This document shows positions 1 through 64,000 of a DNA stretch of 64,000 bases, in pieces; position 1 is the first letter of the stretch; every line of letters begins with the position of its first letter. This stretch comes from an uncultured Kiritimatiellota bacterium. GTDB lineage: Bacteria > Verrucomicrobiota > Kiritimatiellia > RFP12 > DVOR01. Position numbers and translations under genes: made by a program. The stretch is taken from contig CALXOF010000005.1 of NCBI GenBank assembly GCA_944389945.1, positions 29,215 to 93,214 on the forward strand, given 5' to 3'. A model generated the notes under the pieces. It saw only the letters and a list, made by a program, of their open reading frames with translations, made no database searches and was not told the DNA's origin.

Positions 1-809
1 TCACCGGCATGCATACGCTCTTCGGCCCCGCCCTTCCCCGCCGCCTCTTCGCCCCCGCCCCCGCCCTCATCCACGACCTCGACGAACCCTGGGACCCCGC
101 CGACTTCGCGCCCATGGCCGCCCTCATCGAGCAGCACAAGGCCACCCTCGCCGCCGTCATTCTCGAGCCCGTCGTCCAGGGCGCCGGCGGCATGCGTTTC
201 TACCACCCCGCCTACCTCCGCGCCCTCCGCGCCGCCTGCGACGCCGCCGGCATCCTCCTCATCTTCGACGAGATCGCCACCGGCTTCGGCCGCACCGGCA
301 AGCTCTTCGCCTGGGAACACGCCGGCGTCCAGCCCGACATCATGTGCGTGGGCAAGGCTATCACCGGCGGCATGATGACCTTCGCCGCCGTCCTCGCCAC
401 CGCCGCCGTCGCCGAGCGCGTCTGCTCCGGCGAGGCCGGCTGCTTCATGCACGGGCCCACCTTCATGGGCAACCCCCTTGCCTGCGCCCTCGCCAACGCC
501 TCCATCGACCTCCTCCTCGCCAACCCCTGGCAGGAGAAGGTGAAGGCCATCGAGGCACAGTTCCGCGCCGAGTTCGCCCCCGCCCGCGACCTCCCCGGCG
601 TCGCCGACGTGCGTGTCCTCGGCACCATCGGCGTCATCGAGCTCAAGCGCCCCGTCGACATCGCCCGGGCTGCAGCCTTCTTCGTCGAGCGCGGCGTCTG
701 GCTCCGTCCCTTCGGCCGCAACCTCTACGCCATGCCGCCCTACGTCATCACCCCCGACCAGCTCACGCGCCTCACCGACGCCATGCTCGCCTTCGCCAAA
801 CAAGCCTGA
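1..809 (+). CDS. bioA: adenosylmethionine-8-amino-7-oxononanoate aminotransferase, C-terminal ~266 aa (5' end lies outside window)
   Basis: ORF 9..809 is open to base 1. Motifs [18 protein letters not shown] and CVGKAITGG (PLP-lysine region) match class-III aminotransferase BioA. Confidence 0.8.
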
Positions 810-818
810 TTCACCGCC

Positions 819-1889
819 ATGCTGACCGCCGACTTCGATTACGACCTCCCCGAGGAACTCATCGCCCAGACCCCGCCCGCCGTCCGCGGCACCTCCCGCA
901 TGATGGTGCTCGACCGCGCCAAAGAGGGCGTCGAGCACCGCCACATCGGCGACATCGTCGACTACCTCCGCCCCGGCGACCTCCTCGTCCTCAACGACAC
1001 CCGCGTCTTCCCCGCCCGCATCCTCGGCGCGTGGGATGACACCGGCGGCGCCGCCGAACTCCTCCTCACCGACTGCGACGAAGAGGAGACCCCCGGCCGC
1101 CACGTCAGCCTCTGGCGTGCCCTCTGCCGCAGCGGCCGTCGCGCCCGCGTCGGCCACACCATCCGCCTCGCCGACGGCCACCTCATGGCCGACGTCCTCG
1201 AGTGCGGCGAAGAGGGCCGCACGCGCGTCCGCCTCACCGGCGACGCCCCGCTCATGGACATCCTCGCCGAGCACGGCCTCACCCCCGTCCCGCCCTACAT
1301 CCACCGCGACCCCAACGACCCCGAGATGGCCCGCCTCGACCGCGAGCGTTACCAGACCGTCTACGCCCGCGAGGTCGGCGCCGTCGCAGCACCCACCGCC
1401 GGCCTCCACTTCACCGATGCCCTCCTCGCCGACCTCGAAGCCCGCGGCATCCGTCGCGCCTTCGTCACCCTTCACGTCGGCCCCGGCACCTTCCGCCCCG
1501 TCAAGGCCGAGCGCATCGAAGACCACCGCATGGATGCCGAGCGCTACCACGTCCCCCAGGCCACCGCCGACCTTATCCGCGAGACCCGCGCCCAAGGCGG
1601 CCGCGTCATCGCCGTCGGCTCCACCTCCGTCCGCACCCTTGAGACCGTCGCCGCCGCCCACGATGGCCAGGTCGTCCCCTGCTCCGGCGAAAGCACCGCC
1701 TTCATCTACCCGCCCTACCGCTTCCTCGCCGTCGACGCCATGCTCACCAACTTCCACCTCCCTCAATCCACCCTCATCATGATGGTCTCCGCCCTTGCCG
1801 GCCGCGAACGCATCCTCGCCGCTTACCGCGAAGCCGTCCGCGAACGCTACCGCTTCTTCTCCTACGGCGACTGCATGCTCATCCTGTGA
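819..1889 (+). CDS. queA: S-adenosylmethionine:tRNA ribosyltransferase-isomerase
   Basis: 356-aa ORF. N-terminus MLTADFDYDLPEELIAQTP and a 340-360 aa length are typical of QueA. Starts 10 nt after bioA. Confidence 0.9.
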   Translation: MLTADFDYDLPEELIAQTPPAVRGTSRMMVLDRAKEGVEHRHIGDIVDYLRPGDLLVLNDTRVFPARILGAWDDTGGAAELLLTDCDEEETPGRHVSLWRALCRSGRRARVGHTIRLADGHLMADVLECGEEGRTRVRLTGDAPLMDILAEHGLTPVPPYIHRDPNDPEMARLDRERYQTVYAREVGAVAAPTAGLHFTDALLADLEARGIRRAFVTLHVGPGTFRPVKAERIEDHRMDAERYHVPQATADLIRETRAQGGRVIAVGSTSVRTLETVAAAHDGQVVPCSGESTAFIYPPYRFLAVDAMLTNFHLPQSTLIMMVSALAGRERILAAYREAVRERYRFFSYGDCMLIL

Positions 1890-1995
1890 AGCGGGCGCAC
1901 CGCGCCCGCAGAGGACAGAAAAGAGAGCGTACGGCGAAGCCGCAATTCATCCTCGGTCACAGAACATCCCTCATCAATCTTTTAAGGAGCCTCCC

Positions 1996-3108
<1,113 letters not shown>

Positions 3109-3146
3109 CCCCGTAGGGGCGCTCTCTGTTCTCCGTTCTCTGTTCT

Positions 3147-3170
3147 CGGGGCGCGTCAGCGCCCCTTTTT
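3147..3170 (+). terminator. rho-independent terminator (GGGGCGCGTCAGCGCCCC plus TTTTT) fused to the TGCTATACT promoter of the next gene
   Basis: Perfect 7-bp GC stem, 4-nt loop, T-run; 39 nt after the manC-like stop. Confidence 0.7.
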
Positions 3171-3197
3171 GCTATACTGACGGCAAAGGAGCACGGC

Positions 3198-4775
3198 ATG
3201 GAACAGAAAATCGCACAAGACATTGCTGACTTCCGCGAACTGCGGGAGAAGGGATTTGTTTATGTGGACAAGACCGAGCCGTTGTACCGCTTGGTCGAGG
3301 GAATTGACATCGGCGGGAAGCTCTTCTTCATCTCCCGGCCGCGACGGTTTGGCAAGTCGCTCATGCTTTCCACCTTGGAGTGTATCTTCCGCGGCGAGCG
3401 TGACCTCTTCAAAGGCCTCGCCATCGACAAGATGGACTACGACTGGACCGACTACCCCGTGTTGCACTTCAACTTCGCCACGATGGATACGGAGACCGTT
3501 GAGGCTTTCCGTGGTGGATTTGTGGCACGTGTCCAAGAAGTGTTCGAAGCAGCCAAGGTCACCTATAATCCCGCGCTCGCCCCGAACGACAACTTCTCTC
3601 GCGCCATCAAGGCCCTTGCCCGAGAGCATGGCAAGCCCGTGGTTATCCTCATCGATGAGTACGACGCGCCGGTCGGCGCTTCGCTGAATGACATCGAGAA
3701 GGCCAAGTCCATTCGCGCCACCCTTTCCGCTTTCTATGGTGAAATCAAGAACAATGCCTCAAACATCCGTTTCATGATGATGACGGGAGTGACGCGGTTC
3801 ACCCAGCTCTCCGTCTTCTCGGCGTTGAACAACCTCAACGACCTAACGATGGATGCGCGCTATGCCACGCTGTTGGGTTACACCGAGGAGGAGTTGGAGA
3901 CCTATTTCAGTCCCTCCCTGCACGCGCACGCCGAGATCATGGGCCTCTCTTATCAGGATTACCGCGGCCAACTTCGCCGGTGGTACAACGGCTATCGCTT
4001 CGCCAAGAGCAGTGCCGTGCGGGTCTACAATCCCGTCTCCATCGCCAAGACCATCGGCCCAAAAGAACCTTTCTTCGCGCCCACCTGGTCCAAGACCGGC
4101 CGCCCCTCCGCACTGATCAACTACCTCACCGAGCGCGAGCTGACGGAGATGGACTACGACAACGTGGAGAACATCTCCGAGGAGATGCTCGATCTCTGTC
4201 GTCTGGAAGCCATCACGCCGGTTTCCATGCTTTACCAAGGCGGCTATCTCACCATCAAGGACTACTCCGAGTGGGGCTTCACCCTCGGCGTCCCCAACGA
4301 GGAGGTCCGTCGCGACCTGGTCTCCCTCTTGGCGCAATACGCCACCAAAGACTTCGCGGTCGATTACCAGAGCGCTCTCTGCGGACTCCTGGCCAAAGGC
4401 GAATTCGCAGCCTTCTTCACCAAACTCAAGGCGCTCTACGCGCACCTGACCTACGGCGCCACCGAAATCCGCGTCCACGAGTCCAGCTACCTGCGCCCGC
4501 TTTACGCCCTGCTCGCCTCGCACCCCGCACTCCGTGTGATTGCCGAGGACACCCAGGCCCATGGCCGCGCCGACCTCGTGGTTGAGAGCCAACGCAACGT
4601 CTACATCTTCGAGCTCAAGGTCGACAAGACCGCCGCCGAGGCCCTCGCGCAAATCAAGGAACGCGGCTACGCCGAACCCTATCGTGCCCTGGGCAAGCCC
4701 ATTCACCTCATCGGCCTCAACTTCGCCTCTGCCACCCACTCCCTCTCCGACACGCTCGTCGAGCCCCTCGCGTAA
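3198..4775 (+). CDS. AAA-ATPase-like protein with C-terminal PD-(D/E)XK nuclease-like domain, paralog P1
   Basis: 525 aa. Degenerate P-loop FISRPRRFGKSLMLSTLE, Walker-B-like VVILIDEYDAP, C-terminal HGRADLVVE..IFELKVD (PD-(D/E)XK). Family architecture corresponds to the Bacteroides-type 'predicted AAA-ATPase' expansion. RBS aaggag. Confidence 0.8.
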   Translation: MEQKIAQDIADFRELREKGFVYVDKTEPLYRLVEGIDIGGKLFFISRPRRFGKSLMLSTLECIFRGERDLFKGLAIDKMDYDWTDYPVLHFNFATMDTETVEAFRGGFVARVQEVFEAAKVTYNPALAPNDNFSRAIKALAREHGKPVVILIDEYDAPVGASLNDIEKAKSIRATLSAFYGEIKNNASNIRFMMMTGVTRFTQLSVFSALNNLNDLTMDARYATLLGYTEEELETYFSPSLHAHAEIMGLSYQDYRGQLRRWYNGYRFAKSSAVRVYNPVSIAKTIGPKEPFFAPTWSKTGRPSALINYLTERELTEMDYDNVENISEEMLDLCRLEAITPVSMLYQGGYLTIKDYSEWGFTLGVPNEEVRRDLVSLLAQYATKDFAVDYQSALCGLLAKGEFAAFFTKLKALYAHLTYGATEIRVHESSYLRPLYALLASHPALRVIAEDTQAHGRADLVVESQRNVYIFELKVDKTAAEALAQIKERGYAEPYRALGKPIHLIGLNFASATHSLSDTLVEPLA

Positions 4776-4904
4776 CTTACCCACCAACAGCGTGCGCCTC
4801 CCCCGGTCTCCGCTGAATGTGGGAAGTTTGGGTTTCGTTTTGTGGCTTCACCGCTGATTGCGCCGTTCTCCGGGGCGTGCAAGCTGTTCCTCAAAAGGGG
4901 CTTT

Positions 4905-4995
4905 CGCGGACCCTTAAGGGTTTCGGGGTCGACCACTATAGGGTCTCACCTCCGACCACTATAGTGGTTGACCTCGGACCACTATAGGGTCTCAG
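4905..4995 (-). repeat. Family-C triple-palindrome element (GACCCTATAGTGGTC / ACCACTATAGTGGT / GACCCTATAGTGGTC), copy 1
   Basis: Reverse-complement match to the copies at 14379, 21434 and 52238. Flanked by CCCTTAAGGG palindromes. Confidence 0.85.
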
Positions 4996-5246
4996 GAAGG
5001 GCCTCTAGTCCCCAACCCACAGGAGCTCCGGATAACCATTCTTGTCCGGGAAAGGGAAGGACCCGCAAAGGCGCGATGGGGCGCGTCAGCACCCATCGCG
5101 AAAAAGCTTCCCCATGCACGCTTGCATTGGTGGGGCGGATATGATAAAGTACGTTCATTCATTTTTGGTGGATGGCCCGGTCGGGCCTTGTGCGTGCGTG
5201 GAGGTTCCACGCGGTTTTCCCCCTTCCAACCCCCAGTTTGTTACTG

Positions 5247-5858
5247 ATGGTTTCCTTGGCGTTTGCATTGACCGGCGGCATAGCGTGCGGCAAAAGTATG
5301 GCAGAACGGGCCTTTCGGGCCTGTGGATGCCGTGTGCTGGACGTTGATGAGACGGTGCGCGCGTTGGAGTCGCCCGGCGGTCGGGCGGTGGCGCCCATCG
5401 CGGCGGCCTTCGGTGAAGCGGTGGTGACGCCGGATGGCGCGGTGGACCGTAAGGCGCTGGGCGCAGTGGTCTTCGCGGACGCGGCGGCCCGTGCGCGGCT
5501 GGAGGGCATCGTCCTGCCGTTGGCGCGGGAGGAGACCGCGGCTTGGCGCGCGGCGGCCCTCCCGGGGGAGATCTCGGTCTTCTCGGCGGCGACGCTCTTC
5601 GAGCAAGGGTGGGACTGCGGCTGGGACGGCACCGTGTGCGTGCTGGCCTCGCGCGAGACGCAGATCCGCCGAATGATGGAGGCGCGCGGCATGACGCGTG
5701 CGGAGGCGGAGGCCCGTCTGGCCGCGCAACTCCCCGCCGAAGAAAAGGCCCGCCGCGCCACTTGGATTCTCCGAAACGACTCGGACGACCCCGCGGCCCT
5801 GCAGGCGCAGGTAGACGCGTTGGTGGCCCAGTGGAAACAGCTTTTAAGCCGACAGTAA
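5247..5858 (+). CDS. coaE: dephospho-CoA kinase
   Basis: MVSLAFALTGGIACGKS P-loop at the N-terminus; about 200 aa; typical CoaE. Confidence 0.85.
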   Translation: MVSLAFALTGGIACGKSMAERAFRACGCRVLDVDETVRALESPGGRAVAPIAAAFGEAVVTPDGAVDRKALGAVVFADAAARARLEGIVLPLAREETAAWRAAALPGEISVFSAATLFEQGWDCGWDGTVCVLASRETQIRRMMEARGMTRAEAEARLAAQLPAEEKARRATWILRNDSDDPAALQAQVDALVAQWKQLLSRQ

Positions 5859-5868
5859 GGACATAGAC

Positions 5869-7578
5869 ATGAGCGAAGAAGAGCAAGGTTCGCAACAGCA
5901 GACGAAGATTCAGGCCCGCCGCGTGGCCAAACCTCGCACCACCGGCACCCGCGGCCGCGCCGCGCGGCCCTCCACGGCCAAACCCGCCGTGGCCAAACCT
6001 GCCGTCGAGCCCATGCCCCCGCCTCAGCCCGAAACGCCGCCCATGCCTGTGGCCGAACCTGTTCCTCCGCCGCCCGCGCCGGTGGCTGAGGCCCCCGCGC
6101 CCCAGCCAATCCCGCAGCCCGAGACGCCGCCCATGCCGGAGCCCGCGCCCGCCGCAGACTTCGTGCCCCAGCCTCAGCCTGAGTATGCCCCGCCGACCGA
6201 TGCCACGCCGCAGGAGTCCCGCCGCTGGCAGAACCGCAAGAATAAGTGGGAGCGCCGCAACCAGAACCGTCAGCAGCAGCAACAGCCGCAACCCCCGCCG
6301 CCGGACGCCCTTCCGCCCGACACCCCGCCGCTCTACCTGAAGGACCTCGAGGGCGTGCCCTTCGAGAACCTGGTCGCTCTCCTCCCGCAGGAACAGGCCG
6401 AAGACGCCATCAATATGCGCCGCCACGAGGTCATCATGGCCATCATCCGCAGTTGGCTCCGCCGCCGCGGCACGGTCATCGCCACCGGTTGCCTCGAGGT
6501 GCTGAACGACTGCGGCTTCCTGCGTTCGGCCGCCAACGACTACATGCAGTGCCCCGAGGACGTCTATGTCAGCCAGCAGCAGATTCGCCGCCACGGCCTT
6601 CGCTCCGGCGACCTGGTCGAGGGCCCTCTGCGCGAGCCGCGCGACCGCGACCGCTTCTTCCCGCTGGCCAACGTCACCCTCGTCAACGGCCTCCCCGTGG
6701 AGCAGGCCAAGCGCATCGCCCACTTCGAGTACCTCACGCCCATCTTCCCCGACCGCCGCATCCTGCTGGAGACCACCAAGAACGAGCTCGCCACCCGTGT
6801 GATGGACCTCGTGACGCCCGTGGGCTTCGGCCAGCGCGGCCTCATCGTCGCCCCGCCCCGCACCGGCAAAACGGTCCTCCTCCAGAAGATTGCCAACGCC
6901 ATCAGCACGAACTACCCCGACGTCGAGCTCATGATCCTCCTCATCGATGAGCGCCCCGAGGAAGTCACCGACATGCAGCGCAACACCAAGGCGCAGGTCT
7001 ACTCCTCCACCTTCGACGAAGAGCCCCAGCGCCACTGTGCCGTCTCCGAGATGGTCATCGAGGTCGCCAAGCGCAAGGTCGAGAGCGGCAAGGACGTCGT
7101 TATCCTGCTGGATTCCATCACCCGTCTGGCGCGCGCCTACAACACTGCCGCCCCCCACTCGGGCAAGATCCTTTCCGGCGGCCTCGATGCCAATGCGATG
7201 CACAAGCCCAAACGCTTCTTCGGCGCCGCCCGCAACATCGAGAACGGCGGCTCGCTCACCATTCTGGCCACCGCCCTCATCGAGACCGGCAGCAAGATGG
7301 ACGACGTCATCTTCGAGGAGTTCAAGGGCACCGGCAACATGGAGCTCCGCCTCGACCGCACCCTCTCCGACCGCCGCATCTTCCCGGCCATCAACATCGA
7401 GCAGTCCGGTACCCGCCGCGAGGACCTCCTCTTCCACCCCGACGAGCTCACCCGCGTGTGGGCCCTGCGCAAGGCCCTCACCCCCGTCGGCCCCAGCGAG
7501 GCCATGGACGTCCTCCTCAAGCGGATGCGCCTGACCGGCTCCAACGCCGAGTTCTTGATGTCCATCAAGGAGAACTGA
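5869..7578 (+). CDS. rho: transcription termination factor Rho with a ~190-aa Pro/Gln-rich N-terminal insertion
   Basis: C-terminal RecA-like core GQRGLIVAPPRTGKTVLL...ILLDSITRLARAYN...GSLTILATALIETGSKMDDVIFEEFKGTGNMEL is diagnostic. The N-terminal 190 aa are low-complexity. Confidence 0.92.
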   Translation: MSEEEQGSQQQTKIQARRVAKPRTTGTRGRAARPSTAKPAVAKPAVEPMPPPQPETPPMPVAEPVPPPPAPVAEAPAPQPIPQPETPPMPEPAPAADFVPQPQPEYAPPTDATPQESRRWQNRKNKWERRNQNRQQQQQPQPPPPDALPPDTPPLYLKDLEGVPFENLVALLPQEQAEDAINMRRHEVIMAIIRSWLRRRGTVIATGCLEVLNDCGFLRSAANDYMQCPEDVYVSQQQIRRHGLRSGDLVEGPLREPRDRDRFFPLANVTLVNGLPVEQAKRIAHFEYLTPIFPDRRILLETTKNELATRVMDLVTPVGFGQRGLIVAPPRTGKTVLLQKIANAISTNYPDVELMILLIDERPEEVTDMQRNTKAQVYSSTFDEEPQRHCAVSEMVIEVAKRKVESGKDVVILLDSITRLARAYNTAAPHSGKILSGGLDANAMHKPKRFFGAARNIENGGSLTILATALIETGSKMDDVIFEEFKGTGNMELRLDRTLSDRRIFPAINIEQSGTRREDLLFHPDELTRVWALRKALTPVGPSEAMDVLLKRMRLTGSNAEFLMSIKEN

Positions 7579-7579
7579 G

Positions 7580-8593
7580 ATGCCCACCCAACGCTCCGGC
7601 GGCAACTCCGTCCACCGCGTGGCACGCCCCCGCGTCAAGGCCCCCGCACGCACCTTCGGCGAAAGCGCCGATTGGTCCGACCATCAAGGTTGCGAGGGCC
7701 TCTACGCCAATAAGCCGCTCGACCTCCTGCGCTGCCTGCGCCCCTTGCAATGGCTCAAGTGCGTCCTCCTCTTCGCCGCGCCCTTCTTCGCCTGGCTCGA
7801 CCCCGCGCAACACCTGCCTGGGGCCGTGGAACTGCAAGAGCGCCTGGGGCTGACCGTCGTCGCCTTCGCCCTCATCGCCTCCGCCGCCTATATTATTAAT
7901 GATATCTGCGACCTGAGGGCTGACGCCCGCGACCCGCTCCGCAAAAGCCGCCCCATTGCCGCGCGCCGCGTCTCCATCGGTGCCGCCATCCCGCTGGCGG
8001 TCGTCTGCCTGGCCGCCGGCCTCGGCGCCGCCTGGTTCCATGGACACCGCTTCGGCGGACACGCCCTCCTCTGGGTGGCCCTGGCCTATGCCGCCCTCCA
8101 GCCGCTCTACTCGCTGTGGGCCAAGCGCGTGGCCGAGGTCGGCGCCGTGGTCGTTGCGCTCGGCTTCGTCGCCCGCGCCGCCGCCGGAGCCTTCGCGGTA
8201 GACGTCCGCCTCTCGCCCTGGTTGCTCCTCTGCGTCTTCCTGTTGACCTTCTTTGTCGCGCTTTGCAAACGCCGCGCGGCCCACTTTGAGAAGGGCGCCA
8301 AGATGCCCTCCGCCGCGGAAGGCCGCATCCTCGACCTTGCCATCGGCCTCGGCGCCGCCGCCACCCTCGCCACCTACACGCTCTACACCCTCGCCTCCGA
8401 GACCATCGCGCTTTACGGCACCGACCATCTGGTCTGGACCGTCCCCTTGGTCCTTCTGGGCATCTGCCGTTGCCTGCGCCTGACCTACGCCGAACGCCGC
8501 GCCGCCAACCCCGAGCGCCTCTTGTTCGACCCGGCCCTCCTCGGCCTCGTCCTCGCCTGGGCCATCGCCTGCGCTCTCATCGTCCGTCTCTGA
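7580..8593 (+). CDS. UbiA-family prenyltransferase (decaprenyl-phosphate phosphoribosyltransferase-like)
   Basis: NDICDLRADARDPLRKSRPIAARRVS (UbiA Asp-rich motif) and multiple TM helices. Starts 1 nt after the rho stop. Confidence 0.7.
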   Translation: MPTQRSGGNSVHRVARPRVKAPARTFGESADWSDHQGCEGLYANKPLDLLRCLRPLQWLKCVLLFAAPFFAWLDPAQHLPGAVELQERLGLTVVAFALIASAAYIINDICDLRADARDPLRKSRPIAARRVSIGAAIPLAVVCLAAGLGAAWFHGHRFGGHALLWVALAYAALQPLYSLWAKRVAEVGAVVVALGFVARAAAGAFAVDVRLSPWLLLCVFLLTFFVALCKRRAAHFEKGAKMPSAAEGRILDLAIGLGAAATLATYTLYTLASETIALYGTDHLVWTVPLVLLGICRCLRLTYAERRAANPERLLFDPALLGLVLAWAIACALIVRL

Positions 8594-8771
8594 GCGCCCC
8601 TCCAACTTCCCTCCGGCCCCGTTCCCACGGGGCCATTCTTTTTCTGGTACGGCTCAAGCCGCCCCTTCCTCTTCGCGGAAAGGGAGGCCTGCCGATTTCA
8701 CCAGGCATGCTTGCGGAAAAACTTTCCCTGGGCACTATTGGGAGAGGCGCGGTTTTGCTATGCTATAGGGT

Positions 8772-9344
8772 ATGGATTGGTTTATCGCGGACACGCATTT
8801 TGGGCATGAGAAGATGCGGGTGAGGCGTGGGTTCGCCTCGGCCGAAGAGATGGATGAGGCATTGATTGCGCGCTGGAACGAGCGAGTGCGCGACACGGAT
8901 GAGGTCTTCATCGCAGGGGACTTGATTTGCCACAGCGACAAGCCGCCGGCGGAGTATCTGCGGCGGCTGAAGGGGCGCAAGCATCTGGCGGTGGGGAACC
9001 ATGACCGCGCGTGGATGCGCGGGGTCCTCCTGGGGGAATGGTTTGTGGAGGTGGCGCTGACGCTGGAGGCGTTCCGGCCGGGGTGCTGCTTCACGGTGTG
9101 CCATTACCCGATGTTGGACTGGTATCGGCGGCGGCATGGGGCCTCGTTGATTTACGGGCACATCCATGACTCGCGCAAGGAGCCCTATTATCCCTATCTG
9201 CAGACGATCCCGCGGGCCTACAACGCGGGCGTGGACGTCAATGGCCTCCGACCCGTCTCGCTGGAGGAGCTGATGGCGAACACGGCGGAGTGGCGCGCGC
9301 GGCAGGAGACGGAGCGCCGCATGACGAAAGGAACCCGGCAATGA
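8772..9344 (+). CDS. metallophosphoesterase (calcineurin-like phosphoesterase superfamily)
   Basis: DTHFGH...GDL..H..GNHD motifs. The stop overlaps the sulfatase start (ATGA). Confidence 0.75.
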   Translation: MDWFIADTHFGHEKMRVRRGFASAEEMDEALIARWNERVRDTDEVFIAGDLICHSDKPPAEYLRRLKGRKHLAVGNHDRAWMRGVLLGEWFVEVALTLEAFRPGCCFTVCHYPMLDWYRRRHGASLIYGHIHDSRKEPYYPYLQTIPRAYNAGVDVNGLRPVSLEELMANTAEWRARQETERRMTKGTRQ

Positions 9345-11518
9345 AGAGACGTGACTTTTTGAGGAGCCTTGGCGCGGCGGCGGCGTTGCCGGCCCTGGCA
9401 CGGGCGCAGGACGCCGGCGTGGCGCCGGCCCCCGTGACGGCGATGAATCCCTTCGGCCTGCCCGGCATTGGGGCGCGCCCGAACGTCATCCTGGTGCTCT
9501 GCGACGACCTGGGCTGGGGCGACCTGGGGTGTTTCTGGCAGAACGGGCGGAAGAACGGTCTGCCGCGCATCCATACGCCGAACCTGGACCGCATGGCCGC
9601 CGAGGGCGCGCGGCTCACGGATCACTGCACCACGGCGCCGGTGTGCGCGCCGGCCCGAGCCTCGTTGATGACGGGCAAGAACCAGGGCCACTGCAATCTG
9701 CGCGACAACACCTTCGACGCGGCCATCGACCCGCACATGACGTTGGCCACGGTGATGAAGACGGCGGGTTACGCCACGTGGCACATCGGCAAGTGGGGCA
9801 TCGGCGGCGGCTACCAGAGCAACTCGAAGCGGACGGCGATGGCCTGCCAGGCGGGCTTTGACTACAGCTACGGTTATCCCGCCCATCTGCATGGGCACAG
9901 TTACTACCACTGCTTCATCGAGGGCAAGACCGACATCGATTCCGCCGTCAAGCAGTCGCCCGTGCTGGAGAGTTACTCCGAGGCCGCCTATGCCGCCGCC
10001 GGCAACCCCGCGGGCTTCTCGCGCGACCAAGACGAGGGCGCGAAGACGGCGCAGTGGCGGCGCGTGGTGCCGAACGCCGAGGCGCGTTTCGTCTACGACA
10101 CCGACCTCTTCACGGCGAAGGCCAAGGCCCTCATCCGCGCCCACCAAGAGGGGCCCGACAAGGACAAGCCCTTCTTCTTGCAGCTCTGCCACACCACCAT
10201 CCACGGCAGCGGCAACCGCCAGGTGGCCGACCCCGCCATCGCGAACCAGGAGGTCTTCCAAGTGCCCGGCGGCCCCTACCCCGCCCTGCGCGACGACGAC
10301 CCGACGTGGGGCGGCGGCGCCGACCTCACCGGCAGCGTCAAGGGCGACGCCCAGACCGCCAACACCTGGATCCACCCCGACTACCGCGGCTACGCCACGC
10401 CCAGTCTGCGCCGCTACGCCACCGGCGTCCGCCGTCTGGACGACGCGATGGGCGACCTGCTCCACTTCCTGGCCCTGCGCGGGTTGGACAAGGACACGCT
10501 CATCGTCTTCACCTCCGACAACGGCCCCGCGGGCGAGTATCTGAGCCCCGCCGGTCTCAAGTGGGTGGAGACGCTGGACTCCAACGGCCCCCTGCGCGGC
10601 ATGAAGCGCTGGAGCTATCAGGGCGGTCTGCGCGAGCCCACGGTGGTGCGCTGGCCTGCGGCCGTCAAACCCGGCCAGACCCTCGATTTCCCGTGCGACC
10701 AGACTTGCTGGATGCCCACCTTCGCCGAGGCCGCCGGCCTGCCCGCGCCCGCCCACTCCGACGGCGTCTCGCTCCTGCCGCTCCTCACCGGCGCGGGGCG
10801 TCAGCTGGGCCAACGCCTCTACACGGAATACGTCGACGGCGGTTCCGGACAGGGCTTCGGCCTGGAGCAGTCCCTCCGCGAGGGCGACTGGGCCGTGGTC
10901 CGCAACGTCGGCAAGGGCGGCAAGGTCGAGCTCTACAACCTGGCGGACGACCCCGGGCAGGAGCGCGATGTGGCGGCGGCCAACCCCGAGGTCGCGGCCC
11001 GTCTGGGCGCGCTCCTCATGGCCTCGCGCATCCCCACCTCCCGGACGCCCGCGGCGAGCGGCGCGCCCACCTTCGCCGAGAACGGTTGCCCCGGCCGCTC
11101 GGCGTTGGACGCGGCGGCGATGCCCGCGCCCGTCGGCGAGCCCCCGGTGCGCCCGGCCCTGTGGATTTACCAGGGACATTGGCCGTGGGTGCCCGATTTC
11201 CGCACGCTCATGCCGGTGCACGAGGTGCCGCCCGAGCGCATTCCCACCGTCCTGGCGCGTCTGCCGAAGCAGGGATGCGGCGCGTTGGTGCACGGCGTGA
11301 TTGAGGTCGAGGCCGAACGCGAGGTCGTCTTCCGTGCCGAGGGCGCCGGCGGTTGCCAGCTGTGGGTGCAGGGCGCGCACATCCTGGAATACGAGGCCGG
11401 CGACTGCGCCGGAGGCTGCACCTACAAGCTGCGTCTGGCCGCGGGCAGTCACCCCTGGCGCGCCTGCCTCACCGCCCCCTTCGTCGCCCTCACCGCCGAT
11501 GGAAGGAGCCTGCTGTGA
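9341..11518 (+). CDS. sulfatase (formylglycine-dependent, Tat signal) with ~230-aa C-terminal extension
   Basis: RRDFLRSLGAAAA Tat motif. Sulfatase signature C-A-P-A-R-A-S-L-M-T-G and LCDDLGWGDLG. Confidence 0.88.
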   Translation: MKRRDFLRSLGAAAALPALARAQDAGVAPAPVTAMNPFGLPGIGARPNVILVLCDDLGWGDLGCFWQNGRKNGLPRIHTPNLDRMAAEGARLTDHCTTAPVCAPARASLMTGKNQGHCNLRDNTFDAAIDPHMTLATVMKTAGYATWHIGKWGIGGGYQSNSKRTAMACQAGFDYSYGYPAHLHGHSYYHCFIEGKTDIDSAVKQSPVLESYSEAAYAAAGNPAGFSRDQDEGAKTAQWRRVVPNAEARFVYDTDLFTAKAKALIRAHQEGPDKDKPFFLQLCHTTIHGSGNRQVADPAIANQEVFQVPGGPYPALRDDDPTWGGGADLTGSVKGDAQTANTWIHPDYRGYATPSLRRYATGVRRLDDAMGDLLHFLALRGLDKDTLIVFTSDNGPAGEYLSPAGLKWVETLDSNGPLRGMKRWSYQGGLREPTVVRWPAAVKPGQTLDFPCDQTCWMPTFAEAAGLPAPAHSDGVSLLPLLTGAGRQLGQRLYTEYVDGGSGQGFGLEQSLREGDWAVVRNVGKGGKVELYNLADDPGQERDVAAANPEVAARLGALLMASRIPTSRTPAASGAPTFAENGCPGRSALDAAAMPAPVGEPPVRPALWIYQGHWPWVPDFRTLMPVHEVPPERIPTVLARLPKQGCGALVHGVIEVEAEREVVFRAEGAGGCQLWVQGAHILEYEAGDCAGGCTYKLRLAAGSHPWRACLTAPFVALTADGRSLL

Positions 11519-12174
11519 AACTCCGCACCGTCGCCGAACTGGACGAGATCCACGACGCCCTCGCGGCCGAGTTCGCGAAGGTCGAGGCGCCCATCATGGA
11601 CCTGGTGGCCGCGCAGACCCGCGACCCCTGGTGCGTGCTGATCGGCACCATCCTCTCCGCCCGCACCAAGGACCAGGTGACCGCCCAGGCCGTGCGGCGC
11701 CTCCTGCCCGCCGCGCCCACGCCCCAGGCCCTGGCCAAACTCTCCGTCGAGGAGATTGAGGAACTCATCTTCCCCGTCGGCTTCTACCACGCCAAGGCGC
11801 GCCACCTGGCCGACCTCCCCGCCGTGCTCGAGGCGAAGTTCGGCGGCAAGTTGCCCGACACCGTCGAGGCCCTGTGCGAGCTTCCCGGCGTGGGCCGCAA
11901 GACCGCGAACCTCGTGGTTGCGCTCGGCTTCGGTCTGCCCGCCATCTGCGTGGACACCCACGTGCACCGCATCAACAACCGTCTGGGCATCGTGCGCACC
12001 AAGACGCCGCTGGAGACCGAGATGGCCCTGCGCCGCCGTCTGCCCCAGCGCCTCTGGGTGCCGTGGAACTCCATCTTCGTCTCCTTCGGCCAGACGCGTT
12101 GCAAGCCCATCGGCCCCAAGTGCGAGGGTTGCCCCGTGGCGAAGTTCTGCCTCGACAAGGGGAAGCGCAAATGA
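11515..12174 (+). CDS. nth: endonuclease III (DNA glycosylase/AP lyase)
   Basis: GTG start overlapping the sulfatase stop. HhH-GPD motif LPGVGRKTANLV and 4Fe-4S C-x6-C-x2-C-x5-C at the C-terminus. Confidence 0.88.
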   Translation: MKLRTVAELDEIHDALAAEFAKVEAPIMDLVAAQTRDPWCVLIGTILSARTKDQVTAQAVRRLLPAAPTPQALAKLSVEEIEELIFPVGFYHAKARHLADLPAVLEAKFGGKLPDTVEALCELPGVGRKTANLVVALGFGLPAICVDTHVHRINNRLGIVRTKTPLETEMALRRRLPQRLWVPWNSIFVSFGQTRCKPIGPKCEGCPVAKFCLDKGKRK

Positions 12175-12833
12175 CCGCACTCCCCGCGCTCGCCCTCTTC
12201 GACATCGACGGCACGCTCTTCGACTCCGAGCGCGTGTGGGCCGAGGCCCTCGCCCTCGCGATGGAGGAGCTCGGTGAGCGCCAACGCCCCGAGCGCCTCA
12301 TGGCCCTCATCTACGGCATGGCCTGGCCCGACGCCTGGCGCACCCTGCGCGACGCCTTCCCCGAGGCCCTCGGCGGACTCTCGGCCTTCGCGCTCGGCCA
12401 GATGATGGTGAAGCGGTTCGACGCCCTCTTCGCCGCGCGCCCGCCCGTCATCCAGCCGGCCATCGACCTCCTGCGCCGCCTCCGCGCCGCGGGCGTCCCC
12501 TGCGCCTACGTCTCGGGCAGCCCCCGCGCCACCATCGCCCACGACCTCCGCGCCGCCGCCATCGAGACCCTCCTGGACGAGTCCCGCTCCGTCCCCTCCG
12601 ACGACGTCACCCGCGGCAAACCCGACCCCGAGGGCTACCTGCTCGCGCTCCGCCGCTTCGGCGCCGACCCCGCGCAGACCGTCGTCTTCGAGGACAGCCG
12701 CGTGGGTGCGACCGCCGCCCTCGCCGCCGGCATCGGCCGCGTCTGCGTCTGCCCGCCGCCCTCGGCCCCCGTGCAGGACTATCCCGAAGGCGTCATCCGC
12801 CTGGCCTCGTGGCACGACTTCCCCCTGCCATGA
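12171..12833 (+). CDS. HAD-family hydrolase (phosphatase)
   Basis: LFDIDGTLFDS motif I and GKPDPEGY..VFEDS motifs. ATGA overlap with nth. Confidence 0.8.
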   Translation: MTALPALALFDIDGTLFDSERVWAEALALAMEELGERQRPERLMALIYGMAWPDAWRTLRDAFPEALGGLSAFALGQMMVKRFDALFAARPPVIQPAIDLLRRLRAAGVPCAYVSGSPRATIAHDLRAAAIETLLDESRSVPSDDVTRGKPDPEGYLLALRRFGADPAQTVVFEDSRVGATAALAAGIGRVCVCPPPSAPVQDYPEGVIRLASWHDFPLP

Positions 12834-14368
12834 CCGAGACCAGCCGCCTCTTCGTGAATGTCGCCGCCGGCTACGGCCGCTCCCTTGTGGCGTTGGTCTG
12901 CGGACTCTTCACCGGCCGCTGGATCCTCATGGCCTTGGGGCAGACCGACTACGGCCTCTACGGCGTGGTCGGCGGCCTCACCGTCTTCATCGACTTCTTC
13001 AACATGCTCCTGGCCGACGCCGTCGCCCGCTTCTACGCCGTGGCCGTGGGGCGCGCGGGCCGTGACCCCGCCGCGGGGTTGGAGGACTGCCGCCGCTGGT
13101 TCAGCGTGGCCCTCACCCTGCACATCCTCCTGCCCCTGATGCTGATGGCTGTGGGCTATCCCCTCGGCGACTGGGCCATCCGTGTTTGGCTCGACGTGCC
13201 GCCCGACCGCGTCGAGGCCTGCCGCTGGGTCTTCCGCTGCCTCTGCGTCTCCTGCTTTGTGGGCATGGCCAACGCGCCCTTCCGCGCCATGTTCGTCGCC
13301 AAGCAGCGCCTGGCCGAGCTGAACCTCTACTACTTTCTTCAGACGTTGGCGAACTTCGCCTTCGTCCTCTGGATGGTGACGCGCCCAGCGGGGAGCGGCC
13401 CCTGGTTGGTGCCCTTCGCCGCCTGGGTCATGGTCATCCGCCTGGGGCCCGACCTCATGATTGTTGCACGCGCGGCCCTCGCCTTCCCGGAATGCCGCCC
13501 CCGCTTCCGCTGGCTGTGGGATGCCGCACGCGTGCGGGCGCTCTGCGCCTTCGCGGGGTGGAACCTCTTCGGGGCGCTGGGCTGGCTCCTGCGGCTGCAA
13601 GGCATGGCCGTGCTCGTCAACCGCCTCTTCGGCCCCGTGGCCAACGCCGGCCTCTCCGTGGCCAACACCGTCAGCTTCCACTGCGGCAACCTCGCCACCG
13701 CCCTCACCACCGCCTTCACCCCCGCCATCGCCAACGCCCGCGGCGCCGACGACCTCGGGCATATGCGCGAGCTGGCCTACCGCACCTCCAAGCTCGCCCC
13801 CCTCCTGACCCTCCTCTTCCTCCTGCCCCTCGCCCTCGAGCTCCCCTACGCCCTCAACCTGTGGCTCGACGAACCGCCGCCAGACGCCACAGGCCTGGCC
13901 TACTGCATCTTCGCCGCCACGCTCCTCGAGCGCCTCTCCGCCGGCCACCTCATCGCCGTCAACGCCAACGGCCGCATCGCCCGCTACCAGGCCGTCACCG
14001 GCGGCGCGGCCATCCTCACCCTACCCTTAGCCGCCCTCCTCGGCAGCCTCGCGCACAACGTCCTGGCCGCGGGCGTGGCCCTTGCCGTCGGCTCGGCGGC
14101 CGCCTCGCTCGCCGGCGTCTGGCTCGCGCGCGGATTGGTCGGCATGGGCGCACGCCGCTGGCTGTGGCGCATTGTCCTGCCGCTGACGGGGATCTCCCTG
14201 ACCGCCGCGGCGGTCGGCGCCCTGCCCCACCTCTGGATAGCCCCCTCCTTCGGTCGCCTCTGCCTAACCACCCTCCTCACCGAGGCCACCTTCCTCCCCC
14301 TCTCTTGGTTCCTCCTCACCGCCTCCGAACGCGCTTACCTCCGCGCCTCCCTCCGCCGCCTCGTCTAA
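12830..14368 (+). CDS. polysaccharide biosynthesis protein / oligosaccharide flippase (MOP superfamily, Wzx-like)
   Basis: ~512 aa and highly hydrophobic with more than 10 TM segments. ATGA overlap with the HAD gene. Confidence 0.65.
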   Translation: MTETSRLFVNVAAGYGRSLVALVCGLFTGRWILMALGQTDYGLYGVVGGLTVFIDFFNMLLADAVARFYAVAVGRAGRDPAAGLEDCRRWFSVALTLHILLPLMLMAVGYPLGDWAIRVWLDVPPDRVEACRWVFRCLCVSCFVGMANAPFRAMFVAKQRLAELNLYYFLQTLANFAFVLWMVTRPAGSGPWLVPFAAWVMVIRLGPDLMIVARAALAFPECRPRFRWLWDAARVRALCAFAGWNLFGALGWLLRLQGMAVLVNRLFGPVANAGLSVANTVSFHCGNLATALTTAFTPAIANARGADDLGHMRELAYRTSKLAPLLTLLFLLPLALELPYALNLWLDEPPPDATGLAYCIFAATLLERLSAGHLIAVNANGRIARYQAVTGGAAILTLPLAALLGSLAHNVLAAGVALAVGSAAASLAGVWLARGLVGMGARRWLWRIVLPLTGISLTAAAVGALPHLWIAPSFGRLCLTTLLTEATFLPLSWFLLTASERAYLRASLRRLV

Positions 14369-14378
14369 GCCCCAAAAA

Positions 14379-14484
14379 GGGTCCTCCGCGAGACCCTATA
14401 GTGGTCCGAGGTCAACCACTATAAGGGTCGGGGTCGAGACCCTATAGTGGTCCACCCCGAAACCCTTAAGGGTCCGCGAAGGAG
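14379..14484 (+). repeat. Family-C triple-palindrome element, copy 2
   Basis: gagaccctatagtggtccgaggtcaaccactataagggtcggggtcgagaccctatagtggtcc...cccttaagggtccgcg. Confidence 0.85.
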
Positions 14485-14589
14485 GACTAAAGGCCCCTGT
14501 TGCCCCCACTCGTGTCGCCTCTTGGCAGGTCGCAGACGTGCCCGCAGGTGCAGGGGGTGTTTCCCCTGCCGAAGCGTGAACCAGCGCCC

Positions 14590-14805
14590 CACACCCCCTC
14601 AACCTCTCTGTCGCGCACTTGCGCGCGCTGCTCTCCGTTTTCCGTTCTCCAGGGCGCACTAGCGTCCCATATGCACCTTTACCAAAGACCTGTCATTTGT
14701 TCCTTCGCTCTCGCCCATCGCCTTCGCGCTGGAAGAAGAGAAGCGAGGGGGGGTGGGGTGAAGCCTCACCGACAAGACCAAGCCTCCAAGCTTCCAAGCT
14801 TCCAT
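14590..14805 (+). repeat. composite intergenic mosaic: Family-A composite (cacaccccctcaac..gtcgcgcacttgcgcgcg..ctccgttttccgttctcc..gggcgcactagcgtccc), AATGACAGGTCTTTGG motif (14681..14699, antisense), Family-B (ccaagcctccaagcttccaagcttcc)
   Basis: Each module recurs elsewhere (e.g. 21330-21432, 28131, 22590). Confidence 0.8.
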
Positions 14806-14866
14806 TTAGGTGCATTGTATTCTCACTTCCAATCGAGTATACTGTCTCTGTCCGTTGGAGGTTAGC

Positions 14867-16015
14867 ATGAAGAGAGTCCGTTTTGTTGCGTTGCTTTTGG
14901 TTTGCCTCTGGGGGGCCGCCTCCGTCGCGGCGCCCGAAGAGGACCTCTCCCCCACCGAGCAGGCCGCACGCTACCGCGAGGCGGCGGAACAGGGAGACGC
15001 CGAGGCGCAGAACAACCTTGGCACCTGTTACGCCACCGGCGAAGGCGTGGCGCAGTCTTACGAAGAGGCGCTGAAGTGGTTCCGCAAATCCGCGGAGCAA
15101 GGGTACGCCGAGGCGCAGTTCAACCTTGGCCTCTCTTATTACAACGGCCGAGGCGTGGAGCGGTCTGACGCAGAGGCCGTCAAGTGGTACCTCAAGGCCG
15201 CGGAGCAAGGCATCGCACAGGCCCAATATGAAGTGGGGGTCTTCTATGCGGATGGGGAGGGCGTGGAACAATCCTATGAGGAGGCCGCGAAGTGGTTCCT
15301 TAAAGCGGCGGAACAGGGAGTCCTGGAAGCGCAATTCAACCTCGCGCTGTATTATCAGAAGGGCCAAGGCGTGAAGCAGTCCTATGAAGAGGCGGCCAAG
15401 TGGTGGCGCAAGGCCGCGGAACAGGGGAATGCCCAGGCGCAGACCAACCTCGCTTTCTATTACGACAAGGGCCAAGGCGTGAAGCAGTCCGATGAAGAGG
15501 CGGCCAAGTGGTATCGCAAGGCGGCGGAGCAGGGGGATGCCCAGGCGCAGACCAACCTCGCACTGTGTTACACCAGTGGCCGCGGCGTGAAACAGTCCAA
15601 CGAGGAGGCCGCAACGTGGTTCCGCAAGGCCGCCGAGCAGGGAAACGCCCAGGCGCAGACCAATCTGGGCTGGCAGTGTTACACCGGCCAAGGCACGGCG
15701 CAGTCGTATGAGGAGGCGGTCAAGTGGTGGCGCAAGGCCGCGGAGCAAGGGGACCTTTTGGCGCAGTGCAACCTCGGCATGTGCTATCTCTATGGAGAAG
15801 GCGTGAGGCGGTCCGACACGGAGGCCGTGAAGTGGCTCCGCAAGGCCGCGGAGCAGGGGAATGCCCAGGCGCAACGGGCCCTTGGCGCGTGCTATGCCTA
15901 TGGCCGGGGCGTGAGGCGTTCGACGGAGCAGGCGAAGGTGTGGTTGCGGAAGGCCATCGAGCAAGGCGACCGGGAGGCGGGAGGCCTCTTGTTGGAGTTG
16001 CAAGCCAACGAGTGA
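14867..16015 (+). CDS. Sel1-repeat (SLR/TPR-like) secreted protein
   Basis: Signal peptide MKRVRFVALLLVCLWGAASVAA followed by ~9 tandem 36-aa Sel1 units (EAxKWyRKAAEQGxAxAQxNLGxCY). RBS ggagg. Confidence 0.85.
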   Translation: MKRVRFVALLLVCLWGAASVAAPEEDLSPTEQAARYREAAEQGDAEAQNNLGTCYATGEGVAQSYEEALKWFRKSAEQGYAEAQFNLGLSYYNGRGVERSDAEAVKWYLKAAEQGIAQAQYEVGVFYADGEGVEQSYEEAAKWFLKAAEQGVLEAQFNLALYYQKGQGVKQSYEEAAKWWRKAAEQGNAQAQTNLAFYYDKGQGVKQSDEEAAKWYRKAAEQGDAQAQTNLALCYTSGRGVKQSNEEAATWFRKAAEQGNAQAQTNLGWQCYTGQGTAQSYEEAVKWWRKAAEQGDLLAQCNLGMCYLYGEGVRRSDTEAVKWLRKAAEQGNAQAQRALGACYAYGRGVRRSTEQAKVWLRKAIEQGDREAGGLLLELQANE

Positions 16016-16076
16016 TTCGGCGGCTTCGCCGGTCGCCCCACAGGGGCGATTCCAATCAGCCAATCAGCTAATCAGC

Positions 16077-16101
16077 GGGGCGCTCCAGCGTCCCTTTTTT
16101 T
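16077..16101 (+). terminator. rho-independent terminator (GGGGCGCTCCAGCGTCCC plus TTTTTTT)
   Basis: Downstream of the Sel1 gene; preceded by a CAATCAG x3 heptamer array. Confidence 0.7.
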
Positions 16102-16155
16102 CTTGCGTGGGGGGCGGTGGATGGGATAAACTAGTGCTTAAAGGAGAGAGACCCT

Positions 16156-16401
16156 ATGGTGAAGGTAACGATTTGCATGGGCAGCTCGTGCTTCTCGCGC
16201 GGGAACAACAGGAACCTGGACGCCGTGCGCGCGTGGCTGACGGTGCATGGGCACACGGCGGACGTGGAGCTGAAGGGGTGCCGTTGCGGCGGCAAATGCG
16301 GGGAGGGACCCAACATCTGGATTGACGGGGTGTGCCACAGCGAGGTGACGCCGCAGTCGGTGCCGGAACTCTTGGCCGCGGCTTTCGGGGAGGAGGCGTA
16401 A
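16156..16401 (+). CDS. thioredoxin-like [2Fe-2S] ferredoxin (NuoE/HfsA-like small subunit)
   Basis: 81 aa. CMGSSC...C..GKCGEGPN Cys pattern. Immediately precedes the hydrogenase gene (1-nt gap). Confidence 0.7.
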   Translation: MVKVTICMGSSCFSRGNNRNLDAVRAWLTVHGHTADVELKGCRCGGKCGEGPNIWIDGVCHSEVTPQSVPELLAAAFGEEA

Positions 16402-16402
16402 G

Positions 16403-18124
16403 ATGAACGCGTTGGCGCCGGTTTATTCCGTTGAGGCCCAGTGCCGCGACTGCTACAAGTGCGTGCGGCGGTGCCCGGTGAAGGCCATCCGCGTGGAGAA
16501 CGACCATGCGGTCGTTATCCCGGAGGCGTGCATCTTCTGCGGGACGTGCGTGGGGACGTGCCCGAACCACGCGAAGATGGTGCGCGACGACCTGATGACG
16601 GTGCGCAACCTGGTGGGCGCGCGCAAGGACGTGATTCTCTCGGTGGCGCCGAGCTTCGCCTCGGAGTTCCCCGGCGTGGACCCCGCGCGTTTCTCGACGG
16701 CGATGAAGCGGCTGGGTTTCGCGCGGATGCGGGAGACGGCGGTGGGGGCCAACATCGTCTCGCGCCGGGTGGCGGAGCTGATGGCGAAGAGCACAGGGCA
16801 CCGTCTGCAGATTTCTTCGGCGTGTCCGGTGGTGGTGGAGCTCATCCAGCGCTATCACCCGCGTTTCTCGGCCTATCTCACGCCGGTGGATTCGCCCATC
16901 ATCGCGCACAGCAAAGCCTTGCGGCGCGAGTTCCCCGACGCGCCGATCGTCTTCGTGGGCCCCTGCGTGGGCAAGAAGCACGAGAGCGACCTGCAGCCCG
17001 AACTCCTGACCGCGGCCCTGACCTTCGAGGAGCTCCGCCGCTGGATGCTCATGGCCGGCGTGGAAGACCCCAACACCTGCGAGCCCGACCCGGAGTACCG
17101 TCTGCCGGGCGACGGCGCCTACTACCCCATCGAGGGCGGAATGCTCCGGAGCGTGGAGCGTAACTTCCGCGCCTTGGCGCCCGACGACGAGCTCCAGCCC
17201 ATGACCCTGACGGGCGTGAACACCCTGCGCACCATGCTCGACACCCTCGACCCCAAGACCCTGGAGCAGCCCGTCTTCATCGAGGCGCTGGCCTGTCCCG
17301 GTGGGTGCGTCTGCGGGCCCAAGACGCGCGTCAAGTGCGCCGCCGGCGGCATGCTCGACGTGCTCCGCCACGCCAAGAAGACCGGCCCGGACGACCCCGA
17401 GGACAAGCCCGACGTCGGCCGCCACTACCGTCCCCAGCCCGCCGCCGCGGCCGACTTCACGGAGGAGCAGATCCAGTCCACGCTCCACACGCTGGGCAAG
17501 TACACCCCGCAGGACGAACTCAACTGCGCCGGCTGCGGCTACGACTCCTGCCGCGCCCTGGCCTGCGCCATCCTGGCCGGCAACGCCGAGCCGCAGATGT
17601 GCGTCAGCCGCATGCGCCAGATCGCCCTCAAGCAGAGCTCCGCCATCGACCGCGCCCTGCCCTACGGCCTGGTGGTGGCCGACAAGCAACTCCGCGTCAT
17701 CGAGTGCAACGAACGCTTCGCCGAGCTCCTGGGCGACGCCGTGAAGTTGGCCTACGACGCCAAGCCCGGTCTGCGCGACGCCGACCTCGGCCGCCTCATC
17801 CCCCAGACGCAGCTCTTCCAGAAGGTGCTCGAGACCGGCGAGGAGATCATCCGCCGCACGGTGGAGATCGATGGCCGCCTCTTCTCCCTTACCATCTTCA
17901 ACGTGGACGTGCACGAGGTCATCGGCGCGCTCATCCTCGACGTCACCGAGAGCGAACAAAACCGCCGCGCCCTCATCGAGAAGGCCCGCACCGTCGTCAC
18001 CAACACCGCCAAAACCGTCCAGGAGATTGCCTTCATGCTCGGCCGCAATGCCGCCGAGAGCGAGCTGATCCTCGACTCCGCGGTGGAGATGTTCGCGCCC
18101 ATCGATTCGGAGGACGGGCCATGA
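16403..18124 (+). CDS. sensory-type [FeFe]-hydrogenase homolog (HydS/HfsB-like): N-terminal 2x[4Fe-4S] ferredoxin, H-cluster domain, C-terminal PAS domain
   Basis: CRDCYKCVRRCP and CIFCGTCVGTCP ferredoxin motifs. H-domain motifs SSACPVVV, FVGPCVGKK, ACPGGC. Extra CAGCGYDSC cluster. PAS-like C-terminus (LPYGLVVADKQLRVIECNERF). Confidence 0.8.
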   Translation: MNALAPVYSVEAQCRDCYKCVRRCPVKAIRVENDHAVVIPEACIFCGTCVGTCPNHAKMVRDDLMTVRNLVGARKDVILSVAPSFASEFPGVDPARFSTAMKRLGFARMRETAVGANIVSRRVAELMAKSTGHRLQISSACPVVVELIQRYHPRFSAYLTPVDSPIIAHSKALRREFPDAPIVFVGPCVGKKHESDLQPELLTAALTFEELRRWMLMAGVEDPNTCEPDPEYRLPGDGAYYPIEGGMLRSVERNFRALAPDDELQPMTLTGVNTLRTMLDTLDPKTLEQPVFIEALACPGGCVCGPKTRVKCAAGGMLDVLRHAKKTGPDDPEDKPDVGRHYRPQPAAAADFTEEQIQSTLHTLGKYTPQDELNCAGCGYDSCRALACAILAGNAEPQMCVSRMRQIALKQSSAIDRALPYGLVVADKQLRVIECNERFAELLGDAVKLAYDAKPGLRDADLGRLIPQTQLFQKVLETGEEIIRRTVEIDGRLFSLTIFNVDVHEVIGALILDVTESEQNRRALIEKARTVVTNTAKTVQEIAFMLGRNAAESELILDSAVEMFAPIDSEDGP

Positions 18125-26922: not shown

Positions 26923-26958
26923 ATCCTCTACCCCGCCGCCGGCCAGAACCTCCTTTGA
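26923..26958 (+). repeat. 36-bp direct repeat, right copy
   Basis: Identical to 26141..26176. Confidence 0.9.
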
Positions 26959-27235
<277 letters not shown>

Positions 27236-27402
27236 CTAGTACACGCTGGACTGCCAGTGTATTTTTAGAACAATCCCCAAAAAAGGCGCACTCGGGCACC
27301 TGTTTGGGCTCTTCTTTTCTTGAGAGGTCACCGAAAAAGGCCTGACGGAACGGGGGGGGGTAGACTAGGCTATAACTGTTTCCTTTATATAGGAGGATTT
27401 TG

Positions 27403-28062
27403 ATGAAGCAGTTTGTTGTCGCTTTTACTTGCGCGGCCTTGGCCGCCGTGGCCCAGGCCGCATCCACGGATTGGGATTGGAGCCAGGCGGAGCTCACCCA
27501 GAGTGGAACACTCGGGAATGGGACGACTGGCTGGACCGCCGAAACCGAGGCTGTCTATTCCGGGAACGCCTCGTTCGTCGCGCAGGTCACTTACACATTG
27601 CCCGAGGGCGGGAACTTGAAAAACGGCAATGCCTGGATGGAACTCTTCGCCTTCAACAGTGCCGGCACCGTCTGGAACCTGCAGACCAATGCTTCCAAGC
27701 AGATTGGCCTCTTTAAGGGCACCACCGGAACCGGTAATTTCACATCCGCGAACCTCTCCTCGCTGATGGAGAATGGGACGCTCTCGCTGATGTTCGAGTA
27801 CAACGACGCGGCGCAGACGTTGACGGTATATGTCAATGACACGCTCCTCACCACCGCCTCGGGCGTGGAGATTAACGACTGGATCACCTTCCGCGCCGGG
27901 CAAGATAGCCGCCCGTTGGACCGTGAGTTCCCCGATGAGACGACCTATGACTTCGAGCTGACGACGACACCGGCTTCCGACCCCAGCGTGCCCGAGCCGA
28001 CGGCCTTGACGCTCTTGGCGTTAGGCGTGGCCGGTGTGGCGCTCCGACGCCGCGTGGCCTGA
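27403..28062 (+). CDS. PEP-CTERM sorting-domain secreted protein (paralog of 21615..22274)
   Basis: RBS aggagg; signal peptide. C-terminal PEPTALTLLALGVAGVALRRRVA is nearly identical to the other copy. Confidence 0.85.
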   Translation: MKQFVVAFTCAALAAVAQAASTDWDWSQAELTQSGTLGNGTTGWTAETEAVYSGNASFVAQVTYTLPEGGNLKNGNAWMELFAFNSAGTVWNLQTNASKQIGLFKGTTGTGNFTSANLSSLMENGTLSLMFEYNDAAQTLTVYVNDTLLTTASGVEINDWITFRAGQDSRPLDREFPDETTYDFELTTTPASDPSVPEPTALTLLALGVAGVALRRRVA

Positions 28063-28083
28063 TTCCTCCTTTGGCACAAACAA

Positions 28084-28106
28084 GGCCGCCCACCCGGGCG
28101 GTTTTT
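28084..28106 (+). terminator. rho-independent terminator (CCGCCCACCCGGGCGG plus TTTTT)
   Basis: 22 nt after the PEP-CTERM stop. Confidence 0.7.
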
Positions 28107-28128
28107 CATTTTCTGATAACACGGTGTT

Positions 28129-28343
28129 CCAAATGACAGGTCTAGACGATGGCATATCGTGCTACGTGTGCAAGCATTGTTATGCTTTTAGGAAATACTA
28201 ATGACAGGTCTTTGGCAAAGGAGCGTGGTGCACTCATGAAGCAACCACGCCTGATCTTTGACAACTGAATGTCTGTGTTTGTATCAAATGATTGACCGCA
28301 GGTAACCGGTCTCATGACGGTCTTATTTATATAAGGTAGTGTT
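28129..28343 (+). promoter_or_regulatory. ~215-bp conserved leader element, copy A (two AATGACAGGTCT motifs, invariant mini-ORF MKQPRLIFDN at 28236..28268, TTATTTATATAAGGT 3' end)
   Basis: ~85% identical to the reverse complement of 44321..44535. Both copies sit 125-145 nt upstream of, and co-oriented with, a gene. Confidence 0.7.
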
Positions 28344-28467
28344 TGACGCCCTACAGATTGACGAGAAAGCGTCCTCGGGCAGTCTTGCACGGCGGGGCAC
28401 ATCAGCGCCCCTGGCGGGGATTTGGTAAAATGGATGGTGGTTTTTCATTTTGAGAGGAGCTTCGGCT

Positions 28468-29952
28468 ATGGGCGGATTTTTTGGCGTAGTGGCGAATGAA
28501 GGGTGCGTCTCGGATGTTTTCTTCGGGACGGACTACCATTCGCATATGGGAACGGTGCGCGGCGGCATCGTGGTTTACGCGGGCAAGGCCTTCCACCGTT
28601 CCATCCACAATCTGCGCAACGCACAGTTCCGGGCACAGTTCGAGCGCGCGGCGACGCGTTTCGCGGGGCTAAACCCGAACTACGCCATCGGCGTCATCAG
28701 CGACCAAGACGACCAGCCGATTCTGGTGCGCTCTCACCTGGGTATGTTCGCGCTGGCCTTCGTGGGCCTGGTGACGAACCTGGACGAGATTGTCGAGGAG
28801 CTGGTGCGTGACCGCACGACGCACTTCTGCGAACTGGGCAAGGACAGCACGATCAACACGCTGGAGGTCCTGGCGATGTTGATCAACACACGCGACACCT
28901 TCGAGGAGGGCCTGGCCTATGCGCAGAGCCGCGTGGAGGGCTCCTGCTCGCTCCTGCTCCTTTCCGAGCGCGGCACGCTCTACGCCGCCCGCGACCGTTT
29001 CGGCCGCACGCCTATCGTGTTGGGCGAGAAGGAGGGCGGCGCGCACGCGGTGACGATGGAGACGGCGGCCTTCCCGAACCTGGGCTACAAGCGCGTCCGT
29101 GACCTGAAGGCCGGCGAAATCGTGGCCATCACCCTGGACGGCGTGGAGACGGTGCGCGAGGGCCGCGAGGAGTCGGCCATCTGTTCCTTCCTCTATGTCT
29201 ATTATGGTTACCCGGCGAGCACCTACGAGGGCGTGGGCGTGGAGCGTACGCGTTATCGTAGCGGCGCCTTCCTCTCGCAGCAGGCCCCGGTGGACGCCGA
29301 CCACGTGGCGGGCATCCCCGATTCCGGCGTGGCGCACGCGTTGGGCTATGCCTTCAAGAGCGGCATCCGCTACGCGCGTCCCTTTGTGAAGTACACGCCC
29401 ACCTGGCCCCGCAGCTTCATGCCGCCGGACCAGAGCCTCCGCCAGAAGATCGCCAACATGAAGCTCCTCCCCGTGCCCGAGCTCATCGAGGGCAAGCGCC
29501 TCATCTTCTGCGACGACTCCATCGTCCGCGGGACGCAGTTGCGCAATCAGGTGGGGCGCCTCTTCGACGCCGGCGCGAAGGAAATCCATGTGCGCATCGC
29601 TTGCCCGCCGCTCCTCTACAAGTGCAAGTTCCTGACCTTCTCGCGTACCGAGAGCGTGATGGACCTCATCACCCGCCGCATCATCCTGGAGCTGGACGGA
29701 CCCGACGCGGACATCCGCAAGTATCGCGACCCCGACGGCGAGCCCTACAAGCGCATGGTCGAGGAAATCCGCCGCCGCCTGGGCATGACTAGCCTGGCCT
29801 TCCAGCGCGTGGCCGACGTGGAGAAGTCCATCGGCATCGGCCCGAAAATCTGCACCTACTGCTGGACCGGCGAAGACATCTCCCTGAGCGGCCACGGCGG
29901 TTGCAAGGGCAACTGCGCCTGCTGCCACGACAAGTGCGCGATGGAGAAGTAA
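28468..29952 (+). CDS. amidophosphoribosyltransferase-family protein (PurF-like; GATase-II-like N-domain lacking Cys1, PRTase domain, Cys-rich C-terminus)
   Basis: MGGFFGVV N-terminus with Gly replacing the catalytic Cys. PRTase motif LIFCDDSIVRGTQ. C-terminal CTYCW...CKGNCACCHDKC. Extended -10 TGGTAAAAT at 28423 and RBS gagaggag. Confidence 0.65.
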   Translation: MGGFFGVVANEGCVSDVFFGTDYHSHMGTVRGGIVVYAGKAFHRSIHNLRNAQFRAQFERAATRFAGLNPNYAIGVISDQDDQPILVRSHLGMFALAFVGLVTNLDEIVEELVRDRTTHFCELGKDSTINTLEVLAMLINTRDTFEEGLAYAQSRVEGSCSLLLLSERGTLYAARDRFGRTPIVLGEKEGGAHAVTMETAAFPNLGYKRVRDLKAGEIVAITLDGVETVREGREESAICSFLYVYYGYPASTYEGVGVERTRYRSGAFLSQQAPVDADHVAGIPDSGVAHALGYAFKSGIRYARPFVKYTPTWPRSFMPPDQSLRQKIANMKLLPVPELIEGKRLIFCDDSIVRGTQLRNQVGRLFDAGAKEIHVRIACPPLLYKCKFLTFSRTESVMDLITRRIILELDGPDADIRKYRDPDGEPYKRMVEEIRRRLGMTSLAFQRVADVEKSIGIGPKICTYCWTGEDISLSGHGGCKGNCACCHDKCAMEK

Positions 29953-29955
29953 CCC

Positions 29956-31155
29956 GTGGCGCGCAACCGGGTGAGGCTCATCGAGCGCCTGGAAAGCTTC
30001 GTCATCCCGCTCATCCAGCAGGAAGGCGCGGACAAGAAGGTGCGTGGCTTCTGGCCTAAATTCCTCTTGGCCGTCCTCAAGGGCATCTCGAAGATCTACG
30101 GCGCCATCGTCCGCCTGCGGATGTGGTTTTTCCGCATCGGCGTGTTGCGCCGTTGGCCCCTCGGGTGCCAGGTGATCAGCGTGGGCAACGTCACCGCCGG
30201 CGGCACCGGCAAGACCCCCGTGGTGGAAATCTTCGCCCGTGAGCTCACCCGCCAGGGCCGCAAGGTCGCCATCCTCTCGCGCGGTTACCGCCGCAAGGAG
30301 AAGCCTTTCCTCCAGCGCCTCTTCAGCGACACCATCGACCCCCCGCTCGTGGTGAGCGATGGCCGCCGCGTCCTCCTCGATTCCGAGACCGGCGGCGACG
30401 AGCCCTACATGCTCGCTTCCAACCTCCCCGGCGTCGTCGTCCTGGTCGACCGCAACCGCGTCAAGTCTGGCCGCTACGCCATCAAGAAGTTCAAGTGCGA
30501 CACCCTCGTCCTCGACGATGGCTTCCAGTACCAGCGCCTCAAGCACTCCCGCGACATCGTGCTGGTGGACAAGACCAACCCCTTCGGCAACGGCAACCTC
30601 CTCCCCCGCGGCGTCCTCCGCGAAGGCATCCAAAACCTCCGCCGCGCAGACTTCATCTTCATCACCAAGAGCGACGGCAACTCCGACGCCCTCCGCGCCA
30701 AGATTCGTAAGCTCAATCACCACGCCGAAATCATCGAGTGCCGTCACGCCCCCAAGCGCCTCAAGAATGTCTACGGCAAGACCAATCGCGACCTCTCTTG
30801 GCTCGCCGGCAAAAAGGTTCTCGCCCTCTCCGGCATCGCCGTCCCCCAGAGCTTTGAAGGCTTCCTCCGCGGCTACGGCGCCGAGCTCCTCGAATGCGTC
30901 CGCTACGCCGACCACCACCGCTACGCCACCCAGGAAATCATCAACGTCATCAACCGTGCCGCCGACCTCGGCTGCGATGCCGTCGTCACCACCGAGAAGG
31001 ACGCCGTCCGCTTCCCTCGCCTCACCAACGTCGCCGTCCCGGTCTACTACCTCCGCATCGAGATCGAGATTCTCAAAGGCGCCGAGAACTTCCACGACGC
31101 CGTCTCCCACATCTGCTTCAAGCCCTTCGAGAGGCACCCCGATGCCGACTTGTAA
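29956..31155 (+). CDS. lpxK: tetraacyldisaccharide 4'-kinase
   Basis: VISVGNVTAGGTGKTP P-loop and typical LpxK length; GTG start. Confidence 0.85.
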   Translation: MARNRVRLIERLESFVIPLIQQEGADKKVRGFWPKFLLAVLKGISKIYGAIVRLRMWFFRIGVLRRWPLGCQVISVGNVTAGGTGKTPVVEIFARELTRQGRKVAILSRGYRRKEKPFLQRLFSDTIDPPLVVSDGRRVLLDSETGGDEPYMLASNLPGVVVLVDRNRVKSGRYAIKKFKCDTLVLDDGFQYQRLKHSRDIVLVDKTNPFGNGNLLPRGVLREGIQNLRRADFIFITKSDGNSDALRAKIRKLNHHAEIIECRHAPKRLKNVYGKTNRDLSWLAGKKVLALSGIAVPQSFEGFLRGYGAELLECVRYADHHRYATQEIINVINRAADLGCDAVVTTEKDAVRFPRLTNVAVPVYYLRIEIEILKGAENFHDAVSHICFKPFERHPDADL

Positions 31156-31156
31156 A

Positions 31157-31655
31157 GGGGCGCTGACGCGCCCCGGAGAACGGAGAACGGAAAACGGAGA
31201 ACAGACCGCCCCTGCGGGGCGACGGGCCATCTGAGACCTCCACTGACAACCATGCACGCACAGGAGATACAGGAGATTCAGGAGATGCAGGAGCGCGCGA
31301 CAAGCGCGCGACCGACGACGCTTTTGTCCAATCAATCGGCGTGCGCCAGCACGCCCCAAATCTGCACAAATCTGCGGAATCTGCGTTTCCCATCCTGGCA
31401 GTCAGCCGGCGGTAGCCGGCCCCTAATCGACTTCAATCGGCGTAATCGGCGGTTCCCCCATCCTGGCAGTCTTCGTGAACCTTCGTGGTCCTTCGTGGTT
31501 CTTCGTGTCAGCCCCGCAGGGCAAACCCTCCACACTCTCCCATCGCTCTGCCCGTCGCGCGCTTGTCGCGCGCTCCGTAGCCGTGGAAGGTTTGGCGCTT
31601 CGCGCCTGCACGCTCCGTTTTCCGTTTTCCGTTCTCCGGAGCGCACCTCACGGAG
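31157..31655. repeat. intergenic mosaic (Family-A, CAGGAGATACAGGAGATTCAGGAG array, two tandem CCGGCGGTAGCCGGCCCCTAATCG modules, CTTCGTGG array, GCCGTGGAAGGTTTGGC module, CCGTTTTCCGTT array)
   Basis: Recurring modules. Confidence 0.85.
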
Positions 31656-31664
31656 GTGCGCTCC

Positions 31665-33218
31665 ATGAGCATCCTCCGCAAAGTGGGTGTCGTCAGCGCG
31701 ATGACTGCCGTCAGCCGCGTCTTCGGACTGGTGCGCGAGATTGTCATGGCGCACTTCTTTGGCACCTCCGCCATCCAGAGCGCCTTCGTCATCGCCTTCC
31801 GCATCCCCAACCTCTTCCGCCGCCTCTTTGGCGAGGGCGCGCTCGGTGCCGCCTTCATTCCCGTCTTCGCCGAGATTGAGCGTACCGAGGGCCCCGAACG
31901 CGCCCAGCTCTTCCTCTCCCGTATTCTCGGCATCCTGGTCTGCGTGTTGGCCCTCCTCGTGGGCCTCGGCATCGCCGCCACCTATGCCGTACAATTCGCC
32001 GCCGAGCCCGGTGGCCGATGGGACGTTGCCATGCCGCTCACGCGCATCATGCTCCCTTACGCGCTCTTCATCTGCGTGGCCGCCATCGTCTCCGCCGTGC
32101 TCAACGTCCGCGACCGCTTCGCTGTCCCCTCCCTCACCCCCGTCATCCTCAACCTCTGCTGGATTGGCGCCCTCGTCGGCGTCTGCCCCTTCCTCGACAG
32201 CGCCGCCGCCCAGATCAACGTCGTCTGCTGGGGCATCCTCTTCGCCGGCCTCGCCCAAATCTGCTTCCAGCTCCCCGCCCTCCGAGCCGTGGGCTACCGC
32301 CTCCGCTTCACCTTCACCGGCTGGCGCACCTCGCCCTACGTCCGCCAAGTCCTCCTCCAGATGGGCCCGGCCTCACTCGGCATCGCCCTCGCCCAAATCA
32401 ACATCTGCATCGATGGCTGGCTCGCCTACTACGGCGCTCCCTGGGCCCCCTCCGCCCTCGAATACGCCGACCGCATCATCTACCTCCCCCTCGGCCTCTT
32501 CGGCACCGCCTTCGCCACCGTGCTCCTCCCCACCTTCTCCAAGCAGGCCGCCGCCGCCGACCGTGCCGCCCTCCTCGCCACCCTCGAGCGCTCCATGCGG
32601 AACCTCTTGGTCCTCATGGCCCCCATGGCCCTCGGCCTCATCGCCCTCGCCGCACCCATCGTCGCCCTCCTCTATCAGCGCGGTGCCTTCGACGCCCAAT
32701 CCACCCTCTGGACCGCCCGCGCCGTCACCGCCTACGCGCTCGGCCTCATCGCCTTCTCCTCCGCCAAGACCGTCATCCCCGTCTTCTACGCCCATAAAGA
32801 CCTCAAGACCCCCGTCAAGGTCGCCGCCTGGTGCATCCTCGGGAACTTTCTCCTCAACCTCGCCTCGGTCCTCTTCCTCCCCGAAGGCTGGCGCCACGTC
32901 GGCATCGCGCTCAGCACCGTCCTCAACTCCTTCGCCAACACCGGAATCCTCCTCGCCATTCTCTGGCGCCGCGGCCTCCGTCCCAACCTCGTCGCCCTCG
33001 CCTGGTCCGCCATCCGCGCCTTCCTCGCCGCCACCCTCATGGGTCTCGCCGTCTGGGCGGCCCACACTTGGCTCGCGACCCGCGGGTTCTCGCTCTTCCT
33101 CACTGTTCCTTGTGCCATCGCCCTTGGAGGCGTCCTCTATCTGCTCCTCGCCCGCCTCCTCGTCCCCGCCGAACTCCGCGAACTCCTCGCCGACCTCCCT
33201 CTCCGCCGCCGTCGATAA
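31665..33218 (+). CDS. murJ: lipid II flippase MurJ
   Basis: MSILRKVGVVSAMTAVSRVFGLVREIVMAHFFG is the canonical MurJ N-terminus; 14 TM helices; RBS ggagg. Confidence 0.9.
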   Translation: MSILRKVGVVSAMTAVSRVFGLVREIVMAHFFGTSAIQSAFVIAFRIPNLFRRLFGEGALGAAFIPVFAEIERTEGPERAQLFLSRILGILVCVLALLVGLGIAATYAVQFAAEPGGRWDVAMPLTRIMLPYALFICVAAIVSAVLNVRDRFAVPSLTPVILNLCWIGALVGVCPFLDSAAAQINVVCWGILFAGLAQICFQLPALRAVGYRLRFTFTGWRTSPYVRQVLLQMGPASLGIALAQINICIDGWLAYYGAPWAPSALEYADRIIYLPLGLFGTAFATVLLPTFSKQAAAADRAALLATLERSMRNLLVLMAPMALGLIALAAPIVALLYQRGAFDAQSTLWTARAVTAYALGLIAFSSAKTVIPVFYAHKDLKTPVKVAAWCILGNFLLNLASVLFLPEGWRHVGIALSTVLNSFANTGILLAILWRRGLRPNLVALAWSAIRAFLAATLMGLAVWAAHTWLATRGFSLFLTVPCAIALGGVLYLLLARLLVPAELRELLADLPLRRRR

Positions 33219-33331
33219 AGGCGGAATCCGTCTCCACAAAGACACTAAAGGAATGCAAGAGTCTGGGCACTTCTCACGCCCTTGACTATCTCTTGCGTTT
33301 GCGTGCTAGCGCCCCTCTGGCAGTCAGACAA

Positions 33332-34777
33332 TCACTCGTCGCCGGAGTCGCTACGCAGGATGATATAGGTGGGCTCAGGCCCGAGGTCGTCGGAGATACC
33401 AAACATATTCTTGGAAGAGGGCGCCCCTTGGGAAAGGATACGCGCACGTTCCAATTCAACAAGTTCCTCGGTGGTTAGCTGGGAGGGCGCAAGAATCCGC
33501 GACCGCGACTTCTTGCGCGTTTCCGCCTGCGCGGAAGCCTTCGGAGCCTGCTGCTGAGACTCTGCAACTTGCGTTTCCGTCACGGCGGGTGCAACCGACG
33601 GTGCGAGAGGCTCGGATTGTTGGGCCATGCGGCGGCCCATCGCCCACACCATCCCCACCGCCACAACCGCAACCCCAATGGCCACGACCGTGAGCATCCA
33701 AGGCAACAGCTTGCTCCAAGAAAACCGCGCAGACGTCGGCACATCGGTCGCATCCAACGGAATCGTATCGGCCCAGGATTCCGGCGAGACGGCAATGCCC
33801 GCCGGGAGGGTGGGGGCGGCGCTCACTGGGGCATCGGGCCGAGGCAACGGCGGCACCGTTGCGGACAGGGCGGAGTCCAACGCCTGCGAGGCAGTAGCCC
33901 CGCTCAGGGCACGGAGCTCGGCCAATAACGCCGCCGCCGTGCGGGGACGCTCCTCCGGGTCGCGTGCCATCATGCGGCGCACCAGCGCCACGGTGTCGGC
34001 CGAGAGGTCTGGTCGCAAGGTCGCTAGGTCGGGCGGAGGATCCTTGCCCTCCACGACCGCAAGGAGAACGGTGACGGCGGAGTCCCCGGCGTAAGGGCGC
34101 GTGGCGGAGAGCATCTCGTAGAAGACGACGCCCAAACTGTAAATATCCGCGCGGATGTCCACCTTGCCGGTGTCGCGCACCTGCTCGGGCGACATGTAGG
34201 CCGGCGTGCCGAAGACCGCGGCGGTCTGGGTAAGGGTCTTGGCGTAACCGTCCAGGTTGGCCTTGGCAATGCCCAGGTCGGAGAGCTTGGCCTCACCGTT
34301 CTCATCGAAGAGGATATTGTCGGGTTTGATGTCGCGGTGGACCATGCCGTAACGTTCGGCTTGAGCGAGGGCGCCGGCCACCTGCGTCACAATGCGCAGG
34401 GCGTTGGCCTCCGGCAGAGGTCCATTACGCGCCAAGAGCGCGGCCACACTCCCGCCGGGGAGATACTCCATCGCCATGTAGTTCAGGCCCGTCGCGGGGT
34501 CGCGCCCCACATCATGCACCGTCACCAGATGCGGATGATGGATACGTCCGGCCAGCCGCGCCTCCCGCAGAAAACGCGCCATGAAGCGTGGGTCCCGCGC
34601 CACAATCCCCGGCGCCAGAATCTTCATCGCCACCGGCGCACCCAAGATGGTATGCGCCGCCAGCCACACACTGGCCATCCCACCGTGCCCCAACTCCCGC
34701 ACCAAACGATATTTCCCCAGAACCATGCCGCGCCGCGGCACAGACTCTTCAGGCATCTCGTCTGGGTTCTTCGTCAT
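33332..34777 (-). CDS. Hanks-type serine/threonine protein kinase with single TM segment and extracytoplasmic C-terminal region
   Basis: GxGxxG (LGHGGMASV), VAMK, HRDIKPDNIL, DLG, TPAYMSPE motifs. TM helix LLPWMLTVVAIGVAVVAVGMVWA. Confidence 0.88.
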   Translation of the reverse strand: MTKNPDEMPEESVPRRGMVLGKYRLVRELGHGGMASVWLAAHTILGAPVAMKILAPGIVARDPRFMARFLREARLAGRIHHPHLVTVHDVGRDPATGLNYMAMEYLPGGSVAALLARNGPLPEANALRIVTQVAGALAQAERYGMVHRDIKPDNILFDENGEAKLSDLGIAKANLDGYAKTLTQTAAVFGTPAYMSPEQVRDTGKVDIRADIYSLGVVFYEMLSATRPYAGDSAVTVLLAVVEGKDPPPDLATLRPDLSADTVALVRRMMARDPEERPRTAAALLAELRALSGATASQALDSALSATVPPLPRPDAPVSAAPTLPAGIAVSPESWADTIPLDATDVPTSARFSWSKLLPWMLTVVAIGVAVVAVGMVWAMGRRMAQQSEPLAPSVAPAVTETQVAESQQQAPKASAQAETRKKSRSRILAPSQLTTEELVELERARILSQGAPSSKNMFGISDDLGPEPTYIILRSDSGDE

Positions 34778-34992
34778 CGTTTTTATTCTATCAAACAGAC
34801 CTTCCCAAGGCGAGCCTCACGGCCAATAGCCAATAGTGTCCGAGGAAAATTGGGGACCGCAAAGACGCAAGGGGAGGCGCGAACCGCTTCGGGCTCCATC
34901 GGTCGCTCTGCGGCTTTGCCGCTGACCGCGACCGCCGCCCTCCGTTTCGCGCTCAGGTAGCCTTTAGAAGACCTTTCCTGTAAGCGTTGCGT

Positions 34993-35071
34993 CTTTGCGG
35001 AAAAACTTTCCCCGGACAGTATTGCTGGAGTCTTTTGAGAATCCGCGCGGGGAGAGGGATTTTGGTAAAAT
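34993..35071 (+). promoter_or_regulatory. HIT-gene upstream region: CTTTGCGGAAAAACTTTCCCCGGAC motif (34993..35017) plus extended -10 TGGTAAAAT (35063..35071)
   Basis: The same motif is found upstream of the 8772 and 45051 genes. RBS aaggagg before the ATG at 35093. Confidence 0.5.
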
Positions 35072-35092
35072 AGGCGGCCATAAGGAGGCTTT

Positions 35093-35503
35093 ATGGAAGA
35101 TTGCCTGTTTTGCAAGATCATCAAGGGGGAAATCCCCTCGACGAAGATTTTCGAGGATGCGCACGCGTATGCCTTCCTGGATATCAATCCCTTTGGGAAG
35201 GGGCACACGTTGGTGGTGCCGAAGTTTCACGCGGAGCAACTCTTCTTCCTGCCGCCGGAGGAACTGGCGGGGGTGATGCCGGCCGTGCAGCGGGTGGCTT
35301 GTCTGCTACGCAAGAAGTTGGGGTGCGACGGCTTGGCGCTGATGCAGCTGAACGGCGCGTGCGCGGGGCAGACGGTGGGCCATGTCCACTTCCACCTTAT
35401 TCCGCGCTATGCGAACCAGCCCGCGGGCTGGGCGCCGTTGGAGGGTGAGGCGGCGAAGGAGGCCAAGGATTTCGAGGCGCTCCGGAGGCAGATTCTGGGC
35501 TGA
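35093..35503 (+). CDS. HIT-family (histidine triad) nucleotide hydrolase
   Basis: CLFCKII and HVHFHLIP histidine triad. Confidence 0.85.
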   Translation: MEDCLFCKIIKGEIPSTKIFEDAHAYAFLDINPFGKGHTLVVPKFHAEQLFFLPPEELAGVMPAVQRVACLLRKKLGCDGLALMQLNGACAGQTVGHVHFHLIPRYANQPAGWAPLEGEAAKEAKDFEALRRQILG

Positions 35504-36447
35504 TGGACGACCTGGCGCTTTCCACCTCTTACTTTGCGGGACGCCGCTTGGCGCCGGCCGCGATGGCCGCCGCGGTGCGCGGGTTCGGCCTGGGCCGCGT
35601 GGAGCTGGGCTATCTGACGCGCGAGACGGAGGTGGAGGCGTGGGAGGCCGCGATCGCCGCCGAGGGACTGACGGTGGGGAGCGTGCACGCCTTTTGCCCA
35701 GCGTCGGTGTCGGATCCCTTCCCGGGGCCGGAATCCTTCTCGCTGGCGGAGCCGGATGGCGCGCGGCGGGCGGCGGCGGTGCGGGCGACCTTTGCGACAC
35801 TGGACTGCGCAGTGCGCTTCGGCGCGCGAGCGGTGGTGATGCATGGGGGCCGCGTGGAACTGCGTCGGCCGCGTCTGCTCCTGGGGTCTGCGCCCTATCG
35901 GTCGCAACTCTCGGAGGCCTTCGCGGCACGGGGCGGTCGTCCGGATTTTGACCTGGTGGAACAGGAGCGGGCCTGGCGTGCGGAGGCCGCAGGGCGGTGG
36001 ATGGACGCACTTTCCTTTTCGTTGGATGCGGTTTTGCCGCATTTCGAGGAGGCGGGGGTGACCCTGGCCTTCGAAAATCTGCCGGGGCTTGAGGCCTTTC
36101 CCGATCCGGCGGAGCTGGACTTCCTGCGGCGCCGTTTCCCGAGTCCCTGCTTGGGGGCGTGGTATGACGTGGGGCATGGCGAGCGCAAGGCCCGCGTGGG
36201 CGATTGGCCACAGGCGGAGACTTTGGCGTTGGTGGGCGATTGCACTGTGGGCGCGCATTTGCACGATGTGTCGGGTCTGGAGGAGGACCATCGTGCGCCC
36301 GGCGAGGGCGGGGTGGACTGGGCGGCCTTGCGTCCGCTCTTGTCGCGACCGGGTTTGCTGCGGGTGTTGGAGCCGGCACCAGACGTGTCGGGGGAAGCCT
36401 TGCGGCGTGGGATCGACTTCTTGAAGGCCTTTTTCGGAGCGGTATAA
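35503..36447 (+). CDS. sugar phosphate isomerase/epimerase (xylose-isomerase-like TIM barrel) family protein
   Basis: Pattern of conserved E/H/D residues (LAFENLPG, YDVGH) and ~314 aa. 1-nt overlap with the HIT stop. Confidence 0.55.
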   Translation: MDDLALSTSYFAGRRLAPAAMAAAVRGFGLGRVELGYLTRETEVEAWEAAIAAEGLTVGSVHAFCPASVSDPFPGPESFSLAEPDGARRAAAVRATFATLDCAVRFGARAVVMHGGRVELRRPRLLLGSAPYRSQLSEAFAARGGRPDFDLVEQERAWRAEAAGRWMDALSFSLDAVLPHFEEAGVTLAFENLPGLEAFPDPAELDFLRRRFPSPCLGAWYDVGHGERKARVGDWPQAETLALVGDCTVGAHLHDVSGLEEDHRAPGEGGVDWAALRPLLSRPGLLRVLEPAPDVSGEALRRGIDFLKAFFGAV

Positions 36448-36448
36448 G

Positions 36449-38506
36449 ATGACCTTTTTCGCGGATTTGAGCATTGTCATTGTGGTGGCGGCGACGGTGG
36501 GGCTACTCTTCTCACGCTGGAACCTGCCGCTGACGGTGGGTTACATCCTGGCGGGCATGATTGTGGGCCCGAACCTTGGCGTCTCGTGGATTCATGAGAC
36601 GGCCAACATCCAGATGCTGTCGGACTTGGGTGTGATGTTCCTGATGTTCTCCATCGGCTTGGGCTTTAGTTTCCGTAAGGTGCGGCAACTGGGCGGGGCG
36701 GTGGTCTTCCCTGCGGTGTGGGATGTTGCCTTCATGGTCATCGGCGGCTTCTGCGTGGGGCAGATGTTAGGGTGGGGACCGCTGGAGAGTTTCCTGTTGG
36801 GCTTGATTCTCTGCGACAGCTCCACCTCCATCGCCGCCAAGACGCTGGACAGTCTGGGCTGGCTAGGCAAACGTTTTGCGGATAGCACCTTCGCCATCGC
36901 GTTGATTGAGGACGTGCTGGCCATCTTGCTCATCGCGGTGCTCAACGGTGTGGCCGGAGGTCTGGGCGGGGACGGCGGCGCAGGCGTGGCCTGGGGCGCG
37001 TTGATGTTGGACATCGGTAAGCAACTGGGTGTGTTGGCGCTCTTCCTGCTGGGCGTGACGGTGTTGGGTATCTTGTTGGCGCCGCGCCTGATGAACTACG
37101 TTACCGAGCGCTTTGGCGACGAGATTGTGCTGATGGCGGCGCTGGGCATTTGCTGTGGTGTGGCGTGCTTCGCGCAGAACGGGCTGGGCCTCTCGCTCGT
37201 GGTGGGGGCCTTCTTGGCCGGCGCCATCATCGCCGAAGCACGGAGCCGCCGGCGTATCGAGCGCGTGGTGCGGCCGGTGACTGACCTTTTTGCTGCGGTC
37301 TTCTTTGTCTCGGTGGGTCTGCAGGTGGAGCCGATGGTGCTCCTCGCCAACGCTCATGTCATCATTTTCATCACGCTGGCGATGATTGTGCTCAAGCTGG
37401 TGAACAATACGTTGGCCTGTCTCTTGGTGGGCGAGACGCCGCGCGACGCCTTCAAGGTGGGTCTGGGCATGGGCCAGGTGGCGGAGTTTTCCTTCATCAT
37501 CGCGGGTATCGCCATGGCCGGCGGTATGAGCGAACGGCCGCTCTACCAAATCGCCATTGGCGTGGCGCTCCTCTGCACGGCCACGAACCCCTATCTGTTG
37601 CGTGCTTCCGACACCCTTTACGCCAAGCTGAGTCGGGCCTTCCCCGTCCGCATGCATGACCTGCTCCATTGGTATCGGCGCTGGTTGACCAACCTTGCCG
37701 CGCGTCCCTCCGAGGGCGGGCAGTCCCTCCTGGCGCACCTGCGCGGCCATGTGGTGATTCTGGGGTTGCAACTGGCGATGATTTTGATTGTCTTTGCGGT
37801 TGTTTATCTTGTTGCTACCATCCCCACGGTCAATGGCTTCCTGAGGGAACTTGATGGGCTGGTGCCGCACCTGCCGTTGGGCGGGTTGGCCTGTGCGGCG
37901 GCGGCGCTTCTGGTCTGCTCCCCCGGTATCTGGGCCGCCGGGCATACGTGGAGCGAGATTGCCCGCCATGCCGCTGATGAGCCCTTTAAGGGCGAGGTTT
38001 ATGGTCTGCACGGCGTGCGCAAGTTCATCAAGACCACGCTCAAGGTGGCCGGCTGGATGTTCCTGGCTATCTATCTGGCGTCCCTCTGCGGCGGTTTCGT
38101 CCGCACGGCTTGGGTGTTGGTGCCGCTCATCGTGGGTGTCGGCCTCTACATCATTCGTTTCGGCGGACGTTTCCGTGAGCAGTACCGCACCTCGCACGAG
38201 ACGCTGAAAGAGGCCTTTGACGTGAACGCCCTCCCGCCCGAAGACCCCATCTCCATGATCTCCCTGGCCGTCCACACCGAGACCGTCACCATTCCTCCGG
38301 GCGCCGTGTGCGCCGGGCAGACCCTCGGTGGACTGGACCTGCGCAAGCGTACCGGCGCCGCCGTCATCTCCATTACCTCCCGCCGCTCCGGCCTCAACGT
38401 CTCCCCCGGGCGCGACACCATCCTGAACGTGGGGGACGTCCTTATCGTCGTCGGCGCAGACCCCGAAATCGAGCGCGCCTTAGTCCTCCTCACCCAACGC
38501 GTCTGA
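36449..38506 (+). CDS. monovalent cation:proton antiporter (CPA2/Kef-type) with C-terminal TrkA-C (RCK_C) domain
   Basis: 12-13 TM helices with an N-terminal region typical of KefB/CPA2. C-terminal GQTLGGLDLRKRTGAAVISI..GDVLIVVG RCK_C motif. Confidence 0.8.
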   Translation: MTFFADLSIVIVVAATVGLLFSRWNLPLTVGYILAGMIVGPNLGVSWIHETANIQMLSDLGVMFLMFSIGLGFSFRKVRQLGGAVVFPAVWDVAFMVIGGFCVGQMLGWGPLESFLLGLILCDSSTSIAAKTLDSLGWLGKRFADSTFAIALIEDVLAILLIAVLNGVAGGLGGDGGAGVAWGALMLDIGKQLGVLALFLLGVTVLGILLAPRLMNYVTERFGDEIVLMAALGICCGVACFAQNGLGLSLVVGAFLAGAIIAEARSRRRIERVVRPVTDLFAAVFFVSVGLQVEPMVLLANAHVIIFITLAMIVLKLVNNTLACLLVGETPRDAFKVGLGMGQVAEFSFIIAGIAMAGGMSERPLYQIAIGVALLCTATNPYLLRASDTLYAKLSRAFPVRMHDLLHWYRRWLTNLAARPSEGGQSLLAHLRGHVVILGLQLAMILIVFAVVYLVATIPTVNGFLRELDGLVPHLPLGGLACAAAALLVCSPGIWAAGHTWSEIARHAADEPFKGEVYGLHGVRKFIKTTLKVAGWMFLAIYLASLCGGFVRTAWVLVPLIVGVGLYIIRFGGRFREQYRTSHETLKEAFDVNALPPEDPISMISLAVHTETVTIPPGAVCAGQTLGGLDLRKRTGAAVISITSRRSGLNVSPGRDTILNVGDVLIVVGADPEIERALVLLTQRV

Positions 38507-38516
38507 AAGGAACTTC

Positions 38517-39947
38517 ATGAACTACGTCTCCACCCGTGGCCGCGCGCCCGCCGTCGATTCTGCCCACGCACTCCTCGCCGGCCTCGCACCTGACGGCGGC
38601 CTCTATGTTCCCGCAGAGCCGCTCACCCCCCTCGCGCCCGCCGACACTTTCGCCGGCACCATGGAGGCCCTCCTTGCGCGTTTCTTCCCTGAGCTTCCCG
38701 CCGAGGCCCGTACCCGCGCCGTTGCCGACTCCCTCGCTCGCTTTGAAGACCCCGCCAATCCAGTGCCTCTGCGTGACTGCGGCGACGTCGCCTTCCTGGA
38801 GCTCTTCCACGGCCCTACCTTGGCCTTTAAGGATGTCGCCCTCACCCTGTTGCCTCACCTGTTGGCCGCCGCCGCGCGCGCCGAGGGCCTGGAGCGCGTC
38901 TGCGTCCTCACCGCCACCAGCGGCGACACCGGCAGTGCGGCCATGAACGGTTTCGCGGGTGTCCCCGGAGCCTCTCTCGTTGCCTTCTATCCCGCCTCCG
39001 GCATCTCCGAGATCCAGCGCCGCCAGATGGTCTGCTGCCCCGGCGGCAACGTCTCCGCCTGCGCCATCCGCGGTAACTTCGACGATGCGCAGACGGCGGT
39101 CAAGGCCGCCTTCGCCGACCCCGCCCTCAACGCCGCCGCCCAAGCCGCCGGCGCTCGCCTCTCCTCGGCCAACTCCATCAACATCGGCCGCCTCTTCCCG
39201 CAGGTCGCCTACTACCTTGACACCGCGCGCAAGCTCGCCCGCCCCTTCGACGTTATCGTTCCCACTGGCAACTTCGGCGACATCCTCGCGGCGTGGTACG
39301 CCCGCCTCCTCGGCGCCCCCATCGGCCGCCTTGCTGTCGCCTCCAACCAGAACCGTGTGGTCTGCGACTTCATCCGCACCGGCCGCTACGACGCCCGCCG
39401 CGACTTCGCCGTCACCAACTCCCCCTCCATGGACATCCTGCTCTCCTCCAACATCGAGCGCCTCCTCTGGCTCCTCAACAAGGGCAACGATGTCGAGCTC
39501 CGCACCTGGATGGCCCAACTCAAGGCCGAGGGGTGGTACCAAATCGAAGGCTATCCCCTCCACGACCTCCAAACCTCCTTCGCCGCCGGCTGGGCCGACC
39601 CCGCCGAGACCGAGGCCGCCATCGCCGATGCCTGGGAACGCTTCCACTACCTCCTCGACCCCCACACCGCCATCGGTTGGAAGGTCGCCCGCGAGCTGCC
39701 CCCCACCGGCCGCCCCGCCGTCATCGCCGCCACCGCCAGCCCCTGGAAGTTCCCCATCACCGTTCTGCGCGCCATCACCGGCGAGGCCCCCGCCGACGAC
39801 TTCGCCGCCGCCGACGCCCTTGCCAAACTCACCGGCCAGGAACCCGCCCCCCTCGTCGCCAAACTCCGCGACGCCCCTATTCTTCACCAAGACATCACCG
39901 ACCCCACCGACCTCTCCTCCGCCGTCCGCCGCGCCTTCTCTTTCTGA
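38517..39947 (+). CDS. thrC: threonine synthase (long form)
   Basis: MNYVSTRG N-terminus. PLP-lysine motif FHGPTLAFKD. ~476 aa. Confidence 0.88.
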   Translation: MNYVSTRGRAPAVDSAHALLAGLAPDGGLYVPAEPLTPLAPADTFAGTMEALLARFFPELPAEARTRAVADSLARFEDPANPVPLRDCGDVAFLELFHGPTLAFKDVALTLLPHLLAAAARAEGLERVCVLTATSGDTGSAAMNGFAGVPGASLVAFYPASGISEIQRRQMVCCPGGNVSACAIRGNFDDAQTAVKAAFADPALNAAAQAAGARLSSANSINIGRLFPQVAYYLDTARKLARPFDVIVPTGNFGDILAAWYARLLGAPIGRLAVASNQNRVVCDFIRTGRYDARRDFAVTNSPSMDILLSSNIERLLWLLNKGNDVELRTWMAQLKAEGWYQIEGYPLHDLQTSFAAGWADPAETEAAIADAWERFHYLLDPHTAIGWKVARELPPTGRPAVIAATASPWKFPITVLRAITGEAPADDFAAADALAKLTGQEPAPLVAKLRDAPILHQDITDPTDLSSAVRRAFSF

Positions 39948-39987
39948 GGACGCTAGGCGCGAAAGAGCTTGATCTGAGATCATCGTC

Positions 39988-41256
39988 ATGAAAGCAGACG
40001 TTTCACAAGTGGATGCCCCCCCCCGTACAGACGGACTGGCCCCGCTTCGCCTGGGTATCCTGACCTTCCACTCCCAGCTCAACTACGGCGGCGTCCTCCA
40101 AGCCTTCGCGTTGCAGGAAGCTTTGCGCGAAATGGGCGAAGATGCCATTGTAGTGGACAAATGGTTGGATTCTCAGAATTGGTTTCTGCTCGGACAACTG
40201 TGTAACTTGACGCCCATAACCTGCCTGAAAATGGCAATGGCGGAGCTGATGGGATGTGACAAGATTGCAGAACTGAAGCGACGCAAGCGAACAGTGGCGT
40301 TTCTGCGGGAACACTTCCGCCTGTCGCCTTACCATTTCTGTGCGTGGGAAGAGTTGCGCAACAAAGAGTTGAGATTGGATTGTTTGGTGGTGGGAAGCGA
40401 CCAAGTCTGGCGTTGCGAATGGCGTGAGGACCCGCGCACCTTCCTACTTGAGGGTGCCCCATCGATCAAGGCAATCAGTTACGCGGCAAGCTTCGGGATG
40501 ACGGAAATCCCGAAGAAATGGCATGAAATCTATCGTGCTGGATTTGCGCGCTTTTCGGCCATCAGTGTGCGCGAGCGCAGTGGGGTCGGTATGGTGCGGA
40601 CGTTGGGGTTTGAGGCCACGGAGGTGCTCGACCCCACGCAGTTGGTCCCGGCGTCGCAATGGCGGGCTTTGATCCCTCCGCATCGCCGTCCGCGCAAGCC
40701 GGTGTTGGCGTGCTACTTTGTGAATGTCGATCTCTTTGAGGTATGGGACAACTTGGAAGCCTTCGCCAGAAAGATGGGATGCGAAGTACACGTGTTGTTC
40801 AGCTTCCATCCCTTTGACGTGCCGCGGTCTCGACGGGAGGCCTTTGCCCACTTGCGACACACTTTGCGGCGCGTGGGCTCTCTGGTGCGGTTGCATTGCG
40901 GTGACGGCCCGGTTGAGTTCCTGGAGGCCATCGATGGCGCAGAATGGGTGCTAGGGGATTCCTTTCACGGACTCATGTTTGCCTCCCTCTTCGGCAAGAA
41001 TATACGACTCCTTCCGCCCCCGGGGCAACGAGGAGATAGTCGGGAAGGCATCTTTGCCCGCATTTTGGATTTCGCCGATGCTTATGCAAAGGGGCCGCTT
41101 GTCGCGGAGAGCGTGGCGGAGGCGCTGGCATCGTTTGAGCGTGGCGAACGGGTGACCTTTGATGAGGTGGCCTTGGAGGCCGACCGCGAACGTTCCCGCG
41201 CCTGGTTGCGGCAAGCCCTCGACGGCGTACGACGGGAGATTGCTGAGTCGCGCTGA
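39988..41256 (+). CDS. polysaccharide pyruvyl transferase family protein
   Basis: N-terminal LGILTFHSQLNYGGVLQAFAL is typical of PF04230-type pyruvyl transferases; GC ~57%. Confidence 0.65.
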   Translation: MKADVSQVDAPPRTDGLAPLRLGILTFHSQLNYGGVLQAFALQEALREMGEDAIVVDKWLDSQNWFLLGQLCNLTPITCLKMAMAELMGCDKIAELKRRKRTVAFLREHFRLSPYHFCAWEELRNKELRLDCLVVGSDQVWRCEWREDPRTFLLEGAPSIKAISYAASFGMTEIPKKWHEIYRAGFARFSAISVRERSGVGMVRTLGFEATEVLDPTQLVPASQWRALIPPHRRPRKPVLACYFVNVDLFEVWDNLEAFARKMGCEVHVLFSFHPFDVPRSRREAFAHLRHTLRRVGSLVRLHCGDGPVEFLEAIDGAEWVLGDSFHGLMFASLFGKNIRLLPPPGQRGDSREGIFARILDFADAYAKGPLVAESVAEALASFERGERVTFDEVALEADRERSRAWLRQALDGVRREIAESR

Positions 41257-41299
41257 TTTCTTGTTGCCTGAAACATACATCAGGCGCCCGGAGGGGCGT

Positions 41300-41480
41300 C
41301 TTTTTCTTTTTAAGGATGTTTCAAGAAAACGCAGAAACGCAAGGGATGGGCACGGTAGGGAGGAGCAATGCGCCGAATGGTGAAGTGCGGAGTCGGAGGC
41401 TTGGAAGTTTGGCGGTAATCTACCCGCCGCCCGTGAGGGCGTTCCGTTCTCTGTTCACTGTTCTCCGGGGCGCGCTAGCG
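41300..41480. repeat. intergenic mosaic (GAAACGCAAGGGATGGGCACGGTAGGGAGG module, Family-B, CCGTTCTCTGTTCACTGTTCTCC with ggggcgcgctagcgcccc hairpin)
   Basis: The module is also at 51420, 52625 and 62470. Confidence 0.8.
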
Positions 41481-41484
41481 CCCC

Positions 41485-41943
41485 TTAGAAGACCCAGAAC
41501 TTGGCGATGAAGAAGTTGAGGGCGATTTCGACGAGGGTGACGATGAGGTTGATAATCTCGGGCCACCAACCGTAGTCGGATTTGACGCGCTCTTTGTCAC
41601 GGAGGTCCCAGCGGAGCCACTTGTCGATAAGCCACCACATGACCACCACCGTGAGGGCGGCGGTGACGATACGGCTGGAGTACATCTTCCAGGCCGACTC
41701 CCAGAAACCGGACTCGGTGCCTGCGAAAGCGAGCCAGCGCATGAGCAGGAAGGCCACCGTAGCCGCGGCGAACCAGGAGATGATTTTACTGGGGACGTTG
41801 CCGAGTCCGCCCTTCCGGAAGAGCACGGAGTAGCCCACGAAGCTGACCACAGTGGAGCAGACTCCGGCGAAAAGATACCAGAAGAGCTGCCAAAAAAGCA
41901 CTGGGTCCATGAAGATGGAAATCAGTTCGTTGAGCGTGTCCAT
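41485..41943 (-). CDS. GtrA-family membrane protein
   Basis: 152 aa with 4 TM helices; GtrA-like pattern (..FxxVGxxxTxxxxxLLF...; C-terminal FxxxKFWVF). Confidence 0.7.
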   Translation of the reverse strand: MDTLNELISIFMDPVLFWQLFWYLFAGVCSTVVSFVGYSVLFRKGGLGNVPSKIISWFAAATVAFLLMRWLAFAGTESGFWESAWKMYSSRIVTAALTVVVMWWLIDKWLRWDLRDKERVKSDYGWWPEIINLIVTLVEIALNFFIAKFWVF

Positions 41944-41944
41944 G

Positions 41945-42070
41945 GGGCGTCCGGAAGTTTGGAGGTTTAGAGGCTTGGAGGCTTGGTGCGCCCTAATGGG
42001 CGCCTAAGAAGTCCGCGCCCCGCGTGGCAGGGCCAAACTTCCAAACCTCCAAGCTCCCAAGCTTCCCGTC
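41945..42070. repeat. Family-B arrays (GGAAGTTTGGAGGTTTAGAGGCTTGGAGGCTTGG / CCAAACTTCCAAACCTCCAAGCTCCCAAGCTTCC) flanking gcgccctaatgggcgc palindrome
   Basis: Inverted pair of Family-B arrays. Confidence 0.8.
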
Positions 42071-42078
42071 AGCCGCGG

Positions 42079-43275
42079 TCAATCGCGGCTGACGAGGTTG
42101 AGCGGGCCGTCCTTGAGGAGCTCGCGGCAGAGCTGCCAGCACTCGTACTGCATGCGCGGCACGTGGAAGCAACCCTTGAAGAGGTTACCCTTGATGTCGG
42201 AGCAGACGCGGCCGTCGCGGGAGAGGTAGCCGAACCAGTCGCCGTACTCCTTGTCGGGGAAGTGGGCGTGGGTCCAGTCGTGGGCGAGGGTGTGCCACTT
42301 GGCGTACTTCTCGGAGCCGGTGAGCTGGTAGGCCAGGAGAGTGGCGATGCAGACCTCGTTGTGGGGCCACCAGAACTTCATGTCCTGCCAATACTCGCTG
42401 ACGGGGTGGTTGTAGACGTCGCGGTAGTAGAGGATGCCGCCATATTCCTTGTCCCAGCCGCGCTCCCAAGACCAGTCGAGCATGTCCAGGCCGATGTTGA
42501 TGTAGTCCAGGCGGCCGCGGCGCTTGCCTTCCTTCATGATGAACCAGGCGCCCTCGATGGCGTGGCCGGGGTTGAGGGTGCGCTCGTCGATGTGGTCGAT
42601 GATCTGGCCCTCGGGCGAGACGGTCTCCATCACGCAGCGGATCTCAGGCTTGAGGTGATACTTCACGATGTCGGCGATGGCCTGGTCGATGCGCGCCTCG
42701 GCCTCTTCGTAACCGATGCTGTCGCGGAGACGCTGGCAGGTGGAGATGTTGATCATGGGGTGGCCCAGGCCGCGGGTCGGGCGCACGCCGGTGAACTTGG
42801 GCGGCGTGTCGACGTGGTCGCCGTAGAGCTTGTAGGTCTTGCGGGCCAGGTCGGCATACTCCTCGGAGCCGGTGAGCTTGGCATACTCGCCGTAGGCAAT
42901 GCAGGCGAAGCTCTCGGAGAAGGCGTAGCGGCGCTTGCGGATGGGGTCGCCGCGGCGCGTCATGTGGAAGTACATACGGCCATCGGCGGGGTCGTAGCAA
43001 TACTTGCGGAGGAACTCCAGTGTGCCCTTGACGGCGGCCTCCCAGTCGGGGCGGCGCTCGACGTGGTTGCAGAGGAAGCCGAGCATCCACGCGAAACGGC
43101 CCTGCTGCCAGACGCCCTTGTCGTCATCGATGCGGTCACCCTTGCGGTCGACGCCGGTCATGATTCCGCCGTATTCCTTGTCCCACCCGTGCTCCATCCA
43201 GAAGGGCACGGTGTCGCACAGCAGGCCGTCGTGGTAGACGGCCTCGAGCTTCTGTAGGCGTTCAGTGCTGAGCAT
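42079..43275 (-). CDS. N-acylglucosamine 2-epimerase (AGE/RENBP family)
   Basis: 398 aa with (alpha/alpha)6-barrel AGE motifs (WMEHGWDKEYGG, WDKEYGGILYY). Confidence 0.85.
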   Translation of the reverse strand: MLSTERLQKLEAVYHDGLLCDTVPFWMEHGWDKEYGGIMTGVDRKGDRIDDDKGVWQQGRFAWMLGFLCNHVERRPDWEAAVKGTLEFLRKYCYDPADGRMYFHMTRRGDPIRKRRYAFSESFACIAYGEYAKLTGSEEYADLARKTYKLYGDHVDTPPKFTGVRPTRGLGHPMINISTCQRLRDSIGYEEAEARIDQAIADIVKYHLKPEIRCVMETVSPEGQIIDHIDERTLNPGHAIEGAWFIMKEGKRRGRLDYINIGLDMLDWSWERGWDKEYGGILYYRDVYNHPVSEYWQDMKFWWPHNEVCIATLLAYQLTGSEKYAKWHTLAHDWTHAHFPDKEYGDWFGYLSRDGRVCSDIKGNLFKGCFHVPRMQYECWQLCRELLKDGPLNLVSRD

Positions 43276-43285
43276 GGCAGTCTCC

Positions 43286-44176
43286 TTACTCGGCGAGGAT
43301 GGCGGCGACGGTGTCGGCGCACTCCTTGCGCTGTTCGGGCGTGAGGTTCGTGAGGGGCGGACGCACGGTCGGCATGTCCAGGCCGTGGATGGCCATCATG
43401 GCCTTGCCGGCCACCACGCCGCCATACTTCACCAGCAGGTCGACGATGCGGCAGACCTTGCCCATGCCGCGGTCGATGGCCGCCTGGTCACCCTTGCGAT
43501 AGGCCTCCCAGATGCCATAGTAGAGCGGCGCGGCGTAGTTGTAGGTCGAACCGATGGCGGACTTCGCGCCCAGGGCCAACGCGCCGGCGAACCACTCGTC
43601 GATGCCCCAGGTGATGTCATACTTCCCGCCGCACGCGCGCAGGCAGCGCTGGAACATATAGAGGTCGGGATAGTTGAACTTGATGCCCGCGAGCTGCGGA
43701 ATCTTGCCGTCGGCCTTGATGAGGAACTGCTCCATGTCGAAGTTCACGCCGCTCATCGAGGTGTGGTAATAATAGAAAGGCAGGTTCGGCGCGGCCACGA
43801 GCACCGCGTTGATGTAGTCGATCAGCGCGTCGATGGAGCCGGGACGGAAGAAATTCGGCGGCACAATCGAGGTCGCGCTCACGCCCACTTCCTGCGCATA
43901 GGCCGCCAACTCACGCGCGTCGGCGATGGAAAGCGCGCCCACGTGCGCGATGAGGAAGAGCCGCCCCTGCGCGGCATCCACCCACGCCTTCATCACCTGC
44001 TTACGCTCCTCCACCGAGCAGCAAATGCCTTCGCCCGTGGTGCCGCAGATGTAGGCGCCGATGACCTTCTGCTTCAACAGCGTGTCGACCTGCTTGGGGA
44101 TGAGGTCCAGATTCACGGAACCGTCCGCGTTGAAAGGGGTGTGCGGCGCGGCGATCAAACCTTCGAGTTTCTTCAT
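43286..44176 (-). CDS. nanA: N-acetylneuraminate lyase (DHDPS/NAL family)
   Basis: GAYICGTTGEG and Schiff-base region ..IKFNYPD.. fit NAL. Operonic with AGE (10-nt gap) as in the Bacteroides nanL-nanE arrangement. Confidence 0.8.
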   Translation of the reverse strand: MKKLEGLIAAPHTPFNADGSVNLDLIPKQVDTLLKQKVIGAYICGTTGEGICCSVEERKQVMKAWVDAAQGRLFLIAHVGALSIADARELAAYAQEVGVSATSIVPPNFFRPGSIDALIDYINAVLVAAPNLPFYYYHTSMSGVNFDMEQFLIKADGKIPQLAGIKFNYPDLYMFQRCLRACGGKYDITWGIDEWFAGALALGAKSAIGSTYNYAAPLYYGIWEAYRKGDQAAIDRGMGKVCRIVDLLVKYGGVVAGKAMMAIHGLDMPTVRPPLTNLTPEQRKECADTVAAILAE

Positions 44177-44320
44177 GGTGCGTTCCTCGTTGGGGGGTTG
44201 TCCATTACTTCTTTATTGTACCCCTATTCGCCCTTCCCGCGCAAGTGGGGGGTGAAGCGGTACAGTCCGGAGAAAGTTTTCCGCGAAGGTGTTTGTCCTC
44301 GTCGACCTTGCAGGGCCTCA

Positions 44321-44535
44321 AACTACACCTTATATAAATAAGGCTGTCGTGAGACCGGTTCCCAACGGTCAATCATTTGATACAAACACATACATTCAGT
44401 TGTCAAAGATCAGGCGTGGTTGCTTCATGACTGCTCCACGTACCTTTGCCAAAGACCTGTCATTTGCCTCCTCTAAATCAACATCAACCACACGCCCTAT
44501 AGCAAGATATGTCATTTTCAAGACCTGTCATTTGG
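44321..44535 (-). promoter_or_regulatory. ~215-bp conserved leader element, copy B (co-oriented with nanA; mini-ORF at 44396..44428)
   Basis: The reverse complement aligns with 28129..28343 (~85% identity). The 33-nt mini-ORF is 100% identical. Confidence 0.7.
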
Positions 44536-44900
44536 TAGAAGGTTGGAAGTTTAGAGGCTTGGAGGCTTGGCCTTTGCGGCTGTCGCCGCTTTGCACAACG
44601 GCTTCGCCTGTCGCCCGCAGGGGCGTTCCGTTCTCCGTGGCCGTGGGAGGTTTGTCCCTTCGGGCCTGCACGCTCTGTTCCCCGTTCTCTGGGGCGCGCC
44701 AGCGCCCCCATTTCCCCAAAGCGTGGCGTGCGAAGCCCGCCATGCTCCTACAGGCCCCCGGGCCGGACGTGCGCCTTGCGCGCACGCACGGCCCGCCCCC
44801 TGCGCCGCCTTCTTTGTGTCTCTTTGTGGTTCTTCGTGTTCTTTGTGAGTGCCGCGCAGCGTGAGGCCTGTCCAAACTTCCAAGCCTCCAAGCTTCCATT
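44536..44900. repeat. intergenic mosaic (Family-B, GCCGTGGGAGGTTTGTCCCTTCGGGCCTGCACG module, Family-A, CTTTGTG array, Family-B)
   Basis: Recurring modules. Confidence 0.8.
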
Positions 44901-44984
44901 TAAAATATGCGATAGCGTGGAAATCCCAAGGGCGGCGCGACCAAAGGGAGCGATGGAGCCCGCAGGGTTTCCACGCCAGACCGT

Positions 44985-45041
44985 CTTTGCGGAAAAACTT
45001 CCCCGGACGAGGTGCACGCGGAGGTAAGATTTTGGTATGAT
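44985..45041 (+). promoter_or_regulatory. tolB upstream region: CTTTGCGGAAAAACTTCCCCGGAC motif (44985..45008) plus extended -10 TGGTATGAT (45033..45041) immediately before ATTATAGGGATATG
   Basis: Same two-part architecture as at 8710..8772 and 34993..35093. Confidence 0.5.
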
Positions 45042-45050
45042 TATAGGGAT

Positions 45051-46271
45051 ATGAGAAAGATTCTTGGGATTGTCGTTGCGTTGGCCACCGGGCTTTGCCT
45101 GGGGGCGGGGCCGGTCATTGACGTGCGCGTGGAAGGCACGGCGCGGCAGTCGCTCTCGATGGCGGGGGCGCAGGGCGTGGGAAGCGCGGGGGCGACCTTC
45201 GTCTCGACGCTCCGGAATGATTTGTTGCGCTGCGGCTGGTATCGCCTGACGGAAGGGAACGCGCAGGTGAAGGTGACGGGAAGCGCCGCGGGTGAGGGCG
45301 GCATCTCGGAAAATCTGACGGTGGCGTGGCCGGGCAAGCGTTTCGCCTGGGTGCGTTCGGCGGATTCCGCCACGCAGGGCCGGCGCCACGCCCATGAGCT
45401 GGCGGATGCCATCGTGGGCGCGACCACGGGCGAAAAGGGCATCGCGCAGAGCCGTTTTGTGATGGTGGCGAAGACCGGGACGCGCCGCGACGGCCAGGCG
45501 ATGGAGGATCTCTACATCTGCGATTATGACGGCCACAACCTGACCCGCCTGACGAACGACGGCGCGCCCATCGTGGGGCCGCGCTGGGCGCCCGATGGCC
45601 GGACGGTCTATTTCACGAGCTACCGCAAGGGTTATCCCGCGGTCTACACGGTGGACATCGCGACGCGCCAGGTGCGGCCGTTGGCCTCCTTCCGCGGGCT
45701 GAGCACGGGCGCGGCGGCCTCGCCGGCGGACCCGGCCCAGATGGCGCTCATCCTCTCGCACCAGGGCAACCCGGAACTCTATATCATGGATACGCGGACG
45801 CGCCGCCTGACGCGCCTGACCGAGACGAAGCTCGCGGCGGAGGCCAGCCCCTGCTGGTCGCCCGACGGCCGCCAAATCTGCTACGTCTCCGACAAGTCGG
45901 GCTCGCCCCAGCTCTACGTGGTGGACGTGGCGACGAAGCGGTCGCGCCAGCTGACTCTGCGCGGCGGCGAGAATGTCCAGCCCGACTGGGGCAAGAACGG
46001 CATCGTCTTCGCCACGAAGCGCGGGTGCCCCTACCGCATCGCCGTGATCGACCCGGCGCGCGGGGAGGAATCGACCCGTTTCTTGACGCCGGTCAACGAG
46101 CAATACGAATCCCCTTCTTGGGCGCCGGACGGCCGCCATGTGGTGACGTCGCGGACGCAAGGCCGCCAGGCCTCCATCTGGGTGCTTGACGCAGCCGAAG
46201 GCGGCGCTGAACCCTACAAACCCTTCTCCGGGGGCGGGGCCCAATGGCTAAATCCCGCTTGGAGCAAGTAA
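45051..46271 (+). CDS. tolB: Tol-Pal system beta-propeller protein TolB
   Basis: Signal peptide. N-terminal TolB domain and WD40-like repeats (YxxSxxDG, LYxxD). Confidence 0.85.
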   Translation: MRKILGIVVALATGLCLGAGPVIDVRVEGTARQSLSMAGAQGVGSAGATFVSTLRNDLLRCGWYRLTEGNAQVKVTGSAAGEGGISENLTVAWPGKRFAWVRSADSATQGRRHAHELADAIVGATTGEKGIAQSRFVMVAKTGTRRDGQAMEDLYICDYDGHNLTRLTNDGAPIVGPRWAPDGRTVYFTSYRKGYPAVYTVDIATRQVRPLASFRGLSTGAAASPADPAQMALILSHQGNPELYIMDTRTRRLTRLTETKLAAEASPCWSPDGRQICYVSDKSGSPQLYVVDVATKRSRQLTLRGGENVQPDWGKNGIVFATKRGCPYRIAVIDPARGEESTRFLTPVNEQYESPSWAPDGRHVVTSRTQGRQASIWVLDAAEGGAEPYKPFSGGGAQWLNPAWSK

Positions 46272-46290
46272 ACAAACAAAGGAGCAAACG

Positions 46291-46866
46291 ATGCGTACTT
46301 CCTTTTTCCTGAGCGCGTTGGCCGCCGGCCTGGTCCTGGGCGGTTGCGCCACCAAGTCCGCCGGCGCCGGCGCGGGCGATGAGGCCCTGGGCGACGGTTA
46401 CTACGGCGACGACGGCCTCTCCGTGGACCCCAACGCCGCGGCCTATGACCCCAACGACCCCAACGTGGGCGCCTTTGCCGACCCCGCCGCCGGCACAGGG
46501 AACTTCGAGGACCGCTACAGCCGCGTCACCGACGCCGGCCTGGAGCCCCTCTACTTCACCTTTGACAGCTACACCCTGCCGCCGGACGAGCTGGCCAAGG
46601 CCGACGCCGCCGCGCAGTATCTGCTGAACAACCCCCAGTGCGTGCTGGTCATCGAGGGCCACTGCGACGAGCGCGGCTCCAATGAGTACAACCTCTCCCT
46701 CTCCGAGCAGCGCGCCGGCGGCGTCCGCGAGTACGTCACCGCCTATGGCATCGACCCGGCCCGCATCCAGACCCGCGCCTTCGGCGAAGAGAAGCCCGCC
46801 GACCCCGGCCATTCGGAAGAGGCCTACCGCCTGAACCGTCGCGCCGAGTTCGTCCCCTATAAATAA
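46291..46866 (+). CDS. pal: peptidoglycan-associated lipoprotein (OmpA-family)
   Basis: Lipobox LGGCAT. OmpA_C motif (YFTFDSYTL...CVLVIEGHCDERGSNEYNLSLSEQRA..V). RBS aaggag. Confidence 0.88.
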   Translation: MRTSFFLSALAAGLVLGGCATKSAGAGAGDEALGDGYYGDDGLSVDPNAAAYDPNDPNVGAFADPAAGTGNFEDRYSRVTDAGLEPLYFTFDSYTLPPDELAKADAAAQYLLNNPQCVLVIEGHCDERGSNEYNLSLSEQRAGGVREYVTAYGIDPARIQTRAFGEEKPADPGHSEEAYRLNRRAEFVPYK

Positions 46867-46932
46867 GGGAGTCGCACGCGGCCCTGCGCGTGGGTCACCC
46901 ATGCGCGGGGCGTGGTGTACACAGGACGTGCC

Positions 46933-47466
46933 ATGTCCTTCTCAGAAACCCTTATTATCCTCTTGGTGGCGATGCTTGTCCTGGGGCCCCGGCGTCTGCC
47001 GGAGGCCGCCCGGAAGATTGGTCACTGGATGGGCGTGGTGCGCCGCGCGGGCGATGAATTCAAGCGCCAGCTGATGACGATGGATCAGGGTGTGGAGAGC
47101 CGCCTCAACGCCGCCACCGGCGACCTTGAAAACTTGGTCCCCACCGACGAAGAGCTGGGCGCGGAGATTGACCGCGCTGTGACCGAGGCCGAGCAGACCT
47201 ACGACAGCCAGAACCTGCCCCCGCCGGCCGCCTCGCCAGACGATGCCTGGGGCGCCGCCCCCATCCCCGGCGGCCTGCCCCACGAAGCACCCCCCACCCC
47301 GCCGCCGGTGACCGAGACCAAGCCCACTCCGCCGCCCGAACCCAAGCCCGCCGCCAAGCAACAGGCCCCCGCCGCCCCCAAACGCCGTGCGGACCAGCCT
47401 CCCGCGCCGCGCTCGCTCGGCCTCTCGCCGACCCCGCCGGAGCCAAAGGAGACCCGCCGTGGCTAA
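46933..47466 (+). CDS. tatA: Sec-independent translocase TatA/TatB-family protein with Pro-rich tail
   Basis: MSFSETLIILLVAMLVLGPRRLPEAARKIG is the conserved Tat TM plus amphipathic-helix motif. Confidence 0.75.
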   Translation: MSFSETLIILLVAMLVLGPRRLPEAARKIGHWMGVVRRAGDEFKRQLMTMDQGVESRLNAATGDLENLVPTDEELGAEIDRAVTEAEQTYDSQNLPPPAASPDDAWGAAPIPGGLPHEAPPTPPPVTETKPTPPPEPKPAAKQQAPAAPKRRADQPPAPRSLGLSPTPPEPKETRRG

Positions 47467-48301
47467 GTCGAAGCCCGATAACAAGGCCAAGAACGGTCTG
47501 GCCGCGCGCCTCTTCCGCCGCTTCTTCACCGAGACCGAGGCCGACCGCGCCCACGCCGAGGAGCAAGACCCGCCGCGCCCCTTCATCGAGCACTTCATCG
47601 ACCTGCGCAACTGCATCGTGCGCAGTGTCGTAGCGTGGGGTGCGGGAATGCTCATTGTGGCGCCCTTCGCGCCGTGGGTGATGCGCGCGTTGCAACGCCC
47701 CTTGGCGCAGGCTGGCCTGGAAGGGCAGGTCTTGGTGCAGGGCCTGGACGTGACGGCGGGCTTCAACATCTTCATGTCCACCATGCTGTGGGGCGGCACC
47801 ATTCTGGCCCTCCCGGCCATCTTCTTCTTCCTGGCGCAGTTCATCTTCCCCGGCCTCAAGCGCCATGAGCGCAACCTGATTCTCTTCGTCCTAAGCATCG
47901 GCCTCTTCCTCTTCGTGGGCGGCGTGTGGCTCTGCTACGGCTTCACCCTGCGTCTGGCGCTCCAGATGCTCATCGCCTTCAACGCCTGGATGAACGTCCC
48001 CACCACCATCCTCGAGGCCAACGCCTACGTCTCCATCATCCTCAAGATTCTCCTCGCCTTCGGCCTGGCTTTCCAGTTCCCCCTCATCCTGTTGGCGCTC
48101 GGTTGGTTGGGCATCATCCGCGCCGAGACCCTCCGGCGCCATCGCGGCGCTGCCATCATCCTCATCTTCACCGTTGCCATGTTCCTCACACCGCCGGACA
48201 TCCTCTCGCAGATTATCATGGCGGTGCCAATGTGCATCCTCTACGAAATCACCATCTGGCTGGTGCGCCTCCGTGAGCGCCTGGCCGACGACACGGAGTG
48301 A
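47459..48301 (+). CDS. tatC: Sec-independent translocase TatC
   Basis: Six TM helices and TatC motifs (HFIDLRNCIVRS, FLTPPD); GTG start overlapping the tatA stop. Confidence 0.8.
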   Translation: MAKSKPDNKAKNGLAARLFRRFFTETEADRAHAEEQDPPRPFIEHFIDLRNCIVRSVVAWGAGMLIVAPFAPWVMRALQRPLAQAGLEGQVLVQGLDVTAGFNIFMSTMLWGGTILALPAIFFFLAQFIFPGLKRHERNLILFVLSIGLFLFVGGVWLCYGFTLRLALQMLIAFNAWMNVPTTILEANAYVSIILKILLAFGLAFQFPLILLALGWLGIIRAETLRRHRGAAIILIFTVAMFLTPPDILSQIIMAVPMCILYEITIWLVRLRERLADDTE

Positions 48302-48305
48302 CCCC

Positions 48306-49511
48306 ATGGGCTTCGAATCCGGTTCCCTGTCCTTCCACGCCTTCTACCTCTCCAAAGGCTTCGAGCCCGGCGACATTGAGCGCTTCGCCGCCCGTCCCCT
48401 CCCGCCCATCAAGACCCTCGTGGGCGACCAGCCCCTCCACGGCTGGGCCGGCCCCCTCCACGCCCTCGATGGCGACCTCACCGAGGCCCACTGCTGGCGC
48501 GGCGATTGGCTCTGGCTCGCCCACGTCACCGCCCGCAAGGCCGTCCCCCCTAGCTACCTCCGCGCCACCCTCCTCGCCGAGCTCGAGGTCGAGCGCCGCG
48601 CCCGCGACGTGGAGATCCTCCCCCGCGCCGCCAAGACCGAAGTCCGCGAACGCGTCACCGAGGCCCTCCTCCGCGACGCCCAGCCCGCCTTCGCCTCCAT
48701 GGAGTGCGCCATCGACCTGCGCAACCAGCGCCTCCTCGCCTCCGCCCTCAACGACGCCTCCATCCAGCTCCTCTGCCCCTTCTTCCGCGAGACCACCGGC
48801 GTCATGCCCGTCCTCTGCTGCCCCGAAAGCGCCGCCTACCGCATCCGCGGCGTCGACGCCAACGCCCTGGAGCAGATCCCCCTCACCCCGAACCCCGACG
48901 TCCAGCCCTCCCCCAACAGCGACCTCGGCGCCGAGTTCCTCACCTGGCTCTTCCACCGCTGGGAACGCGAAAGCGCCGTCTTCGAGTTCGATGGTCAACG
49001 CTGCGGCCTGATGTTCGAAGGCCCCCTCACCGTCTCCTCCGACGACGCCCCCGGCTGCCACGAGACCCTCCTCCGCAACGGCACCCCCCTCGATTCCCCC
49101 GAGTTCGGCATCGCCCTCTGGAACGGCAAGCGCCTCCGCCGCGCCAAACTCACCCTCACCAAGGGCGACTGGATTGTCACCGCCACCGTCGACGCGCAAG
49201 ACTTCGCCTTCCGCTCCCTCAAGATTGTCACCCCCAAGGGCGAATCCGCCCCCGCCCCCGGCGCCGAGCCCGACGCCCTCCAGGGCATGCCCTCCCTCAA
49301 CCGCCCCGGTGCCAAGCCCCCTGCCGACCCCGCCGACCCCAAGCGCAAGCTCGAAGTCGACGAGCGCCTCGACCGCGCCGCCTTCTACGTCGACGCCTTC
49401 CTCCATCTCTATGGCGAATTCCTCACCATCCGCGAAGACCCCGCCGCCTGGCGTGCCGCCCTCTCCCCCATCCGCGACTGGATCGCCCAGCGCGCCCAGC
49501 AGGGCGACTGA
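48306..49511 (+). CDS. RdgC-like recombination-associated protein
   Basis: N-terminal M-x-F-x6-Y-LSK and ..HGWAGP..ARK..PPSYLRATLLAELE.. follow the RdgC pattern. ~400 aa. Confidence 0.5.
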   Translation: MGFESGSLSFHAFYLSKGFEPGDIERFAARPLPPIKTLVGDQPLHGWAGPLHALDGDLTEAHCWRGDWLWLAHVTARKAVPPSYLRATLLAELEVERRARDVEILPRAAKTEVRERVTEALLRDAQPAFASMECAIDLRNQRLLASALNDASIQLLCPFFRETTGVMPVLCCPESAAYRIRGVDANALEQIPLTPNPDVQPSPNSDLGAEFLTWLFHRWERESAVFEFDGQRCGLMFEGPLTVSSDDAPGCHETLLRNGTPLDSPEFGIALWNGKRLRRAKLTLTKGDWIVTATVDAQDFAFRSLKIVTPKGESAPAPGAEPDALQGMPSLNRPGAKPPADPADPKRKLEVDERLDRAAFYVDAFLHLYGEFLTIREDPAAWRAALSPIRDWIAQRAQQGD

Positions 49512-49542
49512 GGGGCGCGTCTGCGCCCCTTTTGCTATACTG
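49512..49542 (+). terminator. terminator hairpin GGGGCGCGTCTGCGCCCC plus TTTT fused to extended -10 TGCTATACTG (promoter of paralog P2)
   Basis: Same cassette as 3147..3179. Confidence 0.65.
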
Positions 49543-49562
49543 TAGCGTGAGGAGAACGCGAG

Positions 49563-51137
49563 ATGGAACCGAGAATCGCACAAGATACCGCTGACTTCCG
49601 AGAATTACGGGAGAAGCAATGCATTTACGTGGACAAGACCGCGCAATTGCACGCGTTGGCCTGTGACCCCACACGTAAACTTTACTTCATCTCGCGGCCC
49701 CGACGCTTCGGCAAGTCGCTCATGCTCTCTACGCTGGAGTGTCTCTTCCGCGGTAAGCGCGAGCTCTTCAAGGGCCTCGCCATCGACAAGTTGGATTACG
49801 ACTGGGCTGAGTATCCCATCCTGTGTTTCTCCTTTGCCGGCGTCAAGGCCAAAACGTTGGAGGCCTTCGAGGCGGACTTCTGTTTCCGTGTCAAAAAGGT
49901 GTTGACAGAGGCTCGATGCACCTGGAATGATGCGCTCTCTCCCGGAGCGAACTTCAACCAAGCCATCACTGACCTTGCCAAACAGGCAGGCAAACCCGTG
50001 GTCATCCTTATCGATGAGTATGACGCGCCGGTGAGCCACGCACTGGCCGACATCAAGCTTGCCACGGACATCCGCAGCGAGCTCTCGGATTTCTATATTC
50101 AAATCAAAGAGTGCGCCGCGGACATTCGCTTTATGATGATGACGGGTGTGACGAAGTTTACGCAACTCTCCGTCTTCTCGGCGTTGAACAATCTCAACAA
50201 CCTAACGCTGGACGACCGCTACGCCACCTTGTTGGGCTATACCGATGACGAGATGACCACCTACTTCGAGCCGACGATGCGCCGCCATGCCGAGATCATG
50301 GGCCTCTCCTACGAAGATTACCGCGAGAAACTTCGCTGGTGGTACAACGGTTATCGTTTCGCCCGCTGGAACACGACCAAGGTCTACAACCCCTGCGCCA
50401 TCGGCAAGACGCTCGGTGCGTGCACCCCCGAGTTCATCGGCACGTGGACTTCCACCGGGTTGACTTCTGCGGTCTTCCATTACTTTGCGAACAACCAACT
50501 CGCCGATCAAGATTACGAGAACATCGAAGGCGTCTTTGAGGAAGATTTGGACGTCTGTGAGTTGGAGAATATCCTGCCCACTGCTATGCTTTATCAGGGC
50601 GGGTATCTTACCATCAAAGACTACCGAAATGGCACCTTCACGCTTGGTATCCCCGACGAAGAGGTCCGCCGTGCCTTCAATGCACAGCTCGTCCAGAAGT
50701 TTACCGGGCAGAGCGACAACCGTTATCTCAGCATTGTCAGTCGGGCCCTGATGGGAGCCGACTTCGCCACCTTCTTCGGCAAACTCTCCGACCTCTACGC
50801 CCACCTCGCCTACGGTCCCAAAGAAGACAACGTCCAGGAATTCTCCTTCCAGCGTATCCTCTATGTCCTGCTGACCTCTAGCGGCTTCTTCCGCGTCACC
50901 GCCGAAGACCGGCAGTCCCATGGCCGCGCCGATTTGGTCGCCGAGACCCCCGAACGTGTCTTTATCTTTGAGTTGAAAGTCGACGGCACGCCCCAAGAGG
51001 CCCTCGCCCAAATCAAGGAAAAGGGTTACGCCGAGCCCTACCGACACAGCGGCAAGGAAGTCCACCTTATCGGACTCTCCTTCGATGGCAAGACCCGCCG
51101 CCTCACCGGCACTGTCGCAGATCGGCTGATTAGCTGA
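49563..51137 (+). CDS. AAA-ATPase-like plus PD-(D/E)XK protein, paralog P2
   Basis: 524 aa with the same architecture as P1. RBS gaggag. Confidence 0.8.
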   Translation: MEPRIAQDTADFRELREKQCIYVDKTAQLHALACDPTRKLYFISRPRRFGKSLMLSTLECLFRGKRELFKGLAIDKLDYDWAEYPILCFSFAGVKAKTLEAFEADFCFRVKKVLTEARCTWNDALSPGANFNQAITDLAKQAGKPVVILIDEYDAPVSHALADIKLATDIRSELSDFYIQIKECAADIRFMMMTGVTKFTQLSVFSALNNLNNLTLDDRYATLLGYTDDEMTTYFEPTMRRHAEIMGLSYEDYREKLRWWYNGYRFARWNTTKVYNPCAIGKTLGACTPEFIGTWTSTGLTSAVFHYFANNQLADQDYENIEGVFEEDLDVCELENILPTAMLYQGGYLTIKDYRNGTFTLGIPDEEVRRAFNAQLVQKFTGQSDNRYLSIVSRALMGADFATFFGKLSDLYAHLAYGPKEDNVQEFSFQRILYVLLTSSGFFRVTAEDRQSHGRADLVAETPERVFIFELKVDGTPQEALAQIKEKGYAEPYRHSGKEVHLIGLSFDGKTRRLTGTVADRLIS

Positions 51138-51139
51138 TT

Positions 51140-51600
51140 GGAGGGGCGCTAATGCGCCCCAGAGAACGGACGTGCAGGCACAAAGCGCCAAGCCTTCCAC
51201 GGCCACGGAACGCGCGACAAGCGCGCGACAAATAGGTCGCCGTTCTCCGGCGGCGAAGCCGCCCATCCTAGTCGTCCTATAGGTCCTATACGTCCTACCG
51301 CAACGTCCTGCCGGCGGTAGGCGGCCCCTAATCGGCTCCAATCGGCGAAATACCGCAAGGTCTTCCTAGCGAAGCGACGGAACATCGGCGGTTCCCAACA
51401 CGTGCGATTCTTCGAGGGAACGATGGAAACGCAAGGGATGGGCACGGTAGTGAGCCCCGAAGGGGCGAACGGTGAAGTGCCCAGGCCCTTGCGTTCCTTC
51501 GTGTCTTCGTGGAAATCCACACTAGCCGTCCTGCCGGCGGTAGCCGGCCCCTAATCGGCTCCAATCGGCGTAATCGGCGGTTCCCCTCTGACAGTCAAAC
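51140..51600. repeat. intergenic mosaic (GCTGATTGG heptamers, Family-A, GTGCAGGC..CTTCCACGG module, CCTATAGGTCCTATACGTCCTACC module, CCGGCGGTAGGCGGCCCCTAATCGG x2, GAAACGCAAGGGATGGGCACGGTAGTGAGC module, CTTCGTG array)
   Basis: Recurring modules. Confidence 0.85.
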
Positions 51601-51620
51601 CAGTGACAGCAGCACAAAAC

Positions 51621-51697
51621 TGGTGGGCGGTGACGGACTCGAACCGCCGACAGCTTGAGTGTAAATCAAGAACTCTAACCAACTGAGTTAACCGCCC
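51621..51697 (-). tRNA. tRNA-Val (anticodon TAC)
   Basis: The reverse complement gggcggttaactcagttggttagagttcttgatttacactcaagctgtcggcggttcgagtccgtcaccgcccacca folds as a cloverleaf: 7-bp acceptor, GTTCGAGTC T-loop, anticodon loop tTTACAc, encoded CCA. Confidence 0.9.
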
Positions 51698-51765
51698 GGA
51701 AGCCATCATTTGGCCATAAAAGCGAAGCGGAGACCACACAACTGCCTTACAATCAAGGCTTAAAT

Positions 51766-51849
51766 GGTGCCGGGGGAGGGACTCGAACCCTCACGCTTTA
51801 GGGGCGGCAGATTTTGAGTCTGCTGTGTCTGCCATTTCACCACCCCGGC
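51766..51849 (-). tRNA. tRNA-Leu (anticodon CAA), long variable arm
   Basis: The reverse complement gccggggtggtgaaatggcagacacagcagactcaaaatctgccgcccctaaagcgtgagggttcgagtccctcccccggcacca has anticodon loop cTCAAaa. Confidence 0.88.
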
Positions 51850-51850
51850 T

Positions 51851-51924
51851 TGGAGCGGGTGAAGGGAATCGAACCCTCGTGACCAGCTTGGAAGGCTGGG
51901 GCTCTGCCATTGAGCTACACCCGC
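51851..51924 (-). tRNA. tRNA-Gly (anticodon TCC)
   Basis: The reverse complement gcgggtgtagctcaatggcagagccccagccttccaagctggtcacgagggttcgattcccttcacccgctcca has anticodon loop cTTCCaa. Confidence 0.88.
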
Positions 51925-52890
51925 GGGTGGGTCGAAACCGCCTCACTGAAAGCCCATACGATACCATATCCCTCTCCCATAGTCAAGTGGGGGAATTTGG
52001 CACTTTGGCGTTTGAAGGCTTGGAGGCTTAGAAACGTGGTCCCACATCGCAAAGAAAACCGCCGATTTCGCCGATTGGAGCCGATTAGGGGCCGGCTACC
52101 GCCGGCTGACTGCCAGTGTGGGAAACGCAGATCCCGCAGATTGTGCAGATTTTGGGCGTGCTCGCGTACGCAAAATTGATTGTTGGGTCGCGGCTTGCGC
52201 ATTCCTGCACCTCCTGTTAGGAGGCCTCTCCTGCGGGGTCCTTTAAGGGGCCTTTCTGAGACCCTATAGTGGTCCGAGGTCAACCACTATAGTGGTCGGG
52301 GTCGAGACCCTATAGTGGTCCGACCCGAAACCCTTAAGGGTCCAGAGAGGGCCCTTTTAGGGGGCCCACACAAGCGCAGGATGAAACCGCCGATTTCGCC
52401 GATTGGAGCCGATTAGGGGCGTGCTACCGCACGCGGGACGCACAATGGAAGTTTAGAAGTTTGGAGGCTTGGAAGTTTGGAAACGGCCACGTTCGTCGTG
52501 CGCTTGCCGCGCGTTCCGTTCTCCGTGGCCGTGGAAGGTTTGTCCCTTCGGGCCTGCACGCTCCGTTTTCCGTTCTCCGGGGGCGGCGCAAGCCGCTCCT
52601 TGTCCTATATGTCCTACCGCGTCATCTAAAATGACGGAAACGCAAGGGATGGGGATAGGGAGAGAGGCCCGAAGGGCCGAACGGTGAAGTGCCAAGTGGA
52701 AGTTTAGAAGCTTGGAGGCTTGGAAGTTTGGTGACACTGTATCCATCATCCCGCAGAGGCGCGCGAAAACGCGCGATGGCGACGCTTTGCCCAATCCTTT
52801 TTCCAATCTCATCGCCGCCAAGGGCGGCGGCTCGGGCTCCAACCTCCGGTGCTCCTCCAAGCATCCAAGCCTCCAAACCTCTAAACCTCT
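51925..52890. repeat. ~1-kb intergenic mosaic (Family-B x5, CCGATTTCGCCGATTGGAGCCGATTAGGGGC x2, GCAGAT array, CGCGCATTCCTGCACCTCCTGTTAGGAGG, Family-C copy 4 at 52238..52349, GCCGTGGAAGGTTTGTCCCTTCGGGCCTGCACG, Family-A, GTCCTATATGTCCTACC, GAAACGCAAGGGATGGGGATAGGG)
   Basis: No ORF longer than 90 aa with a plausible product. Entirely composed of modules that recur elsewhere. Confidence 0.85.
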
Positions 52891-52892
52891 AA

Positions 52893-52925
52893 ATAAAAAC
52901 CCCGCGGGACAATGTCCTCGCGGGG
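52893..52925 (-). terminator. rho-independent terminator (CCCCGCGAGGACATTGTCCCGCGGGG plus TTTTT on minus strand)
   Basis: ~25 nt after the stop of the 1235-aa protein gene. Confidence 0.75.
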
Positions 52926-52951
52926 CCCATGTGTGGAAGAAAGGAATAAAC

Positions 52952-55900
52952 TTACTCAGCAGGTGTCTCCGCCGCGGGGGCGACGGAGACGGTGAGCGCC
53001 AGGTTGCCAGTGGGGAGATCGGCCTTCGGGACGGTGAGCGCACACGCGCCATCCGTAAAGACCGCGTCCGTTTCGGCCAACACCTTCTTGTCGGAGACAA
53101 CGCGCACCTTGCGGCCCTCCAGCGTACGGGTGACCGCCGTGCCGTCTTCCTCCAGTCGCACCGTCACGCTGATACCACTCTCGGTAACATCCAAGTCGGC
53201 GATGCCCAGTTGATAGGCATAGACAATCTCGCTATCCTGAACCTTGAAGGTTCCGCCCAGCGTCTCAGCCACCTCATAGGCCGTCGCGCCGGTGACCGCA
53301 TGGTTGCCGCCCGTCGCGGTCTTGAGAAGTTCAATCTCTTCGCCGAGATTGTTGGGCTTCACAATCAGCACCTCCGTGCCATTCGTGGTCACCCCTTTGA
53401 CCAACGCCGCGAGCGTGCCATAGCCCTTGTAGGTCCCCGGGGTCTCCGTATTGGCCACCGCCGCAACAGCCGTGCCATCGACAGTGTACTTGCCTTCGGT
53501 CCCAGCCACAGGGATGAAACCCTCGGCGCAGTAGCCCAGCTCTACAGCCTGACTGAACGTGCCACCAGAAACGAAGTTCGTGATGGGCTCAAACCCGGTG
53601 TCGGCCACCGACACGATGCCGCCTTCGAAATGGCCGCCTTGAATAATCGGTTCAACACCGTCCTTACGCTGATTGTTCACGCGCAGAGCCGCAAAGCCAG
53701 ACTCTTCATCTCCGATAAAGGTGCCGCCGGTCACCGTGGCCTTGCAGGTGTATTTCTGCGTGTCCTCATTGTTACCACCGATGACGAAGGCCTCGCGCCC
53801 ATCGGACTGGGCCACGAAGTCCCCGCCAACGGTCACGTCTACGGGACCTTCTGTGGTGCTCAGATAGAGCGCATGCCAAATGTTTCCACCCGTGTCACCA
53901 TGATAGATGCAAGGAACGGTCTCGCAACGGCCACCGGTCAGTTCGCCCTTGCCGGCGATGAACGTCAGCGCACCTTGCGTACCACGGATGGTGCCGCCGA
54001 TCATCTTCAGCGAGGCATTAGCATTACCACCGACAAGGACAGCATAATACCAAGGAGATTTGTGTTTCCCATCTGAAGTCACATTGCACTGGGTGTTCCA
54101 CAACAGACCACCCTCAATCGTCATTGTCCCAACGTTGATAACCGCAGGACGGCTCTGGCCCTGCACCTCGCCACCCTTGACGACCAACGTGGCCTTTACC
54201 TCATTGCGAATAGCGGGCAAGTTGCCAACCAAATCCTCCACAAGCAACTTGCCGCCGGAAACGATGGCGTCACCCTCGTTCCAAAGGGCCGCCCCGCCAT
54301 CAGAGTCAATGGCAACAAGCGTACCGCTCTCAACCGTCAAATTGCCTTGGGCAAAGTTCGACACGCCGCGGGCGCGGATGGTGCCGGTCTGCGCGGCAGA
54401 GGAGTCCTTGATGGTGAGCGTGCCGGAGTTTTCGATGGCGTAATAGTGCTTGGTGGAACTACCCTGTTGGAGCGCGGTCTCCATCGTGTGGCCGTTGAGA
54501 TCGAAGACGATGTTCCGCCCCGCCTTGACAGGAACAACACCGGGGACGGCCAGTTCGCCGGTGAGGTCAGCCAGAAGCGTGACGGTGGTAGGCTTCTCGG
54601 AGCCCTCAATCGCCTTGAAGGCGGCGAAGAAGGAATTGAAGTCGGCATACTTCACATCGCCAATGGAGGCGATATAGGAGCCCTCGATGACACCGAAGGT
54701 ACCATCCTCCTGCGGAACGAAGACAAAGCCCGGAGTAAGGAGAGCATCGTCCGGCATTTTGTTAAACGTACCACCGGAGACGACTTGTTTATCCTTGGCG
54801 GTGGTGATGGCGATGTCAGCGGTGATGGTCTCGTTCGTCTTGCTACCGGTGAAGGTGCCGTTGGTGATAGAGATAACAGCAGTGGAGGCCTCGGCGGCGG
54901 GAGTGCCATCGGCCTTCTTCGCGATACCCTCATAGAGGGCGTAACCGTTCTCGGAGATAAAGGTGCCGCCGGTGATGTTCACCGAGGTCTTCTGTGCATA
55001 GCCGTCGGACGTGGTGATGCTGATGGCCGCACCAGTCGTCTCATTCCCACCGGGATTGGCACTGGGCGGGACCGCATAAACGGCAGAAGACGTGTAGGAA
55101 CCGCCCGCGATGGTGAAGTCGCCGCTCTTGATGGAAAGCACATCGTCCGCGTCGATTGTGGTAGCGAGGTCCCACTTGGCATAGCCGGCGGCATAGATGC
55201 CGACCGCGTTGGGGCCATTGAGCTTGCCCGTCACCTTGATGACCGGGACGTTGCCCTCTGTGGTCGTGATTTGTCCATTGGTGGTGATGGCGTACATCTT
55301 GTTGTTGATGGTGCCGGCCACCTCGACTTCCACGCCATAAGCCGCAGTGGGCGTATCGGCTGTACCAAACACCACAATGCCGCAGGTGCACTCCAGTGTG
55401 ACGTCCGTACCAACCTTCAAAATTGCCTTTGTGCCATTGTCCTCGGACGCGCCACGAACCTCAAAGATGCGGTTGCCTCGCGAATAGTTGACTGTCGTGT
55501 TGCGAAGCGTGCCTTTGCCGACGACATTCAAGGTCGCACCGGAGGGAATGGTGAACTGCGCGGTATCCATCGTGAGGTCGATGTCCTGCCCATTCAAATC
55601 CAAGGTGATTGCCTTGCCGGACGCAACTGTGCACGCCTCGCTCAACGTACCCTTATCAATCAAGGTGACGGTGGCGCCATTCTCGGCTGCGGCAATGGCC
55701 GCAGCAACGTTCGGATAGCCCACGTAAGAGTCATCGCTCTGTTGAATGGCCGCGACATTGCCGGTGGAGACGGTGTAGTTACCGTTCTCATCGCGGGCGG
55801 GGAGACATCCAACGCCGCAGTCGGCAAAGGGAATGGGGTCTTTGAAGATGCCGCCGGTAACGGCAAGCTTGGGACCTTCGCCGTCCGGGGTGATGGAAAG

Positions 55901-56659
55901 GCTACCCGAAGAGAAGTCACCGCCGGAGATGTTGGCGATGGCGGGGACATCAAAGCAAACACTGGCACCGCTCTTACCGGCGGTGAAGGTGCCGCCGGAG
56001 ATGTTCACGGTTGTGCCGCCGGAGGTCTCGCCCACATAGAGCGCATACCAATTATCGGCGACAAAATTGCCACCGGTAATGGTGGCACCCTCTTCCTTAT
56101 AAGGCGAGATAGATGCGCGGCGAATATGGACACCACCAGAGGGGAACTCGACCGTTTGCCCCTCGGCGGGATCAATGACCAAACCTTCGGTGGCGAAGAC
56201 GGCATACTCGAAGGATCCTTCCTGCACAAAGCGGCCACCATGGATGGTGAGTGCGGCATCAGTGGCACTGATGCAGGCATTGGCCTTGCCGATAGCCTTG
56301 ATGGTGCCGGTCTGCTCCGCACTCGTATCTTCGATGGTCAGGGAGACGGCAGGATCGGAGACGTTGACCTGCTGTAGGAAGAAGGCGTAGAAATTGTTAT
56401 CGCCTGTCGGGTTGAAAGTGTAGGTGTGACCGTTGAGGTCGAGGGTAATGTCCTTGCCGCCGGGGATGACGATTTGCGTATCGACCTCCACGTCCGCCAA
56501 TAAGGTAATCGTGGTGGGAACGCCAGTAGGAATGGACTGGAAGGCGACGAAGAATTCGGCGAGCGAGTCGTAGGTCTTATCGCCGATTTGCGCGACTTTC
56601 GCGAAGGAGGGGACGGCCAAGGCGAGGGCCGCCGCGAGAGAAAACAACACACGTTTCAT
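52952..56659 (-). CDS. 1235-aa secreted repeat protein, predicted right-handed parallel beta-helix (putative surface adhesin)
   Basis: Signal peptide MKRVLFSLAAALALAVPSFA. More than 12 repeats of x(I/V)(T/S)GG(T/N/D/I)F and ITLDLNG(H/Q) motifs. No PEP-CTERM tail. GC ~55%. Confidence 0.7.
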   Translation of the reverse strand: MKRVLFSLAAALALAVPSFAKVAQIGDKTYDSLAEFFVAFQSIPTGVPTTITLLADVEVDTQIVIPGGKDITLDLNGHTYTFNPTGDNNFYAFFLQQVNVSDPAVSLTIEDTSAEQTGTIKAIGKANACISATDAALTIHGGRFVQEGSFEYAVFATEGLVIDPAEGQTVEFPSGGVHIRRASISPYKEEGATITGGNFVADNWYALYVGETSGGTTVNISGGTFTAGKSGASVCFDVPAIANISGGDFSSGSLSITPDGEGPKLAVTGGIFKDPIPFADCGVGCLPARDENGNYTVSTGNVAAIQQSDDSYVGYPNVAAAIAAAENGATVTLIDKGTLSEACTVASGKAITLDLNGQDIDLTMDTAQFTIPSGATLNVVGKGTLRNTTVNYSRGNRIFEVRGASEDNGTKAILKVGTDVTLECTCGIVVFGTADTPTAAYGVEVEVAGTINNKMYAITTNGQITTTEGNVPVIKVTGKLNGPNAVGIYAAGYAKWDLATTIDADDVLSIKSGDFTIAGGSYTSSAVYAVPPSANPGGNETTGAAISITTSDGYAQKTSVNITGGTFISENGYALYEGIAKKADGTPAAEASTAVISITNGTFTGSKTNETITADIAITTAKDKQVVSGGTFNKMPDDALLTPGFVFVPQEDGTFGVIEGSYIASIGDVKYADFNSFFAAFKAIEGSEKPTTVTLLADLTGELAVPGVVPVKAGRNIVFDLNGHTMETALQQGSSTKHYYAIENSGTLTIKDSSAAQTGTIRARGVSNFAQGNLTVESGTLVAIDSDGGAALWNEGDAIVSGGKLLVEDLVGNLPAIRNEVKATLVVKGGEVQGQSRPAVINVGTMTIEGGLLWNTQCNVTSDGKHKSPWYYAVLVGGNANASLKMIGGTIRGTQGALTFIAGKGELTGGRCETVPCIYHGDTGGNIWHALYLSTTEGPVDVTVGGDFVAQSDGREAFVIGGNNEDTQKYTCKATVTGGTFIGDEESGFAALRVNNQRKDGVEPIIQGGHFEGGIVSVADTGFEPITNFVSGGTFSQAVELGYCAEGFIPVAGTEGKYTVDGTAVAAVANTETPGTYKGYGTLAALVKGVTTNGTEVLIVKPNNLGEEIELLKTATGGNHAVTGATAYEVAETLGGTFKVQDSEIVYAYQLGIADLDVTESGISVTVRLEEDGTAVTRTLEGRKVRVVSDKKVLAETDAVFTDGACALTVPKADLPTGNLALTVSVAPAAETPAE

Positions 56660-56879
56660 ATCAGACGTCCTTTACAGAGGTCGGGGTTGGGGATTATACC
56701 CTGTACAACTGCTGATAGAATATCACCCCCACTCTGTCAAGGATTTATGTGTGGAGGGTTGGGTATAGAAGGTTGGACGGTCTTCCACAAAGACATGAAA
56801 GGGGCGCTGGCGCGTCCCAGAGACAATACTGTCAGGGGAAAGTGGCAGGCCTCCTTTTCCCGCGAGAACGTCAGTATGC

Positions 56880-56950
56880 GCGAAGCTAGATGGGCTAACG
56901 CCGGTCACTTTGCGGGCTAAACGCCCGTTAATCGCTCCCTCCCGCCCATC
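56880..56950 (-). repeat. Family-M structured element (GATGGGCGGGAGGGAGCGATTAACGGGCGTTTAGCCCGCAAAGTGACCGGCGTTAGCCCATC), copy 1
   Basis: The inverted copy at 62300..62370 is ~90% identical. Nested inverted repeats GATGGGC..GCCCATC and CGGGC..GCCCG. Confidence 0.75.
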
Positions 56951-56960
56951 GTCTTCGTGC

Positions 56961-58535
56961 TTAGGTCAGCGGTTCAGTGGCGGTACCGGTGAGGTGGCGG
57001 CTCTTGCCGTCGAAGGAGAGGCCGATGAGGTGGACTTCCTTGCCGGAGTGGCGGTAGGGCTCGGCGTAACCCTTTTCCTTGATTTGTTCGATGGCCTCTT
57101 GGGGCGTACCGTCAACCTTCAGCTCGAAGACAAAGACGCGTTCAGGCGTCTCGGCAACGAGGTCAGCGCGACCGTGAGACTGGCGGTCCTCGGCGGTGAC
57201 GCGGAAGGAGCCGTCGGAGGTCAGCAGGACGTAGAGGATGCGCTGATAGGAGAATTCGTGGATGCTATTCTCTTGAGGGCCATAGGCGAGGTGGGCATAG
57301 AGGTCGGAGAGGCGTCCAAGGAAGGTCGCGACATCGCCCTTCATCAGCGCCAAGCAGGTGAGGTTCCGGTAGTCGTTGTCTTTCTTCCCGGCAAACTTTT
57401 GAACGAGCTGGGTGTTGAAAGCGCGACGGACCTCTTCGTCCGGGAAGCCGAGGGTGAAGTAAGGGGTGCGGTAATCCTTGATAGTGAGATACCCGCTCTG
57501 ATAAAGCATGGCAACGGGACGAATATTCTCCAATCCGCAGACATCCAAATCTTCCTCGGTAACACCCTCAACGTTCTCGTAGTCCCTCTCAGCGAGTTGG
57601 TTGTTTGTGAAGTAGTTGATGACGGCGGAGGTCTGACCAGTGGCAATCCATGTACCGATGAACTCGGGTTCGCAGGCTCCAAGGGTTTGGCCAATGGCGA
57701 AGGGGTTGTAGACCTTGGCCGTGTTCCAACGGGCGAAACGGTAACCGTTGTACCACCAGCGGAGCTTCTCGCGATAGTCCTCGTAGGAGAGGCCCATGAC
57801 CGCGGCGTGGCGGTGCAACGTCTTGCTGAAGTTGGCCTCCAGCTCCTCGTCGGTGTAACCGAGGAGCGTGGCATAGCGACTATCCATCGTCAGGTCGGTG
57901 AGGTTATTCAGCGCCGAGAAGACGGAGAGCTGGGTGAAACGCGTCACGCCGGTCATCATCATGAAACGGATGTTACCGACGTTGTTCTTAATCTCACCGT
58001 AAAAGGCGGAGAGTTTGGCGCGGATGGCCTCGGCCTTCTCGATGTCGTTTAGGGCGGCTCCGACGGGCGCGTCGTACTCATCAATAAGGATGACCACGGG
58101 TTTGCCGCGGTCCTGGGCGAGGGAACGGATGGCATTGGCGAAGTTGTCCCCCGGGGCAAACGCAGGGTCATAGGTGACCTTGGCTTCCTTGAAGGCCTGC
58201 ATGACACGCGCCACAAAAGTAGAGTAGAAGCTGTCGAACGTCGTCACGTCCATCGTGCCGAAGTTGAAATGCAGGACGGGATACTCTGCCCAGTCGTAGT
58301 CCATCCGATCGATGGCGAGGCCCTTGAAGAGATCACGGCGGCCTTGGAAGAGATACTCCAACGTGGAGAGCATGAGCGACTTACCGAAGCGCCGCGGGCG
58401 CGAGATGAAAAAGAAGGCATCCCGCCCACGCGTGATGAGCGGATAGAGCAACGCGGTCTTATCCACATAACGAAAGCCATCCTCCCGCATAATGCGGAAG
58501 TCATAGGTTCCCTGCGCGATCTTCTCTTCTTCCAT
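56961..58535 (-). CDS. AAA-ATPase-like plus PD-(D/E)XK protein, paralog P3 (P1-like N-terminal half, P2-like C-terminal half)
   Basis: 524 aa. Residues ~150-245 are near-identical to P1; residues ~250-520 are near-identical to P2 (GLSYEDYREKLRWWYNGYRFARWNT, SHGRADLVAETPERVF, QIKEKGYAEPYRHSGKEVHLIGLSFDGK). Confidence 0.8.
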   Translation of the reverse strand: MEEEKIAQGTYDFRIMREDGFRYVDKTALLYPLITRGRDAFFFISRPRRFGKSLMLSTLEYLFQGRRDLFKGLAIDRMDYDWAEYPVLHFNFGTMDVTTFDSFYSTFVARVMQAFKEAKVTYDPAFAPGDNFANAIRSLAQDRGKPVVILIDEYDAPVGAALNDIEKAEAIRAKLSAFYGEIKNNVGNIRFMMMTGVTRFTQLSVFSALNNLTDLTMDSRYATLLGYTDEELEANFSKTLHRHAAVMGLSYEDYREKLRWWYNGYRFARWNTAKVYNPFAIGQTLGACEPEFIGTWIATGQTSAVINYFTNNQLAERDYENVEGVTEEDLDVCGLENIRPVAMLYQSGYLTIKDYRTPYFTLGFPDEEVRRAFNTQLVQKFAGKKDNDYRNLTCLALMKGDVATFLGRLSDLYAHLAYGPQENSIHEFSYQRILYVLLTSDGSFRVTAEDRQSHGRADLVAETPERVFVFELKVDGTPQEAIEQIKEKGYAEPYRHSGKEVHLIGLSFDGKSRHLTGTATEPLT

Positions 58536-58585
58536 AGCTCAGCTCCTCGGCTACAGTATAGCATAAGGGGGACGCATTGTGCCCC
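58536..58585 (-). promoter_or_regulatory. P3 upstream cassette: weak hairpin GGGGCACAATGCGTCCCC plus TTATGCTATACTG (extended -10) plus RBS gaggag
   Basis: Same organisation and spacing as upstream of P1 and P2. Confidence 0.6.
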
Positions 58586-59242
58586 TCACCAGTCGATGGG
58601 GGCGAGGCCTTGGGCGGTGAGCCAGGCGTTGGCGCGGGAGAAGCATTTGCAGCCGAAGAAGCCGGTGTGGGCGGAGAGGGGGGAGGGGTGCGGGGCGGTG
58701 AGGATGAGGTGCTTGGAGGCGTCGATGAGGGGGATTTTGGCCTTGGCCTTGGCGCCCCAAAGGAGGAAGACGACGTGCGGGCGACGTTCGGAGACGAGGC
58801 GGATGAGGGCGTCGGTGAAGGGTTCCCAGCCTTTGCCGGCGTGGGAGAGGGGGGCGTGGGCGTGGACGGTGAGGATGGCGTTGAGGAGGAGGACGCCTTG
58901 CTTGGCCCAGGGGGTGAGGTCGCCGCCGTGGACGTGGGCGGGGCGGCCGAGGTCGGATTGGATCTCGGTGAAGATGTTGCGGAGGGAGGGCGGGGGCTGG
59001 GTGGGTGGGCGGACGGAGAAGGCGAGGCCGTGGGCGTGGCCGGGGGTGGGATATGGGTCTTGCCCGAGGATGACGGCGCGGGTGTCGGCGAGGGGGCAGA
59101 GGGTGAGGGCGGAGAAGAGGGTGTCTTGCGGGGGGAGGGTCTGGGGGTCGGTGGCGTAGGCGTGTTCCCAGAAGGCGCGGAGTCGGGCGAATTCCGGGGT
59201 CTTGAGGAGGGGGAGGAGGGCGTCGCGCCAATCAGTATGCAT
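58586..59242 (-). CDS. ung: uracil-DNA glycosylase (family 1)
   Basis: Motifs VILGQDPY, GLAFSV and HPSPLSA are diagnostic of UNG. Confidence 0.9.
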   Translation of the reverse strand: MHTDWRDALLPLLKTPEFARLRAFWEHAYATDPQTLPPQDTLFSALTLCPLADTRAVILGQDPYPTPGHAHGLAFSVRPPTQPPPSLRNIFTEIQSDLGRPAHVHGGDLTPWAKQGVLLLNAILTVHAHAPLSHAGKGWEPFTDALIRLVSERRPHVVFLLWGAKAKAKIPLIDASKHLILTAPHPSPLSAHTGFFGCKCFSRANAWLTAQGLAPIDW

Positions 59243-59244
59243 AA

Positions 59245-59335
59245 CTAAGAGAACAGAGAACGGGAGGGGCGGTTGTCACCGCCCCAGAGAATAGAGAACG
59301 GAGAATAGAGAACAGAACGCGCGGCAAGCGCGCGA
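59245..59335. repeat. Family-A module (GAGAACAGAGAACGG..ggggcggttgtcaccgcccc hairpin..GAGAATAGAGAACGGAGAATAGAGAACAGAAC..cgcgcggcaagcgcgcg)
   Basis: Heptamer array with two hairpins. Confidence 0.85.
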
Positions 59336-59397
59336 CGGATGGGGCGGATACTAGATAGAGAACATAGGGAAGGGAACTCCTAATGTTTATCAGTCGC

Positions 59398-59679
59398 TTA
59401 TCTTCCAAAGACTTGATTATGAGAGCCTATATTTTCTAACCGCAAACAATCCCCATCAATACGATAAATCAATACCAAATCCCCACGAATATGCAAATCT
59501 CGCAGTCCCGCAAGATTCTCACAAAGCGCATGATCACGATAAGTAGGATCCGGTGGCTGATACCCATTACGAATCCACGTGATGGCATCCTCCACCAAAG
59601 ATGGATTAAGCCCATTCATTCGGAGCTTCTTAAAGGATTTCTGAAATCGCTTAGAGAAGAAGAGCTGTTTGATGCTCAT
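59398..59679 (-). CDS. type II toxin-antitoxin system toxin, YafQ/RelE-ParE superfamily (mRNA interferase)
   Basis: 93 aa. FKKSFKKL...DPTYRDHAL.GNLAGLRDLHIRGDLVLIYRIDGDCLRLENIGSHNQVFG matches the YafQ pattern. GC ~45%. Confidence 0.75.
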   Translation of the reverse strand: MSIKQLFFSKRFQKSFKKLRMNGLNPSLVEDAITWIRNGYQPPDPTYRDHALCENLAGLRDLHIRGDLVLIYRIDGDCLRLENIGSHNQVFGR

Positions 59680-59936
59680 GACTCGGTTGCTCTAAGAAAA
59701 TCCTTGAAATCCGAGTAGTAATCCCCGTCATCTGCGAGATCTTCCCGAAGACCTTCCAAGGTCTGTTCAGAGAGTTGCCGGAGAATATAGCGCCCTTCGC
59801 CGCAATCTTCCAATGCGACGTTTGGAATATCCAACTCAAGCTCGCGAATCCAGGGGATTTGCGTGGGCCCGGCAAACTTACCGGGGACGGTTGCGCCAAG
59901 GCGAACCGTTGTCATGGGTTGTTGTGCGCGCGTGAC
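59676..59936 (-). CDS. putative cognate antitoxin (87 aa, acidic C-terminus)
   Basis: ATGA overlap with the toxin start; RBS aggag. Small acidic protein (DDGDYYSDFKDF) upstream in the same orientation. No confident family match. Confidence 0.5.
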   Translation of the reverse strand, partial: VTRAQQPMTTVRLGATVPGKFAGPTQIPWIRELELDIPNVALEDCGEGRYILRQLSEQTLEGLREDLADDGDYYSDFKDFLRATES

Positions 59937-59976
59937 CATCTTTCGCTCCTTTCTGAGAATCAGTATAGCACATTCC

Positions 59977-60375
59977 TCAGTCGTGTTCGCAGCGGAAGGG
60001 GAGGACGAAGGTCTCTTCGAAGTCGTAGACGGCGTGGAAGTCGGACTTTTTGTCGGAGTCGGTTTTACCAAAAGCGCCGACTTCGATGAGGTTGTAGACG
60101 AGCTCGCCGATGTCGTCGGTGGAGTTGATGTTGAGGTCGTCGAGGAGGCCTTTGGCGAAGGGGCCGAACTCACTGAGCATATAGTCGCGGAGGCCTTCTG
60201 CGAGCTGTTGACCGGAGACGTGGGGGCCGTCGTCGTCCTGGGCGCGGCGGTCGGCGTGGATGCCGCGGAGGGTGTAGTCGAGGGCGGCGGTGATGAGGGT
60301 GTAGGCCTCGCGAGGGTAGCGGGTGTCGGTGGAGAGGATGGCGTTGACGGCGTCGTCGAAGCGTTCGTTGCGCAT
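59977..60375 (-). CDS. conserved hypothetical protein (133 aa)
   Basis: Good codon usage. 3-nt gap from the hisF stop, so co-operonic with hisHF. No recognisable domain. Confidence 0.5.
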   Translation of the reverse strand: MRNERFDDAVNAILSTDTRYPREAYTLITAALDYTLRGIHADRRAQDDDGPHVSGQQLAEGLRDYMLSEFGPFAKGLLDDLNINSTDDIGELVYNLIEVGAFGKTDSDKKSDFHAVYDFEETFVLPFRCEHD

Positions 60376-60377
60376 GA

Positions 60378-61148
60378 TCACCTCACGGGGATGCCGGCCT
60401 GGCGGAGGCCGTCTTTGATGGATTGGCAGGTGAAGCCCATGGTGTGGACCATGCTGGCGACAAGGGCGGCATCGGCGCGGGCAATCTGGAAGACGTCGAC
60501 CAGGTGCTGGATGGCGCCGGCGCCGCCGCTGGCGATGACGGGGACGGGGACGGCCTGGGCGACGAGGCCGGTGATGTCGAGCTCGTAGCCCTGGCGGACG
60601 CCGTCGGTGTCGATGGCGTTGAGGCAGATCTCGCCCGCGCCGCGGTCGACGGCTTCTTTGGCCCAGGCGAGGGCGTCGCGGCCGGTGGGGGTGCGACCGC
60701 CGTGGATGACGACCTCGTAGCCGCTGGGGATGGTGGCGGTGACGGGGACGCGCTTGGCGTCCATGCCGAGGACGACGCATTGGCTGCCGAAGGCTTTGGC
60801 GCCCTGGGTGAGGATGTCGGGGGTCTGGACGGCGAGGGAGTTGAGGGAGACCTTGTCGGCACCGGCGAGGAGGGCGGCGCGCATATCCTCAACGCCGCGG
60901 ATGCCGCCGCCGACGGTGAAGGGGACGCTGAGGGCGCGAGCGGCGCGGGCTACCATATCGAGGTCGCAGGCACGGCGCTCGGCGGAGGCGGTGATGTCGT
61001 AGAAGACGATTTCGTCGGCGCCGTCGGCGCAGTAGCGGGCGGCCATCTCGACGGGGTCACCGACGTCGACGTTGCCTTGGAAGCGGACGCCTTTGGTGAC
61101 GCGGCCGTTGCGGACGTCCAGGCAGACAATGAGGCGTTTCAGGAGCAT
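60378..61148 (-). CDS. hisF: imidazole glycerol phosphate synthase cyclase subunit
   Basis: Motifs MLLKRLIVCLDVRNGRVTKGVRF, PFTVGGGIR and VIASGGAG mark the HisF (beta/alpha)8 barrel. Confidence 0.92.
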   Translation of the reverse strand: MLLKRLIVCLDVRNGRVTKGVRFQGNVDVGDPVEMAARYCADGADEIVFYDITASAERRACDLDMVARAARALSVPFTVGGGIRGVEDMRAALLAGADKVSLNSLAVQTPDILTQGAKAFGSQCVVLGMDAKRVPVTATIPSGYEVVIHGGRTPTGRDALAWAKEAVDRGAGEICLNAIDTDGVRQGYELDITGLVAQAVPVPVIASGGAGAIQHLVDVFQIARADAALVASMVHTMGFTCQSIKDGLRQAGIPVR

Positions 61149-61765
61149 CAGCGGGCCTCCCAGGAAAGGAAGTTGCGCAGGAGCGCGGCACCGGCCTCGC
61201 CGCTGCGCTCGGGGTGGAACTGCGTGGCGAAGAGCGAGCCGTGGGTGAGGGCGGAGGCGAAACGCTCGCCGCAGTGCTCGGTGCGGCCGGCGATGTCGGT
61301 CTCGGCGGCGGGGCGTGCGAAGAAGGAGTGGACGAAGTAGAAGGCGGCGCCGTCGGGGATGCCGGCCCAGAGGGGATGGGGCGTCTGGTCGACGGTGTTC
61401 CAGCCCATGTGGGGAATTTTGGCGGTGGGGTCGCGCGTGGGGTCGAAGCGGACGCAACGGCCCGGGATGAGACCGAGGCCCTCCACGCCGCCGTCTTCCT
61501 CGGAGCCTTCCAGAAGAAGTTGCATGCCCAGGCAGACGCCAAGAATGGGCACGCCTTCATCCGCGGCGCGGCGGAGGAGGGCATCGAAGCCGCGGGCGCG
61601 AAGGCCGGCCATGCCGCTCGCCGCGGAGCCGACGCCAGGGAAGACGATGCGACCGCCGCGCCACTCGTCCGCGCGGGTAATCAAAGTGGGCGTTTCGCCG
61701 AGGCGCTCGAAGGCCAACCGCACGCTCGTGAGGTTGCCCGCGCCATAATCCAGAATCGTAACCAT
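61148..61765 (-). CDS. hisH: imidazole glycerol phosphate synthase glutaminase subunit
   Basis: VTILDYGAGNL, GVCLGMQLL (catalytic Cys) and HSF..FHPE triad. The longer ORF to 61909 only adds translated Family-A repeat. Confidence 0.9.
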   Translation of the reverse strand: MVTILDYGAGNLTSVRLAFERLGETPTLITRADEWRGGRIVFPGVGSAASGMAGLRARGFDALLRRAADEGVPILGVCLGMQLLLEGSEEDGGVEGLGLIPGRCVRFDPTRDPTAKIPHMGWNTVDQTPHPLWAGIPDGAAFYFVHSFFARPAAETDIAGRTEHCGERFASALTHGSLFATQFHPERSGEAGAALLRNFLSWEAR

Positions 61766-61789
61766 GGCCTTATTATAACAAAGGGGCGG

Positions 61790-62585
61790 GGCGCTGGTGC
61801 GCCCCACCCCGGAGAACGGAGAACGGAAAACGGAGAACGGAGACGCCCCTGCGGGGCGACGGGCGGAGTGGTGGAAGAATGTGAAAGGTTTGCCCTGCGG
61901 GGCTGACACGAAGGACTACAAAGGACCACGAAGATACACGAAGGAGGAACCGCCGATTTCGCCGATTGGAGCCGATTAGGGGCCGGCTACCGCCGGCAGG
62001 ACTGCCAGAATGGATTTACCACAAAGGACACAAAGAGCCGCAAAGGACACAAAGGGGATTTTAGCTGATTGGCTAATTAGGAGATTGGCTGATTGGAGGG
62101 TGTGGGGCGCTGCCCCACGCCCCGGCAGGGAGAAGTTCTCCCTGCACCCCCGGCACGTCTGCGACGTGCCAACTAGCACGACGGAATAGCGCTGAAGAAA
62201 GCCAAGCCTCCAAGCCTCTAAACTTCCAAGCTTCCAATTTCCCCTGCACCCGCAGGCACGTCTGCGACGTGCCAAAGGACGACGCGGTAGTCGACCAAGC
62301 GCGAAGACGATGGGCGGGAGGGAGCGATCAGCGGGCGTTTAGCCCGCAAAGCGACCGGCGTTAGCCCATCAGGCTTCGCGCGCACTGGCGTCTTTGCGGG
62401 AAAAAAGCTTGCCGGTCGCGCGCTTACCGCGCATTCCTGCATCTCCTGTTGCAGGTGTCTATGGCCGTTTCCCAAGGAAACACAGAAACGCAAGGGATGG
62501 GCACGGTAGTGAGCCCCGAAGGGGCGAACGGTGAAGTGCCCAGGCCCTTGCGTTCTTTTGTGTCTTCGTGGAAAACGGGGCGCGC
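61790..62585. repeat. ~800-bp intergenic mosaic (Family-A, CACGAAGG array, CCGATTTCGCCGATTGGAGCCGATTAGGGGCCGGCTACCGCCGG, CAAAGGACACAAAG array, GCTGATTGG heptamers, two CCCTGCACCC-CGGCACGTCTGCGACGTGCC hairpin units flanking Family-B, Family-M copy 2 at 62300..62370, degenerate CTTTGCGGGAAAAAAG motif, GAAACGCAAGGGATGGGCACGGTAGTGAGC module)
   Basis: Composed entirely of recurring modules. ORFs here (e.g. 62218..62904) are translations of repeats. Confidence 0.85.
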
Positions 62586-62588
62586 CCC

Positions 62589-64000
62589 TCACTTCGCATC
62601 TTCGGTGACGCGGAAGAGTTCTTCGACGGAGGTGAAGCCGGAGAAGACTTTGCGCCAACCGTCTTGGCGGAGGGTGGCCATGCCTTCTTCCATGGCGGCT
62701 TTGCGGATGTCGGCGGAGGAGTGGCGGCCGATGATGAGGGAGCCGATGCGTTCGGAGACGTGGAGGAGTTCGAAGATGGCGCCGCGGCCTTTGTAGCCGG
62801 TGTGGGCGCAGGCGTCGCACCCTTGAGGGGCGAAGACATGGTCCTGCGGAGGCGGCTCGGGTTGGTCCCACCAGCCGGGTTTGAGCGGGGCCTCTTGGCG
62901 GCACTTGGGGCAGAGGCGGCGGGCGAGGCGCTGGGCGAGGACGCCGGCGACGGCGGAGGCGACAAGGAAGGGTTCGGCGCCCATGTCGATGAGGCGGGCG
63001 AAGGCGCCGGCGGCGTCGTTGGTGTGGAGGGTGGAGAAGACGAGGTGGCCGGTGAGGGAGGCGTTGATGGCGATGTCGGCGGTCTCGCCGTCGCGGATTT
63101 CGCCGACCATGATGATGTCGGGGTCTTGGCGGAGGAAGGCGCGGAGGGCGCGGGCGAAGGTGAGGCCGATGTCGGAGCGGACGAGGACCTGGTTGATGCC
63201 CTTCATCTCGTATTCGATGGGGTCCTCGGCGGTCATGATGCGGACGTTGACCTTGTTGATTTCGTGGAGGAAGGCGTAAAGCGAGGTGGACTTGCCGGAG
63301 CCGGTGGGGCCGGTGACGAGGATGATGCCGTTGGGGCGGGTGATGAGCTTGTTGGTGAGGGCGAAGTCGCGCTCGGACATGCCGAGGTCTTTGAGCTGGA
63401 CGAAGTTGCCGGCCTTCTGGAGGAGGCGGAGGGAGACGGATTCGCCGTAGGCGGTGGGGCAGGTGGAGACGCGGATATCGATGTCTTCGCCGTTGAGGCG
63501 GATGCCGATGCGGCCGTCCATGGGGAGGCGCTTCTCGGCGATGTCGAGGTTGGCCATGACCTTGAGGCGGGAGATGATGGCGGCCTTGAGGCGGTTGATC
63601 TGCGGGGGCACGTCGACCTTGTGGAGCATGCCGTCGATGCGGTAACGGATGCGGAGCTCGTCTTCCATGGGCTCCACGTGGATATCGGTGGCGCCCTGGC
63701 GGTCGGCCTCGGCGATGATTTGGTTGACGAAGCGAACGATGGAGGCCTCTTGGCCCATCTCGTTGACGTCGATCTTGGAGATGTTGGCCTCGGTGTCGGA
63801 GACGTCGTAGCGACCGTCCTCAATCATGGCCTCGATGGCTTCTGCGCCGACGCCGTAGTATTTCTTGATGGCTTTGTCGATGTCTTCGGCGGGGGCGAGG
63901 CGGACGCGGATGGGGTGGCCGCAGGCGAGGCGGAGGCCGTCAATGGCGGCGGAGGCCATGGGGTCGTTGAGGGCGACGATGAGGGCGCCGTCTTCGAGGG
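62589..64000 (-). CDS. gspE: type II secretion / type IV pilus assembly ATPase (GspE/PilB family); N-terminus continues beyond window end
   Basis: Walker A VTGPTGSGKST, Asp box, Walker B and His box, and tetracysteine CPKC...CDAC. The frame stays open upstream of the ATG at 63959 (..LEDGALIVALNDP..), consistent with a missing N1/N2 domain. Confidence 0.88.
   Translation of the reverse strand, partial: LEDGALIVALNDPMASAAIDGLRLACGHPIRVRLAPAEDIDKAIKKYYGVGAEAIEAMIEDGRYDVSDTEANISKIDVNEMGQEASIVRFVNQIIAEADRQGATDIHVEPMEDELRIRYRIDGMLHKVDVPPQINRLKAAIISRLKVMANLDIAEKRLPMDGRIGIRLNGEDIDIRVSTCPTAYGESVSLRLLQKAGNFVQLKDLGMSERDFALTNKLITRPNGIILVTGPTGSGKSTSLYAFLHEINKVNVRIMTAEDPIEYEMKGINQVLVRSDIGLTFARALRAFLRQDPDIIMVGEIRDGETADIAINASLTGHLVFSTLHTNDAAGAFARLIDMGAEPFLVASAVAGVLAQRLARRLCPKCRQEAPLKPGWWDQPEPPPQDHVFAPQGCDACAHTGYKGRGAIFELLHVSERIGSLIIGRHSSADIRKAAMEEGMATLRQDGWRKVFSGFTSVEELFRVTEDAK

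Follow-up and report, generated by a model that had tools for sequence, protein, structure and literature searches.

Nus-dependent antitermination at boxA was long held to be specific to rRNA operons and lambdoid phages, and the non-rRNA cases are recent and come mainly from Proteobacteria. Promoter-bearing dispersed intergenic repeats are known from Neisseria as Correia elements. In E. coli and Salmonella, boxA occurs in the 5' UTRs of non-rRNA genes such as suhB (Baniulyte et al. 2017, PMC5725501), and a boxA has also been described ahead of CRISPR arrays (Stringer et al. 2020, PMC7665894). The boxA consensus is GYTCTTTAANA (PMC5725501), and the boxC of E. coli reads UCUGUGUGGG (PMC10250234).

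Here, we describe an AT-rich cassette of ~235 bp, present in two copies, each 5' of an operon, within the 64-kb window (the whole stretch of 64,000 nucleotides that was analysed), which comes from an uncultured Kiritimatiellia bacterium of the gut. Rather than a leader peptide, it most likely represents a unit of promoter and leader that was added recently. The two copies, the core promoters that follow them and an isolated fragment are located as follows.

28129–28365, + strand: cassette copy A, homologous to copy B over the entire stretch, 5' of the PurF-like–LpxK–MurJ operon
44309–44535, − strand: cassette copy B, 5' of the nanA–AGE–GtrA operon
28422–28431, + strand: core promoter of the PurF-like operon, an extended -10 (TGG-TAAAAT), 3' of and outside the cassette
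44215–44244, − strand: core promoter of nanA (TTGCGC-N18-TACAAT), 3' of and outside the cassette
14671–14701, − strand: isolated 30-nt fragment of box 2 (ACAAATGACAGGTCTTTGGTAAAGGTGCATATGG), flanked by a MatE-like gene (3' end) and a divergently oriented Sel1-repeat gene

The first-pass annotation had described a two-copy element of ~85% identity, and this was borne out by MAFFT, BLAST and a repeat search. Copies A and B were 83–89% identical by MAFFT alignment and BLAST (in BLAST, 89% over 168 nt at an E value of 1e-54, falling to 83% when about 240 nt are covered), the repeat search of the window paired 28187–28355 with 44309–44477 (169 nt, 87%), and an nhmmer profile match at copy A spanned 28121–28379. 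The two boxes ~70 bp apart that had been noticed in each copy were recovered as AATGACAGGTCT, present twice per copy at a spacing of 68 nt; matches to ATGACAGGTCT numbered 5 in the window against 0.47 expected. GGTCT-type boxes numbered four per copy, with an exact repeat of a 12-mer. The same-strand gene reported 125–145 nt 3' of each copy was also confirmed, at 125 and 145 nt; the gene 3' of copy A is PurF-like, with a GATase_7 domain only, and that 3' of copy B is nanA, a member of the DHDPS family, with AGE next to it on the 3' side. Copy A, copy B, copy B in strain L006, a diverged copy carried by a related MAG (L013) and also the 14.7-kb fragment have the 5' edge C(C)AAATGACAGGTCT in common, and the 3' end was ragged. 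The 5' edge of copy B (44535) coincides with an inversion breakpoint specific to strain L006. An IHF-consensus-like site, TATCAAATGATTG, lies in the cassette at 28282–28294.

Copy A was present in the W-type strains (L030, L033, L035 and L036) and absent from the S-type strains (L031, L032, L034 and L037), and the cassette was missing from both loci in the sister lineage, which is 93–96% identical. It was also absent 5' of the PurF-like orthologues in L007–L011 and L023 and 5' of the nanA orthologues in L023–L029. Sequences related to the PurF-like core promoter were found in L007, L009 and the S-type strains, and the nanA core promoter was kept in L023, L024 and L027, all of which are without the cassette. 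The earlier suggestion of a conserved leader of these genes thus failed, since the cassette lies 5' of core promoters that are kept in other species and is absent at the sister-lineage and orthologous loci; an ancestral leader of either operon was likewise rejected, as the orthologous loci in ten related genomes do not have it. Because the sister strains and all relatives use the same operons and the same core promoters without the cassette, it is dispensable. S-type homology to the window ends at 44251, and the S-type strains have other modules at the same place; there was no alignable empty site for the cassette among the strains compared.

Further copies were few. A scan of the genome collection with box 2 recovered L013 only, together with a chance match in Paenibacillus, a scan of viral sequences recovered no copies, and the 9 kb past the left edge of the window held none, giving two full copies in 73 kb. 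The L013 copy is directed at the 3' end of a methyltransferase gene that converges on it, and the 14.7-kb fragment is without a same-strand downstream gene, lying, oppositely oriented, 110 nt 5' of the Sel1-repeat gene. Conservation among A, B and L013 was block-wise, with box 2 identical at 22/22 positions, the boxA block at 21/21, which makes it the best-conserved part, and TATATAAGG also kept, against about 50% identity elsewhere; the distal boxes were not kept in B or L013. This block-wise pattern suggests selection on the conserved blocks, at least in the past. Strain divergence inside the cassette was 3 per 300 nt, not below that of neighbouring sequence, and purifying selection is undetectable from polymorphism here because local divergence is low throughout.

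The internal parts of the cassette are given below for copy A unless otherwise stated.

28133–28160, + strand: putative sigma70-type promoter P1, ATGACA-N16-TATCGT, the first AATGACAGGTCT box giving its -35
44504–44531, − strand: putative promoter P1 of copy B, ATGACA-N16-TATCTT
28200–28221, + strand: box 2, AATGACAGGTCTTTGGCAAAGG, the second box copy fused to the palindrome CTTTG-G-CAAAG
28223–28250, + strand: small hairpin GCGTGGT-N14-ACCACGC, directly 5' of boxA, from an MFE fold and reading of the sequence
28236–28268, + strand: mini-ORF MKQPRLIFDN of 10 codons, ATGAAGCAACCACGCCTGATCTTTGACAACTGA, 33 nt from ATG to TGA; in copy B at 44428–44396 (−)
28252–28271, + strand: boxA block TGATCTTTGACAACTGAATG, core GATCTTTGACAA at 28253–28264, overlapping the mini-ORF
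44400–44411, − strand: boxA core of copy B
28272–28281, + strand: boxC-like GT-rich block TCTGTGTTTG, 3' of boxA
28308–28350, + strand: imperfect three-stem hairpin of ~43 nt, centred on the palindrome CTTATTTATATAAG; in copy B at 44356–44314 (−) and in L013 at 3527–3566

The block that the mini-ORF overlaps can be read as an antitermination signal. GATCTTTGACA matches 9 of 11 positions of the boxA consensus, which is gamma-proteobacterial and drifts between phyla; it departs from this consensus at position 2, with A for Y, and at position 8, with G for A. A relaxed boxA pattern, KNTCTTTRAMAA, had only two matches in the 64-kb window, namely the two copies, against 0.05 expected, and in 282 kb of relatives it was intergenic solely in the L013 copy. 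Among unrelated metagenomic bacteria, 9 contigs (GC 37–58%) carried the exact 20-mer TGATCTTTGACAACTGAATG, lying in a 16S-tRNA-tRNA-23S spacer about 110 nt 5' of the 23S gene in L014 and L018, directly before a CRISPR-like repeat array in L016 and L022, and 50 nt before a protein-coding operon in L021. Published boxA contexts are the same three, i.e. rRNA, CRISPR array and protein-coding gene (PMC5725501; PMC7665894). Since the 20-mer stands verbatim in rRNA spacers and before a CRISPR-like array elsewhere, we take the block to be a boxA, that is, a NusB/NusE antitermination site, which may differ from the host's native one. The GT-rich block that follows is 8/10 identical to the E. coli boxC, and GTTTGTAT is kept in L013; the boxA to boxC-like spacing is 7 nt here versus 18–19 nt in Enterobacteriaceae. 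The boxB position, 5' of boxA, is taken by the small hairpin, which is formed by GCGTGGT/ACCACGC in copy A, is weaker in copy B (5 bp) and is absent in L013. The window encodes rho (5869–7578; Pfam Rho_RNA_bind and ATP-synt_ab), and NusG is encoded in the relative L009. No rRNA operon was present in the window or in the Kiritimatiellia loci examined, and the boxA string, looked for in the text of papers, matched coronavirus primer lists alone.

Upstream of boxA, at a distance of 95 nt, each copy has a putative consensus promoter, and both copies are oriented sense to their operons; the L013 copy is without the P1 part. P1 is a match to consensus of a kind that arises 0.3–0.6 times per shuffled region. 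Copy B retains both hexamers at an unchanged distance, but the next ~35 nt are only about 40% identical; A/B conservation extends from the -35 to about +5 and is largely lost beyond. A tRNA-operon promoter in the window (TTGACT-N17-TATCGT, 51986–51958, − strand) has the same -10 hexamer as copy A. A sigma54 promoter considered at TGGCAAAGG was rejected by eye, the GG/GC spacing being wrong. At the 3' side, the three-stem hairpin has the same architecture in A (with one mismatch), B and L013; a comparison of the last two shows two fully compensatory pairs and four one-sided changes that preserve pairing (G-C/G.U or A-U/G.U). Among strains, L005 has a U-A>U.G change that keeps pairing and L006 has three disruptive mismatches.

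The explanation that we prefer, tentatively and with somewhat less than even confidence, is that the cassette is a lineage-specific duplicated intergenic module with the layout of an rRNA operon's 5' end, comprising promoter and antitermination signals. From 5' to 3', its parts would be a sigma70-type promoter (ATGACA-N16-TATCKT), a second -35 box, the small hairpin, boxA (GATCTTTGACAA), the GT-rich boxC-like block and the ~43-nt hairpin. Transcripts from the cassette promoter would carry boxA, through which NusB/NusE(S10) and further Nus factors would be brought to RNA polymerase and protect it from Rho; the modified polymerase could then cross ~200–300 nt of untranslated leader into PurF-like–LpxK–MurJ or nanA–AGE–GtrA, and this input would add to that of each operon's own older core promoter. 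Judging from sequence, we infer that the promoter may fire, that boxA may be transcribed and bound, and that expression of the operons may be affected. Counting against the module, the L013 copy does not have P1, and neither it nor the 14.7-kb fragment has a downstream gene. Translated operons normally need no Nus antitermination, which also counts against it. So do the dispensability of the cassette, a strain divergence no lower than in its neighbours, the disruptive hairpin changes in L006, a boxA to boxC-like spacing unlike that of E. coli and the frequency of such promoter matches in shuffled regions.

The first-pass annotation had read MKQPRLIFDN as a leader peptide or ribosome-stalling sensor whose translation controls the downstream operons, an idea that we now consider very improbable. 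The two window copies do agree at all 33 nt, both have an open frame over 39 of 41 codons and copy B has GGAG 5 nt 5' of the ATG, as read from the sequence; but the supposed island of invariance amid diverged flanks is part of a tract of 65 nt with one mismatch, TCATGAAG...AATGT[C/A]TGTGTTTGTATCAAATGATTGACCG in the MAFFT alignment of A and B, which extends 30 nt past the stop. Nor is the peptide invariant among strains, as L033 and L036 carry C28245T (CCA>TCA, Pro>Ser), a variant that retains the small-hairpin pair as G.U (G-C>G.U). In L013 there is no ATG, GTG or TTG start and an in-frame TAG lies upstream, the N-terminal extensions of the A and B frames are unrelated, the codons are unrelated to the downstream pathways, and there are no overlapping terminator/antiterminator hairpins and no terminator-like site in or after either copy. 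With the mini-ORF lost and no positional tie to a downstream gene in the other copies, the leader-peptide idea is refuted by the first-pass annotation's own test, and boxA accounts for the sequence. We judge the mini-ORF to be non-coding, i.e. hairpin loop, 3' arm and boxA read as codons; it would be a by-product in which the ATG falls in the hairpin loop, the middle is the 3' arm, and the last six codons including the stop are boxA and its 3' flank (CTGATCTTTGACAACTGA). The case warns that a perfectly conserved short leader ORF can simply be an RNA motif for protein binding that happens to read as codons. On the opposite strand, an 86-aa ORF (28142–28402, −) is open in both copies and was rejected as an antisense protein, having no relative among 5.8 billion proteins; its A/B differences are mostly non-synonymous, from two translations compared by eye. 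Of the earlier proposal, the general idea of a long leader with a cis-acting element that is read as RNA still stands, as boxA acts in nascent RNA and lies in the sense orientation behind a plausible upstream promoter, while the specific proposals fail. This includes a riboswitch-like structured RNA: the Rfam scan of the element gave no match near gathering scores or at E ≤ 10, and whole-leader folds were no more stable than shuffles (z-scores of +0.4, +0.4 and +1.4). The sole Leu_leader match (21 bits, where the gathering score is 50) falls on the upstream gene's terminator (28078–28167, −). A stand-alone small RNA gene or riboswitch-like cis-regulatory RNA with the conserved ~100 nt as its core would be consistent with the putative promoter, the compensatory changes in the three-stem hairpin and the L013 copy, which is without a downstream gene as an independent RNA gene would be; but beyond the Rfam and folding results, no intrinsic terminator follows the element and the copies are too few, and their distribution too narrow, for covariation statistics, and we regard this reading as improbable.

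A stronger competitor, although in our estimate still somewhat unlikely, is a functionally neutral repeat module that belongs to the intergenic repeat mosaic of this genome, derived perhaps from an rRNA-operon or CRISPR leader, and that recombination pasted into two intergenic regions, where similarity reflects recency or gene conversion and the operons are unaffected. The genome is packed with dispersed intergenic modules, with others at the same place in the S-type strains, and the sister lineage and relatives have the same core promoters and no cassette. Polymorphism no lower than in the flanks, the L013 copy and 14.7-kb fragment that precede no same-strand gene, and the 5' edge shared by five contexts and coincident with an inversion breakpoint fit such a module equally. 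Against neutrality stand the block-wise conservation among A, B and L013, the hairpin architecture kept via compensatory changes, and the orientation of both full copies, which point into operons at similar distances. Some of the same blocks could instead form a transcription-factor operator array, in which the AATGAC(A)GGTCT and CAAATGA boxes and the CTTTGGCAAAG and CCTTATTTATATAAGG palindromes bind one regulator that co-regulates the amino-sugar/sialic-acid and envelope operons via the downstream core promoters. The four boxes per copy with their exactly repeated 12-mer, the position 5' of the core promoters, where activator sites sit, the conservation of box 2 and TATATAAGG in L013 and the box 2 fragment near the Sel1-repeat gene would suit an array. 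However, neither copy has a regulator gene linked to it, B and L013 do not preserve the distal boxes, the sites lie 100–330 nt from the core promoters, and the 65-nt near-identical tract and verbatim boxA are left unexplained; we think an array improbable, if slightly less so than an RNA gene. Three other identities were also rejected. A truncated rRNA operon with a 16S 5' end (AGnGTTTGA...CAGATTGA) aligned locally with 16S 5' sequences no better than shuffles (p about 0.4); for an orphan CRISPR leader, the window has no repeat-spacer array and the sequence 3' of the cassette is not repeated elsewhere; and for an invertible promoter or MITE, there were no inverted repeats ≥9 nt, flanking or terminal, in either copy.

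If the rRNA-leader-like module is real, it would extend the boxA mechanism to an uncultured PVC-group gut bacterium and to ordinary protein-coding operons (lipid A/peptidoglycan-flippase and sialic-acid), and would imply that antitermination signals can spread as ready-made modules. A bolder and unlikely extension is that the cassette is a portable mimic of an rRNA leader (strong promoter with boxA/boxC), copied between intergenic regions of gut Kiritimatiellia, that brings the ribosomal antitermination machinery to envelope and sialic-acid operons and gives some strains Rho-resistant, rRNA-style (growth-rate-coupled) expression, with the repeated AATGACAGGTCT edge as a recombination or mobilisation site. 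If the cassette is inert, it just adds another family to a genome in which intergenic repeats are unusually plentiful.

Compared with described systems, the cassette resembles the leader-peptide attenuators of trp, his and leu in having a short ORF in a long region 5' of an operon, but here the ORF is not conserved and there are no regulatory codons and no terminator/antiterminator hairpins. With Correia elements it shares a short AT-rich repeat with a discrete edge, a position 5' of genes, strain variability, promoter-like hexamers and an IHF-consensus-like site; it differs in the absence of terminal inverted repeats and in having only two full copies in 73 kb. Like the boxA of suhB and of CRISPR arrays, its boxA lies outside rRNA operons, in the sense orientation and 5' of the regulated unit; the suhB boxA, however, acts as a repressing site no more than 50 nt from the start codon (PMC5725501), whereas that of the cassette is about 200 nt upstream, behind a core promoter, the targets are envelope and sialic-acid genes and not translation or Nus genes, and the site is part of a duplicated 235-bp cassette and not one that evolved in place. 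The cassette differs from rRNA operons in having no rRNA gene downstream and no 16S 5'-end similarity, in preceding protein-coding operons that already have promoters, in its boxA to boxC spacing of 7 nt instead of 18–19 nt, in having no trailer for boxC pairing and in its restriction to one lineage. Nevertheless, it shares with rRNA leaders and spacers (the NusB/NusE/NusA/NusG/SuhB rrnTAC) the same order of promoter, hairpin, boxA and GT-rich boxC-like block; its boxA core is GATCTTTGACAA where that of E. coli is GCTCTTTAACAA, its duplicated -35 box, 68 nt apart, recalls the tandem P1/P2 promoters of rRNA operons, and its 20-mer stands verbatim in the 16S-23S spacers of other bacteria.

Alignment with MAFFT bore out the first-pass annotation's description of a leader element present twice in the window, as 28129-28365(+) (copy A) aligned with the reverse complement of 44309-44535 (copy B). 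A repeat search of the window returned the copies as an inverted repeat pair of 169 nt with 87% identity, and by BLAST they were 89% identical over 168 nt (E 1e-54) and 83% identical over ~240 nt. As also described, each copy carried the AATGACAGGTCT box twice (boxes 1 and 2) at a spacing of 68 nt, and both downstream genes matched their earlier description. The 33-nt ATG...TGA mini-ORF was the same in both copies, but identity was not confined to it: the identical tract covered 65 nt with one mismatch and extended 30 nt past the stop codon.

Cassette-related features (window coordinates unless a locus is named)
28129-28365 (+), copy A; 3' of it a gene for a 494-aa protein with GATase_7 as sole domain, then LpxK
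44309-44535 (-), copy B; 3' of it a DHDPS-family NanA gene, then N-acylglucosamine 2-epimerase and a GtrA-family protein
14671-14701 (-), 30-nt box 2 fragment, flanked by the end of a MatE-like gene and by a Sel1-repeat gene in divergent orientation
28308-28350, 44356-44314 and 3527-3566 of L013 (related MAG), three-stem hairpin of ~43 nt with centre CCTTATTTATATAAGG, 3' of the boxC-like block
28422-28431 (+), PurF-like core promoter, extended -10 (TGG-TAAAAT), kept across species
44244-44215 (-), nanA core promoter, TTGCGn-N17/18-(T/C)A(C/T)AAT, kept across species

The PurF-like protein (region 28468-33285) contained only a glutamine amidotransferase domain, with no phosphoribosyltransferase domain detected. 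Across Kiritimatiellia (L007-L011, L023) its gene always had LpxK and MurJ after it, and L007 carried a separate GATase_6/GATase_7 protein in a glutamine-synthetase/carA/pyrG/carB cluster; the single domain, the constant neighbours and this separate protein suggest an envelope-related amidotransferase, not PurF. The gene for the Sel1-repeat protein (14810-16015(+)) was built from about eight DNA repeats in tandem, each of 108 nt, and the isolated box 2 fragment lay 110 nt upstream of it, on the opposite strand.

The invariant block at 28252-28271 resembled boxA, the site at which NusB/NusE bind in ribosomal antitermination. When the 20-mer TGATCTTTGACAACTGAATG was used as a query against JGI metagenomes, it was found in nine contigs of unrelated organisms (GC 37–58%). 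It lay within a 16S-tRNA-tRNA-23S spacer, ~110 nt 5' of the 23S gene (Rfam), in L014 and L018; immediately 5' of a GAATGACCTGTTTTAAGGGATTGCAAC repeat array and 3' of two ORFs in L016/L022; and 50 nt upstream of a protein-coding operon in L021. All three settings are known from the literature on boxA, which occurs in rRNA leaders/spacers, in 5' UTRs such as that of suhB (PMC5725501, with the consensus GYTCTTTAANA) and in CRISPR leaders (PMC7665894), and whose consensus shifts among phyla (PMC5725501, PMC7665894). The L016/L022 occurrence (L016 2563-2800; GC of these metagenome contigs ~0.39) appears to be a clear case of boxA in the CRISPR leader of a low-GC bacterium. The cassette core GATCTTTGACAA was two positions off GYTCTTTAANA, a gamma-proteobacterial consensus that drifts between phyla. 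A relaxed boxA pattern matched the window at the two cassette sites only (0.05 expected), and in 282 kb of relatives its sole intergenic match was the L013 copy. Directly 3' of boxA, TCTGTGTTTG shared 8/10 positions with E. coli boxC (UCUGUGUGGG; PMC10250234), and directly 5' of it, in the boxB position, was a 7-bp hairpin, GCGTGGT-N14-ACCACGC. Both its sequence and the host's possession of Rho, encoded in the same window (5869-7578), fit membership of the block in the boxA class.

Further copies were sought with box 2 as the query in one genome per species, and the single relevant match was L013 3375-3594. This copy had one AATGACAGGTCT box, and the only blocks it had in common with A and B were AATGACAGGTCTTTGGCAAAGG (22/22), CTGATCTTTGACAACTGAATG (21/21), GTTTGTAT, TATATAAGG and GGCCCTG. 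It contained no mini-ORF (no ATG, GTG or TTG, and an in-frame TAG upstream), and it faced a convergent methyltransferase gene, pointing into the latter's 3' end. Because of these two properties, the leader peptide proposed earlier is refuted on the grounds that its own proposal had set out; in addition, C28245T in strains L033/L036 changed Pro to Ser in the mini-ORF while retaining the hairpin pair as G.U. As boxA, with the hairpin directly before it, overlaps the mini-ORF, the codons of the latter are those of other elements: the ATG belongs to the hairpin loop, CAACCACGC to the 3' arm, and CTGATCTTTGACAACTGA to boxA and its 3' flank.

Box 1 provided the -35 of a putative promoter, P1, with hexamers ATGACA-N16-TATCGT in copy A and ATGACA-N16-TATCTT in copy B, both called by a consensus scan. 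Since the tRNA operon of the window has the promoter TTGACT-N17-TATCGT, P1 is a credible promoter for this host. Conservation between A and B ran from the -35 to about +5 and was then ~40% across 35 nt, a pattern that would be expected of a promoter. The architecture of the large hairpin was shared by B and L013: two pairs were fully compensatory, and four further changes were one-sided but preserved pairing. The hairpin had one mismatch in A and three in L006, and a U-A pair was U.G in L005. Whole-leader folding gave no unusual stability, and the structured RNA also proposed earlier found no counterpart in an Rfam scan, in which no family matched the leader. Neither terminators 3' of copies A and B nor terminal inverted repeats of the cassette were found. 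The sequence TATCAAATGATTG at 28282-28294(+) / 44382-44370(-) overlapped a TCAA-N4-TTGA palindrome and matched the E. coli IHF consensus, WATCAANNNNTTR; it was not kept in L013, and the A28286G polymorphism falls in it.

The window, which derives from an uncultured gut member of the Kiritimatiellia, was identical to ENA contig BRZ_KK_NODE_69. Among conspecific metagenome contigs, copy B was found in six (L001-L006) and copy A in four (L030, L033, L035, L036). Neither copy was present in the sister lineage (L031, L032, L034, L037), which was 93–96% identical in DNA, encoded an identical PurF-like protein and had nanA(-) and the PurF-like gene(+) adjacent and divergent; its homology to the window ended at 28418 and 44251, just 5' of the core promoters, and the space between the two genes held other GC-rich repeat modules. 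The cassette was also absent from the orthologous PurF-like-LpxK-MurJ loci of relatives L007-L011 (72–85% aa identity) and from the nanA-AGE loci of relatives L023-L029 (85–94% aa identity). Cross-species conservation at both operons consisted of the short core promoters near the genes, and since relatives without the element keep these, the cassette lies 5' of pre-existing promoters and is lineage-specific and recently added. In strain BRZ_SI (L006 and L033 are one contig) the segment 34831-44537 (9.7 kb) was inverted relative to the window, and one of the breakpoints coincided exactly with the 5' boundary of copy B. Gene order around both operons varied in almost every strain and species, and in L023 it was PurF-like-LpxK-MurJ-nanA-AGE-GtrA on a single strand.

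Other repeats, motifs and paralogues of the window
26958-27081, 31156-31646, 44560-44700, 51142-51590, 52057-52600, 61790-62050 and many more, and L031 3190-3950, GC-rich module mosaics
35001-35017 (+), 44281-44265 (-), 44992-45008 (+), 34860-34836 (-), 8717-8733 (+), degenerate at 28371-28390 (+), motif GGAAAA(C)TTTC(C/T)CCGGAC(A/T)GTA
3198-4775 (+), 49563-51137 (+), 56961-58535 (-), three paralogous ~525-aa genes, DNA 73–83% identical
4930-4994, 14389-14453, 21435-21501, 52258-52323, four copies of a ~114-nt repeat family, on both strands

Nearly all intergenic regions of the window were mosaics of dispersed GC-rich modules, each with a short GC hairpin (e.g. GGGGCG-loop-CGCCCC) beside tandem 6–9-nt repeats (units GAGAACG, AATCGGC, CCAAGCYTCCAA, ATAGGAC and CAATCAGC); the modules differed among strains at any given locus and were located at rearrangement breakpoints. 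The GGAAAA motif (4 matches vs 0.56 expected) lay 60–90 nt 5' of start codons and ~41–48 nt 5' of the -10 hexamer of unrelated genes (HIT, nanA, TolB-like, Ser/Thr kinase), was absent upstream of nanA in the sister lineage, and may serve as an upstream promoter element or as a site for a common regulator. For the ~525-aa paralogues, AAA-ATPase_like and PDDEXK_9 (Pfam) are on record for the 3198-4775 gene and strain-contig homologues, the other two genes being assigned by DNA similarity; homologues occupied variable positions beside MurJ in L031 and L037. In the ~114-nt family a 23-nt unit, CGAGACCCTATAGTGGTCCGAGGT, was repeated 2.8 times in tandem.

The most likely reading, still tentative, treats the cassette as an rRNA-leader-like module; its motif content, positions and distribution are observed, its activity in every respect inferred. 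Transcription from its promoter would begin near 28167 in copy A and near 44497 in copy B, boxA ~85 nt past the start would load Nus factors onto RNA polymerase, and the modified polymerase would be Rho-resistant through the 200–300 nt untranslated leader and on into the operon, adding to transcription from each older core promoter. The main rival, which we consider rather unlikely, sees in the cassette one more inert intergenic repeat of the many families in this genome, with a possible origin in an rRNA or CRISPR leader: sister strains do without it, neither the L013 copy nor the box 2 fragment has a target gene, and its polymorphism is not reduced, whereas block-wise conservation and the compensatory changes in the hairpin argue against inertness. 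It is doubtful that the cassette rewires operons as a portable module of promoter plus antiterminator, and improbable that its repeated boxes and palindromes form an operator array.

As an rRNA-leader-like module, the cassette would have its closest known counterparts in the antitermination region of rRNA-operon leaders/spacers and in the boxA elements 5' of suhB, other genes and CRISPR arrays. Unlike those, it is a duplicated, strain-variable element of 235 bp that lies ~200 nt 5' of genes with a second promoter between, its targets are envelope and sialic-acid genes, and its host is a PVC-group bacterium.
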